NCBI GenBank assembly: GCA_963811905.1 | Contig: CAWETK010000011.1 | Span: 59,943 to 123,942, forward strand | Direction: 5' to 3' | DNA from: an uncultured Ignavibacteria bacterium | GTDB lineage: Bacteria > Bacteroidota > Ignavibacteria > Ignavibacteriales > Ignavibacteriaceae | Length of the DNA stretch: 64,000 nucleotides | In this document: piece after piece, positions 1-64,000 of the stretch | Position numbering within the stretch: the first letter of the stretch is position 1 | Layout of the letters: the number at the start of each line of letters is the position of its first letter | Program-made: the position numbers and the translations under genes | Notes under the pieces: model-generated | Told to the model about the DNA's origin: nothing | What the model saw: only the letters and a program-made list of their open reading frames with translations | Database searches by the model: none

Positions 1-2
1 AA

Positions 3-1058
3 AAGGTTGAAGAACCGAAACACCCGCAGGTACCTGAAAAACCTTATCCCTATAATGAAGAGGAAGTAACGTTTGTTGACAGCGAAGCAGGAATAGAACT
101 GGCAGGAACACTCACAATTCCAAAGGAAGGTGGTCCCTTCCCGGCTGTGGTATTGGTAACTGGTTCAGGACCGCAGGACAGGGATGAAACCCTGCTTGGT
201 CATAAGCCTTTTCTTGTTCTGGCCGATTACCTTACACGGCAGGGAATTGCTGTACTCCGCTACGACGACCGCGGTGTTGGAAAATCTGCAGGAAAATTTT
301 CATCCGCAACCACAAATGATTTTGTAAACGATGCGCTCGCTGCTGTTAAATTCCTTGAGAACAGGAAAGATATCAGGAAGGATGAAACAGGAATCATCGG
401 TCATAGCGAAGGAGGACTTGTTGCTCCGCTTGCCGCTGTTAAGAGTAGTGATGTTAATTTCATTGTGCTGATGGCTGGACCCGGAGTACCGGGAAAGGAT
501 ATCCTGGTTGAACAGAGCGAACTGATTGAAAAAGCTATGGGTATGAGCGAAGATAGGATTAAGGAAGGGACCGAACTGGCGAAGAAATTTTATGAGGTTG
601 TGGAGAATGAAAAAGACAGTGCTGCAGCTGCAGAAAAGATAAAAAAACTTTACAGGGACTATTATGCTTCACTTGATTCGACGGAGAAAGCCGAATTCGG
701 GAATGATCCGGAATCTGTGTTTGACCGTCAGGCAAGTACACTTCTGACTCCATGGTTCAAATTCTTCCTGACCTACGATCCCAAACCGACTCTGGAAAAA
801 GTTAAGATACCTGTACTGGCAATAAACGGCGAAAATGATCTGCAGGTGCCGCCCAAACAAAACCTTCCAGTAATAGAAGAAGCATTAAAGGAAGGCGGAA
901 ACAAGGATTACAAAGTTGTTGAAATTCCCAAACTTAATCACCTTTTCCAGACCTCGGAAACCGGTTCGCCGACGGAATACGGAAAAATTGAAGAAACAAT
1001 TTCTCCTAAAGCACTGGAGATAATAGGCAGCTGGATTTTGGAACATACTAAAAAGTAA
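3..1058 (+). CDS. alpha/beta-fold serine hydrolase, 5' end outside the window
   Basis: The frame is open from nt 3 (KVEEPKHPQVPEKPYPYNEEEVTFVDSEAGIELAGTLTIPKEGGPFPAVVLVTGSG...), so the ORF-track start at 147 is internal. It has a GHSEGG nucleophile elbow, and later D (NGENDLQ) and H (LNHLF) residues fit a Ser-Asp-His triad. Confidence 0.8.
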   Translation, partial: KVEEPKHPQVPEKPYPYNEEEVTFVDSEAGIELAGTLTIPKEGGPFPAVVLVTGSGPQDRDETLLGHKPFLVLADYLTRQGIAVLRYDDRGVGKSAGKFSSATTNDFVNDALAAVKFLENRKDIRKDETGIIGHSEGGLVAPLAAVKSSDVNFIVLMAGPGVPGKDILVEQSELIEKAMGMSEDRIKEGTELAKKFYEVVENEKDSAAAAEKIKKLYRDYYASLDSTEKAEFGNDPESVFDRQASTLLTPWFKFFLTYDPKPTLEKVKIPVLAINGENDLQVPPKQNLPVIEEALKEGGNKDYKVVEIPKLNHLFQTSETGSPTEYGKIEETISPKALEIIGSWILEHTKK

Positions 1059-1063
1059 TTTCA

Positions 1064-1768
1064 ATGGGATTAGCAGAACTAAGATCAGAATTAAAAAAGG
1101 AAGCAGATAAAGAACAGGCAATTAATCTTCAAAGATTCTTTAAAACCGGGAAAGGCGAATATGGCGAGGGGGATATTTTTTACGGAATTAAGGTGCCCGT
1201 TCAAAGAAGAATTGCAAAAAATAATAAAGAAATTTCCCTTGAAGATATCCGTGAACTATTAGACTCCCCTATCCACGAGGAAAGACTTACAGCTTTATTT
1301 ATTCTTGTTGAACAGTACGCTAAAGGGGATGATAAAACAAAAGAAGATATATTTCAGCTATATCTGAAGAATACTAAAAAAATCAATAACTGGGATCTTG
1401 TCGATTTAAGTGCACCAAAAATTGTTGGTGCACATTTATACAGCAGGAATAAAGACATACTCTTTAAGCTTGCTGAATCCTCTAATCTGTGGGATAGGAG
1501 GATTGCAATATTATCCACGATGTTCTTCATAAGAAATCACCACTTCGAAACGACCTTTAAAATAGCAGAAATGCTTCTGACCGATAAGCATGATCTTATC
1601 CATAAAGGCGTTGGCTGGATGCTTCGTGAAGCCGGAAATAAGGACCTGCAGGAAGAAGAAAAATTTCTAAAGAAATATTACAAACTTATGCCCAGAACTA
1701 TGCTGCGGTATGCTATAGAAAAATTCCCCGAAGAAAAAAGAAAGGCTTACCTCCGGGGAAATATATAG
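1064..1768 (+). CDS. DNA alkylation repair protein (AlkD-like HEAT-repeat family)
   Basis: 234 aa. The FFKTGKGEYGEGDIFYGIKVP, NNWDLVD and GVGWMLRE motifs are typical of the AlkD/DNA alkylation repair family. Confidence 0.7.
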   Translation: MGLAELRSELKKEADKEQAINLQRFFKTGKGEYGEGDIFYGIKVPVQRRIAKNNKEISLEDIRELLDSPIHEERLTALFILVEQYAKGDDKTKEDIFQLYLKNTKKINNWDLVDLSAPKIVGAHLYSRNKDILFKLAESSNLWDRRIAILSTMFFIRNHHFETTFKIAEMLLTDKHDLIHKGVGWMLREAGNKDLQEEEKFLKKYYKLMPRTMLRYAIEKFPEEKRKAYLRGNI

Positions 1769-1913
1769 TAAAGCCAAACGCTGTTTGGCTTAAATCACAA
1801 TTCAGACGGAGAGGATGGAGAAATGTGAAAACTTCGTTAATGAGATAAGCATAGGGATGCGCAGGAAAATGATTAGAGACGTATAGTAAAGCCAAACGCT
1901 GTTTGGCTTAAAT
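1764..1913. repeat. Two identical 32-bp direct repeats, each carrying the hairpin AAGCCAAA-CGCTG-TTTGGCTT, with 86 bp between them
   Basis: tatagtaaagccaaacgctgtttggcttaaat occurs at 1764-1795 and again at 1882-1913. Confidence 0.9.
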
Positions 1914-2056
1914 AACGATTAATTCCGGAAACTTAAATTATGAAGTCCCGGGCGAGGCAAAAGTATCGAGGCAACCCTGTTTATTTTCATTTCTTCACTG
2001 ATTAATTTCCCCCTGTAACTCTTTTATTCATTTCAATCTGACTATCGAGGATACAA

Positions 2057-2767
2057 ATGAAGCATAACCACAAAAGCACTGCAGTCTGCCAGATATGTAA
2101 AAAAGAAAAGAAATTGAGTGAATTAATGCCCGGAATATCCGTGCCCAATTCAATAGTAAACCTTATAACCGCACAGAACTACCAGTGGGATCCTGAGGGA
2201 TTTATCTGTCTGGAAGACCTTAATAAATTCAGATCGGAGTTTGTAAAGGGAATTCTTACAGAGGAAAAAGGAACGCTTTCTGAATTTGAAAAGGAAGTGT
2301 TCGATAGTATTGTTGAACGCGATATTCTTTCAAAAGATGTAGATGCGGCGTATGAAACAAAATCCTCCTGGGGAGAAAAATTATCCGATAAAATTGCAAA
2401 GTTTGGCGGGAGTTGGCCCTTTATCATCTTATTTCTTCTCTTTATTCTGATCTGGATGATAATTAACGTGATCATTCTGTCAAGCCGTAGTTTCGATCCC
2501 TATCCCTTCATCCTTTTAAATCTTGTGCTCTCCTGCGTAGCAGCAATACAGGCGCCTGTAATCATGATGAGCCAGAACAGGCAGGAATCAAAGGACAGGG
2601 CTCGTTCTATGCACGACTACCAGATTAATCTGAAGGCTGAAGTGGAAATAAGGAGACTTCATGATAAAATGGATCATTTGCTGAAACAACAGGGAATGCG
2701 GATGCTTGAAATTCAGCAGATACAGATGGAAATGATAGAGGAAATTTCTAAAAATCTAAAAAAATAA
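2057..2767 (+). CDS. DUF1003-family membrane protein
   Basis: Two TM helices are followed by APVIMMSQNRQESKDRARSMHDYQINLKAE, the characteristic DUF1003 core. The N-terminus is Cys-containing. Confidence 0.7.
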   Translation: MKHNHKSTAVCQICKKEKKLSELMPGISVPNSIVNLITAQNYQWDPEGFICLEDLNKFRSEFVKGILTEEKGTLSEFEKEVFDSIVERDILSKDVDAAYETKSSWGEKLSDKIAKFGGSWPFIILFLLFILIWMIINVIILSSRSFDPYPFILLNLVLSCVAAIQAPVIMMSQNRQESKDRARSMHDYQINLKAEVEIRRLHDKMDHLLKQQGMRMLEIQQIQMEMIEEISKNLKK

Positions 2768-2778
2768 TCGAGGGTCAA

Positions 2779-3165
2779 ATGGCTGATAGAATCAATATTT
2801 CGTCCGGGGCGAAATGGGAGGCGATCGTGGGATATTCCAGAGCGGTGAGGATCGGTAATATAATCGAAATTGCAGGTACGGTAGCCTCCGAAGGGGAGCG
2901 GGTACTGGATGATCTAAATGCCTATGAACAGACAAAATTCATTCTCGCAAAAATTGAAAAAACTCTTAAGGAAGCCGGCGCCTCACTTAAAGATGTGATA
3001 CGCACGAGGATGTTTGTAACCGACATTTCAAAATGGAATGAAATAGGAAAAGCTCACGGGGAATACTTTAAAGAAATAAAACCCGTTACTACCATGGTCG
3101 AAGTAAAATCTCTTATTTCACCGGGGCTTGTAGTTGAGATTGAAGCCACAGCAATTATAAATTGA
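2779..3165 (+). CDS. RidA/YjgF-family protein
   Basis: 128 aa. The YSRAVRIGNIIEIAGTVA...RTRMFVTDI...VEIEATA pattern matches the YjgF/RidA fold. Confidence 0.8.
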   Translation: MADRINISSGAKWEAIVGYSRAVRIGNIIEIAGTVASEGERVLDDLNAYEQTKFILAKIEKTLKEAGASLKDVIRTRMFVTDISKWNEIGKAHGEYFKEIKPVTTMVEVKSLISPGLVVEIEATAIIN

Positions 3166-3218
3166 TATGAACTTTATTATCTTTCGGTGTATATGAAAAA
3201 CATAATGGAATGTGATTG

Positions 3219-3704
3219 ATGGAAAACAAAATTCATCCCGGCACAAGGATTGGGCATGTTCACCTGACAGTATCGGATCTTGATAAGTCATTAAAGTTTT
3301 ACAGGGATCTGCTCGGTTTTGAGGTTACTGCCTGGTACGGTGATTCGGCGGTATTTTTATCGGCAGGTGGATATCACCATCATATTGGATTAAATACGTG
3401 GGCTGGAAAAGGAGTTACTCCCCCGCCGCCGGGACATACCGGACTATATCATTTTGCAATCCTCCTGCCCAGCCGGAAAGAACTGGCTAAAGTATTTAAG
3501 AGACTATGGGAGGTAAACTATCCCCTGGAAGGAGCATCAGATCATGGTGTGTCCGAATCAATATATTTAACAGATCCCGATGGGAACGGTGTGGAAATTT
3601 ATGCAGATAAACCGGAGCCAGAATGGCAGAAAGATAAGTCAGGAAACCTGGTAATGTATACCGAAGCTTTGAATCTACCCGATTTATTATCAGAATTAGA
3701 GTGA
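3219..3704 (+). CDS. VOC (glyoxalase/dioxygenase) family protein
   Basis: IGHVHLTVSDLDKSLKFYRDLLGFEV is a VOC N-terminal motif. The ATG at 3219 is preferred over the TTG at 3216. Confidence 0.75.
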   Translation: MENKIHPGTRIGHVHLTVSDLDKSLKFYRDLLGFEVTAWYGDSAVFLSAGGYHHHIGLNTWAGKGVTPPPPGHTGLYHFAILLPSRKELAKVFKRLWEVNYPLEGASDHGVSESIYLTDPDGNGVEIYADKPEPEWQKDKSGNLVMYTEALNLPDLLSELE

Positions 3705-3741
3705 ATTTCAATACATTTTATTTACGTAATTGCTTACTTAT

Positions 3742-4692
3742 ATGGCGCAAGATGACTTAATAAAAGAGTTAGGGGAACTTGGTATGGCTACCCGCCTGAA
3801 ACGTCTTGGCGAGAGACTCTCTTCAGATGTTGCCCGTATTTACCGGAGCAGAAAACTTGAATTTGAACCTAAATGGTTTACAACCATGTATGCTTTATAT
3901 AAAAACGGATCTATGAGCGTGCAGGCACTTGCTCAATCACTCGGATTCACGCATCCTGCAATTATCCAGTTTGTAAACCAGATGAAAAAGAGGGACCTGG
4001 TGGAAACAAGACAAGGTGAGGATAAAAGGGTGAATCTTATCTCGCTTACTCAAAAAGGCATAGAGACTTTCGAATCAATAAGACCATTGCTTACCGATAT
4101 CGAGGAGGTGACTTCTGAAGTAATTAATTCTCCGGGACTTGATATGCTCCTGCTGCTCGACAGAATAGAAGAAACCCTCGACCAGAAGAGCATATATGAC
4201 AGAATAAGTGAAAGGATAAAAGATAGAGAGTTAAAGGAGGTCAGGATAGTAAGCTATGAACCAAAATATAAAGACGACTTTAAAAAACTGAATGAAGAAT
4301 GGCTTAAGAAATATTTTTCCATCGAAGCGGAAGATGAAAAGATATTATCTAATCCTGAAGAGATCCGGAAGAACGGAGGAGAAATATTCTTTGCCCTTTA
4401 TAATAATGAAGTGGCAGGAACCTGTGCTGTTATAAAAGCCGGCAAACATTCCTTCGAGCTTGCAAAAATGGGAGTTACAGAAAAATACCAGGGTAAACAG
4501 ATTGGAAAGAAACTGGCGCTGACTGCAATCGGCTTTGCGGTAGCAAAAAATGCAAAAAGCATATTCCTTGAAACCAGCAATAAACTGACATCAGCATTAA
4601 ACCTTTATAAAAAACTGGGATTCGAACAGATCCCTAACGATAATCCCGAAAAATATAAACGCTGTACCATTAAGATGAAACTGGATGTCTGA
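3742..4692 (+). CDS. MarR-type HTH fused to a GNAT N-acetyltransferase
   Basis: The N-terminal half is a winged helix (SVQALAQSLGFTHPAIIQFVNQMKKRDLV). The C-terminal half has a GNAT core (VTEKYQGKQIGKKL...LYKKLGF). The ATG at 3742 is preferred over the TTG at 3730. Confidence 0.75.
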   Translation: MAQDDLIKELGELGMATRLKRLGERLSSDVARIYRSRKLEFEPKWFTTMYALYKNGSMSVQALAQSLGFTHPAIIQFVNQMKKRDLVETRQGEDKRVNLISLTQKGIETFESIRPLLTDIEEVTSEVINSPGLDMLLLLDRIEETLDQKSIYDRISERIKDRELKEVRIVSYEPKYKDDFKKLNEEWLKKYFSIEAEDEKILSNPEEIRKNGGEIFFALYNNEVAGTCAVIKAGKHSFELAKMGVTEKYQGKQIGKKLALTAIGFAVAKNAKSIFLETSNKLTSALNLYKKLGFEQIPNDNPEKYKRCTIKMKLDV

Positions 4693-4701
4693 GCAAACAC
4701 C

Positions 4702-5853
4702 ATGAATAAATTAATTACCTTTCTTATCGCTGTTTCCTTTGCGGGAATAAGTTTTCCCCGGGATACAAGCGAAGTATCCTCCTACTTTTATAAAAGACTC
4801 GAAGGTAATATTAACAGTAATATGAAGATTCAAATGAATCTTACCCGTATGGATTCCGTCCTTGACGGCAGCTACTTCTATGAAAATAGCGGGGAGCCTA
4901 TTTATTTCCAGTATTACAGTTATATAAAGGACGACGGAAGTATTCATATTGAAGAAGAGGGCGGATACGACGAAGAATACAATACCATTATAACAGGAAT
5001 ATTTGACGGAAAGTTTACTTCAGGCAATGAGATAACCGGCAAATGGCTGAGCCCGGATTCAAGTGAAGTCTATGATTTTGACCTGAAAGAGAATTATCCT
5101 CCAGGTAGTGCCCGGTTCGATATAAAACATTTAAGCAAGGATTATGGTGAATCCGAATATTCAGATTATGCAGTTTCAATTGACCTGAGCTACCCTGAAA
5201 TGACAGGTTATCCTGACGAAACAGTGATGCAGAAAATTAATACTTACATAATGCATTTCTATCTGAGTGAGTCGATGCAGGGAGATAATGGATATACGGA
5301 TATAAACGATCGAATGGAATCTTTTGTAGAAGATTACAGGAACGATATTGAAGCAGATTCGGAACTTTTCAAGGATTATAAACCTGTTTATGAAAACAAT
5401 GAGTTTACAAGTATTGCATTCAATTCGGATTATATTCTATCGCTGGAAATAACCGAATATATCTTTACGGGCGGGGCTCATGGTAATTCTTCATTCTCGC
5501 TCTCCAGCTTCAACCTTGAAACAGGAGAACGCATCAGGCTGGAAGATATCTTCCAGGGAGATTACAAAGAAAAATTAAATCGTGTCGGTGAAAGAATATT
5601 CAGAGAACACTACCAGGCAGATTCCACTCAGTCGCTTTACGATCAGGGATTCTTTGGATTTGAGAATGGTTTTGCATTAAATGATAATTTTGATTTGTAT
5701 AAAGGGGGAATAAAATTTCAGTTTAATCCTTACGAGGCAGGGGCATATGTACTTGGGGCACCCGAAGTTTTTATCCCTTATTCAGAAATAAGAGATATCA
5801 TCCGCGATGATAGTCCGCTCGGAAAAATGCTGAGCAATTCTCAATCAAGGTAG
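4702..5853 (+). CDS. DUF4163/DUF3298 (RsiV/PdaC-like) secreted protein
   Basis: It has a signal peptide, and the TGGAHGNSSF...F..E.G....L.DIF and FNPYEAGAYVLGAPEVFIPYSEI motifs are typical of DUF3298. Confidence 0.65.
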   Translation: MNKLITFLIAVSFAGISFPRDTSEVSSYFYKRLEGNINSNMKIQMNLTRMDSVLDGSYFYENSGEPIYFQYYSYIKDDGSIHIEEEGGYDEEYNTIITGIFDGKFTSGNEITGKWLSPDSSEVYDFDLKENYPPGSARFDIKHLSKDYGESEYSDYAVSIDLSYPEMTGYPDETVMQKINTYIMHFYLSESMQGDNGYTDINDRMESFVEDYRNDIEADSELFKDYKPVYENNEFTSIAFNSDYILSLEITEYIFTGGAHGNSSFSLSSFNLETGERIRLEDIFQGDYKEKLNRVGERIFREHYQADSTQSLYDQGFFGFENGFALNDNFDLYKGGIKFQFNPYEAGAYVLGAPEVFIPYSEIRDIIRDDSPLGKMLSNSQSR

Positions 5854-6094
5854 AGATAGAGATATAAGCTCAGGGCAAACATTACTACAACAGCTGAGAT
5901 GAACATTACCAGGAATGAGTTAAAAAATAATTCCATAGTTAAATCCTCCGCTGTTAATATGCTTTAATTCTTTCACTTTCGCAAGATTAATCTGCAGGAG
6001 ATACATAAAATCCGGATCGATCCACAAAACTTAATGGAACCCGGATGACACATATTAAATGAGGAATAATTTTTAATTGCTAACTTATCTGGAA

Positions 6095-7055
6095 ATAAAG
6101 GAATTTATTACCTCTTTAGTTTGGTTAAAATCCTTTTGTTTGAACCATCTGAATTCATTATCCATAGACCTCCTTCTTTTAAAGTTTGTATTAGTATATA
6201 CAATTTGATGTACCCGCAGAATTATAAGAAGGATATGACTTCCTCCATCAAAAGTTAGCTCTAATCATACTCTTTTGCTTGCAGATCTGATTTTCCAGAT
6301 ATTTATTGTGGGAGGAGGACCATAATGACGCAGCAAATAAAAATTCTTTTTCATTTGGGGAAACAGTGCAATCTTCCAAATATAGATTTTTCATTATTAA
6401 CATAATATAAGACTATCATTTCAACACTCGTATTCTATATTTATTCTTCTAATTACTAAACCTAAATAGTTTCCCTTTATTATCGGATGAATGATAGGTG
6501 TCATATGAGTAATATCTTTTATCTGACGTTTCATACTCCAGCTAGCATACACTTCCATATTGTCCAATGATTTTCGTTGTATAATCATTCATATTATATA
6601 TGGCCTATTCCACATTCCGGATCACATATAGTATTTAGTAAATGCAATATAATTCCCATCAGGAGACCAGTTACAGAAAAAATCCTGATCTGAATATTAG
6701 TCAATCCTTGAGATGATGCTAGTGCCGTCTTTATTTACTATAAATATACTTCCTGTCAATTGAAACGGCGAGACGATTATTATCCGGTGCCCAGGTAGGA
6801 GAATTCAAATAACCATAATCTTTAAGAATATAACCAAGGTAATTTCCAGAAGTATCAATAAAATGTACGGCATAGATACTATCATATCGTCCCTTAAATA
6901 CTATCGATTTTATTGTCAAATGAAAATTGGGGATCAATTTGCGTGAGGATATAACCACCTTCTTCATCGGATATTGGTTCCGTGCTTTGACTGCAATTAC
7001 TGTTTGTTATAAGTAAAACAATCGGAATAAAAAGAATGATAATATATTTGTCATA
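6095..7055 (-). pseudogene. Decayed TolB/PD40-like beta-propeller lipoprotein gene
   Basis: A lipoprotein signal (IIILFIPIVLLITNSNC, ~7000-7050) is followed by PD40-like pieces in different frames: WAPDNNRLAVS (ORF 6731..6967), WSPDGNYIAFT (~6637-6669) and MNSDGSNKRILT (~6138-6165). These are separated by stops and frameshifts. Confidence 0.5.
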
Positions 7056-7397
7056 GTAATACCTGGGGTTACTCTATAAAAACAATTTTAAGTTAAAAAT
7101 ACTTTTAAGTTAAACAACTCTAAAACACCCTGTAACAGGCTATCCCATTTCCCTAAATCAATATAGCCTTTTAACTCCCTTCAAAATCTAATTACTTCAA
7201 ATTCCAGATTGCAGGGCTGCAAAAAAAGGAAACAAATTAGTTTGCTAAGAATGAAGAAGATTTTCATAATACCTCCCCGGATATAAAATCAGTTAATTGG
7301 TTTTTATTCGGAATGGACTTGTTCCGAATACCCGCCGTAAAAGAACAATAGAGAAACACGCCAATAAGTACAACTATTTATATCTTTTATTTTGGTG

Positions 7398-7820
7398 CTA
7401 TGAATTTAACTTGAACATCCGCCTTGTAATTAGCTCAAAATCCTTCTTATTTATCTCAAAAAGCCCGAAACGGAACTTAAAGCCCCACGATTTCTTATTT
7501 TCTATGAATTGGAGTTCGCTGATCAAAGGGCGGATGGGAGTTTCCTCACAATCAAAATATTCCGCATTTCTTCTGAATGGTTTGAATGTTTCGCTTATTT
7601 CAACCTGGTAAATATCATCGTCCCTGATTTGAGCTGCAGCCGTAAAAGCCTGAAGCGGTTCACCATTTTCCAGGGATGATTTGGGGGAATAGAAAATAAC
7701 AAAATCACCCTGATGAAGTTTTTGAAGCGGGGCTTTCTTTCCATGTCCTGCCTGCACAATACCATTTTGTTTTCCGATCATGACATGATCTTTTGAAACT
7801 GTATTAATGAAATACTTCAT
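7398..7820 (-). CDS. EVE (PUA-like) domain protein
   Basis: 140 aa. MKYFINTVSKDHV...GDFVIFYSPK... resembles EVE-domain proteins. Confidence 0.6.
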   Translation of the reverse strand: MKYFINTVSKDHVMIGKQNGIVQAGHGKKAPLQKLHQGDFVIFYSPKSSLENGEPLQAFTAAAQIRDDDIYQVEISETFKPFRRNAEYFDCEETPIRPLISELQFIENKKSWGFKFRFGLFEINKKDFELITRRMFKLNS

Positions 7821-7867
7821 TCGGTAAAATCCGTTTTATTATAGAATTATAATTTGCAGTTATTAAT

Positions 7868-9019
7868 TCAGATCTCATCAGAATAAAAAGCAGCAGGAAG
7901 ATTTCTTAAATTATAACGGGATGCCATTACCTCACCATAGGCACCGGTAGTTCTTATTGCTATTAAATCGCCGCGTTTTGTTTCCGGCATCAGAATCATT
8001 TTACCGAAGGTATCGGATGATTCGCAGATTGGTCCTACTACATCGTATTTTTTCAGATTACTATCTGAAGAAAGGTTTTCAATTTTATGGTATGCCTGGT
8101 AAAGCGCAGGACGGATTAATTCTGTCATACCTGCATCAAGGATTACAAAATCGGTATTCACTCCTTCCTTTACATACAGCACCCGTGCTATAAGACTTCC
8201 GCATTGCGCAGTGAGGGCACGTCCCAGTTCAAAATGAAGCTGCTGACCTGGTTTTAATTCAATGATCTCATTAAAGATCCTGAAGAACGATCCGAAATCA
8301 TTAATAGAATTTTCAGGCTGCTGGTAATCGACGCCTAATCCTCCGCCGGCATTAAGGTGCTGGAAAAAAATATTACGCTTTGCAAACCAGTCCTGTACCT
8401 CGTTTATATGAATACACAGGCTTCTGAATACATCCATATTAGTAACCTGCGAGCCGATATGGAAGTGAAGACCAATTAAATTAAGATTGCTTAAACCGGG
8501 AAGGGCCTTGACTATTTTTTCCAGTTCCCAGCGGTTGATGCCGAATTTATTTTCTTCTAATCCTGTGGTTATATAATGATGCGTTTTGGGATCAATATTG
8601 GGATTGATCCTTAATGCGATATCCGCCTTCCTGTTTCTCTTTCCTGCAAGATCATTTATTACTTCCATTTCCTGTATCGATTCGCAGTTGAAACAGAAAA
8701 TATCATTTTCTAATCCGGTAATAATCTCATCATCCGATTTGCCTACACCGGCAAACACTATTTTATTGCCGGGAAATCCTGTACTCAGGGACTGTTTAAT
8801 CTCGTTGCCGCTCACACAATCAGCACCGAATCCATATTCCCTGATAATGTTAAGTATCCTGCTGTTCGCATTTGCCTTAACAGCATAATGAACTATGTAG
8901 CCATATTTATCAATTTCATCCCTGACGGACTGAAGTGTATCTTTCAGCAGTTTGATATCATAATAATAGAAAGGCGTCTTCATTTCCCTGAACTTACTTA
9001 TTAATCTTTTACTGAACAT
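7868..9019 (-). CDS. lysA: diaminopimelate decarboxylase
   Basis: The PLP-lysine motif HYAVKANAN, plus GADCVSGNE, HFHIGSQ and GPICESSD, mark a group IV decarboxylase. It is adjacent to aspartate kinase. Confidence 0.9.
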   Translation of the reverse strand: MFSKRLISKFREMKTPFYYYDIKLLKDTLQSVRDEIDKYGYIVHYAVKANANSRILNIIREYGFGADCVSGNEIKQSLSTGFPGNKIVFAGVGKSDDEIITGLENDIFCFNCESIQEMEVINDLAGKRNRKADIALRINPNIDPKTHHYITTGLEENKFGINRWELEKIVKALPGLSNLNLIGLHFHIGSQVTNMDVFRSLCIHINEVQDWFAKRNIFFQHLNAGGGLGVDYQQPENSINDFGSFFRIFNEIIELKPGQQLHFELGRALTAQCGSLIARVLYVKEGVNTDFVILDAGMTELIRPALYQAYHKIENLSSDSNLKKYDVVGPICESSDTFGKMILMPETKRGDLIAIRTTGAYGEVMASRYNLRNLPAAFYSDEI

Positions 9020-9022
9020 TGG

Positions 9023-10339
9023 TTAATCCGTAAAAAGATTTGTATGAAGGGACTGAAGTACTTCCTTTTTATCATCGGAGCTGATTAAAAGTGAAATGCT
9101 ATGCCGGCTGCCTCCGTAAGAGATCATTCTGACAGAGATATGTTTAAGAGCTTCGAATATTCTGCTTATATGTCCTTTCTGCTCCACTATTGTATTCCCC
9201 ACGAGGCATACAATGGAATTCGCCTGCGATACCTCAACAGAACCGTAATTTTTTAATTCTTCAATGATCTTGTCAAGATAGGAGGTATCATCAATAGTCA
9301 GTGAAACAGAGACTTCTGAAGTTGAAATCATATCAATGGGAGTTCTGTACCTTTCAAACACTTCAAAAACCTTTCTCAGAAAACCATAAGCCATCAGCAT
9401 ACGTCCCGATTTTATTTTTACCGCAGTTATGCCGTCCTTAGCCGCAATTGCCTGTATACCATCGCCGGGTGAATCTGAAGATATCAGGGTGCCTTCATCC
9501 TCCGGCTGCATAGTATTTTTCAGTCTTACAGGTATTCCCTTCTGCTGCGCCGGCAGAATGCTTGATGGATGAAGTATCTTTGCCCCGAAGTATGCAAGTT
9601 CTGCTGCTTCATCAAAAGTAAGCCGGTAGACAGGTTTTGTGTTCTTTACAAACCGGGGATCATTATTATGCATCCCGCTGATGTCAGTCCATATTTGTAT
9701 TTCCTCCGCACCGATTGCAGCGCCTATTAATGAAGCAGAATAATCGCTCCCTCCTCTTTTAAGGTTATCGACCTCGCCGTACAGATTTCTGCATATGTAC
9801 CCCTGTGTAATAAAAAGATTATCGTCGGGATATTTTGATAATTCCCTCTCAAGGTTTTCTTTTATATAAAAGTTATCGGGTTCCTGGTTGGTATCTATCC
9901 TCATAAAATTCAAAGCAGGAAGCAGCACTGATTTAATTCCCTGCTCTTCAAGGTAAAGCTGAAAAAGAGCAGTTGAGATCAATTCACCCTGGGCGAGAAT
10001 TGCTCTTTCTTCATACCGTGTAAAAATGTCCTGAGTAAACGATCTGATATAAGTGAAATGGCTTGAGATTATCTCTTTACCTTTTTGTGCAAATTCTTTA
10101 TTCGAGCATAACTTTTCAATAATACCGGAATACTTCACTTCAAGGTTATCAATTATTTCAATTGCTTTATCATTTTCTTTAGCATACAATTTTTCTGCAA
10201 TTTGCACGAGAGTATTTGTTGTACCTGCCATCGCAGACAGTACAACTATTTTTTCACCATCACCGGCAATGAGTGATGAAACTTCTTTCATACGGTCAGC
10301 CGATCCGACCGAAGTACCGCCGAATTTGAGAATCTTCAT
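9023..10339 (-). CDS. lysC: aspartate kinase
   Basis: It has the MKILKFGGTSVG N-terminus, SDYSA, and a C-terminal ACT-like region. Confidence 0.9.
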   Translation of the reverse strand: MKILKFGGTSVGSADRMKEVSSLIAGDGEKIVVLSAMAGTTNTLVQIAEKLYAKENDKAIEIIDNLEVKYSGIIEKLCSNKEFAQKGKEIISSHFTYIRSFTQDIFTRYEERAILAQGELISTALFQLYLEEQGIKSVLLPALNFMRIDTNQEPDNFYIKENLERELSKYPDDNLFITQGYICRNLYGEVDNLKRGGSDYSASLIGAAIGAEEIQIWTDISGMHNNDPRFVKNTKPVYRLTFDEAAELAYFGAKILHPSSILPAQQKGIPVRLKNTMQPEDEGTLISSDSPGDGIQAIAAKDGITAVKIKSGRMLMAYGFLRKVFEVFERYRTPIDMISTSEVSVSLTIDDTSYLDKIIEELKNYGSVEVSQANSIVCLVGNTIVEQKGHISRIFEALKHISVRMISYGGSRHSISLLISSDDKKEVLQSLHTNLFTD

Positions 10340-10418
10340 CTTGCATTAAATAAACAATTGAAATTAGAGAATGAATATAAACCTGAAAGAGAAAAGTTTA
10401 AAGGACAAAGATGTCTCA

Positions 10419-10800
10419 TTAACCAATGGCTTCAGCAATTGAACTTCATCTCATTAACCAACCTTCAGCAAATTGAACTTCATCCCATTAACCAACGCTT
10501 CAGCAAATTGAACTTTATCTCATTAACCAACGCTTCAGCAATTGAACTTCATCTCATTAACCAACGCTTCAGCAAATTGAACTTTATCTCAATTAACCAA
10601 CGCTTCAGCAAATTGAACTTTATCTCATTAACCAACGCTTCAGCAAATTGAACTTCATCTCATTAACCAACCTTCAGCAAATTGAACTTCATCCCATTAA
10701 CCAATGCTTCAGCACATCGGACTTCGTCTCATTAACCAATGGCTTCAGCCATTGGATCTCCTATGCATACAGAAAATATACTAAACGGTTTTAACCGTTT
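10419..10800. repeat. Array 1: ~10 head-to-tail copies of a 35-bp unit (TTAACCAACGCTTCAGCAAATTGAACTTYATCYCA). It ends in the perfect hairpin CCAATGGC-TTCA-GCCATTGG (10736-10755), followed by the hairpin AAACGGTT-TT-AACCGTTT (10783-10800).
   Basis: Read directly from the sequence. The units abut with no spacers, and only the last unit is a perfect palindrome. Confidence 0.9.
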
Positions 10801-10853
10801 CAAAAAAATATTATTTTTAATTATAGAATAAATGGAAACTTTAGGAGGTTGCT

Positions 10854-11294
10854 ATGTCAGTTCGCTCATTCACCAAAATTTGGATTCATATGATATGGTC
10901 TACTCATGATCGTGAGAGGTTACTTATTGACAGGAAGCTTCGTAAGGAGATTTCCGAATGGTTGTATAAATATTCTGACGAGAAAAATATTTATATGAAA
11001 ATAAATTATGTAAATCCCGAACACGTTCATGCTTTAATTGATCTGCCCACCAGTTTAACTATAGAAAATACAGCCCAACTCTTCAAAGGCAGCTCGTCTT
11101 GCCAAATCAATAAACTAGTTAATTTTGAGTTTAGATGGGGAAAGGGTTATGGAGCGTTTTCGGTTTCTGAATCCACCATGGACCAGGTCGTAAAGTATAT
11201 TATTAATCAGGAAGAGCATCATCGTAAGAAAACTTTTTCGGAAGAATATGAGGGTTTTTTGAAGAAGTATAATCTGCTGGCGGTAAACGGTTAA
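10854..11294 (+). CDS. IS200-like Y1 (HUH) transposase, REP-associated (RAYT-like), copy 1
   Basis: 146 aa. It has IWIHMIWSTHDRE, the HUH motif HVHALI, and YIINQEEHHRKKTF (catalytic Tyr region). No TnpB partner is present. It is flanked by hairpin repeats, and its stop codon lies inside AACGGTT-AA-AACCGTT (11286-11301). Confidence 0.8.
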   Translation: MSVRSFTKIWIHMIWSTHDRERLLIDRKLRKEISEWLYKYSDEKNIYMKINYVNPEHVHALIDLPTSLTIENTAQLFKGSSSCQINKLVNFEFRWGKGYGAFSVSESTMDQVVKYIINQEEHHRKKTFSEEYEGFLKKYNLLAVNG

Positions 11295-11326
11295 AACCGT
11301 TATGCTTCTCTTACGTATTTCCCGGT

Positions 11327-13097
11327 GGGGCTGTCCAAAAAGTAAGGAATGATAATTGAAAATAATAGAGAATAAACCAAAAAATCAGAGCTAATAAAAT
11401 GAATGATTCTCTATTTAAAAGAAGATGCGCCCGGGGATTCTCAAAAGAGAAAAAGGAAAAAAAAGAGACCAAGCAAGCCAAAGTTTATCGAATACAATCA
11501 GAACCAGGTAATGCTGCTTCCTCCATCGATAGAGGAAATCATACCGGGGCAACATATAGTCCGGACAGTAAATAGGGTAATAGATACAATGGACATAGAA
11601 GCATTGATAAACACATATAAAGGAGGAGGAAGAAGCTCATATGATCCTCTGATGTTATTAAAGGTATTGATATATGCATATGTAATGAGGACATATAGTT
11701 CAAGAAGAATAGCAAAAGCACTAAGAGAAGACATAAACTTTATGTGGATAAGCGGGATGCAGAGACCCGATTTCAGAACAATAAATAATTTCAGGTCAGG
11801 GAGGCTAAAGGGAGTAATAGATCAGGTATTTTCATCGATGGTAATTTTCTTAACAGATAATAAATATATAAAGCTGGAAAACTATTTCGTAGACGGGACA
11901 AAGATAGAGGCAGATGCCAACAGACATAGCCACGTGTGGTCAAAAAATACCCGGAGATATAAAGCAATGACCATAAAGAAAGTAAAAGACCTGCTGAAGG
12001 AAATTGAAAGGATAAACCAGGAAGAAGATAAAAAATATGGAGAAAAAGATCTGGAAGAACTTGGTGAGGATACAGAGATAAACTCAGAGAAAATAGAAGA
12101 GCAGGTTAAAAAATTAAACAAGATTATCAGACAAATAGGAGAAAAGACCAAAGAGAATAAGAAGGATAAAAACATTGGAAAGAAAAACAGAAAGCTAAAG
12201 AGTGCTGTAAATAAGCTGAATAATAAATATCTGCCAAAACTCAGAAAGTATGAAGGACAGGAGAAGATAGAAGGCCCACGAAGCAGCTATTCAAAAACAG
12301 ACAAAGATGCGACATTTATGCGGAATAAGACAAAACAATTACTTCCTGGTTATAATGTAATAATAGGAACAGAAGAACAGATAATAGTAAACTACAGCCT
12401 TCATCAAAAGTCATCTGAGACAGATAAGTTTATCCCTCATATGAATAAATTAAAGAAAACAACAAAAGGGAAGAATCCAGACAAAGTAATAGGAGACGGC
12501 ACATTTGGTTCAGATGAGAACTATAATTTTCTAAGGCGGGAAAAAATAGGAAGTTATCTGAAATATCCTGGTTTTTACCAGGAGGTAACCGGGAAAGCAC
12601 AAAAGAAGCGTTTTGGCAAAATAAACTTTATATACAGGAAAGAAGAGGATAAACTATATTGCCCTGAAGGAAGAGGAATGGATCTTAACCGTGTAGAAGA
12701 ACAGGTAACTGAGAATGGATATAAACAAATAAAGAGAATATATAAGGGAGATTGCAGAGGATGCAAATATATTTCTTTCTGCAGCAAATCACCCGGGGGA
12801 AGAACCGTACAGATTAACCAAAAATTAGAAAAACATAAGCTGCAAGCTAAGAAAAATCTATGCTCGTCAACAGGGATAGAGTTAAGAAAAAAACGAAATG
12901 TGGACGTGGAGACAGTCTTTGGGGATATTAAACAAAACCAAGGGTTCAGGAGATTCAATTTAAGGGGATTAGAAAAAGTGAATGCAGAATTTGGGTTAGT
13001 AGCAATGGCCTACAACATTAAAAAAGTTAAAGCAATGATCAACTGAAAGGTTGATCACTATTTTAATAGATATAATAATTACTTATTAGTCAGCCCC
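11327..13097 (+). mobile_element. IS1182-family insertion sequence (1771 bp)
   Basis: The imperfect terminal inverted repeats are GGGGCTGTCCAAAAAGTAAGGAAT (11327-) and the reverse complement of attacttattagtcagcccc (GGGGCTGACTAATAAGTAAT, ending at 13097). They enclose one transposase ORF. Confidence 0.75.
11403..13046 (+). CDS. IS1182-family DDE transposase
   Basis: 547 aa. The N-terminal GGRSSYDPLMLLKVLIYAYVMRTYSSRRIAKALREDINFMWISGMQRPDFRTINNFR motif belongs to the IS5/IS1182 group, and there is a Cys-rich C-terminal segment. Confidence 0.85.
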   Translation: MILYLKEDAPGDSQKRKRKKKRPSKPKFIEYNQNQVMLLPPSIEEIIPGQHIVRTVNRVIDTMDIEALINTYKGGGRSSYDPLMLLKVLIYAYVMRTYSSRRIAKALREDINFMWISGMQRPDFRTINNFRSGRLKGVIDQVFSSMVIFLTDNKYIKLENYFVDGTKIEADANRHSHVWSKNTRRYKAMTIKKVKDLLKEIERINQEEDKKYGEKDLEELGEDTEINSEKIEEQVKKLNKIIRQIGEKTKENKKDKNIGKKNRKLKSAVNKLNNKYLPKLRKYEGQEKIEGPRSSYSKTDKDATFMRNKTKQLLPGYNVIIGTEEQIIVNYSLHQKSSETDKFIPHMNKLKKTTKGKNPDKVIGDGTFGSDENYNFLRREKIGSYLKYPGFYQEVTGKAQKKRFGKINFIYRKEEDKLYCPEGRGMDLNRVEEQVTENGYKQIKRIYKGDCRGCKYISFCSKSPGGRTVQINQKLEKHKLQAKKNLCSSTGIELRKKRNVDVETVFGDIKQNQGFRRFNLRGLEKVNAEFGLVAMAYNIKKVKAMIN

Positions 13098-13142
13098 TTA
13101 ATGAGAGCTCATAACGGTCCTACGTCTGTTCATCTGCTCTCA

Positions 13143-13535
13143 TCAACCAATCGCTTTAGCTATTAGAATCTATCTCATTAACCAACGCTTCAGCAATTGA
13201 ACTTCATCCCATCAACCAATGCTTCAGCAATTAAACTTTATCTCATCAACCAACGCTTCAGCACATCGGACTTCATCTCATCAACTAATGCTTCAGCACA
13301 TTGAACTTCATCCCATTAACCAATACTTTAGCATATTGAACTTTATCTCATTAACCAATGGCTTTAGCACATTGAACTTTATCTCATTAACCAATGCTTC
13401 AGCATGTTGAACTTTATCTCATTAACCAATGGCTTTAGCCATTGGACTCTATCAAACCCCTCTCCCATTAACCAATGGCTTCAGCCATTGGATTCCCATG
13501 CATACATAAAGTCCACCCCAACGGTTTTAACCGTT
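13143..13535. repeat. Array 2: ~10 copies of the same 35-bp unit as array 1. It ends in the perfect hairpins CCAATGGC-TTTA-GCCATTGG (13426-13445) and CCAATGGC-TTCA-GCCATTGG (13472-13491), followed by AACGGTT-TT-AACCGTT (13520-13535).
   Basis: Read directly from the sequence. It has the same orientation and the same terminal architecture as array 1. Confidence 0.9.
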
Positions 13536-13631
13536 TTTTACATTGCTTTGGAAATAAAAGAAAATTTATTTTAGCAATGCTGAATTTAAAGTGATTAAAA
13601 TATGAAGATTATAGTTTATTTTTACATCCTC

Positions 13632-14141
13632 ATGAAAAAATATTTATTTACAATACTTATTCTGATTATTTATTCTGCATCTTCTTTTCCTCAAAGTCTT
13701 GAAAGCGGTGCATTTGGGGCGCCTGTTTTTAAATACACAAAATTGAATGGTCAATCGGCTCTGATCACCGGAGTAAAAGCAGGCTGGATAATAAATAAAA
13801 GAATTGTCCTTGGCGCAGGTTATTACGTTTTATCAAGTGATGTAAATTCGGGTTTCACCGATCCGCATTATAATCAGAATTTATTACTTGATTTCAATTA
13901 CGGGGGACTGGAATTTGAATACCTGCTGCTGTACGAAAGCAAATTTAATATTTCGGTTGATATGCTTTTAGGAAGCGGCGGATTAAGTTTTCATTTAAAA
14001 GATATAAATAAAGGATATTCAAACCGCAATCTTCTGATATGGGAGCCGGGGTTAAATTTTGAAACTGAGATTTATGAATGGCTTCATGCTGATGCCGGAG
14101 TCAGCTATAGATTGATATCGTCCTATATCTCCCGTATATGA
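13632..14141 (+). CDS. Putative outer-membrane beta-barrel protein, probably continuing to 14205 after a 1-nt frameshift
   Basis: It has a signal peptide (MKKYLFTILILIIYSASSFPQ) and an alternating beta-strand pattern. The next frame reads YDISRNDLQGINVLLTFKFGSY*, a canonical aromatic-terminated last beta-strand. Confidence 0.5.
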   Translation: MKKYLFTILILIIYSASSFPQSLESGAFGAPVFKYTKLNGQSALITGVKAGWIINKRIVLGAGYYVLSSDVNSGFTDPHYNQNLLLDFNYGGLEFEYLLLYESKFNISVDMLLGSGGLSFHLKDINKGYSNRNLLIWEPGLNFETEIYEWLHADAGVSYRLISSYISRI

Positions 14142-14201
14142 TATTTCCAGAAATGATTTACAGGGGATAAATGTTTTGTTAACTTTTAAATTCGGCAGTT
14201 A

Positions 14202-15287
14202 TTGAAAATCATTAAAGTTGTAAATAGGTCAAACAGAATTAAATCCCTTTTTATCTTTCACGGTAAGAAAAGAAATACCGCATTCTTATGCACTTTCTTA
14301 TTTTTGATGCTGGCGGGTTCTGTAGTTAATGCTCAAAACAATGACAGTATGTCTGTATCACAAAATTCATATTCTCATTTTCTTTCTCCCGATAAATTTA
14401 CATACGCCGGTGAAAGACGATATACTTTAGATGGTCTCCTCCCGAATACTCAAACTGAAATAAGACCGACAAGCGCGGCGGTTCTCGGCGGAATTTATCT
14501 CGGTACACTTACCTGGCTCCACTTTCACCAGGCAAATGCATGGTGGAGCAAAGACCGTGGAAGCTTTCATTTTGAAGAGGACTGGGTATATGCGCTTCAG
14601 GTAGATAAAGCAGGACATTTTTACGGAGGATATCTTATTTCATATTTAATGAGTGAGGGATTGCTTGCATCGGGATTTTCCTGGGATGATGCCTCTATAT
14701 GGGGAACTGCGCTGGGTATTGCATACCAGACATACGTGGAAACAGAAGATGGATTTGCCACAAGCTGGGGATTCAGTCCTTCCGACTGGTACGCTGATGC
14801 AGCAGGCTCCCTGTTTTTCCTTGCACAGCATTATGTGCCGGCGCTTCAGAATATAACCCCAAAATGGCAGTATATTCCTTCCGAATGGACGGGTAAACCG
14901 GTGCTCAGCACCAGACCAAGAACTTTCATAGATGATTATAACAGCTCAACATTCTGGTGGTCTGTAAACGTATATAATATCCTTCCTGAAAATATGAAAA
15001 AATACTGGGTCCCCTGGCTTGACCTATCTTTCGGCTATGGCGCGGATGCAATTGATGCTGCAGGTTCCGGCGGTCCGCCTGATCAGCTGGCAACAAGAAG
15101 ATATATGGTAGGACTCGATTATAACCTGGTAAAGATCCTTCCTGAAGGAGGATGGTTCTGGAACTGGTTCAGGCAGTCATTGAATTATATAAAATTTCCT
15201 TCTCCTGCGATTGAATTTAAGAACAACGTTACAAGATTTTATCTTCTGTATCCTTTCAGAATATCGATAGGAGACTTCAGCATCTGA
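14202..15287 (+). CDS. DUF2279-like periplasmic/lipoprotein-type protein
   Basis: It has a hydrophobic signal (AFLCTFLFLMLAGSVVNAQ). The WWSKDRGSFHFEEDW...DKAGHFYGGY motif resembles DUF2279. The start codon is uncertain (the ORF track starts at TTG 14202). Confidence 0.45.
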   Translation: MKIIKVVNRSNRIKSLFIFHGKKRNTAFLCTFLFLMLAGSVVNAQNNDSMSVSQNSYSHFLSPDKFTYAGERRYTLDGLLPNTQTEIRPTSAAVLGGIYLGTLTWLHFHQANAWWSKDRGSFHFEEDWVYALQVDKAGHFYGGYLISYLMSEGLLASGFSWDDASIWGTALGIAYQTYVETEDGFATSWGFSPSDWYADAAGSLFFLAQHYVPALQNITPKWQYIPSEWTGKPVLSTRPRTFIDDYNSSTFWWSVNVYNILPENMKKYWVPWLDLSFGYGADAIDAAGSGGPPDQLATRRYMVGLDYNLVKILPEGGWFWNWFRQSLNYIKFPSPAIEFKNNVTRFYLLYPFRISIGDFSI

Positions 15288-15400
15288 ATATCTTAAGATA
15301 AGATAAATTTTATCCTGGTATCTAATGAGATATGATGTTCGCATTTTATATAGTATAGAGTGAAACACAGTACAGCAGGGTGTGGCTCAATTCTGCATAT

Positions 15401-16880
15401 TTAATTAGCAGAGACTGTTCTATCCATAGCCCATTCTCTCATAGCTTCAATATTCTCAGCCATAATAACCGAAAGCGGCTTTGTCTTTTTGATTTCATCG
15501 AGCAGTATTTCAGTAGTAAGCTGTTTGTACCCTCCGATAACGGAATAAAAACCGGATACAATTACCTGTTCAATTTCTGATCCTGAAAAACCCTCACAGG
15601 CATGCGACACTTTGAGTCAGATCAAAGTTTTCAGGATTTAAATCTCTTTTCTTTAGATGGATGATCAAAATTTCTTTCCTGACAGCATCTGAGGGCAAAT
15701 CGACAAAAAATATTTCATCCATCCTCCCCTTTCTCATTAATTCCGGAGGAAGGTTCTGGATATCATTGGCAGTTGCAACCAGGAAGACAAGAGTTTTCCG
15801 TTCAGCCATCCAGGTTAATATTGTACCAAGTACCCTTTTCGAAGTGCCGCTGTCATTCGATTCGGAAGCAAGACCTTTTTCAATTTCATCTATCCATAAC
15901 ACGCAGGGAGCCATCATATCAGCCATTTTTAATGCTTCCCGTGTTTTGCGTTCTGTTTCCCCATAATATTTATTATAAAGCGTTCCGAAATCAAGCCGCA
16001 ACAGGGGAATTCCCCAGGTCCCTGCCACTGCTTTTGCAGCCAGACTCTTTCCGCTTCCCTGAACACCCAGCAGAAGAATGCCTTTGGGTGTATCAATCCC
16101 CTTACCATTGCCATCACCTATAAATATTTTTTTCCTTTTATCGAGCCATTCTTTTAAATTCATCAAGCCCCCTACTTCGGAAAATGTCGAAGAATCATGT
16201 TCATAATAAAGAACATTATCCTTATTCAGCAGAAAATATTTTGCTTTTGCTATTTCAGGGATGTCATCCTTAGTAATCGCATTGTCACGCAAAGCATTAT
16301 AGAAAATTCTTTTGATCTCTGAAAAAGAAAGTCCGTGAAGATTTTTAATGAATAGATCCAGTATGGCATCGTCAATACGAATTTCACGAACAGAGTTTTC
16401 CGCCTTCCATTTTTCAATCAGCTCCATCAGGTATGCTTTTATATCAGCATCCGATGGAAATGATACTTCAAAATTTGCAGATAAATGTTTTATTTCATCC
16501 GGAAGTTCAACCTGAGTTGAAATAAAAAATATCGTATGGTTTAATCTCTCCGAATTCAGAGCTATTTCTTTAATAAGTCTGACATTACGATCATTTTTCA
16601 AGTACGGATGGTAGTCTAAAAGTATAAAAATAGCAGAGCTGTAGCTTTCATAAATTGTATTTAATACTTCCGTTGGCTCAAGTAAGTTTGATCCGCTGAT
16701 ATTGCCGTACTTGTCAAGTAAAGAAAATCCTCTGATCAGGTTCCAGCCGTATACGGGTTTCCTTACTGAAGAAGCCAGACTGATAATTAATAAAACCGCT
16801 TCTTTTTCATCCCTGGTTTCAATTGTTATTAAAGGCACACGGGATTTGACAAGATGAAATAAATCTAAAAGATTGTTCAT
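15401..16880 (-). CDS. Ycf46-like AAA+ ATPase, interrupted by a 1-nt frameshift near 15611
   Basis: A ~240-aa N-domain is followed by Walker A (GVQGSGKSL), Walker B (VLWIDEIEK), VFLVATANDIQNLPPELMRKGRMDEIFFVDLP, and then, in the next frame, ACEGFSGSEIEQ...REWA. The two track ORFs 15594..16880 and 15401..15610 join if one A of an AAA run is removed. Confidence 0.75.
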
Positions 16881-17030
16881 TATAGTACCGAAAGATTTGC
16901 AACTTCCTTATTACAGTAAACTTAAGGTAAATAGCCCAATCCGTCAATTTGTGAGGAAAATAATATTGGAAGTGCCCCCGTCTGCAGGGGCGGCGTACTA
17001 AGCTTAACTTTATGTCTTGTCCAATAAAAC

Positions 17031-17265
17031 GACAGGTCAGGCACCGCGAAAGATTTAATAATTATCGCGGTTATCGAGTGTTCCGAATGAAGCGAGATTC
17101 GTAAAAATATAGCGAGCGGAATGAGGAACGTATCGAGATATGAAGGCAAGGCCGGGACAGGTCGGGCACGGCGAAAGATTTAATAATTATCGCGGTTATC
17201 GAGTGTTCCGAATGAAGCGAGATTCGTAAAAATATAGCGAGCGGAATGAGGAACGTATCGAGATA
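17031..17265. repeat. Tandem duplication with a 125-bp period and a ~110-bp conserved core
   Basis: gacaggtc[a/g]ggcac[c/g]gcgaaagatttaataattatcgcggttatcgagtgttccgaatgaagcgagattcgtaaaaatatagcgagcggaatgaggaacgtatcgagata occurs at 17031-17140 and 17156-17265. A partial third start (tgaaggcaagggtcgggcaccgc) lies at 17413-17436. Confidence 0.9.
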
Positions 17266-17541
17266 ACCGGTCTTAATAGAAAATTAATTACTAGAGAACA
17301 TTTTACAATTACCCTGTCCTCGATTTGGCTGCGCTCAACATCCCGACTTGAAAGAAACGAAGGCCTGCCTACACAAAAGTTCCAGCAGGTTAATCGGGAC
17401 ACTCCCGACCTAATGAAGGCAAGGGTCGGGCACCGCTACAAGTCCTCCCACAACAAGTTGAAAATTAAATTTTATTGATGCTAAGGACAAAATTACAACT
17501 TATTATATGTTATAATATTTGTGAATATGCCTACTAAGCAA

Positions 17542-17847
17542 CTATTCAATTAAATAAATTTCCCTGTGTCCTCCGATCAGCAGATCGATATACCCTTCCA
17601 TGATTTTAGCCATTTCAGGGTCTCCCGTACCTCCTCTGACTTCTTTTCCGAATTCCCCAAGGTCTTCTATTTCAGACTCAAAGACTACTGTCCAGTATGC
17701 GGCAGCAATATCTGTCATTATCTTAAAGTTTTTCATTCCCTGCTTTTCCATCAATGGTGCAGCTTGCTTAAACTTTTTTACCAGTTCTTTTGCTTTACCA
17801 GGTTTTGTATTGAACACATCACGAATCAGATACATATTATCCTCCAA
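17542..17847 (-). CDS. Hypothetical small protein (101 aa)
   Basis: The ORF is intact and co-directional with the downstream detox-like array. No motif was recognised with confidence. Confidence 0.45.
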   Translation of the reverse strand: MEDNMYLIRDVFNTKPGKAKELVKKFKQAAPLMEKQGMKNFKIMTDIAAAYWTVVFESEIEDLGEFGKEVRGGTGDPEMAKIMEGYIDLLIGGHREIYLIE

Positions 17848-17868
17848 TTTTATTATTAATCTTAAGTG

Positions 17869-18084
17869 TTAACCTTCAAGCTCTTTACAATAAAATCCCA
17901 TTCTCCCGATTTCACTTTCTATCTCTGAGATAGTATATGAATCAGAAAGTACACGCAGAACCTTATCCTTATCGAGAAGATCGATTGTGCATTCTTTTAT
18001 TTTTTTCTTCCCGGATAATATCTTTTTAATTTCGAGGAAGTCATCATTTGAATTGATATTAGTTTTAAATATAAAAGTGTCCAT
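17869..18084 (-). CDS. Hypothetical small protein (71 aa)
   Basis: The ORF is intact and lies 21 nt upstream of the previous gene. No motif was recognised. Confidence 0.4.
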   Translation of the reverse strand: MDTFIFKTNINSNDDFLEIKKILSGKKKIKECTIDLLDKDKVLRVLSDSYTISEIESEIGRMGFYCKELEG

Positions 18085-18107
18085 ATGAATACCTTAAATA
18101 TTTATCA

Positions 18108-18662
18108 TTAACCCGGTTTTATTAATGAGTAATGAAGAACAACTACTCCGGATTTGAGAGTTTTTAAATCAATCAGTTTCAGACTCATTGGTTTTTCTAT
18201 TCCTTTCCATAAACGTTTCCCGGTATGGGATACTATAGGCTGGACGAGAAACCAGAATTCATCAATCAGGTCATGCTTTGCAAGTTCCGAGGCAAGACTT
18301 AAACCCCCTATTGATATATCTTTACCTGTCTGTTGTTTTAGCTTTATAACCTCTTTCACAGGGTCCCCACGGCTTATGGCTGTATTCCATTCTGCTTTTT
18401 CCAGGGTACCCGAGAAGACTATTTTTGATAGAGGGTTGAACTTATCAGCAAATCTAAGCATACTCTGTGTACTCTCCGGATAGCTTCGGGCATTTGGCCA
18501 GAAATCCACAAGCAGTTCATATGTTTTCCTTCCGAATAAAATGGTATCCACTTTATTGAGAAGATCAGTATGAAAATCATGGAGTTCGTCGTCGGCAATA
18601 ACTGTGGTATGATCAGCTTCACCGTTTATTGTCATATTGATCGCAAATAGCAGTTTTCTCAT
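18108..18662 (-). CDS. Dihydrofolate-reductase-like (RibD C-terminal domain) family protein, paralog 1
   Basis: MRKLLFAINMTINGE...ILFGRKTYEL...WFLVQPIV.G.GKRL matches the RibD_C/YwjB pattern. Confidence 0.8.
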   Translation of the reverse strand: MRKLLFAINMTINGEADHTTVIADDELHDFHTDLLNKVDTILFGRKTYELLVDFWPNARSYPESTQSMLRFADKFNPLSKIVFSGTLEKAEWNTAISRGDPVKEVIKLKQQTGKDISIGGLSLASELAKHDLIDEFWFLVQPIVSHTGKRLWKGIEKPMSLKLIDLKTLKSGVVVLHYSLIKPG

Positions 18663-18667
18663 CTGGT

Positions 18668-19294
18668 TCAGCTCTTATTTTTTATTTTATAAGATAAATG
18701 GGTAACCTCCGTTGAATTGACGACGTCACTGATCTCAAATGAATATTTTTCCTTATTAACACCGTCAAACAGCCTGAGACCATTTCCAAGCAGTAAAGGT
18801 GCAAGGTGTATGCTGCACTCATCTACCAGTCCAGCATTTACGAACTGCTGAACTGTATCTGCACCGCCTGATATCCTCACATCTTTCTCTCGTGCTGCTT
18901 CCCTTGCTTTCTCCAGAACAATACTAACAGTATCGTCTGTGAAATAAAAAACGGTACCGCCGGGACGTTTCCATGGTTCACGTTTTTCATGAGTCACCAC
19001 AAAAACAGGAGTATGAAAAGGTGCTTCTTCAGGCCAGTTAGCCTCGCCTTCTTCAAACATCCTTTTTCCCATGATATTAGCGCCTATTCTGTGGAAAATT
19101 TTTGTAATGATGTCATTATCGGTATTATCCGTATCGCCGCCTTCCATACCGAGATGCTCCCTGAAGCTTTTCTGTTTAAACATCCACTCGTGTATGCTGA
19201 TCCCTCCATCGCCTAAAGGATTTTCAGCTCCCCGGTTAATGCCGGCAATAAAGCCATCAAGTGACATTCCCAGATCAAAAAATACTTTTCCCAT
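18668..19294 (-). CDS. Dihydrofolate-reductase-like (RibD_C) family protein, paralog 2
   Basis: SLDGFIAG...IMGKRMFE...ISGGADTVQQFVNAGLVDECSIHLAPLLLGNGLRLF. Confidence 0.8.
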   Translation of the reverse strand: MGKVFFDLGMSLDGFIAGINRGAENPLGDGGISIHEWMFKQKSFREHLGMEGGDTDNTDNDIITKIFHRIGANIMGKRMFEEGEANWPEEAPFHTPVFVVTHEKREPWKRPGGTVFYFTDDTVSIVLEKAREAAREKDVRISGGADTVQQFVNAGLVDECSIHLAPLLLGNGLRLFDGVNKEKYSFEISDVVNSTEVTHLSYKIKNKS

Positions 19295-19332
19295 TCCTGC
19301 TCCGTTTCACCTCATAAAAGATTAACTTATGA

Positions 19333-19734
19333 TTACATACCGGAAGGCTGAAGAAGGCTTACACGGTTTCCTTCAGTATCTTTGAATGAAACATACATCC
19401 CGATCCCTGGTATCTCCATAGGCTCGCCGAGTATTGTACCGCCGCCCGATTTCACTTTTGTAATAGATTCGTTTATATCATCTACTGCTATTACTACGGA
19501 TGGATGATCAGCCGAAGAATCTTTCGGTTTGGGATAAAACCCGCCTCCGATGTAGCCGGGTTTTACAGGGTGACCCTTTTCGTCTGTCTCTGAAGTAGAA
19601 ACAACCATGTAATTGCCCATTTCAGGACCCATCTGCTGGATGTTCCATCCGAAAGTTTTTGTGTAAAATTCCGTCATCCTTTTACCGTCTACAGCCGGCA
19701 TTTCAAAATGTACAACCGGGTTCATTTTTGACAT
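19333..19734 (-). CDS. VOC family protein
   Basis: VVHFEMPAVDGKRMTEFYTKTFGW... and ...FKDTEGNRVSLLQ mark a glyoxalase-fold protein. Confidence 0.8.
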   Translation of the reverse strand: MSKMNPVVHFEMPAVDGKRMTEFYTKTFGWNIQQMGPEMGNYMVVSTSETDEKGHPVKPGYIGGGFYPKPKDSSADHPSVVIAVDDINESITKVKSGGGTILGEPMEIPGIGMYVSFKDTEGNRVSLLQPSGM

Positions 19735-19785
19735 TTTATACTTCCTTTTGTTTAATGCTAAATAATGATTAAAGTTTTAATTCAA

Positions 19786-20421
19786 TTAATTTTTAGTTTC
19801 GGAACCAGTATCTTCCAGGGCGAAGGATCCTGTTTTTAATTTCCCCCCCGGCTGATATTTATTAATTACTACCCCGGTGGATGAAACCTGACTTTCAATG
19901 AGTTTCCAGTCAGCTGCAATTGTCCCTTCACCAAACAGTCTTTTTCCTTCACCAACCGTAACCGGAAATATCCATAAGTTATATTCATCCGCCAGGTTAT
20001 TTCTAAGTAGTGTCTGTACAAGATTGCTGCTTCCATGCACCTGTATTTCAGGACCCTTTTCTTCTTTCAGCTTTCTTATTTCATTAACTGCGTCAGATTT
20101 TATTAAAAGTGAATTATTCCAATCAGCGCTGTTGAGGGTTGTTGATACAACATATTTTTTTACAGAATTTAGTTTATCTGCAGCAGGTTCATTCTCTATC
20201 TTCGGCCAGTGAGCCGCAAATATTTCATAAGTCTTTCTGCCGAGCAGAAGATCAAAGGGCTGCACCATAAAATCATCCATGGTCTTACCCATCATATCAT
20301 CCCAGTAATGGAACGACCAGCCTCCGTACTTAAAGCTCCCTTCGGAATCCTCTTCGGGTCCTCCTGGAGCCTGCATAATCCCATCGAGAGTGACAAAAGT
20401 ATTAACCACAAGCTTTCTCAT
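19786..20421 (-). CDS. Dihydrofolate-reductase-like (RibD_C) family protein, paralog 3
   Basis: FVTLDGIMQAPGGPEED...LLGRKTYEIFAAHWP...VHGSSNLVQTLL...LWIFPVTVGEGKRLF. Confidence 0.8.
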   Translation of the reverse strand: MRKLVVNTFVTLDGIMQAPGGPEEDSEGSFKYGGWSFHYWDDMMGKTMDDFMVQPFDLLLGRKTYEIFAAHWPKIENEPAADKLNSVKKYVVSTTLNSADWNNSLLIKSDAVNEIRKLKEEKGPEIQVHGSSNLVQTLLRNNLADEYNLWIFPVTVGEGKRLFGEGTIAADWKLIESQVSSTGVVINKYQPGGKLKTGSFALEDTGSETKN

Positions 20422-20430
20422 ATTTCACCT

Positions 20431-21336
20431 TTATTTTTTTTCATTGTACGCTTTTTCCAGAACAGCAATATCAAGCTTTTTCATTTTAAGCAAATGTTCC
20501 ATTACATTCTGACTCTTTTTACCGTCATTTAATAGTTTCGGCAGAACAGCAGGAACTATCTGCCAGGATACGCCATACTTATCTTTCAGCCAGCCGCACA
20601 TTTGTGCTTTAGGATCTCCGCCCTCGGAAAGTTTATTCCAGTAATGATCAAGTTCTTTTTGATCCTCACAATTAACTACGAAAGAAATAGCTTCATTAAA
20701 TTGAAAATCGTGTTCACCGGCGCCATCCATTGCAGCAAATAAATTTCCTTCAAGAGTAAAATCTGCAAACATTATAGCTTCCGGATCATTGGGAGGATAA
20801 TCCTCGCCGTATTTAAATACATTCTCTATCTTAGCATTCTTAAAGATAGATGTATAATAATTTATTGCTTCGTTTGCTTTTCCGTAATCTTTACCTGTAA
20901 ATAATAATGATGGTACTATATTCTGTTTAAAATCATTTTCCATAAACATCAGCTGCCAGGAAACTCCAAACTTATCTTCCACCCAGCCGTATTTTTTACT
21001 CCAGTCGTATTTGTTTAATTCCATCAGAACTTTTCCGCCTTCAGATAACCTATTCCAGAGATCGTCAATTTCTTTTTCATCTTTCGAATGAACAAAAAAT
21101 GAAACTGAGGGATTTATTTTGAAAACCGGACCACCGTTAATTGCTGTAAAATTATAACCATCAATTTCAAATGAGGCTGTCATAACTGAACCAGGCTGCA
21201 TGCCCGAAGCACCTGCGCTTGCATCGTTGTATTTTGTAATACTCCCCATTTTCGAATTACCGAAAACTGAAGTATAAAATTTTGCAGCTTCTTCAGCCTG
21301 TTTATCAAACCATAAAAAAGGACTTACCTTTTGCAT
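20431..21336 (-). CDS. Two-domain PhnB-like VOC protein (3-demethylubiquinone-9 3-methyltransferase-like domain, twice)
   Basis: MQKVSPFLWFD...KYGVSWQL is repeated as VPSLLF...KYGVSWQI. The start at MQKV (21336) is preferred over the track start at 21351. Confidence 0.75.
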   Translation of the reverse strand: MQKVSPFLWFDKQAEEAAKFYTSVFGNSKMGSITKYNDASAGASGMQPGSVMTASFEIDGYNFTAINGGPVFKINPSVSFFVHSKDEKEIDDLWNRLSEGGKVLMELNKYDWSKKYGWVEDKFGVSWQLMFMENDFKQNIVPSLLFTGKDYGKANEAINYYTSIFKNAKIENVFKYGEDYPPNDPEAIMFADFTLEGNLFAAMDGAGEHDFQFNEAISFVVNCEDQKELDHYWNKLSEGGDPKAQMCGWLKDKYGVSWQIVPAVLPKLLNDGKKSQNVMEHLLKMKKLDIAVLEKAYNEKK

Positions 21337-21359
21337 TACACTTCCTTCCAAATAATTTT

Positions 21360-21929
21360 TTAAGATTTAGTTTTAGATTCATATTTATTTAGGACAATTC
21401 CGCAGTCGAACTTCCTGCTTCCGGCAAGCTTCATATCCATCTGTTTCTCAATATCTCTGAATATTGCTCGGCCATCTCCTAATATCACCGGATTGACGAA
21501 GAGGTTATACTCATCAATTAAATCTGCCTGGATAAGGGAAGACACAAAACCGGCTCCTCCGTAAACAATAATATCCTTACCATCCTGATTTTTTAGCTTT
21601 TCCACTTCTTTCTTCAAATCGCCTTGTACCAGCGAAGCATTTTTCCATACTGATTCCTGAAGTGTTTTGGTGAATACAAACTTTGGTTTATCCACCATTT
21701 TCCTGGCAAAAGGATATTCCTCACTATCAGGCTTAACATTCGACCAGTAGGATATAAATCCGTCTGTCATCTTTCTTCCCATCAGGATTGTATCAACTGA
21801 GTCTGTCAGATCATTCACATATATTTTCAATTCATCATCCCAGCCCCACGTCATCCAGTCAAGATTATCATTGATGCCTCCGACAAACCCGTCTACCGTC
21901 ATCTGCACCTGCAGCTTTAGTTTTTTCAT
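21360..21929 (-). CDS. Dihydrofolate-reductase-like (RibD_C) family protein, paralog 4
   Basis: QMTVDGFVGG...ILMGRKMTDGF...VYGGAGFVSSLIQADLIDEYNLFVNPVILGDGRAIF. Confidence 0.8.
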   Translation of the reverse strand: MKKLKLQVQMTVDGFVGGINDNLDWMTWGWDDELKIYVNDLTDSVDTILMGRKMTDGFISYWSNVKPDSEEYPFARKMVDKPKFVFTKTLQESVWKNASLVQGDLKKEVEKLKNQDGKDIIVYGGAGFVSSLIQADLIDEYNLFVNPVILGDGRAIFRDIEKQMDMKLAGSRKFDCGIVLNKYESKTKS

Positions 21930-21977
21930 TTCTGCCTTCTATACTGAAAAATATTTACCCGTATATAAACCTGGTCT

Positions 21978-22406
21978 TCAGGATTGTTTGGGCGTATAGC
22001 CAACCATCCACTGAATTCCGAATTTATCATTCACCATTCCGAAATAAGAACCCCAGAAAGTTTCTGCCTGAGGCATCGTTACCTTACCGCCTTCAGAGAG
22101 TCCTTTAAATATTTTGTCTGCTTCTTCTTTGCTTTCGGTTTCAACAGAGAGTGAAAAATTATTCCCGGGATTCAATTTATGTCCCATTGATTCAAGCGCA
22201 TCGGTTGCCATCAGGGTATTCCCCTTTCCGATTGGAAGGGAAATATGCATCAGCATTTCTTTTTCTTTACTATTAAGTTTCGACCCATCCTCAATGTCTT
22301 TGAACCGGGTGAGTCCTGCAAATTCTCCTCCGAATATGGATCGGTAAAAATTAAATGCTTCCTCGGTATTACCCGGGAAATTCAGATAGGGATTAATCGT
22401 CACCAT
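21978..22406 (-). CDS. PhnB-like VOC family protein
   Basis: INPYLNFPGNTEEAFNFYRSIFGGE...HISLPIG...FGIQWMV. Confidence 0.8.
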   Translation of the reverse strand: MVTINPYLNFPGNTEEAFNFYRSIFGGEFAGLTRFKDIEDGSKLNSKEKEMLMHISLPIGKGNTLMATDALESMGHKLNPGNNFSLSVETESKEEADKIFKGLSEGGKVTMPQAETFWGSYFGMVNDKFGIQWMVGYTPKQS

Positions 22407-22432
22407 TTTAAGCTCCTTTATTTTTATATTTA

Positions 22433-22820
22433 TTATCTTTCTTCCATAATAGAAATAAAATTACCTGCAGGATCTTTAAACCAGGCGATCGTTGGTCCCA
22501 TTCCGCGCATAATGCCTTTCTTATCAGTTTTCAGATTCTCATCATCAAAGTTTTCAAACTTTACCCCTTTAGAGGTTAATTCGTCAACTGTCTTTTCAAC
22601 ATCTTTTACCATAAAATTCAGGACAGTAAACGTTGCCGGCTGATGATTAGATTTGGGATAGATCATTATATTTTCACTGCCTTTGATATGAAGATTTAAT
22701 AATCCCTTCATTTCGGGGACTTCCGTACACTTCCAGTCCGAGCGTTTTTGTATAGAACTGTTTTGCCTTTTCGGAATCATTAACCGAAAAACTGCTGAAT
22801 GCCTTGCTGTCTTTAAGCAT
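22433..22820 (-). CDS. VOC family protein, interrupted by a 1-nt frameshift (~22715-22730)
   Basis: The N-terminal piece [31 protein letters not shown] (start at 22820) is in one frame. The remainder (...[13 protein letters not shown]...[15 protein letters not shown], track ORF 22433..22780) is in the next. Confidence 0.6.
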
Positions 22821-22859
22821 TTTGTTCACCTTTCATATAATTATAATTCTAACTCTCAG

Positions 22860-23222
22860 TTATTCATTCAAAGAGGTATCAACTATGTACGTAGTCAGTT
22901 CCTCTATCTTTCCGTCTTTGATTTTATAGATATCGCAGTTGCAGGAATTATTATTTTTTCCGGCACTTTCAACTACAACAAATTCACTTTCTGCAACAAT
23001 GTTCTTAATATTTTCAAATGAAATATTTTTATCCTTAAGCGATGACTGCCATAATTCCATCATCTCCATTGCCTGAAGGAAATTGCGCTTACCTTTAATT
23101 GACGGCATACCAACTATATTCCATTTTATATCATCTGTTAAATAGTCTATGTAAGAATCATTATTTCCTTTTATGAACTCTGACATAAATCTTAAAACAA
23201 TTTTTTTGTTTTTTAACGACAT
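22860..23222 (-). CDS. SnoaL/NTF2-like protein
   Basis: MSLKNKKIVLRFMSEFIKGNNDSYIDYLTDDIKWNIVG... has an NTF2-like N-terminal pattern. The internal ATG at 23222 is preferred over 23237. Confidence 0.55.
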   Translation of the reverse strand: MSLKNKKIVLRFMSEFIKGNNDSYIDYLTDDIKWNIVGMPSIKGKRNFLQAMEMMELWQSSLKDKNISFENIKNIVAESEFVVVESAGKNNNSCNCDIYKIKDGKIEELTTYIVDTSLNE

Positions 23223-23557
23223 TACTCTTAATCTCATCTGTAAAACTGATCCTTAATCCTGTATTCCTTTTATTGACATATAATGATGTTCTTGACGATA
23301 TTCAGTTTTAGGTTCTGAAATCATATTGATTGATCTTATTAATTTTTTGGGTTTAGTTTTAAGCTCAGTGTAAAGGTAACTGCGTTTTTTGAAAAATGGA
23401 AGGCCTGATTACGGCAATCCGGGGGGGTAAATGCGTCAATATCTAATTACTCACATTTCTAACTATTATTCAAAAATGAGTAAAATTCCAACTAATCATT
23501 TTTTGATTATTTATCTCCCGGTTATAAATTAGAGTTTGATAATAATTAAAACCAGAT

Positions 23558-23935
23558 ATGAAAGAAGACGGAAAATTAAGAATATTCCTGGGGAACTATG
23601 ATAAACAAATTGCCGCCCGGGTAATGAAACTTCGTGAAGTTCTGTCTGAGCTCCTTCCCGGCATCATTGAACAGGTCGATCTTCCGGCAAGGATGATTGC
23701 ATATGTTTACGGACAAAAATACAGGGATATGATCTGCACAATTATTCCCTCAAAAAAAGGTGTAAAGCTTGGATTTTATAGAGGGTTAGAATTGCCGGAT
23801 CCTGAAAATTTACTCGAGGGGACGGCTAAATTATCTCGTTACGTGCAGATAAATTCGGATAATCAGATCGGATCATCAGCGTTAAGAACGCTATTGATGG
23901 AAGCCCTGGAATCGTATAAAAAGAGAATTTCGTAA
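23558..23935 (+). CDS. DUF1801 (YdhG-like) domain protein
   Basis: 125 aa, with the layout ...ARVMKLREVL....P...E.......I.Y......ICTI.P.KKGVKLGF..G..L. Confidence 0.6.
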   Translation: MKEDGKLRIFLGNYDKQIAARVMKLREVLSELLPGIIEQVDLPARMIAYVYGQKYRDMICTIIPSKKGVKLGFYRGLELPDPENLLEGTAKLSRYVQINSDNQIGSSALRTLLMEALESYKKRIS

Positions 23936-24077
23936 TTAAATGACCGGACATCGCGGGGTGACTTTCCTCATATAAAGTGTAACAACGGCAACTTAAGGGG
24001 TTGATTGCGACAAACCTGTTATCTATATTCAGTCTCAATTAACCAGAACTTTGCACTAACCTAATCATTGAAATATT

Positions 24078-25058
24078 ATGAAACACATATCTATATTAAT
24101 TCCCCTTGGACACTCAAGTATGGTAAACATTGAAGGTACCTACCAGATCTTTTCTGAAGTTAATGGAATACTTAAAGAAATAGAGCGTGAGCCTATTTTT
24201 GATATTCACCTTGTAGGCGTGTCCAGAGAAACCCTGCAGACTACCGGGTTATTTACGGTGAACCCTGATGTGCTGATCGGGAACGTGAGTAAAACAGATT
24301 TAATAATAGTACCTGCTCTGTTCGGTGATCAGAAGAAAGCAGTTGAACGAAATAAAGAAATTATACCATGGATAATTGAACAGTATAAGAACGGGGCGGA
24401 GATTGCGAGCTTCTGTATAGGGTCATTTTTCCTGGCGGCTACCGGTCTTCTTGATGGCAAACGCTGTACTACACACTGGAGGTTCGCAAATGAATTCAGG
24501 AGAATGTATCCCGAAGCAAATCTTCTTGATGATAAGATAATGACGGAGGATACCGGCATCTATACAAGCGGCGGGGCATATTCTTATTTAAATCTGCTGC
24601 TCTATCTTATAGAGAAATTTGCTGGACGTGAAGTGGCTGTACTAGCTTCAAAATCGTTTATGATTGATATCGACCGCGACAGCCAGTCGCCTTTTATAAT
24701 GTTCCGCGGCCAGAAGGAACACGAGGATGAACAGGTTAAAAAAGCACAGGAGTTTATTGAAAGTAATTACCAGGATAAGATTACTGTCGAACAATTAGCT
24801 TCAATGCTCGCACTAAGCAGAAGAAACCTTGAACGCAGATTCAAAAAAGCCACCGCTAATACGGTGGTCGAATATATCCAGCGGGTTAAAGTAGAAGCGG
24901 CAAAAATGAGCCTCGAAACTTCAATGGAAAATGTCAGCGAGATAATGTATAAGGTCGGTTATACAGATACAAAAGCTTTCCGTACTACCTTTAAGAAAAT
25001 TACCGGCCTGTCGCCGATCCAATACAGAAATAAATATAACCGTGAACTGGCAGCTTAA
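24078..25058 (+). CDS. GlxA-type transcriptional regulator (DJ-1/PfpI domain plus AraC HTH)
   Basis: The N-terminal DJ-1-like domain has the elbow IASFCIGSFFLAATGLLDGKRCTTHW. The C-terminal AraC HTH reads LSRRNLERRFKKATANTVVEYIQRVKVEAAK...GYTDTKAFRTTFKKITGLSPIQYR. Confidence 0.85.
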   Translation: MKHISILIPLGHSSMVNIEGTYQIFSEVNGILKEIEREPIFDIHLVGVSRETLQTTGLFTVNPDVLIGNVSKTDLIIVPALFGDQKKAVERNKEIIPWIIEQYKNGAEIASFCIGSFFLAATGLLDGKRCTTHWRFANEFRRMYPEANLLDDKIMTEDTGIYTSGGAYSYLNLLLYLIEKFAGREVAVLASKSFMIDIDRDSQSPFIMFRGQKEHEDEQVKKAQEFIESNYQDKITVEQLASMLALSRRNLERRFKKATANTVVEYIQRVKVEAAKMSLETSMENVSEIMYKVGYTDTKAFRTTFKKITGLSPIQYRNKYNRELAA

Positions 25059-25168
25059 GTTTTATTATGATCGGGATAAATCCTAATAAACTCTGAGCGA
25101 GATGAATCCCTTTATCGCCCGGGCCGCAGTTTCTCCATTGGCAGATACCATTTGAGCAGTCTCCTGTA

Positions 25169-25307
25169 GAGGCTGACTAAAAAGTAAGACAATGTCATTT
25201 CGAGTTTACCAACCGATAGGTTGGGGAGTCTTCGACCGAGAAATCTTTTCGAATTCTAAGATTTCTTCCCTTGATCGAAATGACAGGGTTACTTTTTAGT
25301 CAACCCC
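25169..25307. mobile_element. MITE-like element (139 bp) whose ends resemble the IS1182 inverted repeats
   Basis: The left end is GAGGCTGACTAAAAAGTAAG. The reverse complement of the right end is GGGGTTGACTAAAAAGTAA. Compare the IS ends GGGGCTGTCCAAAAAGTAAG and GGGGCTGACTAATAAGTAA. It also has nested internal inverted repeats (tgtcatttcga/tcgaaatgaca; ccaacc-gata-ggttgg; agaaatctt/aagatttct). Confidence 0.55.
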
Positions 25308-25345
25308 ATTAAAATCAATTATTTACGAACCCGGCAAAAGGTTAA

Positions 25346-25622
25346 CACCTCGATTTATCGAGGTGCGGAAACTTAATTATAAGACAGCCTAACCGTTTTA
25401 ACGGTTTTAACGTTAAACCAGTTATGTAGAACCTTCTGTAAAAGTTAATACCTCTGTGCAGAGGTTAAAAGTTGACTAAAAAATAATTTCCAATTTGGAA
25501 ATCTATGGAAATCGTTTCCATTAGTTTTTTGCTTCGTCTTGATCCATATAGAACATCGTAGATGTTCCAACTATTGTAGATAAAAGCATCCCCGAAAAAT
25601 TGTGGGATCCTTGTAGAGGATC
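25346..25622. repeat. String of seven unrelated short perfect or near-perfect hairpins
   Basis: The hairpins are: 25346-25365 CACCTCGA-TTTA-TCGAGGTG; 25391-25406 AACCGTT-TT-AACGGTT; 25450-25465 ACCTCTG-TG-CAGAGGT; 25487-25501 TTTCCAA-T-TTGGAAA; 25505-25521 ATGGAAA-TCG-TTTCCAT; 25551-25567 GAACATC-GTA-GATGTTC; 25606-25622 GATCCT-TGTAG-AGGATC. Confidence 0.85.
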
Positions 25623-25737
25623 AACTATAACTATTGAACTCTGTGTGAATCTATTTGATCCGTTAAATCCGTGTCCCATTTTCGTAACTTATTTAATCGA
25701 TTTATTAAATTAACTTTCAATTTTCAATAAATGTACT

Positions 25738-26367
25738 ATGGATACAAAAGAAGCATACAACCTTTGGTCAAAGCAGTACGACAGTAACAAAAATAAAACG
25801 CGCGATATTGAAGCGAAAGCGTTAAAACAGACTCTGGCATTCTGCAATTTTAATGACTGCCTTGAGATAGGATGCGGAACCGGAAAAAATACCGTATGGC
25901 TTTCAGAGAGGGCTGAACATATTACTGCTGTAGATCTGTCGGATGAAATGCTCAACAGGGCAAAAGAGAAAATCAATTCACAAAAAGTAAATTTCCTCAC
26001 GGCAGATATTACTGGAGAATGGGATTTTATAAACAAAAAATATGATCTCATTGTATTCAGCCTTGTCCTCGAACATATTGAAAACCTGAACCATATCTTT
26101 TGTCAGGCTTCAGCATTTCTTCGTCCCGGAGGACTTGTCTACATTGGAGAACTTCATCCTTATAAACAATACCTTGGGACCAAAGCACGGTTCGAGACCG
26201 ATGAAGGATTGCAGGTGCTGAAATGCTATACTCATAATATATCAGGTTTTGTGCAGTCAGCAGTTAATAATGGATTTGAGATAAGTATTATGAATGAATT
26301 TTATGATGACGATGATCAGACAATTACACCAAGGCTTTTAACCATTCTTTTAAAAAGAAATAGTTAA
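25738..26367 (+). CDS. Class I SAM-dependent methyltransferase
   Basis: Motif I is LEIGCGTGKNT. There is an acidic post-I (VDLSDEM) and FSLVLEHI. Confidence 0.8.
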   Translation: MDTKEAYNLWSKQYDSNKNKTRDIEAKALKQTLAFCNFNDCLEIGCGTGKNTVWLSERAEHITAVDLSDEMLNRAKEKINSQKVNFLTADITGEWDFINKKYDLIVFSLVLEHIENLNHIFCQASAFLRPGGLVYIGELHPYKQYLGTKARFETDEGLQVLKCYTHNISGFVQSAVNNGFEISIMNEFYDDDDQTITPRLLTILLKRNS

Positions 26368-26552
26368 CTTCCCACGATATTGGGAGTCCAGGCTCTTTCC
26401 CTCTTCCAGTTCCGGGATAACCGATAGGTAGAGACGGGTTCACCGATTACTCAACCTTTCCCTCACTCCATTCCTCCATTTCCATCAACATATTTAATTA
26501 AATCCCTTTGCCGTATATTTGTTCACAAATTATAGTATAAAAACTTGAAATT

Positions 26553-28451
26553 ATGGCCGACAATATTGCCCCTGTTATTCTAACTGCCCTGGAACTTGAA
26601 GTACACTTCGGCGAACAGATCATCCTGGATAAAGCTTCCCTGAGTATTCACGAAGGGGACAGGATTGGTCTCGTTGGAAGAAACGGTGCAGGAAAATCAA
26701 CTTTTCTGAAAATAATTTCCGGACTCCTGGGTCCTGATACCGGTGAAGTAGCTAAAAAGAAAAATCTTGTGATTGGGTTTCTTTCGCAGGAATTTACTCT
26801 GGATGAAGACAGAAATGTTTATGATAATATTCTCTCCGGTGCAGCAAAAGAACTTAACTTGATTAAGGAGTATGAAAAGACACCGTTCGACTCGCCGAGG
26901 AAACACCATCTTGAAGAAACTATTCTCCGCCTTGATTCCTGGAACCTTGAAAAGAGGATTAAAGTGCTTGCAAAATCCCTGGATGCCCCTGAGATCAGCA
27001 GGAACATTTCAAATCTTTCCGGGGGAGAAAAGAGACGTGTTGCACTCTGCCGTGCGCTGATCTCAAAACCCGATCTCCTGATTCTGGATGAACCGACAAA
27101 CCACCTCGATACAAATTCTATCGAGTGGCTGGAGGATTTCCTTGCAGGGTATAAAGGAACCTGCGTTTTTGTTACTCACGACCGTTATTTCCTCGACAGA
27201 ATAGCCAATAGAATTGTCGAACTATCTTCGGGCACATTCTATTCTCATCCGGGAAATTATACCGATTACCTGGTTAACAAATCAGAAAGACAGGCGGTTA
27301 AGGAAGTTGAGGAACGCAAACGTCAGCAGTTTCTGAAGCGTGAACTGGAATGGGTTAGGCGCGGTCCAAGAGCAAGAAGAACTAAAGCTAAAAGCAGGCT
27401 TGATAATTTTTATGAGGTTTCCGCTCAGTCAAATGCAGAACAGGAAGTCGATGTTGATCTCATTATTCCTCCCTCTGAACGGCTCGGTAAAAAGGTAGTT
27501 GAGCTTAAAGATGTAGGGATGAAGATTGGTGATAAAACTCTGTTTGAACATTTCAGCTTTAATTTTGAAGCAGGCAAGAAAATCGGTGTGGTAGGTAATA
27601 ACGGTGTTGGAAAGACCACCTTGCTGAAAATAATTTTGGGTGAAACTTCACCTTCCAGAGGGGAAATTGAAATTGGCGAGACGACTGATTTCAATTATGT
27701 GGACCAGTCGCGGCTGCTGTTGAATGATGATGATTCTGTCATTAATGCGATTGGCGAAGGGAATGAGACAATTAAATTCGGAAGACATCGATTGAGCGTG
27801 TGGACATATTTAAGACGATTTCTTTTCACGGATGATAAAATCAATACTCAGGTAGGTAAACTATCGGGAGGAGAAAAAAGCAGACTTACTCTTGCAAAGA
27901 TATTAGCCCGGGGCGGAAATTTTCTGATGCTCGATGAACCGACAAACGATCTTGATCTTCCTACCCTGCGTATACTTGAAGAGGCTCTCATATCTTTTGA
28001 TGGATGTGTTATCGTTGTCAGTCACGATAGGTATTTCCTTAACAGGGTCTGTGAAGGAATCCTGGCACTTGAAGGAAACGGAGAGATATATTATAGCGAG
28101 GGTGATTACGATTATTATATCGCTAAGAAAAAGAATAGGCAGCGGGAAGAAATTGAATCAGAACCGGGAATAAAACAGGAACCTTCTTCCGGCCAGCAGC
28201 GCCCTAAATCAAAACCCAAAAAGCTTGGTTATAAAGAGAATCTGGAACTGGAGCAGATCGAAGAAAAAATAATTGACGCTGAATCTGATGTTGAAAAAAT
28301 CGAAAAGATATTCACCTCTCCTGATTTCTATCTGAAATTTGCAGAACAGACAAATGAACTGAACCTGAAGCTTGAGGAAGCCAAATCTAAAGTTAAGCAG
28401 CTTTATGATAGGTGGGATGAACTGGAAAGAAAAAAAGAGGAGCTATCTTAA
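26553..28451 (+). CDS. ABC-F family ATPase (Uup/EttA-type, no transmembrane domain)
   Basis: It has two ABC cassettes: Walker A GRNGAGKST and GNNGVGKTT, signatures LSGGEKRR and LSGGEKSR, and Walker B LLILDEPTNHLD and FLMLDEPTNDLD. A charged coiled-coil C-terminus follows. Confidence 0.9.
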   Translation: MADNIAPVILTALELEVHFGEQIILDKASLSIHEGDRIGLVGRNGAGKSTFLKIISGLLGPDTGEVAKKKNLVIGFLSQEFTLDEDRNVYDNILSGAAKELNLIKEYEKTPFDSPRKHHLEETILRLDSWNLEKRIKVLAKSLDAPEISRNISNLSGGEKRRVALCRALISKPDLLILDEPTNHLDTNSIEWLEDFLAGYKGTCVFVTHDRYFLDRIANRIVELSSGTFYSHPGNYTDYLVNKSERQAVKEVEERKRQQFLKRELEWVRRGPRARRTKAKSRLDNFYEVSAQSNAEQEVDVDLIIPPSERLGKKVVELKDVGMKIGDKTLFEHFSFNFEAGKKIGVVGNNGVGKTTLLKIILGETSPSRGEIEIGETTDFNYVDQSRLLLNDDDSVINAIGEGNETIKFGRHRLSVWTYLRRFLFTDDKINTQVGKLSGGEKSRLTLAKILARGGNFLMLDEPTNDLDLPTLRILEEALISFDGCVIVVSHDRYFLNRVCEGILALEGNGEIYYSEGDYDYYIAKKKNRQREEIESEPGIKQEPSSGQQRPKSKPKKLGYKENLELEQIEEKIIDAESDVEKIEKIFTSPDFYLKFAEQTNELNLKLEEAKSKVKQLYDRWDELERKKEELS

Positions 28452-29635
28452 GAATCCGGATCTTCAGGAGAATCTGAGAACTTTTTCTTTTTACTCCCTT
28501 TATAACTGTCGATCTGCAGCAATACTCCCTCAAGTTTTCCATTATCAAGAGGAATTCTTCTTGTGGTTCTTAACCCGATATTTTTACGGAGTTCAGGATT
28601 CCCGGTATAAATAAATGCTGAAGTGCCTGTGCAGTTCGTTTTAAGAAAGTCGCCTAATTCCTTATAAAGCAGCTGCACCTCCTCTTTCTCTCCCAGCCTT
28701 ATTCCGTAAGGTGGATTGGTAATAAGTACTCCGTTCTCAAAACTCTCCTTTTCCTGGAATAGTCTCTTCTTTAATTCGACCGAACCGGTGTACGGAATAT
28801 GAGATAAATTTTCCCTCGCCACATCAATTGCATTCTGCGATTTATCACTCCCGCTAATGATATTTTTCGCCAGAGGCCGGATTTGACTGTCGTACTCTTC
28901 TTTTATTTTCTTCCAGGTATCCGGATCAAATTCAGGCAGATTAAAAAATCCAAATTTCTTACGCAATTTCTGAGCCGGTATTCTGCAGTAATGCATCAAT
29001 GCTTCGCAGAGGATTGTCCCGGAACCGCACATCGGATCCCACAAAGGATTTTCTCCATCCCACTTACTTAGTCTTATAATAGCTGCAGCAAGAGTCTCCT
29101 GCATCGGTGCTTCACCCGCCAGCAGCCTGTATCCCCTTTTATGAAGCGAATCTCCGGAAGTATCAAGACTGATTACAGCAGTATCTTTTTCTATATGAAG
29201 GTTAAAACGGACATCGGGATTAACAACTTCAACATCGGGACGTTTGCCGTATCTATCTCTGAAGTAATCGGCTATTCCATCCTTAAGGCATTGTGAAGCG
29301 TAAAGGGAATTAGTTATCCTGCTTTTAGAAACGGAAGAACTGATTGCAAACGTCCTTTTAACAGAAACGAAATCCTCCCAGTGTATTTTCTTCGCTCTCT
29401 GAATCAGAATGTTTGTGGTATGACAGGGAAAAGTTACCAGAGGAGCCAGAACTCTTGATAGAAGCCTTGATGTATAATTAATTTTGTAAATCGTTGTAAT
29501 ATCAGCATTAAAATAAACGCCTTTATAATCCGGTTTGATATCAGTGGCACCTATTTCAGCCAATTCTTCTCCGCACAGGTTTTCCATCTTACCTGTTGCC
29601 TGCCCAAAGTAACCCTTTTCCAGATACTCATACAT
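28448..29635 (-). CDS. THUMP-domain class I SAM-dependent RNA methyltransferase (RlmL N-terminal-half-like)
   Basis: DPMCGSGTILCEA and ITNPPYGIRLG motifs follow an N-terminal THUMP-like region. It overlaps the convergent ABC-F stop by 4 nt. Confidence 0.8.
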   Translation of the reverse strand: MYEYLEKGYFGQATGKMENLCGEELAEIGATDIKPDYKGVYFNADITTIYKINYTSRLLSRVLAPLVTFPCHTTNILIQRAKKIHWEDFVSVKRTFAISSSVSKSRITNSLYASQCLKDGIADYFRDRYGKRPDVEVVNPDVRFNLHIEKDTAVISLDTSGDSLHKRGYRLLAGEAPMQETLAAAIIRLSKWDGENPLWDPMCGSGTILCEALMHYCRIPAQKLRKKFGFFNLPEFDPDTWKKIKEEYDSQIRPLAKNIISGSDKSQNAIDVARENLSHIPYTGSVELKKRLFQEKESFENGVLITNPPYGIRLGEKEEVQLLYKELGDFLKTNCTGTSAFIYTGNPELRKNIGLRTTRRIPLDNGKLEGVLLQIDSYKGSKKKKFSDSPEDPDS

Positions 29636-29647
29636 AGAATTAAAATT

Positions 29648-30199
29648 TTAATCAGTTATTAATAAAGAATAAATCGCCGAATCAAGGAACTTCCCGTTGA
29701 AATAAAAGTTTTCCTTAAAATATGCTTCCTGCTTAAATTTATTTCTTTCCAGAAGTCTGATAGATGCGGCGTTGCCGGGATTAACATTTGCCTCAATTGA
29801 ATGAAGCTTCATTGAGTTAAACCCGTAATCAATTACCGCCTGGATAGCTTCCTGCATTATCCCTTTCGCCCAATAGTCGGGATGAAGATTATAACCCACT
29901 TCAGCCCTGTAATGTTCTTTCTGAATATTCCAGAGACAGATCGTCCCTATCAGATTATGCTCATTCTTAAGTGCTATTCCCCATGTAACAGCTTCAGAAT
30001 TCTTTTCAAGTTCAGTTATCTTTTTAATAAATTCATAGGCCTCATCCAGGGATTGCGCAGGAGTCTTGTCGAGATAGCGCATTACCCTTTCATCCGAACG
30101 AAGCACAAATATTTCATTAACATCATCATTATTGACCTGACGTAGAAGCAGTCTTTCCGTTTTTATAATTGGGAACGGAGTAAAATTTAATTTAAGCAA
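29648..30199 (-). CDS. GNAT family N-acetyltransferase (RimJ/RimL-like)
   Basis: TERLLLRQV...W.IALK....LIGTICLW...A.VGY.L.PDYWAKGIMQEA...V..YGF....L..I.A.V...N..S..LLE..KF. Confidence 0.8.
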   Translation of the reverse strand: MLKLNFTPFPIIKTERLLLRQVNNDDVNEIFVLRSDERVMRYLDKTPAQSLDEAYEFIKKITELEKNSEAVTWGIALKNEHNLIGTICLWNIQKEHYRAEVGYNLHPDYWAKGIMQEAIQAVIDYGFNSMKLHSIEANVNPGNAASIRLLERNKFKQEAYFKENFYFNGKFLDSAIYSLLITD

Positions 30200-30200
30200 A

Positions 30201-30864
30201 TTATTTACCAGCTAATTTTTTAATATCATCAACTTCAAGTATTTTTTTATCATAACCTTTTATAACGGAATTGATCATCGCCTGTCCTATTTGTCTCAGA
30301 CTACAGACATACCCCGGAAAGAATAATCTGACTAGTGGAATCAATGGAGCGAAGATCTTATACATCGTTAGTGTATTATTTAGCCCTATTGTAGGAGTAA
30401 TTAACGCAGGACGAAACATATACGCATCTTTAAACCCAAGGTTAAGGATATAATTCTCAGTTTTTCCTTTAACCCTTGCCCACATAAGCTTACCTTTCTC
30501 AGAGCTGTCAGTCCCCGAGCCAGAAACATAACAGAAGGTCATTCCCGGATTAAGTTCATGGAAAGTATCTGCAAATGTCTTTGTAAGATCAAAAGTAATT
30601 TTTCGGTATACATTTTCTTTTTTGCCGACTGAAGTAGTGCCGAGACAGAAAAAGCATGCATTATAACCCGCAAGCTGGTCCCGGATAGGAGTCAGGTTCA
30701 TAAAAATCATTATGTATGATCTCCTTCAGCTTTGGATGAGTTACATTACAGCTCCTCCGGTTTATCACTAATACAGATCCAACATCAGGATGATTAAGAC
30801 ATTCATGAAGAACACCTTCGCCTACCATCCCGGTGGCTCCGGTTATTACGGCATTAACTTTCAT
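30201..30864 (-). CDS. NAD(P)-binding Rossmann-fold protein (atypical SDR/epimerase-like), interrupted by a 1-nt frameshift in a T5/A5 run (~30702-30706)
   Basis: The N-terminal piece is MKVNAVITGATGMVGEGVL...KLKEIIHNDF (track ORF 30661..30864). It continues as MNLTPIRDQLAGYNACFFCLG... (30201..30710) when one base of the homopolymer is removed. Confidence 0.65.
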
Positions 30865-30874
30865 AACTAAAAAT

Positions 30875-31612
30875 CTATTTTTTATTTCTCACGTATATCA
30901 GCTTAAATCTACCCTTCTGATTTTCAGTTATTTCAAATTTATTAATGGAATTTATCAGGGGTGTAAGTTTCTGAAAACCGTAATTTCGGGGATCAAAATT
31001 AGGCTGTTTCTTCTGAAGTAGATTCCCTACATCACCAAGGAATGCCCAGCCGTCCTCATCTGCAAGATCGGATATCGTAGTAGAGATCAGTTTGATAAGG
31101 GCAGGAGTAACTTTTTCTATTTCATTTTTCTTTATTGTCTTATCTTTTGAAACCTCAGCTTCGGTTTCGTCAGACTGGTTTTTAAGAATCTCTACATAAA
31201 TAAATTTATCACAGGCAGCGATAAAAGGGCCGGGAGTTTTCCTTTCACCAATTCCGTAAACTTTCATCCCTGCTTCACGGAGACGCGTTGCAAGCCTGGT
31301 AAAATCGCTGTCGCTGGAAACCAGGCAGAATCCATGAACTTTTTCAGTATACAAAATATCCATTGCATCAATTATCATTGCGGAATCTGTAGCATTTTTC
31401 CCGGTGGTGTAACTATACTGCTGAATCGGTGTAATGGCATTTTCCAGGAGCAGGTTTTTCCACCTTGTGGGGTTCGGTTTGGTCCAGTCGGCATAGATTC
31501 TTTTTATGGTAGGACTGCCGTACTTTGCAATCTCTTCCATCATTTCCTTAACGTAGGCTGAAGGGATGTTATCTCCGTCAATCAGCACTGCTAACCTTAG
31601 TTCTGTTTCCAT
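30875..31612 (-). CDS. NYN-domain (LabA-like) protein with a C-terminal OST-HTH/LOTUS domain
   Basis: LAVLIDGDNIPS...IKRIYADW...FCLVSSDSDFTRLATRLREAGMKVYGIG is the NYN domain. The C-terminal GWAFLGDVGNLL...FDPRNYGF.KLTPLI is LOTUS-like. Confidence 0.8.
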   Translation of the reverse strand: METELRLAVLIDGDNIPSAYVKEMMEEIAKYGSPTIKRIYADWTKPNPTRWKNLLLENAITPIQQYSYTTGKNATDSAMIIDAMDILYTEKVHGFCLVSSDSDFTRLATRLREAGMKVYGIGERKTPGPFIAACDKFIYVEILKNQSDETEAEVSKDKTIKKNEIEKVTPALIKLISTTISDLADEDGWAFLGDVGNLLQKKQPNFDPRNYGFQKLTPLINSINKFEITENQKGRFKLIYVRNKK

Positions 31613-31705
31613 TTTACTCTTTTGGGTTTTATTTAATCTGGAAAATAGGAAATATTCTGCACTTATCCTCTCCCGGAATATTTAGCACCGTACCTCAGGA
31701 CTTTC

Positions 31706-31825
31706 GAGGCTGTGTGAAAATGTAGAGCGAAACGCTGTTTCGCTTACCCTGGACCATTAAAAATCTGAATTTGTAGATTCTGCCGCCGCTGGGTTGTTCC
31801 CCGGGTTTGATTTTCACACAGCCTC
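31706..31825. mobile_element. MITE-like element (120 bp) with perfect 16-bp terminal inverted repeats
   Basis: GAGGCTGTGTGAAAAT (31706-31721) pairs with ATTTTCACACAGCCTC (31810-31825). The interior carries the hairpin AGCGAAA-CGCTG-TTTCGCT. The flanks ctttc|...|tttca may be a short target duplication. Confidence 0.5.
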
Positions 31826-31892
31826 TTTCATCCTTGGATATATTCGGAGTTAAAGCACTGCAAAGTTTACTTTTTGAGACGATAACGAGAAC

Positions 31893-32330
31893 CTACCCCA
31901 GGTAATTTTTAAGATTGCTTCCTATAATCTCCTGCCAGCCGGCCGCAAAATTTTCTTTTGCAAAATCGGGATTATTTTCAGGAAAAGTTTCCAGGCCTCT
32001 GTGCGTAAGTTTCAACCGGGTTTTATCTCCTTCGGGGATGAGTTCGAAAGTGACATAAGAAATTCCTTCATATCCGTCATATCTCCAGCTGTGGGAAAGC
32101 TTCCTGCCGGGAATAACTTCCGTTATTTTACAAATGTGCAGGTACTGTTTATCTTCACTGGGTCCGCCCGAAAACCTGAATTCAAATCCCGGTTCGGGTC
32201 TGAACTCCTTCAGATCAAAGTACCATTTTTTCATTTCATCTTTATCAGTAATTGCCTTCCACACTTTTTCAGCCGGTACATTAAATGTTCTTTCTACTAT
32301 AATAGGTCCATCCATATTTACCTCCTGCAT
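31893..32330 (-). CDS. SRPBCC (Aha1/START-like) domain protein
   Basis: IIVERTFNVPAEKVWKAITD...MKKWYF...GGPSE....H.CKITEV.P.RKLSHSW....EG.S.VTFEL.PEGDKT.L.L.H.G. Confidence 0.75.
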   Translation of the reverse strand: MQEVNMDGPIIVERTFNVPAEKVWKAITDKDEMKKWYFDLKEFRPEPGFEFRFSGGPSEDKQYLHICKITEVIPGRKLSHSWRYDGYEGISYVTFELIPEGDKTRLKLTHRGLETFPENNPDFAKENFAAGWQEIIGSNLKNYLG

Positions 32331-32337
32331 AATTAAC

Positions 32338-33307
32338 TTATTTCATCTTTCCCGGATTTAACCTTTTAATCATTCCGCCTTTGGTATCCTTAATGTTATT
32401 TTTGATTATGAATGCTGAAGGATCGATCATATCAATTTCATTTTGAAGACGTGCAATCTCCAGTCTGGTAACAACTGTATAAATAATATCGACAGGCTTT
32501 AATTCACCTCCGTCGGGAGCATAACCTTTTTCTCCCTTATATATAGTAGTGCCGTGGCCGAGTTCTTCTGTAATCATTTTCCGGATATTATCACTCCTAT
32601 CGGATATAATAGTGATGCCGGTGTATTCTTCGATACCTTCGATGATAAAATCAACTGTCTTTGCAGCCGCGTAGTATGTAAGGATTGCGTAAAGAGCAAT
32701 CTCAACGGATAAAACATAAGCACCGACAGCAAAAATTAAGACATTAAAAATCAGAATTATATCTCCGATTGTAAGTCCCGATTTCTTACTCAGGTAAATT
32801 GCAAGAACCTCTGTTCCGTCAAGCACTCCCCCGCCTCTTACGGTTAATCCGATTCCTGCCCCAAGGAAGAATCCGCCGAAAGCCGCAACCAGGAGTCTTA
32901 TCCGAAGTTACTACAGGGTAATCAATAAAATAAACTGCAAGCGCTAAACCTATTATTGCAAGAATGCTTTTAACAGCAAATTGCAGCCCGATCTGTTTGA
33001 ACCCCAGAATTATAAAAGGAAGATTTATTATTATAAGTAAAATGGAAAGTTCAAAACCAGTGACTTCGGCGATAAGGAGAGAAATACCAGTTACCCCGCC
33101 ATCTATAAATGAATTAGGCAGCAGAAATCCTTTTAAGCCGAACCCTGCAAGAAGAAATCCCGCGGTTATAAGTACGAATTCCTTGAAAAACTGTATCAGC
33201 TTTAGTTTCATTAAATCAATTTCCCTGATGATGCTGTCCTCATCTACCCTGGTCTTTTTGTCACTAAGGGCAAATCGGGTGAATATTGTTTGAAATATAG
33301 GATTCAT
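32338..33307 (-). CDS. YitT-family membrane protein (DUF2179 C-terminal domain), interrupted by a 1-nt frameshift (~32897)
   Basis: Track ORFs 32819..33307 and 32338..32826 join as ...YPVVTSDK|LLVAAFGGFFLGAGIGLTVRGGGVLDGTEVLAIYL... when one base is removed. Confidence 0.7.
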
Positions 33308-33728
33308 TTTTTGCCTGAGCCTACTGTCCGGTGACTATTAAAAATAATTTTGGGAAATATAATCAGATTATGAACCGAAGATAAGACGAGCAGTCTTAAT
33401 TTGCAATTTATCCCGGCCGCAGAGCGGCGTAACATTAGTAGAAAATAGCATAAGCAGTAGTCATAAAGCCGCAGAGCGGCGACACGTCAATTTCTGGAAT
33501 AACAATACATCAGAGAATACATATTAAGGTCAGATTTAAGTTAAGGGAACATTTTAAATAATAAGGCCATTAAGTGAAGTTCAAAACCGGCAGTTATACA
33601 ATTCTCAAACGGATTATCCAATTGCTAAATAGTGAGACCACAAATCCCCCCTTTACCGCCTCAGCGGTTTTAATATAAAATCAGATATATTATGAGGCGG
33701 CGATTATGATACTCCCCTGATTAATGAT

Positions 33729-34075
33729 TTGACTTTGATGCTTACATTAACTAATATTATCAAAAATAATTGCGGGAATTCAGTACAGGCGGAATGCATA
33801 TTAAATACTGAGCGGGGAATATATGGTCCGGTTTCTCATTTACTTTGGCACGATATCTAACTCTCTCTCTCTGCGGACGCAAAGATGAGCCGGGAATTTA
33901 TGTGCCCTGGGTTGTTCCCTGTAAATGAATTCTTTCAGTCCGCCATCTCTTATTTGCCGATTCCGGCAATTGTTAATTGTTCGTTACTCATTTCTAACTA
34001 TTTCCCTACAGGTTTTACATAGTACCGAAGAAATAAAATCTCTTTCCCGGGTTTAATATTTATTAAGAGGAATTT
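33729..34075 (+). promoter_or_regulatory. Conserved promoter plus ~320-nt leader, copy 1
   Basis: TTGACT (33729-33734), N17, TAATAT (33752-33757). From the end of the -10 hexamer to the ATG is 319 nt. The sequence is conserved with copies 2 and 3. Confidence 0.5.
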
Positions 34076-35824
34076 ATGATTATGAAATATCACCTCCTGA
34101 TTCTTTTGACAGCAATATCATTACCTGCATTAGCACAGAAAAATATTTTAAGTAATTACTTAAATAATCCGAATTATACGGTTTCTGTATCTAATGATAG
34201 TGTGGTTGATATCTATGATAAGCGTCATAATCATCATTGGGAGAAAAAAATATCTGTTTATCCTGAGAATAAAAATACTGCTGAGGCAAATCTTATTATT
34301 GAGTTGGATACTATTAATTTCCTCTCATATGACAGCTATTATAAAGAATGGGGGTATATCCCGGCAGTAAATAATCTTGGATCAAAATACATTGTTGTTG
34401 ATACAGATAACGATGGTAAAAATGAAATTTATGGTTATGGAGTTCAATATAACCAGGCACACTTTTTCTTTCAGCCAAGGATGTACAACCAGGTCAGTGA
34501 CTCATTGTTTACCCAAACATATTCCTTCCCCGACTCAGGCGCACCATTCTATGATATCGGGGACATTACTGGTGATGGACTGTTGGATTTAATCTTTGGC
34601 GGTTTTAACCCTCTTAAATTTTATAAACAGAACACTTCAACTGATTTAGTAAACAATTTCAACTTTGTTTATAATCCATTTGGACCTGTTTATCAGTTTA
34701 ACGATGTTACTTTTTACGATATTGATGGTGATGGAAACCAGGAATTAATTTATTACCTGTTTGCCGGTGAGGGGGATAGTGTTTGGTCATACAGTAATCA
34801 CGTTGCAAAGTACAATCCTCAGATAAACAATTATGAGATGATTTATTATAACAAGCCCCAGCCTGAATATTTTACTTCAGGCATATCAACAGGAGATTTT
34901 GATCAGGATGGCAAAGGGAATTTTGCAACCGGAAGTATCGCCGGCAAATTCTATGTATATGAATTTATTCAGGGCACCGAGTATGGCATTGAATTTACCA
35001 GTGAACTTGAAACCTATAATGCTTTCCTTACAATTATGACCGATGATATGGATGGAAATGGTAAACCGGAAATATGGATTGGCGGGGATTTTGGTAGTAT
35101 GCTTTATGGCGGAATAACAAGATTGTTTGCTTTTGAAGCTTCCTCTCCCGGCAACTACGAACAGGTTTACCAGATAGACATTCGCGGCTTGTTCTCGATG
35201 ATTTATGGAAAGCTCCGCTACACTGACCTTGACGGAGACGGAGGGAAAGACTTGTTCCTAACCAATGCAAATCTGGCTTTCGGGTTTAAGTATGATGGAA
35301 ACGGAAATTATTATATGGATTTTATAAAGAGAATGCCGGAGCTTGATACTGTTTATGTTTATCAGTCATTGGACAGAGTTGATATTGCTGATATTGACAG
35401 AGACGGCAAAACCGAAATTATTCCTGAATATACGTTATACAAAGGTTGGGATGGGTCCCTGGAAAAAAGATCTGTATTCCTTAAGCGGGACAACTTAACA
35501 AGTACCAAAGAAGCAAACACTTTTTATCCATCAGAATTTAATTTGCTGCAGAATTATCCAAATCCATTCAATCCTTCTACCAGGATAAAATTTACCCTAT
35601 CATCTGAATCTAAAATAAACATTAGAATTTATAACTTACTCGGGGAAGAGATAAAAGAATTGCTGACCGAAACCCGCAGCAGCGGTGAATATGAAATCGG
35701 CTGGAATGGAACAGACAGCTTTGGGACAAAAGTTCCATCAGGCATTTATTTCATTACTATGGAGGCAAATGCTCCGGATTCTTCGCCTTTTCGGAAAACA
35801 ATTAAATCAATTTTGGTTAAATAA
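34076..35824 (+). CDS. Secreted 7-bladed FG-GAP/VCBS-repeat protein with a T9SS C-terminal sorting domain (paralog A)
   Basis: It has a signal peptide and seven Dx[DN]xDGxx[DE]-type repeats (DTDNDGKNE, GDITGDGLLD, YDIDGDGNQE, GDFDQDGKGN, DDMDGNGKPE, TDLDGDGGKD, ADIDRDGKTE). The C-terminus reads LLQNYPNPFNPSTRIKF...IYNLLGEE...GIYFI. Confidence 0.85.
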   Translation: MIMKYHLLILLTAISLPALAQKNILSNYLNNPNYTVSVSNDSVVDIYDKRHNHHWEKKISVYPENKNTAEANLIIELDTINFLSYDSYYKEWGYIPAVNNLGSKYIVVDTDNDGKNEIYGYGVQYNQAHFFFQPRMYNQVSDSLFTQTYSFPDSGAPFYDIGDITGDGLLDLIFGGFNPLKFYKQNTSTDLVNNFNFVYNPFGPVYQFNDVTFYDIDGDGNQELIYYLFAGEGDSVWSYSNHVAKYNPQINNYEMIYYNKPQPEYFTSGISTGDFDQDGKGNFATGSIAGKFYVYEFIQGTEYGIEFTSELETYNAFLTIMTDDMDGNGKPEIWIGGDFGSMLYGGITRLFAFEASSPGNYEQVYQIDIRGLFSMIYGKLRYTDLDGDGGKDLFLTNANLAFGFKYDGNGNYYMDFIKRMPELDTVYVYQSLDRVDIADIDRDGKTEIIPEYTLYKGWDGSLEKRSVFLKRDNLTSTKEANTFYPSEFNLLQNYPNPFNPSTRIKFTLSSESKINIRIYNLLGEEIKELLTETRSSGEYEIGWNGTDSFGTKVPSGIYFITMEANAPDSSPFRKTIKSILVK

Positions 35825-35980
35825 TTTTTATTAAGGGCAATAAAATGTTAAAGTTAAATTGGTTGAATTAAATGATAATGATCGTTTCGAGTTGTAATGT
35901 TATACAAATACCATAGTCCCTCTTAGGTAACCTTCCCTTTAAAAGTGTAAATCACTAAATCATGCAAGTGTTTTTCATAT

Positions 35981-36086
35981 CTTTATTCGCCCTGCGGATT
36001 CAACCCTGTGTTTCCTTCCGCACTTGGGACATGTAATCTCGGGACTGTTCATTCCGAATCCCGGCGGCATCTTTATCTTTAATCCG
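35981..36086 (-). pseudogene. Relic of the last ~32 codons of an M48/HtpX-like gene
   Basis: The minus strand reads GLKIKMPPGFGMNSPEITCPKCGRKHRVESAG. By eye it is ~85% nt-identical to the 3' end of the intact gene at 40335-40440. Confidence 0.7.
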
Positions 36087-36110
36087 TTGAGGGTTGTCTT
36101 AATTTCTGAT

Positions 36111-36457
36111 TTGACTTTGATGCACGCATTAACTAATATTACCAGAAATAATTGCGGGATTCAGTACAGGCGGAATGCATAGTAAATACTGATCGGGGAA
36201 TATATGGTCCGGTTTCTCATTTACTTTGGCACGATATTTAACTCTCTCTCTCTCTCTGCGGATACAAAGATGAACCGGGATTTATGTGCCCCGGGTTGTT
36301 CCCTGCAGATGAATTCTTTCAGTTTCTCATCTCTTATTTGCCAATTCCGGCAATTGTTAATTGTTCGTTACTCATTTCTAATTATTTCCCTACAGGTTTT
36401 ACATAGCTTTGAAAAAATGAAAGTTTATTTCTTTCCATATCTATTTTTAAAGGAAAA
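36111..36457 (+). promoter_or_regulatory. Conserved promoter plus ~320-nt leader, copy 2
   Basis: TTGACT (36111-36116), N17, TAATAT (36134-36139). It is 319 nt to the ATG at 36458 and near-identical to copy 1 apart from small indels. Confidence 0.5.
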
Positions 36458-38233
36458 ATGATGTCGAGTCTTACAAGATCCCGCCTTATGGGAAAAGTTT
36501 TGATATTGATTTCTTACATACTAGTATTTACTGGATTTGCTCCCGCACACGAGTATAAGCCATACGACACCTTTAACAAAGAATATGAGCTGCGAAAGTT
36601 TGTTAACCAGGGCGGAAAAGTTGAAGAAGTATCCCCTGATGTTTATAAGCTTACAAACCGGGTTGGAGAAAGCAGAACTTTCTATCTGGACAGTAAAGAA
36701 AATGTAATTAAAAATAGCCAGCCTGCTGATACAACGATAATAAACATCTGGGAAATAGATACTACAAAGTTTGCAGGTATGTTTACTTTTTGGCAGAAAG
36801 TAGATGTTGCAAATATTTCCTTCTGGTTGCCTCAACCAGTTGAAGATTTAAATGATAATGGTCGTCCAGAGTTATACGGTTATACAAATACAGCTGATTT
36901 AGCTGGGCCGGTAAAAATATTTGAAAGAAATTTAAACGGAATTTACCAAAACATATTCAGCTATGATACGCTTACAGCATTTGTTAAAGGGATTGCTGAT
37001 ATGAACGGCGATGGGAATAAAGAAATTCTCCTGGCAAAATATGGTGACGGAGGATTGACCTATATCTGGAATTATGCCATTTATACAAGTGATTCCACAA
37101 GCGAATTGCCTATTACATTCGATTTCACCTTTTACGTAGATACACTCCAGATTGACAATATGGCATTTGGTGATTGGGATAATAATGGAATAACAGATTG
37201 TGCTTATACTACTGATTCTGGCTGGGATACTACAAGATTTGCCATAGCTGAATTTAGAGACAGCATACATAACTTTGCAGAAGTATTCAGATTTGCATCA
37301 GTTTTTGAGAGTGACTTGTCCGGATTTGCAATTGATGATTTTGATCAGGATGGCAAAATTGAATTGGTGAGTAGCTCAGGACCCGGTAATGTTTTTGTAA
37401 TCGAAAATAATGATGAAAATGAGTATTCAATTGTTAGTCAGTTTCCGTTTCCTGTTCCGAACACTTATATGCAAACCGCAACAAAAGATATTGATGGAAA
37501 CGGAAAACCTGAATTCTGGATTGGCGGGCAGGATTTTGAGGAAGGAATTACCGTTTACCAATGCTACGAAGCTAATGGAGATAATAGTTATAAATCCGTT
37601 GCCAGAATCGAACTAAGATATTCAACTTCATTTGCTGCAAATTACATTCAGACAATTGATATTGATAACGATGGTAAAGAAGAGTTGATTATTTCAAGCG
37701 GTAACATAATCCTGGTTCTCAAATTTGTTGGTTCTCCTGAGAATCACCAATATAAGCTTTGGTATGCTAAGCTCGGTGAAGCAACTCAGTCCGGAGCTCA
37801 ATTTTTCCTTCCGGGAATTGCTGATCTTAACGGAGATGGGGAGAAAGATTTGGTTATACCTATGGACAAATATACCCCATCATTAACTTATGTTTTCAGT
37901 TATATCCTACGACAAGATAAACCAAATCGAGTAGCAGAACCGACAAACAATAATAAATCATTTGAAGTTATTCAGTCCTACCCCAATCCTTTCAACTTAG
38001 AAAGTACAATCAGCTTTAATGTTATAGAAACTTCTAACGTTCAGATAAGCATTTACAATTTATTAGGGAAAGAAATAAACTCGCTGCTTGATAAAGAACT
38101 CTCCCCGGGAAACTATTCCATCCCCTGGGATGCAAAGGATAAATTTGGTAATTCGCTGCCTAGCGGAGTTTACCTGATTGTCCTTAAAACAAATAAATCA
38201 GTTAAGATTTTTAAATCTGTTTTACTTAAATAA
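36458..38233 (+). CDS. Secreted 7-bladed FG-GAP/VCBS-repeat protein with a T9SS C-terminal sorting domain (paralog B)
   Basis: Seven repeats (DLNDNGRPE, ADMNGDGNKE, GDWDNNGITD, DDFDQDGKIE, KDIDGNGKPE, IDIDNDGKEE, ADLNGDGEKD). The C-terminus reads IQSYPNPFNLESTISF...IYNLLGKE...GVYLI. Confidence 0.85.
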   Translation: MMSSLTRSRLMGKVLILISYILVFTGFAPAHEYKPYDTFNKEYELRKFVNQGGKVEEVSPDVYKLTNRVGESRTFYLDSKENVIKNSQPADTTIINIWEIDTTKFAGMFTFWQKVDVANISFWLPQPVEDLNDNGRPELYGYTNTADLAGPVKIFERNLNGIYQNIFSYDTLTAFVKGIADMNGDGNKEILLAKYGDGGLTYIWNYAIYTSDSTSELPITFDFTFYVDTLQIDNMAFGDWDNNGITDCAYTTDSGWDTTRFAIAEFRDSIHNFAEVFRFASVFESDLSGFAIDDFDQDGKIELVSSSGPGNVFVIENNDENEYSIVSQFPFPVPNTYMQTATKDIDGNGKPEFWIGGQDFEEGITVYQCYEANGDNSYKSVARIELRYSTSFAANYIQTIDIDNDGKEELIISSGNIILVLKFVGSPENHQYKLWYAKLGEATQSGAQFFLPGIADLNGDGEKDLVIPMDKYTPSLTYVFSYILRQDKPNRVAEPTNNNKSFEVIQSYPNPFNLESTISFNVIETSNVQISIYNLLGKEINSLLDKELSPGNYSIPWDAKDKFGNSLPSGVYLIVLKTNKSVKIFKSVLLK

Positions 38234-38247
38234 AAAGGTGGTATAAT

Positions 38248-38440
38248 ATGAAAAAGATTCTATTCTTATTCGTATTTCTGTTTTCAGCAGTTTTACTTGC
38301 ACAAACACAAAACTGGACTTCTGTTAAAGAGACAAACATCAATGTCGTCAATGCAGTAAATTTGGGCGGTGTAGACATTTTCACTAACAGGGATGGGAAT
38401 CATATCATAGTCCAGGAAGGTAATTATTTATTAACACGAA
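38248..38440 (+). pseudogene. N-terminal fragment (~64 codons) of a secreted-protein gene, truncated at the junction with paralog A'
   Basis: A good RBS and signal peptide (MKKILFLFVFLFSAVLLAQ) are followed by TQNWTSVKETNINVV...NRDGNHIIVQEGN. The ORF then runs out of frame into the start of the next gene. Confidence 0.5.
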
Positions 38441-38449
38441 GTTATAATT

Positions 38450-40198
38450 ATGAAAAAGTATTTATTAGCTCTATTAACCGTAACTGCATTACCTGCAATA
38501 GCACAAAATAATATTTTAAGTAATTACTTAAATAATCCAAATTATACGGTCTCTGTATCTAATGATAGTGTGGTTGATATCTATGATAAGCGTCATAATC
38601 ATCATTGGGAGAAAAAAATATCTGTTTATCCTGAGAATAAAAATACTGCTGAGGCAAATCTTATTATTGAGTTAGATACTATAGACTTCGCTTCCTATGA
38701 CAGCTATTATAAACTCTGGGGCTATATCCCGGCAGTAAATTCTTATGGAGTAAAATACATTGCCGTTGATGCTGATAAAGATAGTAAGAATGAAATATAC
38801 GGCTATGGAGTTCAATATAACCAGGCACATTTTTTCTATCAGCCAAAGATTTATAACCAGGCCATTGACTCATTGTTTACCCAAATTTATACTTTCCCTG
38901 ACTCCGGCGGACCATTTTTTGATATAGGGGATATTACTGGTGACGGGCTATTGGATTTAATCTTTGCTAGTTTTGATGGTAATAAATTTTATAAACAAAA
39001 CACACCAACTGACTTAATAAACAGTCTGAATTTCATTTACAATCCATTCCCACCTGTTTATCAGTTTAACGATGTTACTTTTTACGATATTGATGGTGAT
39101 GGAAACCAGGAATTAATTTATTACCTGTTTGCCGGTGAGGGGGATAGTGTTTGGTCATATAGCAATCACGTTGCAAAGTACAATCCTCAGATAAACAATT
39201 ATGAGATGATTTATTATAACAAGCCCCAGCCTGAATATTTTACTTCAGGCATATCAACAGGAGATTTTGATCAGGATGGCAAAGGGAATTTTGCAACCGG
39301 AAGTATCGGGGGCAAATTCTATGTATATGAATTTATTCAGGGCACCGAGTATGGGATTGAATTTACCAGTGAACTTGAAACCTATAATGCTTTCCTTACA
39401 ATTATGACCGATGATATGGATGGAAATGGTAAACCGGAAATATGGATAGGCGGGGATTTTGGCAGTATGCTTTATGGCGGAATAACAAGATTGTTTGCTT
39501 TTGAAGCATCCTCTCCCGGCAACTACGAACAGGTTTACCAGATAGACATTCGCGGCTTGTTCTCGATGATTTATGGAAAGCTCCGCTACACTGACCTTGA
39601 CGGAGACGGAGGGAAAGACTTGTTCCTAACCAATGCAAATCTGGCTTTCGGGTTTAAGTATGATGGAAACGGAAATTATTATATGGATTTTATAAAGAGA
39701 ATGCCGGAGCTTGATACTGTTTATGTTTATCAGTCATTGGACAGAGTTGATATTGCTGACCTTGATGGTGATGGAATAGTTGAAATTATACCTGAATATA
39801 TATTATACAAGGGGTGGGAGGAATCGTGGGAATTAAGGTCCGTATTCCTCAAGCGGGACAACTTAACCGGTATTAAAGAAGAAAATACTATTCAACCTGT
39901 TGAATTTGATTTAATGCAGAATTATCCAAATCCCTTTAACCCTGATACCAGGATAAAATTTATTGTTTCCTCTGAATCTAAGATAAGTATTAGAATTTAT
40001 AACGTACTCGGGGAAGAGATTAAAGAATTATTAAATGAAACCCGCATCAGCGGCGAATATGAAATCGGCTGGAATGGAACAGACAGCTTTGGGACAAAAG
40101 TTCCATCAGGCATATATTTCATTACTATGGAGGCACATAGTTACATACAAAATTCGTTGCCTTTTCAGAAAACAATTAAATCAATTATGGTTAGATAA
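38450..40198 (+). CDS. Secreted 7-bladed FG-GAP/VCBS-repeat T9SS protein (paralog A', same length as A)
   Basis: 582 aa, collinear with A. Two blocks are nearly nt-identical to A (about 38497-38700 and 39060-39765), separated by diverged blocks. Confidence 0.85.
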   Translation: MKKYLLALLTVTALPAIAQNNILSNYLNNPNYTVSVSNDSVVDIYDKRHNHHWEKKISVYPENKNTAEANLIIELDTIDFASYDSYYKLWGYIPAVNSYGVKYIAVDADKDSKNEIYGYGVQYNQAHFFYQPKIYNQAIDSLFTQIYTFPDSGGPFFDIGDITGDGLLDLIFASFDGNKFYKQNTPTDLINSLNFIYNPFPPVYQFNDVTFYDIDGDGNQELIYYLFAGEGDSVWSYSNHVAKYNPQINNYEMIYYNKPQPEYFTSGISTGDFDQDGKGNFATGSIGGKFYVYEFIQGTEYGIEFTSELETYNAFLTIMTDDMDGNGKPEIWIGGDFGSMLYGGITRLFAFEASSPGNYEQVYQIDIRGLFSMIYGKLRYTDLDGDGGKDLFLTNANLAFGFKYDGNGNYYMDFIKRMPELDTVYVYQSLDRVDIADLDGDGIVEIIPEYILYKGWEESWELRSVFLKRDNLTGIKEENTIQPVEFDLMQNYPNPFNPDTRIKFIVSSESKISIRIYNVLGEEIKELLNETRISGEYEIGWNGTDSFGTKVPSGIYFITMEAHSYIQNSLPFQKTIKSIMVR

Positions 40199-40207
40199 TT
40201 TTTAAAA

Positions 40208-40255
40208 ATTCCGGCAATTGTTAATTGTTCATTATTCATTTCTAATTATTTCCCT
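40208..40255 (+). repeat. Orphan 48-bp copy of the 3' part of the conserved leader
   Basis: attccggcaattgttaattgttcattattcatttctaattatttccct matches 33960-34007 and the equivalent part of copy 2. No gene follows it. Confidence 0.8.
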
Positions 40256-40329
40256 CGCCGGCTCACCCGTAACTCTGGAAAGTTCCTCGTTGTCTTCCCT
40301 GGTATTTGCCCCTTATTTATTTAAATAAT

Positions 40330-41571
40330 TCAGATCTTTATCCTGCCCGCTGATTCTACTCTGTGCTTCCTTCCGCATTTGGGACAGGTGATTTCGGGTC
40401 GGTTCATTCCGAATCCCGGCGGCATCTTTATCTTCAATCCGCATTCACAGGTAATGGTGGAATAATCATTAACTGCCATCATTATATTTCCAAACTTCCT
40501 TTTTTCTTCTACAGCAGTCTGCGGTTCTTCCTGATCCCCGGCAGCCCTCAAAGGAATAACTGCACCATCTCTTAATCCCGAAGCAGGAATAATTGCGGCT
40601 GATGATCTCTTCAATGCCGAAAACGATTTTTGATAATCATTATATCCGGCTCCATACATCATTCCCCGCAGAATTCTTATCCTCTCTGTAATGGGCGGAT
40701 GTGTACTTGTCAGGTCTGACAACTTCATACCCTTTTTCTTTAATGGATTTGCAATATACATTGCGGCAGTTGCCTTGTTTGCAGAAGGAAGATCGTCGCG
40801 GCAATCGGATATTTTTTCGAGCGCTGATGCAAGCCCTTCCGGGTATCGTGTAAGTCTTGCTGAAGATGCATCGGCGAGGTATTCTCTTTTCCGTGACAAA
40901 GCAAAATAGAGCAGTCTTGCCATAATGGGTGCTAAGATTGCAAAAATTACTGCAATGGCAAGAATAATAATTTGTGCCTGTCCCCCGCTGTTCTTTGATC
41001 TCGACCCGTATCTCCTGCCTGCACCTGAAAAGAACATTCCCTTAACAAATATCTCAGAAATAATTACAATTGTTCCAAGCATAACAGCAGCATATGTAAT
41101 AAATTTGGTATCGCGATTCATTATGTGAGATATCTCGTGGCCAATCACTCCCTGCAGTTCATCCCGGTTGAGTTTTGACAATAAGCCTGCTGTAACCGCA
41201 ACGGCGCTGTGTGAAGGGTCTTTTCCGGTGGCAAAGGCATTAAGTGCAGGACTATCGATTATGTAAACTTTAGGCATTGCTGGCAGTCCTGCTGCTAATT
41301 TCATCTCCTCAACTACATTAAAGAGCTGCTGGTGAACTGCGGGGGTTACCTCTTTTGCCTGGCTGATGGATAGCACCAATGAACTGCCGGCCGTGACACT
41401 GATAATCGATAAAACTGTCCATATTATAATCGCTATGGAAAGACCGAATACTCCTCCGCCTTCGGGAACAAAAGCGCTCCCGATCAGATAGCCGAGAAGC
41501 ATCAGTGTGACTGCCATTCCTACAAATAGAAAGATTGACTTTCTCTGGTTGGATTTTATTAATTCCCACAT
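40330..41571 (-). CDS. M48-family (HtpX-like) zinc metallopeptidase with a C-terminal zinc ribbon
   Basis: It has TM helices, the HEISHIMNRD HExxH motif, and a C-terminal CECG...CPKCG ribbon. Confidence 0.85.
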   Translation of the reverse strand: MWELIKSNQRKSIFLFVGMAVTLMLLGYLIGSAFVPEGGGVFGLSIAIIIWTVLSIISVTAGSSLVLSISQAKEVTPAVHQQLFNVVEEMKLAAGLPAMPKVYIIDSPALNAFATGKDPSHSAVAVTAGLLSKLNRDELQGVIGHEISHIMNRDTKFITYAAVMLGTIVIISEIFVKGMFFSGAGRRYGSRSKNSGGQAQIIILAIAVIFAILAPIMARLLYFALSRKREYLADASSARLTRYPEGLASALEKISDCRDDLPSANKATAAMYIANPLKKKGMKLSDLTSTHPPITERIRILRGMMYGAGYNDYQKSFSALKRSSAAIIPASGLRDGAVIPLRAAGDQEEPQTAVEEKRKFGNIMMAVNDYSTITCECGLKIKMPPGFGMNRPEITCPKCGRKHRVESAGRIKI

Positions 41572-41586
41572 TTTATATGCAAAGCC

Positions 41587-42144
41587 TTATGAGAAACTTA
41601 CCTTCGGAACTTCTTTCTCTGCCTTATCTTCTACTTCAAAGAAATCTTCCATTTTGAAATTGAACATTCCTGCAACAATATTCGAAGGGAACATCTGGAT
41701 CTTATTATTATAAAATAAAACCTGGTCATTATAGCTCTGGCGCGAAAATGAGATCTTATTTTCTGTTGATGTAAGTTCTTCCTGCAGCGCAAGGAAGTTC
41801 TGGTTTGCTTTCAGGTCAGGATAATTCTCAACTACCAGGTTAAATTTACCCATTGCTTCAGTAAGCCGGGCTTCTGCTTTTGCTTTCTCCGAGACACCCT
41901 GAGCACTTACCGCCTGGCTTCTTGCATTTGTTATATTTTCCAGCGTCGCCCTCTCATGGTTCATATAACCTTTTACGGTCTCGATCAGGTTGGGTATTAA
42001 ATCATGACGTCGTTTGAGCTGAACGTCAATCTGCGCCCAGGCATTCTTAACCTGGTTCCTTAATCCTACAAGTGAGTTGTAATTCCCAACAAAATACAGC
42101 ACTCCGATTACAATTAATACTAAGACAATTATTCCTATAACCAT
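41587..42144 (-). CDS. lemA: LemA family protein
   Basis: An N-terminal TM helix is followed by YNSLV.LRNQV.NAW.QIDVQLKRRHDLIPNL and FYNNKIQMFPSNI. Confidence 0.85.
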   Translation of the reverse strand: MVIGIIVLVLIVIGVLYFVGNYNSLVGLRNQVKNAWAQIDVQLKRRHDLIPNLIETVKGYMNHERATLENITNARSQAVSAQGVSEKAKAEARLTEAMGKFNLVVENYPDLKANQNFLALQEELTSTENKISFSRQSYNDQVLFYNNKIQMFPSNIVAGMFNFKMEDFFEVEDKAEKEVPKVSFS

Positions 42145-42154
42145 TTTAACCTCA

Positions 42155-42550
42155 TTAATTATTTAATTTATGAGCAAACATTTCCTTTAGAAGTCCTATA
42201 ATCTTGTCCTGCTTATCAAGTCCTCCCATCTCTACAACCTGTTCCAGCTCGCCTTCATTGAACCAGAAGCCATGATCTTTTCTGCATTTATCAAGTGTAA
42301 CCTTGTTGTCTGTCCCGCAGGTAACCTTTTCCATCTTCTTACGGCAGATGGGACATTTGATGATTTTCTCATCGGAATTCTTATTCTCAGAAAATGAATT
42401 CAGCAGCAGCATTTTTTCTTCCGAATCCTGAAGAAGAAGTTCCAGCTCTCCATTATCAAGCCAGATGCCATGACAGTTTGTACAATAATCTATCTCTACC
42501 TGGTTCAATTCGAGGATAACCAGCTGGTTATTGCAAAAAGGACAGTTCAA
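42155..42550 (-). CDS. Double zf-TFIIB-type zinc-ribbon protein
   Basis: It has two repeats of the pattern C..C (CPFC, CPIC) ...........C..CHG.W.D.GEL. (NCHGIWLDNGELE, DHGFWFNEGELE). Confidence 0.7.
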   Translation of the reverse strand: MNCPFCNNQLVILELNQVEIDYCTNCHGIWLDNGELELLLQDSEEKMLLLNSFSENKNSDEKIIKCPICRKKMEKVTCGTDNKVTLDKCRKDHGFWFNEGELEQVVEMGGLDKQDKIIGLLKEMFAHKLNN

Positions 42551-42860
42551 ACTCGACTCCTTTAATATAGAACAAACTTAGTCAAAAAGAATTTCGAATT
42601 CATTATTATTTTAACGATTTATTCTTCCCATTCCATTTAATTCATAAAAAGCAAACCCTGAATTATATACTTATAATATGGTATTATGTAGGAATTTCAT
42701 TTATAAAGTTCTTTATAAAACAAAGAACGAAAATAGTATATAGCCAATTAATCAGATTTCTTCTTAATAGCGGATCCACAAATCCCCCCTTAACAGCTTT
42801 AGCGGTTTTAATACAAAATCAGATCACTTATGGCAAATGACTACTTACCTGCTTGCTGAT

Positions 42861-43207
42861 TTGACTTTAATGCCTGCATTAACTAATATTTATTCAGTAC
42901 AGGCGGAATACATATTAAATACTGAGCGGGGAATAATGGTTCAGTTTCTCATTTACTTTGGCACGATATTTAACTCTCACTCTCTCTGTGGTGGAAAGAT
43001 GAGTTGGGAATTTTTGTGTTTTCGATTTTTCTTTTCAAATGATATTATTCTTTCTGAATTTTTATTTATTGTCCTTCCACTTCTACCACATTCGGCAATT
43101 GTTAAATCTCCATTGTACATTTTTAATTTTTTTCCTAACGGTTTTACATAAAACAATAATTGATTTAATATTCTGCATCTTTTTATTACCAATAACGGAG
43201 GTTAATT
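42861..43207 (+). promoter_or_regulatory. Conserved promoter plus ~320-nt leader, copy 3 (5' half conserved, 3' half diverged)
   Basis: TTGACT (42861-42866), N17, TAATAT (42884-42889). It is again exactly 319 nt to the ATG at 43208. Confidence 0.45.
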
Positions 43208-44661
43208 ATGAAAGCTGTATTATTATTTCTGATTTTTTTACCAGCTTATTCCCTGATTGCTCAAGAAAATTATAGTAAAAAGCTTACCCGTTTTGGGAAA
43301 ATTGATTCAAGATTTATTCCTCAGTCAAATATTAATTATTATCCACTTACAGATGGTGACTACTGGGAATTTATTGAAACCGATACAGCAACTGTTACCG
43401 GTCAATTTTATGAGAGCGGACTGAATTTTTCTTTTACTAAAGAAATTCTTTATGATACGGTTTTATCAAACGGGAATAGCTATAACAGAATCAAATGGAA
43501 TAATGAAGCCAACAGCGTAAATTATCCTCCGGTTTATGAGTATCATAGGAAAGATTACTTGGAAATGTCTTTTTGTTTTACCAGGGTAATGATTACCTGC
43601 TTTTTGATGTTAACGCAAATACAGGAAATACTTATCCGGCACATCTTCCCGGGTACGTATGGTTGGTAGCAAATAAATATAATATTGTTGGTTTTGGAGA
43701 TACTCTTTCTGCTATCGATTTTAATCTTCTAGAGAATGGAATAACATTAAGGGAAACCTATACCTTAGTCGAAAACTTTGGTTTGACATATTATAGAAAG
43801 AATATAGGCGGCTATAATTTGCCCGAAGGCAATTTCTGGGGCGCAGTGATAAACGGAGATGAATTCGGAACCTTAATTGTTAATAAGCAGCAAGTTGATT
43901 GGTCAGAATATTACCCCTTACATATTGGTGACTATTGGGTTTATGAGGGGGAATCAGGAAGTATACCATTCGTAGAAACTCATAGAATAACAGGTGATAC
44001 AATTATGCCAGACGGGAACACCTATTTTATTAAAGATTCTATAATTCTTGAGAGATTGGATAGCGCAGGTAGATTATTTGTATGGTCGGATAATAACTTA
44101 TCGGGAGTTCTAAATTATAAATTTACTGATATATTGGGCGACACAGCAATTAATTTTAACATAGGTAATTCTTTCTGGCGACTTGACAATAAATTTTATA
44201 ACAATAACAGATATGAGATATATAGGTTTTTATATCCTGACTTGATTTATTACGGTCAGTATTTTGATCAAGGTTTAGGATTGTATGAATGGACAATTGA
44301 AGGAGGATATGGAATATTAAAAGGCGCTTACATAGATGGGACTCTTTATGGGGATACAACTGTTACTTCACTATCAGAAAACTCAAACTATACTCCGGAT
44401 AGATTCATCCTTTATCCAAATTACCCAAACCCCTTTAACTCTATAACAAATATCTCTTTCTATTTGCCTGTTTCCTCCAATGTCCAGTTAATCATTTATA
44501 ATATGCTCGGAGAACAGGTGAAAATCAGCAGTAATAAATTTTACAATTACGGCTTTCATTCGGTAATACTTAATGCTAATAATATGTCTACTGGGGTCTA
44601 CATATGCGTCTTGAACACAGATAAAAAACGAGTTAGCAAAAAAATGGTTCTTTTAAAATAA
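43208..44661 (+). CDS. Secreted protein with a T9SS C-terminal sorting domain, interrupted by a frameshift near 43558
   Basis: Track ORFs 43208..43669 and 43573..44661 join as ...YEYHRKD.LGNVFLFYQGNDYLLFD.... There are two YYPL..GDYW repeats. The C-terminus reads LYPNYPNPFNSITNISF...IYNMLGEQ...GVYIC. Confidence 0.7.
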
Positions 44662-44675
44662 AGGAGATTATTAAA

Positions 44676-45082
44676 ATGAAATACTTATTTAAGATTTTTA
44701 TTTTATTTGTAATACTTTCTCTCAAAAAGGATCAATTCCAAGCGACTCTGTTATTGCTAATGTGCGTGGGGCAAATCCGAGTAAAGAAATCCCAGAGCAA
44801 GTTACTCAACTTAAACCTCTTCAATATGAATTAAGTCTGAATTATCCTAATCCTTTTAACCCAACAACAAGCATAAATTACCAGGTAAAAGAAAAAGGTT
44901 TTGTATCATTAATAGTTTATGATATGCTGGGAAGAGAAGTTTCCGATCTTGTGAATGAGAATCAGGACGCGGGAAAATATTCAGTAATATTTAAGGCGGC
45001 TAACCTACCTTCCGGAGTTTACATCTATTCAGTAAGAGTGAATGACATTGTTAAGAATAATAAGATGACTTTACTGAAGTAA
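44676..45082 (+). CDS. Mini T9SS cargo: signal peptide, ~40-aa linker and C-terminal sorting domain only (frameshifted near 44715)
   Basis: An AAGGAG RBS lies 9 nt before ATG 44676 (MKYLFKIFILFVILS). The next frame continues SQKGSIPSDSVIANVRGANPSKE...LSLNYPNPFNPTTSINY...VYDMLGRE...GVYIY. Confidence 0.5.
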
Positions 45083-45095
45083 TTTTCTAAATCAA

Positions 45096-45124
45096 GGGGG
45101 TAACTACTTGTGTTACCCCTTTGT
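45096..45124. terminator. Bidirectional rho-independent terminator between convergent genes
   Basis: GGGGTAAC-tacttgt-GTTACCCC is followed by TTTG. The preceding bases are A-rich for the opposite strand. Confidence 0.6.
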
Positions 45125-45177
45125 ATTACTCAAACTCTTTTCAACATCTTCCGGGTGTTGCTGCTTAAACAATTCCA

Positions 45178-48100
45178 TTACTTCCCTGCTGAAACTGTAA
45201 GGAATTCGAGAAGTTTTTCCGGGGATTCAAAGTTATTAGGCATGGAGAATTTCAAGACTGATTTCTGCTGACTGAATTTTATCCTGTCTTTATAGTTACC
45301 CATAATGAATCTCATCAGCTCCGCAAACCGGTATTTATAATAGTCCTCTTTTTCCCCTTTTGGAAGAATTATAAATATATTTTTCCTCTGGATGATTATC
45401 CTCTCGAATAATGCATATGAAGAATACAATTTTAATGCGGCCGCTGCAATTAATCTTTTGAACAAGTATCGGCAGCGGACCAAACCTGTCTTCCATTTCC
45501 TCCGTAAGTTCTTCCAGCTCTGATATTTCCTTTATAGAATAAAGTGAAGTATAAAAATTCAGCCTGTCCATCTGCTCAGGCATATATTCCTTCGGAATTC
45601 CTATATCAAAGTAGGCATCGATAGTGGGCTCTGTTCTTTCTTCCTGTTTCGGAAGGCTTTTGAATATTTCCTTGAATTCCTGGTATTTCAGCTCTTCAAC
45701 TGCCTCATTGATCATTTTAACATAAAGATCGAAACCTACCTCATTTATGAATCCCGTCTGCTCTGTGCCCAAAAGGTTTCCGGCTCCTCTGATCTCAAGA
45801 TCACGCATTGAAATATTAAAGCCTGCCCCAACATCTGTAAACTCTTCGATCGCCTGAAGTCTCCGTCAGTGCTTTTTTGTTTATTCCGTTGAGGGATGGC
45901 ACTATGAAATAAGCATACGCCTGCCGGCTCGACCTCCCTACTCTTCCGCGCAGTTGGTGAAGTTCTGCAAGACCAAACCTGTCGGCACGGTTTACAATTA
46001 TCGTATTTACATTCGGAATGTCAATACCTGATTCGATGATCTTGGTTGAAAGCAGTACATCATAATCCCTGTTGAGAAATCCATGGATAACATTTTCGAG
46101 CTGACTTGCTTTCATCTGTCCATGTGCGATCGCAATCCTGATATCGGGAATGTATTTATGTAAATATCCTGCAAGTTTCTCAATAGATTGTACACGGTCG
46201 TGAACAAAATATACCTGTCCGTTCCTCCGCATCTCATTCATTACCCATTCTTTTATTTTGTGAATATCGAAAACAGCAACCCGTGTATAAATCGGCTGCC
46301 TGTTCGGGGGAGGAGTTGCAATTATTGATAGATCCCTGGCTCCAAGCAGTGAAAGATTTAACGTCCTCGGGATCGGAGTTGCAGTTAGTGTCAGTGTATC
46401 CACATTTACTTTATATGACCGTAGCTTTTCTTTGGCTTTCACTCCGAAACGATGTTCTTCATCTATTATCAGAAGTCCAAGGTCCTTAAATGCGATATCC
46501 TTTGATAACAGCCGGTGCGTTCCGATGACTACATCAACCTTACCCTCCCTCAGATTGCCGGATATCTCTGTCAGTTTCTTTTTAGTCTGGAACCGCGACA
46601 TCACCTCCACGGATACCGGGAACTGCGTAAGCCTGTCCTTAAAGGTATTATAATGCTGTTCCGCAAGAATGGTAGTAGGAACAAGTACAGCCGCCTGCTT
46701 GCCATCCTGTACTGCTTTAAATGCCGCACGAACGGCAACTTCGGTTTTGCCGAAACCGACGTCACCGCACACAAGCCTGTCCATCGGGTTCTCTGCTTCC
46801 ATATCTGATTTTACTTCTTCGGTTACTTTCTCCTGGTCAGGGGTATCTTCATATAGGAAAGAAGCCTCGAGTTCCTTCTGCCACACTGTATCCGCACCGA
46901 AGGAGTATCCCAGCGTTGCCTTTCGTTTTGCATATAGCTCGATTAATTCACGGGCCGCTTCTTTAATTTTCTTTTTGGTTTTTGATTTTGTGTTTACCCA
47001 GTCGGATGTGCCGAGAGTTGAAAGAGTTGGACTAAGGTTATCGTTTGACGAATATTTTTTAACCAGCGTCAGGTAGTTGAGGTTAACATATACAATGCCT
47101 CCTTCGGCAAACTGAAGCTTCATAGATTCCTGCTCTGCTTCGCCGATACGTATGGTTTCAAGTCCGGTATACCTGCCTATACCATAATCCTCATGCACCA
47201 CGTAATCCCCTCTTTTTATCGAAGCAAATGCCTTCGATTTTGACTTCTTGTATTTGCGGGATGATGGTATTTTGGTTCTGTAGGGTTTGTTGAAAATCTC
47301 ATAATCCGTAAGTATCAGGAGCTTCTCCTCTTTCAGAAGAAATCCTTTTCTGATAGCCAGCGTTTCAATCTTTACCTTACCGGAATCGATTAAAGCGGCA
47401 AGCTCTTGTTTAAATTCACTTAAAAGATCGCGGAGCCTTGTGGTCTGCAGTTCATTTTCTGAAGTTATAATAATCCGAAAACTTTTTTCTGCGTAATCCT
47501 TCAGTGTATTGAACAGTATCTCATAGTTTGAATTTATAGAGGGGGAATCTGAAATTCCGGCATCGATCCGATTATCAGTAGATCCAAGCTCCTCTTCAAT
47601 CAGCCACTTTGTGCCGTGAATATCCAGGTATTTTTTGTAATCTTCTGAATGATTTGCTGCATCCGGTGCTGTCTCCTCTTCTTCCTGTCCCTCGGGGAAA
47701 TCATCGAGGTAGGTTTTTTCATCCGGTTCGCCTTCAGGTTTGTCTGCTGCTATGACCGGCTTCACCTCCGCGAAGCAATTAAATTTTTCAGGTTTGAAAT
47801 TTTTCAGCTCGAACGAGGAGGCAATGATCAAAGGCTTATCCAGATGTGTAAATATATCAGTATATCTCTGCTGATCTTCGCCTGAGCTTAATGACGGGGC
47901 AAGAGTAACTTCCTTAATTTGTTCGATCGAACGCTGACTTTCCGGATCGAAGTACCTGATCGATTCGAGGAAATCACCATCGAATTCCAAACGTACCGGG
48001 TTATGCTCGCTGTATGACCAGAAATCAATTATTGCACCGCGCTGAGAATAATCGCCCGGGGCTTCAACAAATTTATCCTTCTGGTAATTAAGCAGACTCA

Positions 48101-48536
48101 GATATTCTATTACATCGTCATATGAAAGATTGCCGCCAACCTGCAGACTGGTTGTCTTCTCGTTGATCTTTTCTTTAGAAGGAAGTTCACAATTCAGGAT
48201 GCTGTATGTTGATATAAGTATGAACTTTTCTCTTTTGGTGATCTCAGTGAGGGTTTCCTGCAGCGGTTCCGACCTGAATTCATTTACTACGAGAAGCTTA
48301 TCTGTCAGTCCCAGCACAGTTAACTCAACCTTCAGCTCGTCGACCGACTTTGAATCGGGAAGCAGAACAACCAGTCTGCTTTCCTTTAATGAGAGTCCGT
48401 TTATGAGAAAACTTTTTGATGAACCATACAGCGGTGAGGTGTAAATTATATTCTTTTCGGACGTATAGGGCGCAGCTATCCCCGGGATATTTCGAATAAC
48501 CTTTGTGTCAAGAAAATCTTTAACTATATAATTCAT
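45178..48536 (-). CDS. mfd: Transcription-repair coupling factor, interrupted by two 1-nt frameshifts (~45866 and ~45457)
   Basis: It has GDVGFGKTEVA (Walker A), DEEHRFGV, and TATPIPRTL. The next frame gives RRLQAIEEFTDVGAGFNISMRDLEIRGAGNLLG, and a third frame gives the C-terminal LIAAAALKLYSSYALFERI.... This corresponds to three track ORFs: 45816..48536, 45335..45808 and 45178..45483. Confidence 0.85.
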
Positions 48537-48687
48537 AAATCCGTAACTGCCGCAATCCCGCCGTTATATTTAATCAGTCCGGGATATTTATCAACGTCGC
48601 TTATTAATTGCTATTAGCAACTAATAAATAAAAATAGTAGAAGGTCATACCATTATAGTCAGCATCTGTTGCATCAGGAATAGTTTT

Positions 48688-49365
48688 TTAGTCTGCTCCT
48701 AATAATTTCTTTATTTCATTTTCGAAAAATATTCTGATGTCATTCAGAGAAACATCGTACGCCGGATAAAGATGTTTAATGTTCTCATCTTCTATATCCT
48801 CGGTGTATATCATTTGCATCACAAAGATTTTTTTGGTCATACCCGGAATATATTCTAATGAAATCTCCAAAACTTTGTTTATATCAAATATTTGTTTTGT
48901 AATTACATATAAATCATAATAATCCCGAAACCTTGCTCTCAAAGAAAGCGCATTGGTTTTCATTGCAGTAATTAATTCTAATCTGCCGATAAATGATTTA
49001 TTTAATAAACTTTCTCTTTCCTTTAATTTATCCCAGTAGTTGGCAAAGAATATAACCTTTACACCATCCACAAAAATATCAAGTCCATCAGTAAAATTAT
49101 TAACAATTTTTGTCGGGTATATAGCAGTAATAGCCTTCAATATCGGATCAATACCCGCAGCATCTAATTTTTGATGCCATGTAAAAAAATCCAGATCCTC
49201 CGAAAAACGATGATGAAGATGAATAGAAAGCGCTGAATCGCCTACTAATGTAAAGTTTTTGATTTCCTCTATTTCTGATAGAGAACTTAAAACTTCAGCT
49301 GTTTTGGGTTCCAGGTATTCTTTTATCTTTAAGTCCGGTGTCTTCCTAAATCTTATATCCGATTA
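48688..49365 (-). CDS. AbiEii/AbiGii-like nucleotidyltransferase toxin family protein (no canonical start found for the full-length frame)
   Basis: The frame is open from 49365. FTLVGDSALSIHLHHRFSEDLDFF is the NTase core of the AbiEii family. The ORF-track start (TTG 49140) would delete this core. Confidence 0.55.
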
Positions 49366-49374
49366 CTTGAAAGA

Positions 49375-49683
49375 TTAACTCTTGTTCCTTGCAGGTTCAG
49401 GCTTCACTTCTTTGAATCTCCATTTTTGGTTTTCTTCCAGAAATTTCAGAATTGTATTCCTATCTGAGGATATATTGAAAATAAACCTTGCGAGAAAATA
49501 ATTTAATTTATTAAATCTTCTGTCTGATATTATCTTTTTAATCCAGATATCCCGGCAATATTCAATGCCGAACTCTTCGATTACTTCAGCAATTTCATCT
49601 AAATCACCATATTTTAAAACGTATTCGAGCTTAACGGGATCAGGAACACTTTCTTTATCGTAGCTCCAGGTGTAATTTTTCAT
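49375..49683 (-). CDS. Hypothetical 102-aa protein, possible cognate partner of the AbiEii-like gene
   Basis: The ORF is intact. Its stop lies 9 nt upstream of, and in the same frame as, the AbiEii-like reading frame. Confidence 0.4.
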   Translation of the reverse strand: MKNYTWSYDKESVPDPVKLEYVLKYGDLDEIAEVIEEFGIEYCRDIWIKKIISDRRFNKLNYFLARFIFNISSDRNTILKFLEENQKWRFKEVKPEPARNKS

Positions 49684-49694
49684 TTGCTTAGAAG

Positions 49695-50630
49695 TTAATT
49701 TTTATTTTCAATAGCTCTTCTTACAAATCCATCTGCCTTCTTCAGCCTGCTGTGAGCCTCATCTAAATCGACTTCAGCCAGTATCATTACCAGGGCTGTT
49801 TTAACATGCCCGCCTGCTTTGTTAAGGTAAACTTCCGCTTCCTCATAAGCTAAACCGGTAATAGTCATTATAATTCTTTTTGATCTTTCCACCAGCTTTT
49901 TATTGGTCATCTGGAGGTCTATCATCATATTTTCATAAACCTTGCCCAGCCTGATCATTGAAGCGGTGGTCAGCATATTCAGTACAAGCTTCTGGGCAGT
50001 GCCGCTCTTCATCCTCGTAGATCCCATTACCACTTCAGGACCAACATAAGGACAGATAGCAATATCAATTTCCTTAATGTTAAACTCGCTTCGGGGATTG
50101 CATGTAATATATAAAGTTTTTGCACCAAGTTCCTTTGCTTTCTTAACAGCGCCGATAACATAAGGCGTACGTCTGCTTGCAGCTATGCCGCATACAACAT
50201 CATTTTTATTTATCCCGGCTTTGATAACATCCGCTGCGCCGTTTTCTTCATAATCCTCAGCACCTTCCTGCGCGCGGAACATTGCTTCCTTTCCTCCGGC
50301 AATATAACCCTGCACAAGTTCAGGATCAGTGCCGAATGTAGGAGGACATTCGGCTGCATCAATTACTCCCAGCCGCCCGCTGGTACCCGCGCCGAAGTAA
50401 ACAAGCCGTCCCCCTGCTTTAAATGCAGAGACAATAAGCTCAACTGCTTTTTCTATGTAAGGAATTTCTTTTTCAACGGCAGAAGGAATTATTTTATCTT
50501 CATCATTAATTATCTTCAGAATTTCACTCACCGAAGCAGTATCGATATTCATCGAGGCCGCATTGCGCTGCTCTGTTTTTAGTGAACTTATTTCTTCAAA
50601 TAACTTTTTTTTTTCTGAAGAAGAACTCAT
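49695..50630 (-). CDS. murQ: N-acetylmuramic acid 6-phosphate etherase
   Basis: It has the SIS domain motif GAGTSGRLGVIDAAECPPTFG and ...LTTASMIRLGKVYENMMIDL. Confidence 0.85.
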   Translation of the reverse strand: MSSSSEKKKLFEEISSLKTEQRNAASMNIDTASVSEILKIINDEDKIIPSAVEKEIPYIEKAVELIVSAFKAGGRLVYFGAGTSGRLGVIDAAECPPTFGTDPELVQGYIAGGKEAMFRAQEGAEDYEENGAADVIKAGINKNDVVCGIAASRRTPYVIGAVKKAKELGAKTLYITCNPRSEFNIKEIDIAICPYVGPEVVMGSTRMKSGTAQKLVLNMLTTASMIRLGKVYENMMIDLQMTNKKLVERSKRIIMTITGLAYEEAEVYLNKAGGHVKTALVMILAEVDLDEAHSRLKKADGFVRRAIENKN

Positions 50631-51310
50631 TTATGGAGTTCCAGTAAAACTAATTTCTTCCCTTTCTGGTTGCGTACATTAGTTGGTTTGTAGTAAAGGT
50701 CGAAAATAGTGGATTTCTTTATGTATGATTTGTACTTCATCTCGGCTTTCCGGTACTCTGTATCAAGGTCTCCTCCTTTGATGGCTGCAAGGTAAGCCTT
50801 TTCTTTAATCAATGGAAGCGCGTATCTGAATAGTATTATTAGTGGAACAGAGGCTCTGCTGACTATCAGGTCGAAACTGTCTTTGTATTTTTCGATGAAC
50901 CCGGGACTCTCTACCCTTTCGTTCTCAGCAATAACATTCCCGAGTTTTAATTTATCGATAAATTCTTCTACTGCGTTTATCTTCTTGTTCGTCGAATCAA
51001 CTAAAACACCCTGCAGCTCGGGCCGAAGAATTGCTAAAGGAATGCCCGGAAAACCGCCCCCGGTGCCGATATCCAGAAAATGCGTAGCCTTCTCCGGAAT
51101 GTACCTGGTTATGTAAGAGCAGAGAAAAACATGATTCTCAATAATGTTGCCGATATCCCGGCGTGAAATAAGATTAACTGACTCATTTTTTTCCGCAACT
51201 AATTCCGCAAAGTAAGCCAGACGTTCTACTTTCATTATGTCGGGAGTAAATCCGTTTTCCCAATAAAATGATTGTAATTCTTTTAGGTATTGTTCCTGAA
51301 CATCCACCAT
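50627..51310 (-). CDS. rsmG: 16S rRNA (guanine527-N7)-methyltransferase
   Basis: DIGTGGGFPGIPLAI is present. The gene sits immediately downstream of mnmG and overlaps murQ by 4 nt. Confidence 0.85.
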   Translation of the reverse strand: MVDVQEQYLKELQSFYWENGFTPDIMKVERLAYFAELVAEKNESVNLISRRDIGNIIENHVFLCSYITRYIPEKATHFLDIGTGGGFPGIPLAILRPELQGVLVDSTNKKINAVEEFIDKLKLGNVIAENERVESPGFIEKYKDSFDLIVSRASVPLIILFRYALPLIKEKAYLAAIKGGDLDTEYRKAEMKYKSYIKKSTIFDLYYKPTNVRNQKGKKLVLLELHK

Positions 51311-51324
51311 ATAAGTTCCCTAAA

Positions 51325-53220
51325 TTAGTTTTTCAAATATACCAATAAAATAGAAATATCTGAAGGTGTAACTCCTGAAATACGGCTTGCCTGGCCGATA
51401 GAGCGAGGTTTTATCCTGTTTAACTTCTCTCTTCCTTCAGTTGATAAGCCTTTTATTCCATAATAGTTTAATGTTAAAGGAATAATTACCCCCTCATATC
51501 TCTCAAGACGTAATATATTTTCTTCCTGTCTTTTTAAATATCCTTCATACTTTAATTCGATTTCAACCTGGTTAATGCAAACCGGGTCGTTTAATAATTC
51601 TTTAATTAATTTTTCTCCGCCGAAGCCGTTCACATTTAACAAATCACTAAGACAAATTTCCGGTCTTTTACACAGTTTTGAAATTGTTTCTGTTGAGTCA
51701 ATTCCGTTGAGTCCTTTTGATTCCAATAAAGGATTTATATCCCTGGCATGCAGCTTTAGTCTGTTAAGAAGTTCAATACTTGCTTTTACAAGAATATCTT
51801 TTTTATTCAGTTCTTCGTATTCCTCAGTGCTGATAAGTCCGAACTCATATCCATATTTCATAAGCCGGCGGTCGGCATTATCCTGCCTCAGAACCAAACG
51901 GTGTTCAGCTCTTGATGTAAACATCCGGTAAGGTTCTTCGGTGGATTTATTTACAAGATCGTCTATAAGAACCCCGATATAAGCTTCGCTTCTCTTTATA
52001 ACAAATTCCGGTTTTCCCTGAATTTTCAGAGCTGCATTTATACCGGCAACAATACCCTGTGCAGCAGCTTCTTCGTATCCGGAAGTCCCGTTTATTTGTC
52101 CTGCAAAATACAAACCCTTGATAAGTTTAGTCTCAAGAGTTAAATCCACCTGGTGAGGCGGAAAGAAATCATACTCGACAGCATAACCGGGACGAATCAT
52201 CTCTGCTTTTTCAAGTCCTTTGATTTCATGTATAGCCTCCAGCTGAATTTCTGCCGGCAGGGAAGAGGAGAATCCGTTTAAGTATATCAGATCGCTGTCG
52301 AGTCCTTCCGGCTCAAGGAAAAGCTGATGCTGTTTTTTATCGGAAAATCGAACAATTTTATCTTCTATTGAAGGACAGTACCTGGGCCCAACTCCTTTTA
52401 TCCTGCCTGTGAACATCGGGGAATCTTCAAATCCCTTTTCCAGTATCTTGTGTACTGTTTCGTTAGTATATGTAATATGACACGGAACCTGAGGTAAAAA
52501 CGGAAAATTGGTTTTGTCTGTTTTATATGAAAATGGCTGCGGATCCTCATCGCCAGGCTGAACCTCTACAATATCCCAGTTAATTGAGTTTTTTGCCAGC
52601 CGTGGTGGAGTTCCGGTCTTAAGTCTGCCTGATTCAAATCCCAGTTTTAATAATGCTTCTGTAATGCCGGTTGCCGGTTTTTCACCAAAACGGCCTCCGC
52701 TTGTGGAATTCAAACCTGTATGCATTAAACCGTTCAGGAAAGTTCCGGAAGATAAAACCACAACTTTGCATTTAATTTCTTTCCCGTTTGCAGTCAGTAC
52801 TCCCGTAATTCTGTTATCTTCGGTCAATATGTCTACCACAGCATCTTCAACTATGGAAAGGTTCGGAATGCTGCTTATAACATTGTATGCTTCTTCTGAA
52901 TAAAGTTTTCTGTCTGACTGACACCTTGGGGACCATACCGCCGGACCTTTTGATTTATTCAGCATTCTGAATTGTATTCCAGTTCTGTCGGCAATAATTC
53001 CCATCATTCCGCCGAGAGCATCGACCTCCCGGACAAGATGGCCTTTGGCAGTTCCGCCTATTGCCGGGTTGCAGGACATTCTGCCTATTGCATATTTGTC
53101 CATCGTCACTAAAGCAACGGAACAGCCCATATTTGCCGCCGAAGAGCTGGCTTCTATACCTGCATGGCCGCCTCCCACTACTACTATATCGAATTCATTA
53201 TTCATAAAATCCTGTTCCAC
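51325..53220 (-). CDS. mnmG: tRNA uridine 5-carboxymethylaminomethyl modification enzyme MnmG (GidA)
   Basis: It has FDIVVVGGGHAGIEA (FAD binding), GPRYCPSIEDK, and a C-terminal SRISGVTPSDI. Confidence 0.95.
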   Translation of the reverse strand: MEQDFMNNEFDIVVVGGGHAGIEASSSAANMGCSVALVTMDKYAIGRMSCNPAIGGTAKGHLVREVDALGGMMGIIADRTGIQFRMLNKSKGPAVWSPRCQSDRKLYSEEAYNVISSIPNLSIVEDAVVDILTEDNRITGVLTANGKEIKCKVVVLSSGTFLNGLMHTGLNSTSGGRFGEKPATGITEALLKLGFESGRLKTGTPPRLAKNSINWDIVEVQPGDEDPQPFSYKTDKTNFPFLPQVPCHITYTNETVHKILEKGFEDSPMFTGRIKGVGPRYCPSIEDKIVRFSDKKQHQLFLEPEGLDSDLIYLNGFSSSLPAEIQLEAIHEIKGLEKAEMIRPGYAVEYDFFPPHQVDLTLETKLIKGLYFAGQINGTSGYEEAAAQGIVAGINAALKIQGKPEFVIKRSEAYIGVLIDDLVNKSTEEPYRMFTSRAEHRLVLRQDNADRRLMKYGYEFGLISTEEYEELNKKDILVKASIELLNRLKLHARDINPLLESKGLNGIDSTETISKLCKRPEICLSDLLNVNGFGGEKLIKELLNDPVCINQVEIELKYEGYLKRQEENILRLERYEGVIIPLTLNYYGIKGLSTEGREKLNRIKPRSIGQASRISGVTPSDISILLVYLKN

Positions 53221-53273
53221 GTGGAACTATTTATAAAATTAATTGAAAAATACCTTGTTTGTTTCACGTGGAA

Positions 53274-54632
53274 CTACTTACCTATACAGAATTTTGTAAA
53301 AATATTGTTTAATATGTCGTCTGAAGTGACAATTCCTATAATTTCTCCAAGATCATCAGCCGCTTTTCTTAAATCCACAGAGATAAATTCTCCACTCATC
53401 CTGTTTTCTACTGATTCTTCAGCATTTTCCAGGGTTTCTTTTGCTTTTCGCAGGCATTCATAATGCCGGGAGTTGGAAACAATTGCACCTTTTTCACTAT
53501 AGGAAGAGGAACCAAGCGCCTTTTCTTTCATCATTAAAAACAAATTTTCAATACCTTCTCCTGAAAGAGCAGAAATAGCAGCATCATAATTTTCTGTGTC
53601 ATTATTCCCTAAATCAATTTTATTCAGGACCTTCAGGATTTTGTTTTCATCAGTAAGTTTTTTGATTTCCTCCAGTAATTCGTCAGATCTCCCTTGTTCT
53701 ACATCGCTGATCAATAGTACTAAATCTGCATCTTTTACTGCCTGTCTGCTGCGAAGAACACCTTCTATTTCAATAACATCTTCAGAGATCCGTATCCCTG
53801 CGGTATCATACAATCTAAAAAGAATTCCGTCAATCGAAACATCTTCTCTGATAATGTCCCTGGTAGTTCCCGGGATATGGCTGACTATAGCGCGCGATTC
53901 CTTCAGTATATAATTCAGCAGGGAAGATTTGCCTACATTCGGCTTTCCAACCAGTGCCGCATTTACGCCGTCTTTAAGTACTTTACCAAATGAATAGCTC
54001 TTTAACAAAGTTTCTATTTCTGTCCTTATTTTCTTAATTCTTTCGCTGAGTTCACCCAGATTCACGAATTCCACATCTTCTTCTGCAAAATCAAGTTCCA
54101 GCTCCACAAAAGAAGAAACATTTATGAGCGAACTCCGGATCTCATCAACTTTTTTGGAAAGCATCCCGTCGAGCTGGTTCCTCGCACCCCTCAGTGAAGC
54201 ATCTGTTCTTGACGATATTACATCAGCTACTGCTTCAGCCTGGGCAAGATCTATCCTGTTATTCAAATAAGCTCTTTTTGTAAATTCTCCCGGTTCAGCC
54301 TGCCTGGCTCCATTCCGAAGAAGGAGTTCTATAATTTGCTTTGATATTAAAGGATTTCCATGAGTGCTTATTTCTACAGAATCCTCTCCGGTATATGAAT
54401 GTGGATCCTTGAATACTGAAATCAATACATCATCAATCAAAACACCTCTTTCATTAACGATCTCACCATAATGAATAGTATGAGATTCCGAATCAGATAA
54501 TCGCTTTTTACCCCGGAATATTTTATCTGATATCTCAAAGGAAAGAGGGCCGCTGACCCGGATGACAGAAATTGCCCCGGCTCCCGAAGGAGTTGCAATT
54601 GCCGTAATTGTGTCTTCGGTATATTTATTCAT
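53274..54632 (-). CDS. mnmE: tRNA modification GTPase MnmE (TrmE)
   Basis: It has TIAAIATP, G1 GKPNVGKSSLLN, DTAGIR, and the C-terminal FCIGK. Confidence 0.95.
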   Translation of the reverse strand: MNKYTEDTITAIATPSGAGAISVIRVSGPLSFEISDKIFRGKKRLSDSESHTIHYGEIVNERGVLIDDVLISVFKDPHSYTGEDSVEISTHGNPLISKQIIELLLRNGARQAEPGEFTKRAYLNNRIDLAQAEAVADVISSRTDASLRGARNQLDGMLSKKVDEIRSSLINVSSFVELELDFAEEDVEFVNLGELSERIKKIRTEIETLLKSYSFGKVLKDGVNAALVGKPNVGKSSLLNYILKESRAIVSHIPGTTRDIIREDVSIDGILFRLYDTAGIRISEDVIEIEGVLRSRQAVKDADLVLLISDVEQGRSDELLEEIKKLTDENKILKVLNKIDLGNNDTENYDAAISALSGEGIENLFLMMKEKALGSSSYSEKGAIVSNSRHYECLRKAKETLENAEESVENRMSGEFISVDLRKAADDLGEIIGIVTSDDILNNIFTKFCIGK

Positions 54633-54871
54633 CTGGTTTAATTAGCAGAAACAAGTCTGCAAAAATATGGAAATAATTGTGCATTAACAATCCAAAGATT
54701 CGACGCTATGCTCAACTCATCCCTTCCTCCCCATCTTTCCGTCTCCCGTCTCCCCGTCACTCAGTCTCCCCATCTCTCAGTCCCTCAGTCTCTCCTGTCT
54801 CTTAGTCTCTCAGTCCCCCCGTCTCTCAATCCCTCCATCTCCGCGTCTCTCAACCTCTCCTTCCACTTTCC

Positions 54872-54923
54872 ACATACGTCTCACATACGTTCCACATACG
54901 TCCTACATACGTCTCATATACGT
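54872..54923 (+). repeat. Five phased copies of an 11-bp unit with core ACATACGT
   Basis: Cores are at 54872, 54883, 54894, 54905 and 54916 (the last is ATATACGT), giving an exact 11-bp spacing. Confidence 0.9.
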
Positions 54924-55113
54924 CCTACCTACCTTCCTCAAACGCTCAAAATATTTAATTGTCCCTCCTTCTCTCAGTCTCTCAATCCCTCCTTCTCTCC
55001 GTCTCTTAGTCACTCAGCCTCCCCGTCTCTCAGTCCCTCGTCTCTTAGTCTCTCCCTTCTCTCCGTCCCTTAGTCACTCAGTCCCCGTCTCTCAACCTCT
55101 CTTTCCACTTTCC

Positions 55114-55165
55114 ACATACGTCTCACATACGTTCCATATAGATCCTACATACGTCTCACATACGT
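55114..55165 (+). repeat. Second array of five phased 11-bp units with core ACATACGT
   Basis: Cores are at 55114, 55125, 55136 (degenerate ATATAGAT), 55147 and 55158. Confidence 0.9.
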
Positions 55166-55565
55166 CTTACCTTCCCTCCTTAAACACTCAAAAAGGGTCA
55201 GCCCCCGCCTTTCCTCAATCTCTCCGTCCCTTAGTCTCCCAATCTCTAAGCCCCTGGGTATCTTCCCCCGTCTCTCCGTCCCTCAGTCTCTCCGTCTCTC
55301 AGTCTCTCAGTCCCCCCGTCTCTAAGTCCCTTAGTCACATAACCCCCCGCCTCACCGTCTATACAAAATTTGTCCGGTTTATTGCCATTTTTATGATTCC
55401 GACTATCATTTTGTATATAAAGTCTGCCATTTTGTCAAACAGTATCCTTTGCAGTTCTATCCTCGTAACTCTTTATGATATATATTGTTATAGGAATTCT
55501 AAGCGGCTGGCATTTTAGTTGTTACAGTGTAAATGACATTAAAAATTATAAAGGAGGAAAAAATT

Positions 55566-56030
55566 ATGGCAATAGTAAGATGGAATCCTTCAAAGGATTT
55601 ATTAAACATTGAACGTGAGTTCAATAGAGTGTTCAATTCTTTTAATAGAAGATTTGGTTTTGGAGATTCTGATGAAGAAGTGGCTGAATATGAAAATGCT
55701 GTATGGTCTCCTCTTACTGATATTACTGAAGATGAGGATGGCTATAAACTGAAGCTTGATCTTCCTGGTGTGAAAAAAGAAGATGTGAAAATAAATTATG
55801 AAAATGGTCAGCTGTCAATAAGCGGAGAAAGAAAACAGGAGACTGAGAAAAAGAATTCAAAATACCACAGGGTTGAAAGATCATACGGCAGGTACTTCAG
55901 ATCTTTTAATCTTCCTTCAAAAATTCAGGAAGATAAAATCGATGCTGAATTTAAGGACGGACAATTAACCATTACCGTTCCTAAATCCGAAGAAGCAAAA
56001 CCAAAACAAATTGAAGTTAAAGTAAAATAA
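55566..56030 (+). CDS. Hsp20/alpha-crystallin small heat-shock protein
   Basis: An AGGAGG RBS precedes ATG 55566 (MAIVRWNP). The alpha-crystallin core reads DITEDEDGYKLKLDLPGVKKEDV...GQLSISGERK...AEFKDGQLTITVPK. Confidence 0.9.
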   Translation: MAIVRWNPSKDLLNIEREFNRVFNSFNRRFGFGDSDEEVAEYENAVWSPLTDITEDEDGYKLKLDLPGVKKEDVKINYENGQLSISGERKQETEKKNSKYHRVERSYGRYFRSFNLPSKIQEDKIDAEFKDGQLTITVPKSEEAKPKQIEVKVK

Positions 56031-56073
56031 GCTTATCTGTAAATCAGAAAGCCGGAATTCTATAATTGCTGTA

Positions 56074-56110
56074 AGGGCAGCTGAAGGTTTGTTCGGCTGC
56101 CCTTTTTGTT
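56074..56110 (+). terminator. Rho-independent terminator after hsp20
   Basis: AGGGCAGC (56074-56081), loop, GCTGCCCT (56096-56103), then a T-run. Confidence 0.6.
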
Positions 56111-56169
56111 ATTAAACAGAAACTTAATATCCTGTTCTGTTTATATTTTGAAATACAGGAAAAATAAAT

Positions 56170-57114
56170 ATGGACTTTAGAGACTATTACAAAATACTCG
56201 GCGTTGAAAAGGATGCTACACAGGAAGAAATTAAGAAGGCTTACCGTAAGCTTGCGCTGAAGTATCATCCCGACAGGAACCCCGATAATAAACAGGCTGA
56301 AGAAAAGTTTAAAGAGATCACTGAGGCAAATGAAGTCTTAAGCGATCCTGAAAAGCGTAAAAAATATGATCGGCTTGGTGCTAACTGGAAAAATTACCAG
56401 CAGCCGGGAGCCGGCGGTCCGGGTATGGAGGATTTTTACAGTCAGTTCGGCGGTAGTGGAGGCGGAAGAACACAATACCAGTACTCGGGTGATCTTGGTG
56501 ATATGTTCGGCAATATCGGTGGTTTCTCGGATTTCTTCGAAAGTTTCTTCGGTGGTAGAGGCGCCGGCGCTCAGCGTAATCCTTTTACTTCTGCTAAGAA
56601 AGGACAGGATTACGAGGCAAATCTGAACTTGACTCTTGAGGAAGTGCATAATGGTGTAGACAGAACAATTAGTGTCGATGGTAAAAAACTCAAAGTTAAA
56701 ATTGAATCCGGGACAAGAGATAAAACTAAGCTCAGACTCCGTGGAATGGGCGCTTCGGGAAGTAGTGGAGGGGAAAAAGGTGATTTATACCTTAATATCC
56801 ATGTACTGGATCATCCCTTCTACGAGGTGAAAGAGAACGACCTGTATTATAACCTGGATGTCGATCTTTATACAGCTGTGCTTGGCGGCAATGTACAGAT
56901 ACAGACACTGGATCATAAAACATTAAGTATTGTTATACCGCCTGAAACTGATAATGGAAAACTATTGAAGCTTCGGGGTCAGGGAATGTTCAGGCAGGAT
57001 AATAAAAGTAAGCGCGGTGATCTTTATATAAGAATATTGGTTCAGATACCAAAACATCTTTCAAAAGAAGAAAAGGAATTATTTAAAAAATTATCTCAAT
57101 TAAGAAAGGACTAA
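56170..57114 (+). CDS. cbpA: J-domain co-chaperone of the CbpA type (no zinc-finger domain)
   Basis: DYYKILGV...[14 protein letters not shown] has the HPD motif. A G/F-rich linker follows. There are no CxxCxGxG repeats, and the C-terminal substrate-binding domains are present. Confidence 0.8.
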
Positions 57115-57125
57115 AGGAGTTAGGA

Positions 57126-59036
57126 ATGAGTAAGACTTCAACATCTCACAAATATGAATTTAAAGCTGAAGTTAAGCAGCTTCTCGATATCCTCGTGCAT
57201 TCACTCTACACAAGCAGGGAAATATTTCTAAGGGAATTGATATCAAATTCCTCAGATGCACTCGATAAGTTGCGGTTTGAATCAACCCGCGGAACTGAAA
57301 TTGAAGATAAAGATCTTCCTCTCGAAATACATGTGAATTTTAATGAAAAGAAAAAGCTGATTACCGTCTCCGATACCGGAATAGGTATGACAAAGGATGA
57401 ATTGATAAAGAATATCGGGACTATTGCAAAGTCAGGATCATCCGAATTCATTAAACAGCTCCAGGAAAATAAATCTGAAGCAAATAATATAATAGGAAAG
57501 TTCGGTGTTGGATTTTATTCTGTCTTTATGGTTGCCGATGAAGTCATTATTAAGACAAAATCATTCAGGAAAAACACAAAGCCGGTAGAGTGGAAATCTA
57601 ATGGACTGGGTGACTATGAAATTATTGAACCTGATGAAAAACTCAAACGCGGAACTATAATAGAGATCCACCTTAAGGAAGAGGCAAAGGATTTTGCTGA
57701 TAAATACAGACTTGAGACTATTATAAAGAAACATTCTAACTTTGTTAACTCCCCGATTTATCTTGAGAAAGAGAAGATAAACACGGTATCGGCAATTTGG
57801 CGGGAACCTAAAAGCAGTGTAAAAAAGGAACAGTACACTGAATTTTATAAGTTCTTAACTCACGATCCTGATGAACCTATGGATGTACTCCATAACTCTG
57901 TTGATGCTCCTATACAGTTCCATAGCTTGCTCTTCATTCCTAAAAAGAATTTTGATCTTTTTGGCTTCAACAGGGAAGACTATGGCTTGGATTTGTATGT
58001 GCGCAGAGTCCTTATCCAGCATCAGAATAAAGACCTGATGCCGGAATATTTACGATTCGTAAAAGGCGTCGTTGAATCAGAAGACCTGCCTCTGAATATT
58101 TCAAGAGAAACTCTTCAGGAAAACATAATTTTCACCAAGATCTCAAACACGGTAACAAGCCAGGTGCTGTCATACCTCATTAAGAAAGCTAAGGATAATC
58201 CTGAAGAATATATTGAGTTCTGGAATGAGCATGGTAAGTACCTTAAGCTTGGCTATGGTGACTTCACCAATATGGATAAGATTAAAGAACTGCTCCGTTT
58301 TAATTCATCCCATAATGATGATGAAAAAGGACTGACTTCTCTTGAAGAATATGTTTCGAGATTTAAAGAAGGACAGAAAGAAATCTATTACGCTCTCGGT
58401 TCAGGTAGACAGGCTATCGGGCAGGACCCTCACCTTGAAATCTTTAAGAATAAAGAGCTTGAAGTGCTCTATCTTTATGATCCTGTTGATGAATTCGTTC
58501 TTTCTTCACTAAGAAAATACAAGGATTTTGAATTTAAACCGGTAGATTCTGTCGACCTTAAGAACATTGAATCATTCAAGGAAACTGAAGAGAAAAAGGA
58601 AAAACCAGCTGAATTGACCAAAGATGACCAGCTTCATTTTGACAGCCTTATATCGAGAATTAAGGAAATTCTGGGTGATAGGGTAACTGATGTTAGAAAA
58701 TCGGACAGACTCAGCGGCAGTCCTGCTATTCTTGTAAATCCTGATGATTCAATGTCATCCTCTATGCAGAAGATGATGCGGATGATGAATAAGGAGATGG
58801 AAGTTCCTAAGAAGGTCTTCGAAATCAACAGAGATCATAAGCTTATCAGGAATCTGCTGAAAGTATTTAAGGCAGATAGAAATGATGAGTATATCAATAA
58901 TGTGGTAGAGGAATTATTTGAGTCGGCCCTGCTTCTCGAGGGAGATCTGATGGATCCTCACAGATTGGTAAGCAAAATAAACCAGATGCTTGAACAGTCG
59001 AGCGATTGGTACACTGAAGTTAAAAAGATAAACTGA
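57126..59036 (+). CDS. htpG: Hsp90-family chaperone HtpG
   Basis: FKAEVKQLLDILVHSLYTSREIFLRELISNSSDALDK; GIGMTKDEL; GKFGVGFYS. Confidence 0.95.
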   Translation: MSKTSTSHKYEFKAEVKQLLDILVHSLYTSREIFLRELISNSSDALDKLRFESTRGTEIEDKDLPLEIHVNFNEKKKLITVSDTGIGMTKDELIKNIGTIAKSGSSEFIKQLQENKSEANNIIGKFGVGFYSVFMVADEVIIKTKSFRKNTKPVEWKSNGLGDYEIIEPDEKLKRGTIIEIHLKEEAKDFADKYRLETIIKKHSNFVNSPIYLEKEKINTVSAIWREPKSSVKKEQYTEFYKFLTHDPDEPMDVLHNSVDAPIQFHSLLFIPKKNFDLFGFNREDYGLDLYVRRVLIQHQNKDLMPEYLRFVKGVVESEDLPLNISRETLQENIIFTKISNTVTSQVLSYLIKKAKDNPEEYIEFWNEHGKYLKLGYGDFTNMDKIKELLRFNSSHNDDEKGLTSLEEYVSRFKEGQKEIYYALGSGRQAIGQDPHLEIFKNKELEVLYLYDPVDEFVLSSLRKYKDFEFKPVDSVDLKNIESFKETEEKKEKPAELTKDDQLHFDSLISRIKEILGDRVTDVRKSDRLSGSPAILVNPDDSMSSSMQKMMRMMNKEMEVPKKVFEINRDHKLIRNLLKVFKADRNDEYINNVVEELFESALLLEGDLMDPHRLVSKINQMLEQSSDWYTEVKKIN

Positions 59037-59100
59037 GTTGATTAATAAAGTTCAGATATGGTGGAATTTATGATCAGACTCTTAAGAAGGAATAGATGAT

Positions 59101-61740
59101 ATGCCATTTAATTTTAATAAACTAACAGTCAAAGCGCAGGAAATTGTTCAGACAGCGATTGAGATTGCACAGAACTATAACAACCAGATACTCGAACCTG
59201 AGCATTTACTTGCAGCAGTTATACAGGAAAAGGGAAGTATAGCCGATTCTATTCTCCATAAAACAGGAGGAAATGTCAGCGCTATCCGTCTTAAAGTTAA
59301 TGAGCTGCTCGAGAGGCTTCCTAAGGTTTCCGGTGCCGGAATAGGCAATCAGCAGATGTCGGCACAGACAGGTAAGTTATTTGATGCCGCTGCCGAAGAA
59401 GCCCGCAATCTTAAAGATGAATTCATATCTACTGAACATCTTTTACTTGCACTATCCAAAACCGATAGCAAATCAGGACAGCTTTTAAGAGATAACGGAA
59501 TTTCACACGATACAATTCTCGAAGCCTTAAAAGAAGTCCGTGGTACGCAGCGTGTTACCTCTCAAAATCCTGAAGAGACTTACCAGTCATTAAAGAAATA
59601 CGGCAGAGATCTCAATGACCTTGTAAAAGAAGGTAAACTCGATCCAGTTATCGGAAGAGATGAGGAAATAAGAAGAGTACTTCAGGTTCTTTCAAGAAGG
59701 ACAAAGAATAACCCTGTTCTGATAGGAGAACCGGGAGTAGGTAAAACTGCTATCGCTGAAGGCATTGCTCACAGGATCGTTGCAGGTGATGTACCGGAAA
59801 ATCTTAAGTCTAAAAGGATCGTTGCCCTTGATATGGGCGCCCTGGTTGCAGGTACTCAATTCCGCGGTCAGTTCGAGGAGCGCCTTAAAGCTGTAATTAA
59901 GGAAGTGCAGGAATCAAATGGTGAGATAATATTATTCATTGATGAGCTTCATACACTTGTCGGTGCGGGTGCTGTTTCAGGCTCTATGGATGCAGCTAAC
60001 ATTCTTAAACCGGCTCTTGCAAGGGGTGAACTCCACGCCATCGGAGCAACTACTCTCGATGAATATAAAAAACATATTGAAAAAGATGCGGCACTTGAGA
60101 GAAGGTTTCAGCCTGTGCTGGTAAGTGAACCGTCGGTGGAGGATACCATCTCGATCCTGCGCGGACTAAGAGAAAGATATGAAATACATCATGGCGTCCG
60201 GATAACAGATGCAGCCATCATAGCAGCTGCTCAGTTATCACATAGATACATTGCCGACAGGTTTCTGCCCGATAAAGCAATCGATCTTGTTGATGAAGCA
60301 GCTTCTAAACTTCGTATAGAAATAGATTCGATGCCCGAAGAACTCGATAGCCTTGAAAGAAAGATTAAACAGCTTGAGATTGAACGCGAGGCTTTGAAAC
60401 GGGAGAAGGATGAAGCCTCAGCAAAGAGACTTGAAGAGCTTAAGAAAGAACTGAGTGATCTTGAGGAAGAAAGAAATACTTTACGGATGCACTGGGATCT
60501 TGAGAAGGATAAGATCCGGAAAATAAGGGGAATGAAGAGTGAAATCGATAATGCTAAAACACTTGCCGACCGCTATGAGCGTGAAGGTGACCTTGGTAAA
60601 GTTGCAGAACTGCGTTACGGGAAAATCGCTACGCTTGAAAAGCAGCTTAAGGAGGAAACTCAGCAGCTTTCAACTATCCAGAAAGATAAAAAAATGCTCA
60701 AGGAGGAAGTTGATGCTGAAGATATAGCCGAAGTCGTTTCTAAATGGACTGGTATTCCTGTAAGCAGAATGCTCGAAAGTGAAAGAAGTAAACTCCTTAA
60801 ACTTGAAGATGAGCTGCACAGGAGGATTATAGGTCAGGATGATGCAGTAACTGCGGTTGCAAATGCAATCAGAAGATCCCGTACCGGATTACAGGATATC
60901 AACAGACCGCTCGGCTCTTTTATCTTCCTTGGAACTACCGGGGTTGGTAAAACAGAGCTTGCACGTGCGCTTGCGGAATTCCTTTTTGATGATGAACACG
61001 CCATGATAAGAATCGATATGTCGGAATATATGGAGAAGTTTTCTGTATCAAGACTCATTGGTGCCCCTCCTGGCTATGTTGGTTACGAAGAAGGCGGTCA
61101 GCTTACGGAGGCCGTTCGGCGAAGACCATATTCCGTAGTGCTGCTTGATGAAATCGAAAAAGCACATCCCGATGTTTTTAATATACTCCTGCAGGTTCTT
61201 GATGACGGCAGACTCACTGACAACCAGGGCAGAACCGTTAACTTCAAGAATACGATTATAATAATGACATCTAATCTCGGCTCTCAGGTTATTCGTGAGA
61301 AACTCGAACACGTAAAAGATGATGAAATAGAAAACGCTATGGGTGAGCTGAGAGGACAGATGATAGATCTTCTGCGCAGAACAATAAGACCCGAATTCCT
61401 GAACAGAATTGACGAAGTGGTTCTCTTTAAACCATTAACACAGTCTGAGATCAGAGAAATCGTTGATATCCAGATCAGAAATGTACAGAAGATGCTCGAC
61501 CAGAAAGAAATCACTATAAATGTAAGCGATGAAGCAAAAGACTGGCTTTCGAAACTTGGTTACGATGTAACATTTGGCGCAAGACCCCTGAAAAGAACAA
61601 TTCAGAAATATCTTATAAATCCTCTTTCCCAGGAATTGCTTATGGATAAGTTCAAAGACGGTGATACCATTTCTATTTCAGTTGGAGACAACGGTAAACT
61701 CCTCTTCACAAAAGATGAGATATCACAGCGGATTTATTAA
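59101..61740 (+). CDS. clpB: ATP-dependent disaggregase ClpB
   Basis: It has two AAA+ modules ([10 protein letters not shown] and [10 protein letters not shown]), a long middle coiled coil, and a Clp N-domain. Confidence 0.95.
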
Positions 61741-61871
61741 TTGTGCCCAGGTCTATAGCGATCCTACTTCGATCTAGATCCTTAAATTATTCTTCTACAT
61801 AGTGAAATATATAAATAGCGGTTATCTTCTTTAGAATTTCCGTTGAGCTTTACTTGACCTGCACAGCTCTA

Positions 61872-61938
61872 GCTGACTTGCCACGACTTTTAAAGTCGTG
61901 GGGATAGTAAAACTAAGAAGCTGAGGGCTTTAGCCAAA
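61872..61938. repeat. 66-bp repeat carrying the hairpin CCACGACTT-TTA-AAGTCGTGG; left bracket of RAYT copy 2 (overlaps its stop codon)
   Basis: gctgacttgccacgacttttaaagtcgtggggatagtaaaactaagaagctgagggctttagccaaa. Confidence 0.9.
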
Positions 61939-62370
61939 TTTATTCAGCGATTTAAACCCATATTTTTTAATAAACTCTTCATACTCTTCTGTAAAACTCT
62001 TTTTCCTATGATGTTCTTTCTGGTTCTTTATATAATCTCTTACCCTATTAATCTGCGATTCACTTACAGATACAGCTATATACTCATCCTGCCATTCAAA
62101 ATGACCCTTTGATAAGCCATATTTATTCACCCAATTTGATGATTCTCCCTTTAGCAGCTGGGCTACTTTACTAATATTTTGATCTGAACCCATTGATATT
62201 GTCATATGGATGTGCTCAGGTTCGCAGTTTATAAAATCAATATAGATATTTTTTAATTCTGCATTTTCTCTTATGTGATTCAATAATTTGGATTTAATAT
62301 CTTCAGTAATTATTCGCTCCCTGTTTTTGGTTGACCAGATTAGATGAATCCAGATTCTAATATATGGCAT
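61930..62370 (-). CDS. IS200-like Y1 (HUH) transposase, REP-associated (RAYT-like), copy 2
   Basis: 146 aa. It has IRIWIHLIWSTKNRE, HUH HIHMTI, and YIKNQKEHHRKKSF. By eye it is ~45% identical to copy 1. Confidence 0.8.
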   Translation of the reverse strand: MPYIRIWIHLIWSTKNRERIITEDIKSKLLNHIRENAELKNIYIDFINCEPEHIHMTISMGSDQNISKVAQLLKGESSNWVNKYGLSKGHFEWQDEYIAVSVSESQINRVRDYIKNQKEHHRKKSFTEEYEEFIKKYGFKSLNKFG

Positions 62371-62496
62371 AAACTTGTTTCCTTATATTAAGATGAATTG
62401 TAAAGGGTTTTAATTGAAATGCCCGTTTTTGTGTGAAACAACAGCAAACTTGCTCTGAACTTAAATTCAACTTTGGCTGACTTGCCACAAGCTTTG

Positions 62497-62562
62497 GCTG
62501 ACTTGCCACGACTTTTAAGTCGTGGGGATAGTAAAACTAAGAGGCTGAGGGCTTTAGCCAAA
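62497..62562. repeat. Right bracket of RAYT copy 2: a direct copy of the 66-bp hairpin repeat, preceded by 21-bp degenerate tandem units
   Basis: gctgacttgccacgacttttaagtcgtggggatagtaaaactaagaggctgagggctttagccaaa has one loop indel and one substitution relative to the left copy. Upstream are the units caactttggctgacttgccaca and agctttggctgacttgccacg. Confidence 0.9.
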
Positions 62563-63024
62563 GAATAAACCTATTGATTCAGACCACGACATCAGCCTTC
62601 TGCATATTCAGCTATATTAATCTTATTCATTTTATTAAGATTTTGCGGCAAGCTTTAGCCAAACTTTAGGCAATCCTTAACTGACCCGCACAGCTTTGGA
62701 TTTCTATAAAAAATAAAATCCCGACTTTAGCCAAATTTAATTAAGATTTCCTTTTGATTCTATATTTGGTTAAAGCCATCCTCTCATTTTTAATATCCAC
62801 CACGACTTAAAAAGTTGTGGCATCAATCTTCTCAATTCGGACAAATTAATTCAGCCCCGATATTGGTTTCTTCCTAATTTACCCTTAATTCCGGAGTATT
62901 TATGCCGCCCAAGTTTACTACTATTATCATGAATTAATATTAAATTTGAGGCTGGTCTGGAATAGTTTTTGAAACTATTCTCCTGTTATGCTGTTTAATA
63001 CATTAGATATAATTTGGTTTTAAT

Positions 63025-63609
63025 ATGTTGGCCTTAATTCAATGCGAAAATACATCAGTTGCTGAACTTTCAAAGGTTCTGAAGCAGATGAATGTACATT
63101 TCAAAGTTACCGATAGCGAATCTGACATTTGCAAATCTGATAAAATCATCCTTTATGGAAGCGGTTCACCAAAACAAAATATGAAACAGCTTCATATTCT
63201 GAATCTTTTCTCCATGTTAAGGATGATCAAAAATCCAATTCTGGGAATAGGACTCGGCGTCGAACTGATGTGTGAGCATACAGCCGGGGAAGGTCTATCC
63301 TGCCTGGGATTGTTTCCCGTCGATTCTAATAAGATAGAAGATGAAAAGGTCCTCGTATCTCACTCCGGCTTAAAAAAGGTTGATATCCTCAAAACGGGAA
63401 GGCTTTTTGAAGGAATAAGCTCAGGCACCGAATTTTATTTTTCCGAAAATTATTATCTCCCCGAGAACAAGTTTACTACCTCGATTGTAAATAACGGGGG
63501 AACCTTCTCCGCTTCTGTCGAACGCGAAAATGCCTTTGGTGTGCAGTTCCATCCCGAAAAATCCGGTGAGGCGGGGGAAACTTTATTGGATAATTTTATA
63601 AGACTCTGA
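63025..63609 (+). CDS. HisH-like class I glutamine amidotransferase lacking the nucleophile cysteine
   Basis: GVQFHPEKSG (catalytic His/Glu) is conserved. The expected P.LGICLGMQLL is PILGIGLGVELM (Cys to Gly), and LPGVG is LYGSG. No other his genes are adjacent. Confidence 0.65.
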   Translation: MLALIQCENTSVAELSKVLKQMNVHFKVTDSESDICKSDKIILYGSGSPKQNMKQLHILNLFSMLRMIKNPILGIGLGVELMCEHTAGEGLSCLGLFPVDSNKIEDEKVLVSHSGLKKVDILKTGRLFEGISSGTEFYFSENYYLPENKFTTSIVNNGGTFSASVERENAFGVQFHPEKSGEAGETLLDNFIRL

Positions 63610-63797
63610 CCGTTTCCCACTCTATTTCTTCCGGCATTCCTGTTATTTGTGTCTCTATATTTTTATTTTCGTTAAAACGCGCAGATAATTTTTATTATTT
63701 TTTGAACGATTATAAATATATACCTGTTAAATATGTAACAACAAAGTGTAACGACTTTATATAATTTGTTTGTTTGCTAAAAAATAGGAGATACTTA

Positions 63798-64000
63798 ATG
63801 CAGAATTTCCTCAATCAGAGCTATTATGGGAACACTATCCTGAACTATATTATCGCCATCGTAATTTTTATCCTCGGAATAATTGTAATAAAAATATTTA
63901 AGGCAATAGTCCTCAAACGCTTAACAAAATGGGCCGAATCCACTGAAACCAAACTTGATGATTTCCTGATAAGAGGAATACAAAAAACCGTAGTCCCTCT
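63798..64000 (+). CDS. Mechanosensitive (MscS-family) channel, N-terminal part, continuing beyond the window
   Basis: ATG 63798 follows an AGGAG RBS. MQNFLNQSYYGNTILNYIIAIVIFILGIIVIKIFKAIVLKRLTKWAESTETKLDDFLIRGIQK has the typical MscS-family N-terminal TM1/KLDD layout. The frame stays open to the window end. Confidence 0.55.
   Translation, partial: MQNFLNQSYYGNTILNYIIAIVIFILGIIVIKIFKAIVLKRLTKWAESTETKLDDFLIRGIQKTVVP

Follow-up and report, generated by a model that had tools for sequence, protein, structure and literature searches.

In the 64-kb window, i.e. the whole stretch of DNA that we analyzed, a Y1 (HUH) transposase-like gene and two arrays of a hairpin-bearing 35-bp unit, one on either side of it, make up a variant of the REP/RAYT arrangement that is specific to this lineage. 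We consider, with moderate confidence, that the locus as a whole is best explained as a home site occupied by a domesticated Y1 enzyme of subclass 1.2, present in single copy, and by its cognate REP-like DNA, whose arrays have grown mainly by slippage or unequal exchange. REP/RAYT systems are the classic example of a transposase that was domesticated and maintains a population of non-autonomous repeats, and they have so far been linked to the class 2 clade of Y1 proteins and studied mostly in Proteobacteria. Here the hallmarks of REP/RAYT accompany a class 1 enzyme in Ignavibacteria, and the subclass to which this enzyme belongs was published without an associated repeat.

Two head-to-tail arrays of a 35-bp unit

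TRF located array 1 at 10414-10749 (period 35 bp, 9.6 copies, 91% matches) and array 2 at 13138-13453 (period 35 bp, 9.1 copies, 83% matches). Cutting the sequence at a tag, TCATTAA, resolved each array into ten head-to-tail units of 34-36 bp without spacers, all on the + strand. Array 1 thus covers 10414..10755 and array 2, which is the more heterogeneous and includes one unit of 46 bp (unit 9), covers 13138..13491. The two procedures agree, and they bear out an earlier reading made before any database search (hereafter the sequence-only reading), which had described two same-orientation arrays of about ten units each. A unit consists of the tag, a 20-nt hairpin or a degenerate form of it, and a tail of ~8 nt. 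The hairpin in its perfect form, CCAATGGC-TTYA-GCCATTGG, is present at 10736-10755, 13426-13445 and 13472-13491; when as many as 3 mismatches are allowed, the palindrome has 8 matches, vs 0.00 expected from shuffles. Within units, changes cluster in the middle of the stem and largely spare the tag and the loop-proximal GCTTCAGC. All 20 units of the 64-kb window are direct, with no inverted doublet (REPIN) among them, and GC skew over the 64 kb was too noisy to call the lagging-strand template. No copy of tag plus hairpin was found outside the two arrays in the remaining 60 kb of the window, suggesting that the source genome may have few or no dispersed copies.

Folding in array 1 is confined to the last unit, whose perfect hairpin (10736-10755) has a dG of -7.3. 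Units 2-8 represent a homogenised, non-folding variant with common stem-breaking changes; they are 94% identical among themselves and 73.5% identical to the terminal unit, and higher-order periods of 69-106 bp run through the array interior. The outermost unit, unit 1, is 83% identical to the perfect unit, i.e. closer to it than units 2-8 are. Array 2 ends in two perfect hairpins, that of unit 9 (13426-13445) and that of the terminal unit 10 (13472-13491), the 46 bp of unit 9 being made up of the tag, the perfect hairpin and part of the linker that is described below. The proposal that a perfect hairpin ends each array therefore stands, with the amendment that array 2 ends in a pair. Progressive decay of the units with distance upstream, which had also been proposed, applies weakly to array 2, where unit index correlates with sequence deficit (Spearman rho -0.63, p 0.049) and with folding energy (rho -0.86, p 0.0014). 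It does not describe array 1, in which the relation between unit index and deficit is step-like (rho -0.18, p 0.62) and unit 1 is closer to perfect than the interior. We rejected the reading of the two arrays as collinear block duplicates, given that inner units have no positional match (diagonal 0.85 vs off-diagonal 0.82). Collinearity between array 1 and array 2 is limited to the last two units and the module, at 0.92-0.94 identity.

Other identities of the arrays were likewise rejected: CRISPR, given that the units abut and leave no spacers; coding repeats, given that ORFs across the arrays are frame-hopping artefacts and the period, 35 bp, cannot be divided by 3; and plasmid iterons, given that there is no replicon context. 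Rfam gave no match at the locus, at a permissive threshold, nor in the whole 64-kb window. A full scan of viral contigs for two tags at array spacing returned 37 stretches, 0 of them hairpin-bearing. Searches with the unit pattern in genome contigs and with a two-unit pattern in metagenomes returned, among the matches listed, mostly chance matches or unrelated satellites.

The unit belongs to a conserved tag-HP1-linker-HP2 module

Downstream of each array, 28 nt past the terminal hairpin, lies a second palindrome, AACGGTT-TT-AACCGTT (AACGGTTTTAACCGTT), here termed HP2 (10784-10799 and 13520-13535). A further, inverted copy at 11286-11301 overlaps the TAA stop of the Y1 ORF, so that both the palindrome after each array and the copy at the stop codon are as the sequence-only reading had them; overall the palindrome has 7 matches vs 0.03 expected. 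The stretch 10756..10799 (+), comprising a 28-nt linker and HP2, makes up one forward module together with the terminal unit of array 1, and has a terminator-like score on the minus strand. Its counterpart after array 2, 13492..13535 (+), is composed of a 28-nt linker and HP2 followed by a T run and is terminator-like on the + strand, just before a gene at 13602. HP2 may act as a terminator or insulator.

A 34-nt inverted repeat pairs 10767-10800 with 11285-11318 across the Y1 gene, and 11285..11326 (-) was annotated as the remnant of an inverted module, HP2' (11286-11301) followed by linker'. The HP1' hairpin expected after linker' is absent exactly where an insertion sequence sits. This 1.77-kb element of the IS1182 family (11327..13097, +) lies between the Y1 gene and array 2, has 19-nt terminal inverted repeats (11327-11345 and 13079-13097) and carries a transposase ORF of 547 aa (11403-13046). 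The element entered the inverted module at a later time and stands outside the Y1/REP system. The arrays do lie on both sides of the Y1 gene, as had been claimed, with the qualification that the IS1182-family element separates the gene from array 2. Direct reading of the sequence next to the right end of the element suggests an abutting inverted tag, TTAATGAGAG (13098-13107), and after it, within 13098..13137, a very degenerate forward unit, CTCATAAC...TTCATCTGC, which may count as a 'unit 0'.

Alignment of 20 sites from 9 loci, in both orientations, shows that tag, HP1 (the 20-nt hairpin), linker and HP2 are one module conserved in relatives, and that the HP2 at the Y1 stop codon is part of an inverted module. 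The module is therefore not restricted to the window. Across genomes the linker measures 24-30 nt, and 34 of the 46 exact tags in relatives directly precede a hairpin of dG <= -4. Between genomes 5 of the 8 pairs of the HP1 stem are changed on both sides while tag and loop are invariant, and the exact 27-nt tag plus HP1 is common to genomes whose Y1 proteins are just 68-69% identical. Covarying conserved hairpins flank the gene in every relative locus with readable flanks (about 10). Full inverted modules are found either side of the gene in three of these relatives (L001, L102 and L245), tail-to-tail inverted pairs are present in L001 and L102, and both in the window and in L001/L102 the gene stands between HP1-linker-HP2 modules of one orientation. 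In at least 4 related MAGs the module is dispersed, as mosaic copies with unrelated flanks and without the gene.

The Y1 protein belongs to subclass 1.2 and behaves like a RAYT

The Y1 gene (10854..11294, +) is intact, encodes 146 aa and is preceded by an AGGAGG ribosome-binding site. Its product matches Pfam Y1_Tnp with 69.9 bits (E = 2.7e-19). Residues H57, H59, Y115, Q119, H122 and H123 are invariant in 12 homologues, as are F128, E131, Y132 and F135 of a conserved C-terminal segment; this segment and the Y motif, YIINQEEHH, are the signature of subclass 1.2. The protein falls below the RAYT model REP_Tyr_transpos of NCBIfam (NF047646; 27.6 bits vs a cut-off of 80) and has no sequence match to E. 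coli TnpA-REP at E <= 1. Its score against the IS200/IS605 model (NF033573) is borderline, 55.3 vs a cut-off of 55, and the Y motif is not Y[IV]ENQ. An AlphaFold model (pLDDT 82) gave fold matches to TnpA chains with probability 1.00. In the fold ranking 29 IS200/IS605 TnpA chains came first and TnpA-REP (4er8) came 30th, and by sequence and fold the nearest solved structures are ISDra2 and IS608 TnpA. TnpA-REP had the lowest rmsd in the fold search, which we did not count in favor of a monomeric RAYT-like mechanism given that a single-chain model always puts the catalytic helix in cis. Together, these data place the protein in TnpA-Y1 subclass 1.2, a non-IS sister of IS200 TnpA that lies outside the RAYT clade.

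The window harbors a second Y1 paralogue of 146 aa that is 43% identical, carries the motif YIKNQKEHH and has its own, different hairpin. No identical second copy of the gene was found in the 64-kb window or in the relatives' loci that were read. Identical Y1 proteins recur solely at the same locus in different samples. The genes for P0003, P0008 and P0009 all lie between the same two neighbours, and family members are syntenic across samples. Family members reside at different loci in different genera. That the gene is single-copy, at a fixed locus, between inverted cognate hairpins and, in relatives, accompanied by a dispersed module supports RAYT-like behaviour. The protein had been called RAYT-like: this is right for an intact Y1 enzyme with such behaviour and wrong for its phylogenetic class, as both NF047646 and the subclass 1.2 signature indicate.

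Array 1 varies between strains and array 2 is stable

L244, an independent assembly from another strain, carries both arrays, with the Y1 locus identical in place and flanks 98.6-99.2% identical to the window. We therefore rejected an assembly artefact, given that the arrays are present in two independent assemblies. At least 3 whole-unit events separate array 1 from its counterpart in L244, whereas array 2 with its module (399 nt) shows zero differences. In a sister species of ~88% identity the gene is gone from the orthologous locus and remnants lie at the same junctions, indicating that the locus has been occupied since before the split from this relative. Nor does this gene-less locus retain the arrays unchanged: no arrays were found on its 2.7-kb short-read contig, which ends 60 nt from the first unit, so that the assembly may have collapsed or broken repeats there. 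Unit 1 of array 1, the outermost, lies at a junction common to the sister species, which makes it the oldest unit.

Arrays recur in the family. A 6-unit head-to-tail array in L252, at a non-homologous site, has units of 34-35 bp with a different stem and mostly intact hairpins. Beside other family members, tandem amplifications have periods of 42, 104, 111 and 207 bp and include arbitrary flanking DNA. That the minimal period of 34-35 bp has arisen twice, here and in L252, hints at an enzyme-defined unit as opposed to chance slippage.

Growth and turnover of the arrays

In the explanation that we favor, the ancestral layout would have been a gene between two modules that point toward it (module -> gene <- module); in relatives the module is also dispersed. 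Head-to-tail duplication of tag plus HP1 within the forward modules would then have followed in this lineage, and the arrays would have grown and turned over for the most part through homology-driven slippage during replication or through unequal exchange. A variant lacking the mid-stem would have been homogenised across the array interior, while the module-proximal unit or units would have remained perfect, presumably bound by the enzyme. The IS1182-family element, targeting the tag/hairpin junction, would have landed later in the downstream inverted module. By analogy with IS608 and ISDra2 TnpA and with E. coli TnpA-REP, the Y1 protein is expected to bind and cleave the single-stranded tag plus HP1. 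Slippage, and not the enzyme, probably drives array turnover. The sequence-only reading had suggested either iterative one-sided copying or slippage; the whole-unit differences between strains speak for the latter, and the former fits array 1 poorly, given that its inner units share derived stem-breaking indels, so that their templates were other inner units and not the perfect hairpin.

Iterative insertion by the enzyme is possible, albeit unlikely. The 34-35 nt of tag, hairpin and tail would be a minimal 'peel-and-paste' single-strand element that the Y1 enzyme excises or copies and then re-inserts directly 3' of an existing copy; the arrays would be chiefly the work of the transposase, with slippage reshuffling the units later. 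This would explain why unit borders enclose a complete tag plus hairpin without spacers, and the single orientation of all units at the locus is what strand-specific, single-strand insertion predicts. The independent 34-35 bp array of L252, with its different stem and mostly intact hairpins, the weak gradient of array 2 toward the module-proximal end, and the proximity of the arrays to the gene, which fits a cis preference, are also consistent with it. However, the stem-destroying indels mark the inner units as mutual copies and not as products of a live hairpin, unit 1 of array 1, the outermost and oldest, has degenerated less than the interior, and the tandem units of other family members (42-207 bp) carry arbitrary flanking DNA. 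Moreover, the array that varies between strains is the homogeneous one, as homology-dependent slippage predicts. We regard as doubtful a broader proposal in which an IS200-like transposase was domesticated a second time, independently, giving rise to the subclass-1.2 enzymes as repeat processors that paste their 34-35-nt tag plus hairpin, a minimal single-strand element, directly 3' of an existing copy. Such enzymes would build mostly local, one-orientation arrays and not dispersed inverted doublets, and the stem-less inner units would be inactivated copies, tolerated or selected since tandem live hairpins would be harmful.

Selection for a host function, with the stem-less units functional, appears improbable. 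The arrays would then present a protein-binding site in many copies, or would work as an insulator or promoter in the gap that separates lysC from the divergent Y1 gene and before the downstream gene. The arrays do fill two intergenic regions by gene starts, the tag and GCTTCAGC are kept while changes fall mid-stem, array 2 is identical in two strains, and HP2 scores as terminator-like. Yet recent duplication accounts for the conservation within arrays, array 1 varies freely between strains, the sister-species locus is without an array, Rfam yielded no known RNA, and a 35-bp period keeps no single helix face; we also know of no candidate protein that binds a reiterated tag or array. Least probable is that the locus is a mobile element of the IS200 type, in which the forward hairpins would be left and right subterminal ends on one strand and the arrays expansions within them. 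Such an element would be in keeping with the IS200/IS605 model being just met (55.3 vs 55), with ISDra2 and IS608 TnpA as nearest structures by sequence and fold, with same-orientation modules to either side of the gene in the window and in L001/L102, and with family members at differing loci across genera. Against it stand the lack of an identical second copy (the paralogue in the window being 43% identical with another hairpin), the occurrence of identical proteins only at the same locus across samples, and the occupation of the site before the split from the ~88%-identity relative. Furthermore, instead of Y[IV]ENQ the protein has the Y motif of subclass 1.2, a group without IS properties; inverted modules immediately flank the gene; and modules are dispersed on their own, with no gene beside them. 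The trend so far is for each paralogue to be single-copy, with no site that is empty in some genomes and occupied in others.

Relation to known systems

The sequence-only reading had also held that the organisation is unlike that of classical REP/RAYT systems. This was overstated, given that tandem clusters and reiterated single REPs have been described: in Pseudomonas fluorescens SBW25 every RAYT gene has tandem REPIN clusters next to it (PMC3116915), and both head-tail (HT) REP dimers and tandemly reiterated single REPs are on record, e.g. the Thauera GTAG-1 arrays (Di Nocera et al. 2013, PMC3733652). With REP/RAYT systems, including the BIME arrays of E. coli (PMC3116915, PMC2817692, PMC3333891), the locus shares a single-copy chromosomal Y1/HUH gene, cognate palindromes (5' tag, then hairpin) that flank the gene in inverted orientation, dispersed copies (here in relatives), ordered tandem clusters by the gene and an unrelated IS that targets the repeat. 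It differs in that the protein is of class 1, the IS200 sister, whereas the RAYT clade is class 2; in the tag, TCATTAA vs GTAG or CGTC; and in a bipartite repeat (HP1, linker, HP2). The arrays here consist of single REPs in one orientation without spacers, whereas those of REP/RAYT are inverted doublets with flanking DNA or alternating REPs. Furthermore, classical REPs are abundant, with >100 copies per genome (PMC2817692), in contrast to the lack of a dispersed copy in 60 kb here. The HT dimers and reiterated single REPs resemble our arrays as direct head-to-tail single stem-loops in intergenic DNA, and differ in the tag and the Y1 class; in the window, moreover, there is an array on either side of a Y1 gene and most units are stem-less.

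Subclass 1.2 proteins were described as non-IS proteins of ~148 aa with a Y---Q--HH motif and low copy number (Quentin et al. 2018, PMC6006769). The Y1 protein conforms in length, motif, C-terminal segment, low copy number and a host of the FCB group (Bacteroidetes-related), and the motif of the second paralogue equals the published consensus, YIKNQKEHH, exactly. The subclass is generally without flanking secondary structures (table entry 'no'; PMC6006769), whereas covarying hairpins flank the gene here and in about 10 relative loci and are also dispersed and arrayed; this is a departure from the published description and does not argue against membership. IS200/IS605 elements (IS608, ISDra2), the source of the nearest structures, likewise have subterminal hairpins that are recognised on one strand, and the hairpin upstream of the Y1 gene may serve as a terminator, as in IS200. 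The present locus differs from them in the lack of multiple identical copies, the Y motif, the extra C-terminal segment, the inverted flanking modules and a hairpin module that is dispersed alone.

If the favored explanation is true, the system would either stand between IS200 and RAYTs in evolution or be a case of convergent domestication, and biochemical tests could use the tag plus hairpin, at 27 nt, as a very small substrate. The locus is also a natural experiment: perfect units stand beside stem-less ones, and between strains with 99% identical flanks one array varies and the other does not, a contrast that can tell enzyme-driven from slippage-driven repeat growth.

Anatomy of the array locus

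Tandem Repeats Finder and direct reading of 10200-13800 revealed two arrays of 35-bp period, both on the + strand: array 1, upstream of the Y1 gene (10414-10749; 9.6 copies, 91% matches), and array 2, downstream of an insertion sequence (13138-13453; 9.1 copies, 83% matches). Splitting at the conserved unit start gave ten 34-36 bp units per array with no spacers, which confirms the two same-strand, spacer-less arrays of about ten units described in the sequence-only reading. With one mismatch allowed, the window holds 20 copies of the tag that opens the unit, TCATTAACCAA, versus 2.4 expected; 17 of these lie within the arrays and the other three, one-mismatch matches outside them, are consistent with chance. 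The perfect palindrome CCAATGGC-TTYA-GCCATTGG (HP1) is found at 10736-10755, 13426-13445 and 13472-13491 (8 matches at ≤3 mismatches versus 0.00 expected from shuffles). Both arrays thus end in a perfect hairpin as had been claimed, but array 2 terminates in two, the first of which sits within a 46-bp unit. The second palindrome, HP2 (AACGGTTTTAACCGTT; 7 matches versus 0.03 expected), was likewise located as reported, 28 nt past a terminal hairpin at 10784-10799 and 13520-13535, with an inverted copy (11286-11301) spanning the stop codon of the 146-aa ORF 10854-11294. A complete IS1182-family insertion sequence, overlooked earlier, separates this ORF from array 2 (transposase ORF 11403-13046, NCBIfam IS1182 model, 401 bits; 19-nt inverted repeats at 11327-11345 and 13079-13097), so the gene does have an array on each side, but the bracket is interrupted before array 2.

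The Y1 protein

ORF 10854-11294 encodes an intact Y1/HUH protein (Pfam Y1_Tnp, 69.9 bits) that barely passed the NCBIfam IS200/IS605 model (55.3, cut-off 55) and fell below the cut-off of the NCBIfam REP-associated tyrosine transposase (RAYT) model (27.6 versus 80). The nearest solved structures by sequence were TnpA of ISDra2, Sulfolobus IS200 and IS608 (17-27 bits), and the same search returned no match to E. coli TnpA-REP. With the AlphaFold model (pLDDT 82), 29 IS200/IS605 TnpA chains matched ahead of TnpA-REP 4er8. Alignment with 11 homologues showed no variation at H57, H59, Y115, N118, Q119, H122 and H123 or in the C-terminal segment F128-E131-Y132-F135. TnpA-Y1 subclass 1.2, the non-IS sister group of IS200 TnpA, has the signature Y---Q--HH (consensus YIKNQKEHH), about 148 aa and its own C-terminal domain, and is found at low copy number in Cyanobacteria and Bacteroidetes (Quentin et al. 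2018, PMC6006769); a limited literature search found nothing later on this subclass. Judged by its residues, the Y1 protein bears the subclass 1.2 signature, and the earlier label of a RAYT-like transposase does not hold as family membership, given the failed REP-associated model. Homologues number ~1,900, and the few with a named source come from Ignavibacteria, Melioribacteraceae or Bacteroidetes MAGs.

A conserved module accompanies the gene in relatives

All relative loci read with gene flanks (L001-L006, L102, L245, L246, L247 and L252) carry the same series ahead of the gene: TCATTAACC, a hairpin of 20 nt, a variable linker of 24-30 nt and AACGGTT-NN-AACCGTT; two more distant members (L253, L254) have another tag and stem on an unchanged plan. 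Comparison with these relatives showed that the stop-codon palindrome belongs, as its HP2, to a complete module in inverted orientation 3' of the gene, indicating an ancestral layout of module, gene and inverted module, which is the classical arrangement of RAYT systems. Among 17 distinct hairpin variants, which had been pre-selected for pairing, 5 of the 8 stem pairs were altered on both sides, while the tag, stem base and loop were invariant. An unbiased check of 17 relative loci found that 34 of 46 exact tags directly precede a hairpin of dG ≤ -4. Together, covariation and tag placement indicate that what is conserved in the hairpin is its structure. The window's exact 27-nt tag and hairpin also recur across genomes in which Y1 protein identity is only 68-69%.

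Some HP1 loops hold a nested ~20-nt hairpin (L001 5857-5896 and 6707-6746; L102 2835, minus strand), for example CCAATGGCT-[TCCCCGAAAGGGTCCTATGGAC]-AGCCATTGG, which suggests that one small palindromic element may insert into another. L001 also carries, within 6 kb of its intact gene, two truncated Y1_Tnp ORFs (125-421 and 3832-4158; 98 and 108 aa, ~60% identical to the query) that are probably decaying paralogues. In the window, a short TAACGGTTT repeat contains at 25390-25412 a palindrome, AACCGTTTTAACGGTT, whose arms are exchanged compared with HP2; the same compensated variant is the HP2 upstream of the L060 Y1 gene.

Within the 64-kb window no copies of the tag plus hairpin were found beyond the two arrays. 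Single modules with mostly unrelated flanks are present on several contigs of related Ignavibacteria MAGs, at least at L014 682, L051 3622 and, minus strand, 5046, L101 3979 (minus), L113 4728 (minus) and L045 3945, and the 8-kb chunks around them lack a Y1 gene. There the module is joined to another hairpin element, GCTGACTTGCC-ACGAGCT-TCA-GCTCGTGG ... GGCTTTAGCCA, in mosaics of ~170-220 nt whose homology begins abruptly at the tag. The second element also flanks the window's second Y1 paralogue (61930-62370, minus strand; 146 aa, motif YIKNQKEHH, 43% identical to the first), which has a 75-nt direct repeat on either side (61865-61938 and 62490-62562; copies 93-96% identical), both carrying the hairpin CCACGACTT-TT(A)-AAGTCGTGG. 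By their composition the dispersed elements look like BIME-type mosaics of the two paralogues' cognate repeats. Further repeat fragments lie near the second paralogue at 62640-62740 and 62800-62822.

Divergence of units and of strains

Folding energies computed for DNA confine hairpin formation to the terminal unit of array 1 and the final two units of array 2 (dG -7.3 to -7.7), every other unit being weaker than dG -3.3. The units had been thought to decay progressively away from the terminal hairpin. Array 1 showed no such gradient (rho -0.18, p 0.62), and array 2 supported it weakly (sequence, rho -0.63, p 0.049; folding energy, rho -0.86, p 0.0014). Units 2-8 of array 1 are 94% identical among themselves and only 73.5% identical to the terminal unit, sharing the loss of a left-arm G and the gain of A or AA in the right arm, whereas the outermost unit 1 resembles the perfect unit more closely (83%). 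The units of array 2 vary more (mutual identity of units 1-8, 83%). The common derived changes and high mutual identity argue that inner units were copied from one another after stem loss, rather than each decaying on its own from a copy of the live hairpin.

In L244, another assembly of this species with the same IS and with flanks 98.6-99.2% identical to the window, array 2 with its module (399 nt) showed zero differences and the Y1 gene differed by 3 nt. Array 1 had a changed unit order and lacked some inner units; its 46-bp penultimate unit is kept in L244 and lost from the window. Hence the homogeneous array is the unstable one, as expected if slippage or unequal exchange depends on homology. 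In a sister species (L025; about 87-89% identity) no arrays are seen at the orthologous locus, as represented by a 2.7-kb short-read contig; both outer junctions are kept, together with unit 1 and a second unit's tag, an IS1182-like end that is truncated, a single degenerate hairpin-linker-HP2 and, of the Y1 gene, only the final ~20 nt.

Head-to-tail amplification beside a Y1-family gene recurs at L252, L253, L254 and L245. L252 has six 34-35 bp units of TCATTAACC plus CCAAAGGATTTATCCTTTGG in another intergenic region, 1.7 kb from the gene, with mostly intact hairpins and one compensated stem change, and a 104-bp tandem with four REPs directly upstream of the gene. The other periods are 42 bp (L253, 2.7 copies), 207 bp (L254, 2.6 copies) and 111 bp (L245, at least 2 copies).

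Origin and turnover of the arrays

We favour reading the locus as a REP/RAYT-like system built around a class 1 (IS200-sister) Y1 enzyme of predicted function. The arrays would be local tandem amplifications of the enzyme's tagged hairpin, their growth and turnover being driven mainly by slippage or unequal exchange. This is favoured by the step-like form of array 1, homogenised centrally with more ancestral-looking edge units, by higher-order periods of 69-106 bp, by strain polymorphism only in the homogeneous array, and by the varied tandem periods among relatives. Of the proposed one-sided copying or slippage, slippage is thus supported by the strain-variable array 1, but copying from the live hairpin is not, since inner units were copied mutually. 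That a period of 34-35 bp, with hairpins intact, recurs independently at L252 speaks to some extent for head-to-tail insertion driven by the enzyme as the source of arrays, an origin we consider unlikely. Alongside slippage or unequal exchange, selection has probably kept the perfect module-proximal hairpins as a putative enzyme site.

The arrays had also been taken for an organisation different from REP/RAYT. Earlier work has described tandem REPIN clusters next to each RAYT gene (PMC3116915), and also single REPs in head-tail arrangement or reiterated in tandem (PMC3733652), so arrays of this sort are in themselves a known kind of object. Three features seem to be novel: the link of subclass 1.2 to a cognate, covarying, bipartite repeat; the spacer-less, one-orientation arrays that repeat single units on both sides of the gene; and an array interior that is mostly stem-less.

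The IS1182-family element and other repeats

In the window's downstream inverted module the hairpin is absent exactly at the position of the IS1182-family element, whose right end adjoins the inverted tag TTAATGAGAG (13098-13107). Ends of this family adjoin the repeat tag at TCTCATTAA| in three independent places: the full element in the window (11327-13097, right end then TTAATGAGAG), the truncated IS-like end at about 2615-2630 (minus strand) of the sister-species locus L025 and an ~85-bp IS1182-derived MITE in L245 (1535-1640) with TTAATGAGA on either side. From these junctions it looks as if the element targets the tag/hairpin boundary, in which it would resemble IS1397 and ISPpu9/10, which target REPs.

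Elsewhere in the window, a 125-bp unit is duplicated in tandem at 17031-17265 (98%, near-perfect) in a ~700-nt non-coding region, with no match in Rfam. A ~600-bp intergenic stretch (54727-55336), flanked by genes for an mnmE-like GTPase (53274-54632, minus strand) and an Hsp20-like protein (55533-56030), is packed with degenerate tandem repeats rich in C and T, of periods 8, 16 and 24 bp (CCGTCTCTCAGTCTCC), and with 11-bp repeats (CCACATACGTC).

Follow-up and report, generated by a model that had tools for sequence, protein, structure and literature searches.

A candidate phase-variable leader module with a conserved small reading frame upstream of T9SS cargo genes in Ignavibacteriaceae

Three T9SS cargo genes in the window, i.e., the whole 64,000-nucleotide stretch of DNA that was analyzed, are preceded by copies of a long leader which, as read from its sequence, is not simply non-coding and carries a conserved, predicted protein-coding small frame. 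Each copy is a putative self-contained 5' expression module of Ignavibacteriaceae T9SS cargo genes, and the module probably switches genes for surface-secreted proteins on and off at random. The best reading, to which we give about an even chance, is that of a phase-variable, translated leader ORF that would gate cargo expression. Sequence comparison places its elements in the order sigma70-type promoter (TTGACT / TAnTnn), upstream start, TGGCACGAT, slippage-prone pyrimidine tract, G-rich SD-like sequence with a start, PTGFT small ORF, TCTCTTTCCC spacer and cargo SD.

The leader copies lie exactly where the sequence-only reading had placed them, at 33729-34075, 36111-36457 and 42861-43207 (~347 nt each), and the TTCAGTACAGGCGGAAT and GTTTCTCATTTACTTTGGCACGATAT blocks occur exactly three times in the window against zero expected from shuffles. 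Copy 1 is 89.4% identical to copy 2 and 79.4% to copy 3; the latter has indeed diverged toward its 3' end, the 5' part being ~93% and the 3' part ~70% identical in comparisons with it. The distance of 319 nt from the end of the -10 hexamer to the ATG likewise held in three of three copies, despite compensating indels; in relatives, however, it is 321, 296, 322 and 322 nt, because the length of the (CT)n tract varies, and the equal spacing in the window is a coincidence. The genes concerned are:

34076-35824, + strand: cargo gene A, 582 aa, FG-GAP repeats and T9SS C-terminal sorting domain (CTD)
36458-38233, + strand: cargo gene B, 591 aa, FG-GAP and T9SS CTD
38450-40198, + strand: cargo gene A', 87% identical to A
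43208-44661, + strand: cargo gene C, T9SS CTD, N-terminal part unrelated to A and B

Gene A' lacks a leader, and before it lies the truncated start of a D-type gene (38248-38427); gene C contains a frameshift near 43570-43670.

Upstream of the leaders, the following promoter-like sites and boxes were located:

33729-33757, + strand: copy 1 promoter-like site (-35 TTGACT at 33729-33734, 17-nt spacer, -10 TAATAT at 33752-33757)
36111-36139, + strand: copy 2 promoter-like site, TTGACT-N17-TAATAT
42861-42889, + strand: copy 3 promoter-like site, TTGACT-N17-TAATAT, spacer holding TTAATGC-CT-GCATTAA
33625-33694, + strand: upstream box of copy 1, 81% match to the copy 3 box
42763-42832, + strand: upstream box of copy 3, matching the copy 1 box

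The hexamers are identical in the three copies, as had been claimed, and across clades the -35 TTGACT is kept with a -10 of the form TAnTnn at 16-18 nt. The motif described earlier in the spacer is a palindrome, but its form is TTRATGC-NN-GCATTAA with a 2-nt centre and not ATGC-NNN-GCAT; only copy 3 has it in perfect form, copy 2 departing from it at one position and copy 1 at two (ACAT), and its conservation was sought in the next clade and not found. The box that copies 1 and 3 were said to share is real (81% identity) and in copy 1 contains a terminator-like hairpin, ACCGCCTCAGCGGT followed by TTTTAAT, at 33655-33668; it is missing from copy 2 and from the orthologous loci L002, L003 and L008. 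The leader also resembles sigma54 promoters with enhancer sites, in that TGGCACG within its invariant block matches the -24 half perfectly and is accompanied by a palindrome ~100 nt upstream, but that palindrome is not conserved. A sigma54 promoter (TGGCACG-N4-TTGCW) was ruled out, the -12 GC being absent in every copy (TTAAC, CTAAC, TTTAC).

Scans of DNA, and searches that took cargo homologues as anchors, recovered ~25 homologous copies on ~18 non-redundant Ignavibacteriaceae contigs in at least nine genomic contexts. Further copies thus exist, as the sequence-only reading expected, and all those recovered precede a Por_Secre_tail gene (T9SS-CTD cargo) in the same orientation, an association that is biased, most loci having been retrieved through cargo homologues. 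The cargo homologue L028, 6001 lacks the module. In comparison with locus L008, the leader is ~90% identical, while 4-fold sites of neighboring genes reach 59-75% and other intergenic regions fail to align. The sequence-only reading was right to describe a conserved module for the expression of T9SS cargo genes, made up of a sigma70-like promoter and a long 5' region that precede them. That the copies are functionless, neutral leftovers of a recent segmental duplication, as the tandem-duplication scars could suggest, has a next to negligible probability: the leaders of copies 1 and 2 are 89% identical while proteins A and B share only 28%, and modules persist over cargo homologues down to ~54% identity and in unrelated genomic contexts. 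This explanation is already contradicted, also by the depletion of stops in one frame described below.

Traces of duplication and recombination surround the modules:

35974-36086, + strand: relic of the 3' end of an M48 peptidase gene just upstream of copy 2 (tandem-duplication scar)
40207-40255, + strand: orphan leader fragment from the middle of the small ORF (codons ...LPIPAIVNCSLLISNYFP)

The orphan piece reported after A' is 49 nt long and 96% identical to 36343-36391. Rather than being independent inventions, the three window copies would stem from leader-cargo cassettes that were duplicated in tandem and recombined. A 2.45-kb cassette comprising the M48 relic, leader and gene B is 99.2% identical to L001, against 80-84% in the flanks; relics of flanking genes (M48, Mfd/TRCF, S20+rSAM) border cassettes at three unrelated loci, and gene content at the corresponding locus differs among relatives. 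Together with the leaderless A', the leader fragment and the gene fragments at junctions, these observations favor the view that the repeats are chiefly portable homology for swapping or amplifying cargo behind a fixed signal, with silent copies such as A' as donors. We nevertheless consider it very unlikely, since single-copy modules occur in many genomes without a nearby recombination partner, the junctions are illegitimate (filler fragments) and do not fall at leader boundaries, and the conservation bears a coding and initiation signature instead of mere homology. The homology cassette proposed earlier finds circumstantial backing in the 99%-identical cassette and the junction relics, but recombination looks like a consequence of the repeated modules and not like the reason why they are conserved.

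The conserved small ORF, 42-55 codons long and located in the 3' half of the leader, closes with (Y/F)(F/Y)PTGFT-stop; in most copies, 49-56 nt separate this stop from the cargo ATG. The layout in the window is as follows:

33823-33888, + strand: copy 1 ORF1 (upstream reading frame), MVRFLIYFGTISNSLSLRTQR and stop
33846-33854, + strand: copy 1 TGGCACGAT block, conserved at the nucleotide level as 5' arm of a predicted hairpin
33861-33872, + strand: copy 1 simple-sequence tract (CT)6, of variable length in near-identical relatives
33885-34022, + strand: copy 1 ORF2 (conserved small ORF), MSREFMCPGLFPVNEFFQSAISYLPIPAIVNCSLLISNYFPTGFT, TAG stop at 34020-34022
34039-34048, + strand: copy 1 conserved spacer motif TCTCTTTCCC, between small-ORF stop and cargo SD
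36204-36461, + strand: copy 2 leader reading frames, ORF1 ATG at 36204
42936-43151, + strand: copy 3 continuous 71-codon ORF, ORF1 fused to ORF2, MVQFLIYFGTIFNSHSLCGGKMSWEFLCFRFFFSNDIILSEFLFIVLPLLPHSAIVKSPLYIFNFFPNGFT and stop

In copy 1, the TGA of ORF1 overlaps the small-ORF ATG (ATGA), and the cargo SD is AAGAGGAA at 34065-34072. Copy 2 has TGGCACGAT at 36227-36235 and (CT)8 at 36242-36257, and its 85-codon frame terminates on the start of B (ATGA); because of a 1-nt deletion after 36272, the first ATG (36270) is not in frame with PTGFT, and the PTGFT frame runs from a second ATG at 36284 to the TAG at 36404-36406. Copy 3 carries TGGCACGAT at 42959-42967, an interrupted repeat CTCTCACTCTCTCT at 42974-42987 and an internal ATG at 42999.

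Several lines of evidence point to a coding frame in the small ORF. Over 18 copies, 38.8 stops would be expected per frame in the 42 codons that precede its terminal stop; the PTGFT frame has 1, the +1 frame 10 and the +2 frame 67. The terminal codons vary synonymously, with each of the four Pro and four Thr codons in use; a 15-nt indel is in frame, a start codon and a G-rich SD-like sequence recur at the homologous position, and gene callers have predicted 16 clusters of proteins with the same C-terminus (53-102 aa, fused forms, present in databases). Substitutions by codon position, summed over eight pairs, number 74/73/115, a modest bias (~1.5-fold), so most of the peptide is weakly constrained. 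The GGT-TTT codons of the terminal motif are invariant and conservation extends beyond the stop (TAGCTTnAAAAAAG); part of the signal therefore lies at the nucleotide level. Frame-breaking 1-nt indels in copy 2 and L008 and loss of the stop in L026 and L002 indicate that some copies are decaying or tolerant of loss.

The small ORF could instead encode a small (membrane) protein that acts in trans together with the cargo, for example as its anchor, its chaperone or a partner of the immunity kind; phase variation through the repeat would then affect this protein, the cargo would merely be co-transcribed and the leader would have no cis-regulatory role. Such a protein, which we regard as possible though doubtful, would agree with the basic, hydrophobic N-terminus of the 69-102-aa long forms, which resembles a signal or TM segment, with the start codon and G-rich SD-like sequence found at a homologous place across copies, and with the semi-conserved FLCP and (Y/N)E motifs beyond the C-terminus. 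Against it, only the last ~6 residues are strongly conserved (~30% identity in the remainder), AlphaFold gave no confident fold (pLDDT 53), and clades differ in the frame (three in all) in which the upstream part is read, so that the ORF1 peptide is not conserved. A role in cis is suggested, moreover, by conservation of the distance between stop and cargo ATG and of the nucleotides surrounding and following the stop.

The small ORF and the hypervariable repeat had escaped the sequence-only reading. The idea of a structured cis-regulatory RNA, which that reading also raised, found no support: an Rfam search of the leaders gave no match even at E up to 5, whole-leader folding yielded z-scores of +0.37, 0.00 and -0.13 for the three copies, and RNAalifold found 0 compensatory pairs with an unfavorable covariation term. 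A conserved canonical intrinsic terminator was searched for in the leader and not found. One hairpin is predicted locally, with GGCACGA:UYGUGCC as outer pairing and the pyrimidine tract against SD/AUG as inner pairing. It closes in 11 of 12 isolated segments, whose ends were picked with the helix in mind, with moderately negative z-scores (-0.3 to -3.8); it is missing in L023a and L023b, and its one apparent compensatory case (L025) is not rigorous. Given this hairpin, the 92-94% conservation of the leader 5' part between paralogues and the retention of the TGGCACGAT block whatever the frame, a non-coding riboswitch, thermosensor or protein-binding leader with an incidental open frame might still be considered; it is distinctly unlikely, as one-frame stop depletion and synonymous variation are unexpected for non-coding RNA.

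Invariant TGGCACGAT is always followed by a simple-sequence tract, either (CT)5-14, poly-C or poly-G, whose position is the same in all clades (poly-C in the sister clade). Near-identical leaders, with 0-2 substitutions over 358-403 nt, differ mainly in its length, namely (CT)8 vs 9, (CT)9, 10 and 11, and C8 vs C9. Some of these differences could be assembly errors, and other frameshifts are present in the window and in L001. Tract length determines whether the upstream start reads into the small ORF, the fused phase occurring in about a third of copies. In a phase-variable leader, the module and cargo gene would be transcribed as one mRNA, and slipped-strand mispairing would add or remove repeat units and alter the end point of upstream translation. 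Upstream translation would run on into the small ORF and yield a fused product of 69-72 aa if n=2 mod 3, end at the ATGA that overlaps the small-ORF start if n=0 mod 3, and overrun if n=1 mod 3. The repeat may also form the 5' side of the predicted hairpin, which would hide the small-ORF initiation site; counting against this reading, an SD-masking pairing of TCTCTT with AAGAGG is weak. Ribosome position on the leader would then set the amount of cargo, via coupling or an attenuation-like effect, and the outcome would be stochastic variation (phase variation) in the expression of surface or secreted cargo proteins.

An unlikely variant treats the small ORF as a ribosome-arrest peptide of the 'monitoring substrate' kind: PTGFT-stop would stall the ribosome at termination, N-terminal membrane targeting, confined to the fused phase, would relieve the stall, and the stalled ribosome would remodel the spacer, exposing or hiding the cargo SD. 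Three of the four screening criteria of PMC10987492 have a counterpart here (a conserved C-terminal motif, a hydrophobic N-terminus in long forms and >30 residues between them), and 'X-stop' arrest families of Bacteroidota are described in the same work. In most lineages the stop is TAG with C as the next nucleotide; this, the invariant GGT TTT codons and the conserved stop-to-ATG distance fit as well. However, the downstream gene, to which the first criterion refers, encodes cargo and not a Sec or YidC component; PTGFT is unlike any known arrest motif, and T-rich sequence alone may explain the hydrophobic N-terminus. In the spacer before the cargo, no stable stem that would sequester the SD is predicted.

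Contingency loci contain simple-sequence repeats within genes or promoters, e.g., the CTCTT repeats in the signal-peptide region of Neisseria opa. The leader module shares with them a hypermutable pyrimidine repeat in a hydrophobic N-terminal coding part of a surface-protein-linked ORF, with repeat lengths that differ between near-identical strains, but its repeat lies in a separate upstream small ORF and not in the surface-protein gene. Regulatory arrest peptides, such as SecM, MifM, VemP and the Bacteroidota NSP-stop and NAP-stop uORFs (PMC10987492), are similar in being upstream small ORFs conserved only in the C-terminal residues beside the stop, and the module matches them in the hydrophobic N-terminus of its long form and its fixed position relative to the downstream SD. 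They differ in that the module precedes secreted cargo, not Sec/YidC machinery, and its PTGFT motif is unrelated to RAPP-like or Pro-stop motifs, stalling here being hypothetical.

The closest known system is the leader peptide of the pil1 pilus operon of Streptococcus gallolyticus, where GCAGA repeats inside the leader-peptide gene make it phase-variable and control the pilus genes in an attenuation-like manner (PMC3894217). The putative leader module belongs to Ignavibacteriota and targets T9SS cargo; its repeat is (CT)n or a homopolymer whereas that of pil1 is a pentamer, and a canonical terminator was not found in it. Furthermore, its repeat sits inside a hairpin that also holds a second initiation site, and the frame downstream of it is itself a small ORF that is conserved, as is its C-terminal motif. 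Common to both is a simple-sequence repeat within a small ORF 5' of surface-structure genes, whose repeat number sets the frame and thus the stop site of the leader ribosome relative to a downstream hairpin; the stochastic ON/OFF heterogeneity of pil1 is the outcome that would be expected for the leader module.

All three leader copies, c1, c2 and c3, lie exactly where a sequence-only reading of the window had placed them, and each opens with the identical TTGACT-N17-TAATAT (33729-33757, 36111-36139 and 42861-42889). Conserved blocks of 22 and 26 nt occur three times each in the window and not once in 100 shuffles. Leader identity is 89.4% between c1 and c2 and 79.4% between c1 and c3; in the comparison with c3, the segment up to an internal simple-sequence repeat (SSR, the tract) is ~93% identical and the remainder ~70%. 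An upstream box common to c1 and c3 (33625-33694 and 42763-42832, 81% identity) and an orphan piece of the leader (40207-40255, 49 nt) were recovered as described. The characterization of the copies as a promoter plus a leader stands, and the module that they form in front of cargo genes is a real, non-random and not an ordinary feature. The cargo genes are related to different degrees, with residue identities of 28% for A and B and 87% for A and the leaderless A'.

Leader copies, small ORFs and cargo genes of the window
33729-34075: leader copy c1, in front of cargo gene A
33885-34022: small ORF of c1
34076-35824: cargo gene A, FG-GAP protein with a T9SS C-terminal sorting domain
36111-36457: leader copy c2, in front of cargo gene B
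36284-36406: small ORF of c2; the first ATG (36270) is out of frame through a 1-nt deletion
36458-38233: cargo gene B, FG-GAP protein with a T9SS C-terminal sorting domain
38450-40198: cargo gene A', FG-GAP protein with a T9SS C-terminal sorting domain
42861-43207: leader copy c3, in front of cargo gene C
42999-43151: small ORF of c3, or 42936-43151 as a fused 71-codon frame
43208-44661: cargo gene C, with the sorting domain only and a frameshift near 43570-43670

T9SS cargo accounts for a large share of the secretome and cell surface in the FCB superphylum, and we know of essentially no work on the regulation of individual T9SS cargo genes outside a few Bacteroidota models. To find further modules, an exact 20-mer scan was run on GTDB genomes and returned three Ignavibacteria MAGs; a gapped DNA pattern scan of metagenomes gave 16 hits, two of them real loci and 14 chance. 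A match in a Pseudomonas genome was also discarded as chance. A protein search with A yielded homologues grading from 89% down to 46% identity, all from Ignavibacteriaceae where named. The contigs of 11 of these homologues were taken (relatives' contigs carry L numbers here, with a and b for separate copies on one contig), and nhmmer with a leader profile, together with a motif search, located homologous modules upstream of their cargo genes. Altogether ~25 copies were counted on ~18 non-redundant contigs. The expectation that every copy precedes a gene with a T9SS sorting domain was borne out, since all ~25 lie upstream of, and on the same strand as, a cargo gene or its remains; most loci were reached via cargo homologues, so the association is partly one of ascertainment, and the loci from the DNA-pattern scans, which are free of this bias, agree with it. 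One cargo homologue, on L028 (gene at 6001), has no module. The genomic contexts, which include Mfd, RND efflux, aconitase, SIR2, a TonB receptor and others, are unlike the YitT/M48 locus of the window, which indicates that the module travels with cargo genes and not with the locus.

The leader is more conserved than neutral sequence. Against L008 it is ~90% identical, whereas 4-fold sites are 59-75% identical in neighbouring genes and 81.5% in gene A, and ordinary intergenic stretches are no longer alignable. Within the promoter, the -35 element (TTGACT, then TTGA) is kept in every clade and is followed after 16-18 nt by a TAnTnn hexamer, which is TAATAT, TAGTTA, TAATTT, TATTTG or TAATTA depending on the clade; the predicted promoter is backed by this phylogenetic footprint. 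The distance of 319 nt from the -10 hexamer to the ATG does hold in c1, c2 and c3, but relatives have 321, 296, 322 and 322 nt, which rules out exact spacing as a constraint. The hairpin proposed for the promoter spacer takes the form of a palindrome with a 2-nt centre, TTRATGC-NN-GCATTAA, which is perfect in c3 only. Other promoter types were considered. A TGGCACG block resembles the sigma54 -24 element, and this half is perfect; however, under the criterion of GG at -24 and GC at -12 with fixed spacing (TGGCAC-N5-TTGC), a sigma54 promoter with an enhancer palindrome was rejected, the -12 GC being replaced by AA or TA in all copies and the palindrome being clade-specific. No canonical sigma54 site was found elsewhere in the window. 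A Bacteroidetes-type TAnnTTTG promoter has no consistent match among the aligned upstream regions, and a proximal promoter at GGTTTTACA exists in c3 alone (TTTACA-N17-TAATAT), the other copies having no -10.

The conserved leader had been taken as a possible cis-regulatory structured RNA, which the searches for structure do not favour. Rfam 15 at the gathering score gave no match in the whole window, and at E values up to 5 the region 33300-44800 gave a single irrelevant one (E=2.5). Folding of the three whole leaders against shuffles resulted in z-scores of +0.37, 0.00 and -0.13, and RNAalifold on eight copies detected no compensatory pair. This reading should be replaced by that of a putatively translated, repeat-switchable leader ORF.

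The 3' half of the leader is supported as a conserved coding small ORF by its pattern of substitution. An alignment of 17 upstream regions from different clades revealed a block, CCTACAGGTTTTACATAG, ~55-70 nt before the cargo ATG, in which variation is almost confined to every third base; read as codons, it gives Pro-Thr-Gly-Phe-Thr-stop (PTGFT), with all four Pro codons and all four Thr codons in use. Exceptions are a Thr-to-Asn change in c3 and Thr-to-Ile changes in L002 and L036. Nearly all copies keep the PTGFT-stop frame open over 42-76 codons. Across the last 42 codons ahead of its stop, 18 copies together contain one in-frame stop, compared with 10 in +1, 67 in +2 and 38.8 per frame expected from composition-matched shuffles; the sole in-frame stop belongs to L008, which carries a 1-nt deletion. 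Substitutions at codon positions 1, 2 and 3 number 74, 73 and 115 in eight pairwise comparisons, and a 15-nt indel that separates c1 and c2 from c3, L021 and L022 is in frame. The start lies at a homologous position, is mostly ATG with TTG or GTG in a few copies, and is preceded by a G-rich SD-like sequence (GGAGAG, GGTGGA or GGGG).

The predicted peptides of 42-55 residues have in common M1, a loose FLCP at residues 5-8, (Y/N)E near residue 15 and the ending (Y/F)(F/Y)PTGFT; at the C-terminus, P, G, F and T never vary, and at least 90% conservation was measured for the internal T (13 and 10 sequences). Nine further database members have the same ending, one as STGFT. Pfam and NCBIfam searches with the small ORF at E values up to 1 gave no match but one chance hit (E=0.07). 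A profile search of database proteins returned eight gene-caller-predicted proteins with the PTGFT ending; an exhaustive one across 1.84 billion representatives yielded 16 clusters of 53-102 aa, all ending in PTGFT except one in STGFT. The AlphaFold2 model of the 71-aa form was uninformative (pLDDT 53, pTM 0.25). For annotators, the long "intergenic" regions before T9SS genes in Ignavibacteriaceae would hide a missed small gene. Most lineages use TAG as the stop. Downstream of it come, in order, CTTnAAAAAAG, a conserved TCTCTTTCCC, a segment rich in A and T, and the SD of the cargo gene; from stop to cargo ATG the distance is 49-56 nt in most copies. As a candidate SD-masking hairpin in this spacer, pairing of TCTCTT with AAGAGG is possible and weak (4-6 weak pairs, dG -4 to -7 kcal/mol). 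Damaged small ORFs are found in c2, L008, L002 and L026. At L002 6860-6903 the stop is lost through a ~27-nt deletion, which joins the PTGFI frame in phase to cargo A, and in L026 (about 5946) and L027 the stop is mutated to TAT.

The tract is always immediately 3' of the invariant TGGCACGAT(A/T)(T/G)TT(T/A)A(C) and lies inside upstream reading frames, just 5' of the SD-like sequence of the small ORF. The window clade and several others have (CT)5-14 at this place, a sister clade has C8-9 and a single copy has G9; the tract constitutes the main difference between near-identical leaders.

Tract length in near-identical leaders
c2 and L001: (CT)8 and (CT)9; 2 substitutions in 358 nt
L013, L008 and L038: (CT)9, (CT)10 and (CT)11; 1-2 substitutions in about 360 nt
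L029 and L030: C8 and C9; 0 substitutions in 403 nt

Part of these length differences may be assembly error, as indel errors are evident from the split YitT gene of the window and the fragmented M48 gene of L001. Three separate JGI contigs supply the 9/10/11 series, and their leaders are otherwise 1-2 substitutions and a few single-base indels apart. An SSR within a reading frame of the unit and a length that varies among near-identical genomes are both features of contingency loci. A repeat that switches promoter spacing was rejected, as the window clade has no -35/-10 pair around the tract and, in the poly-C clade, such elements are not consistently spaced.

A second frame, ORF1, starts upstream of the tract, at ATGGTYCRG in the window (33823, 36204 and 42936) and behind a strong GAGG SD in the poly-C clade. 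It passes through TGGCACGAT and the tract, and the number of repeat units sets its end, with stops predicted at 21-23, 34-37 or 69-85 codons.

Fate of the upstream-start frame by number of repeat units n
n mod 3 = 0: stops at the TGA within AAAGATGAG, which overlaps the small-ORF ATG (ATGA); c1, L001, L002, L013
n mod 3 = 2: reads straight into the small ORF; L038 (P0122, 69 aa)
n mod 3 = 1: overruns by about 15 codons; L008

ORF1 is fused to the small ORF in c3 and L021b as well. The fused phase accounts for about a third of all copies and for most database entries, as would be expected from switching without selection. A conserved ORF1 peptide was ruled out: depending on the clade, TGGCACGAT encodes FGT, LAR or WHD, and conservation of this block is therefore at the nucleotide level. 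In L023 (7130-7160) and L036 (about 6770-6790 and 4500-4530), TGGCAC is directly followed by an inserted GC-rich mini-hairpin, CCGCCGCGGCGG or CCGATAGCCGATGG, which separates the conserved block from the repeat.

A local hairpin around the tract is plausible according to the folding models. GGCACGA could pair with UYGUGCC at small-ORF codons 5-8, and the pyrimidine tract with the purine-rich SD/AUG region. GGCACGA:UYGUGCC is the closing helix of the MFE structure in 11 of 12 isolated segments (z -0.3 to -3.8), the segment ends having been chosen with knowledge of the helix. The helix is mostly kept at homologous positions in the same sequences from which it was derived: L025 has one apparent, shifted compensatory change (GCAGA:UCUGC), c3 and L033b have G·U-compatible changes, and in L023a and L023b the helix is absent. 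A T-rich stretch follows the predicted hairpin in several clades.

From these elements, we hypothesize that a single transcript runs from the promoter through the cargo gene and that slipped-strand mispairing would change the tract length and thereby the fate of ribosomes starting upstream. Such ribosomes would open the hairpin and then read into the small ORF, hand over at ATGA or overrun, and cargo output would be set by their traffic to the stop of the PTGFT frame, whose spacing from the cargo SD is fixed. Judged from sequence, the leader would belong with phase-variable leader-peptide control and contingency loci. Long forms of the peptide have a basic, hydrophobic N-terminus as judged by eye, which short forms lack. 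More simply, though less probably, the small ORF could code for a small membrane protein that acts in trans; the fixed spacing, the nucleotide conservation independent of frame and the poor conservation of most of the peptide all argue for action in cis. A bolder version of cis control, which we regard as improbable, is that PTGFT-stop ORFs represent a new class of regulatory nascent peptides that stall at termination and gate translation of T9SS cargo, with the tract toggling between a membrane-targeted long form, its stall relieved by Sec/YidC pulling force, and a cytosolic short form that stalls constitutively. If true, it would couple phase variation to the sensing of secretion capacity in a phylum for which neither has been described.

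The history of the locus bears on the suggestion that the leader is a homology cassette for swapping cargo genes. L008 has the simple layout YitT / leader-A / M48-LemA-Zn-ribbon, and in the window a 3'-end relic of the M48 peptidase gene lies directly upstream of c2, with an intact copy at 40330-41571; the window therefore contains [leader-gene-M48 3' end] duplicated in tandem, with other genes and fragments added later. A 2.45-kb cassette (M48 relic, leader, B and the start of a D-type gene; window 35975-38427, L001 2127-4581) is 99.2% identical between the window and the MAG contig L001, with gene B 100% identical at 4-fold sites, whereas the flanking genes are merely 80-84% identical, which points to recent exchange of the entire cassette, by lateral transfer, or to a chimeric assembly. 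As an explanation of the leader, the homology cassette describes a side effect. The D-type cargo gene, intact in L001 (4402-6171), is present in the window as an N-terminal stub (38248-38427) and a C-terminal relic (44822-45121) 6.4 kb apart, with A', the M48-LemA-Zn-ribbon block and c3 with C in between, which suggests a split by insertion or rearrangement. The spacer after A holds a 47-nt fragment (35865-35911) that matches an internal part of gene B (36845-36891) at 83% identity and represents filler DNA of a recombination junction. At unrelated loci, leader-cargo cassettes are bracketed by duplicated pieces of the neighbouring Mfd/TRCF gene (L022 3900-4370 and 7095-9104) and of S20 plus radical-SAM (L026 4421-5195 and 9668-10703), and these housekeeping-gene relics are scars of the same type as the M48 relic of the window. 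The YitT-family gene of the window (32338-33307) consists of two overlapping ORFs against a single 322-aa gene in L008 and L038; this split gene and the frameshifted C are either real pseudogenes or assembly indel errors.

Other repeats were observed in the window. Two arrays of a 35-nt tandem repeat with the consensus TCTCATTAACCAACGCTTCAGCAAATTGAACTTCA (10414-10749 and 13138-13453), each of about 9 copies with an 83-91% match, are situated about 2.4 kb apart with ORFs between them at 10854-11294 and 11403-13046, and a 125-nt unit is repeated 1.9 times at 17031-17265 (98% identity). The intergenic region 54727-55336, between the divergent genes 53274-54632(-) and 55533-56030(+), contains degenerate C/T-rich repeats of 8, 16 and 24 nt (GTCTCTCA-like) interleaved with 11-nt CCACATACGTC repeats.

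A literature search for phase variation or upstream ORFs in Ignavibacteria or T9SS cargo returned nothing, and phase-variable leader-peptide control of T9SS cargo, or in Ignavibacteria, appears to have no prior description in the literature searched. A conserved, portable promoter with a hypermutable repeat and a small ORF that bears a motif next to its stop would show the logic of contingency loci for surface proteins in uncultured environmental bacteria, where evasion of phages or predators and attachment decisions are plausible uses of switching; the signature for finding such genes is TGGCACGAT-SSR ... PTGFT-stop about 50 nt before an ATG. The criteria for arrest-peptide monitoring substrates are an upstream ORF before sec or yidC, a conserved C-terminus and, over 30 residues ahead of the C-terminal motif, a signal or TM segment at the N-terminus; X-stop families are found in Bacteroidota (PMC10987492). 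As in arrest peptides, only the C-terminus next to the stop is conserved in the small ORF; unlike for such monitoring substrates, the downstream genes encode FG-GAP or other Por_Secre_tail cargo and not Sec/YidC. The nearest worked-out precedent for the window module is the pil1 operon of S. gallolyticus, in which a leader-peptide gene carries GCAGA repeats that determine whether a terminator is reached and disrupted by the ribosome (PMC3894217). In pil1 the terminator lies between the leader ORF and the operon, whereas the predicted hairpin of the module is located upstream of the small ORF and not after it, and no canonical terminator is conserved in the leader. As in pil1, the repeat is located inside a predicted leader ORF and its frame would set the position of the stop, which would make the module a second, independent case of the rare "repeat inside a leader peptide" design.
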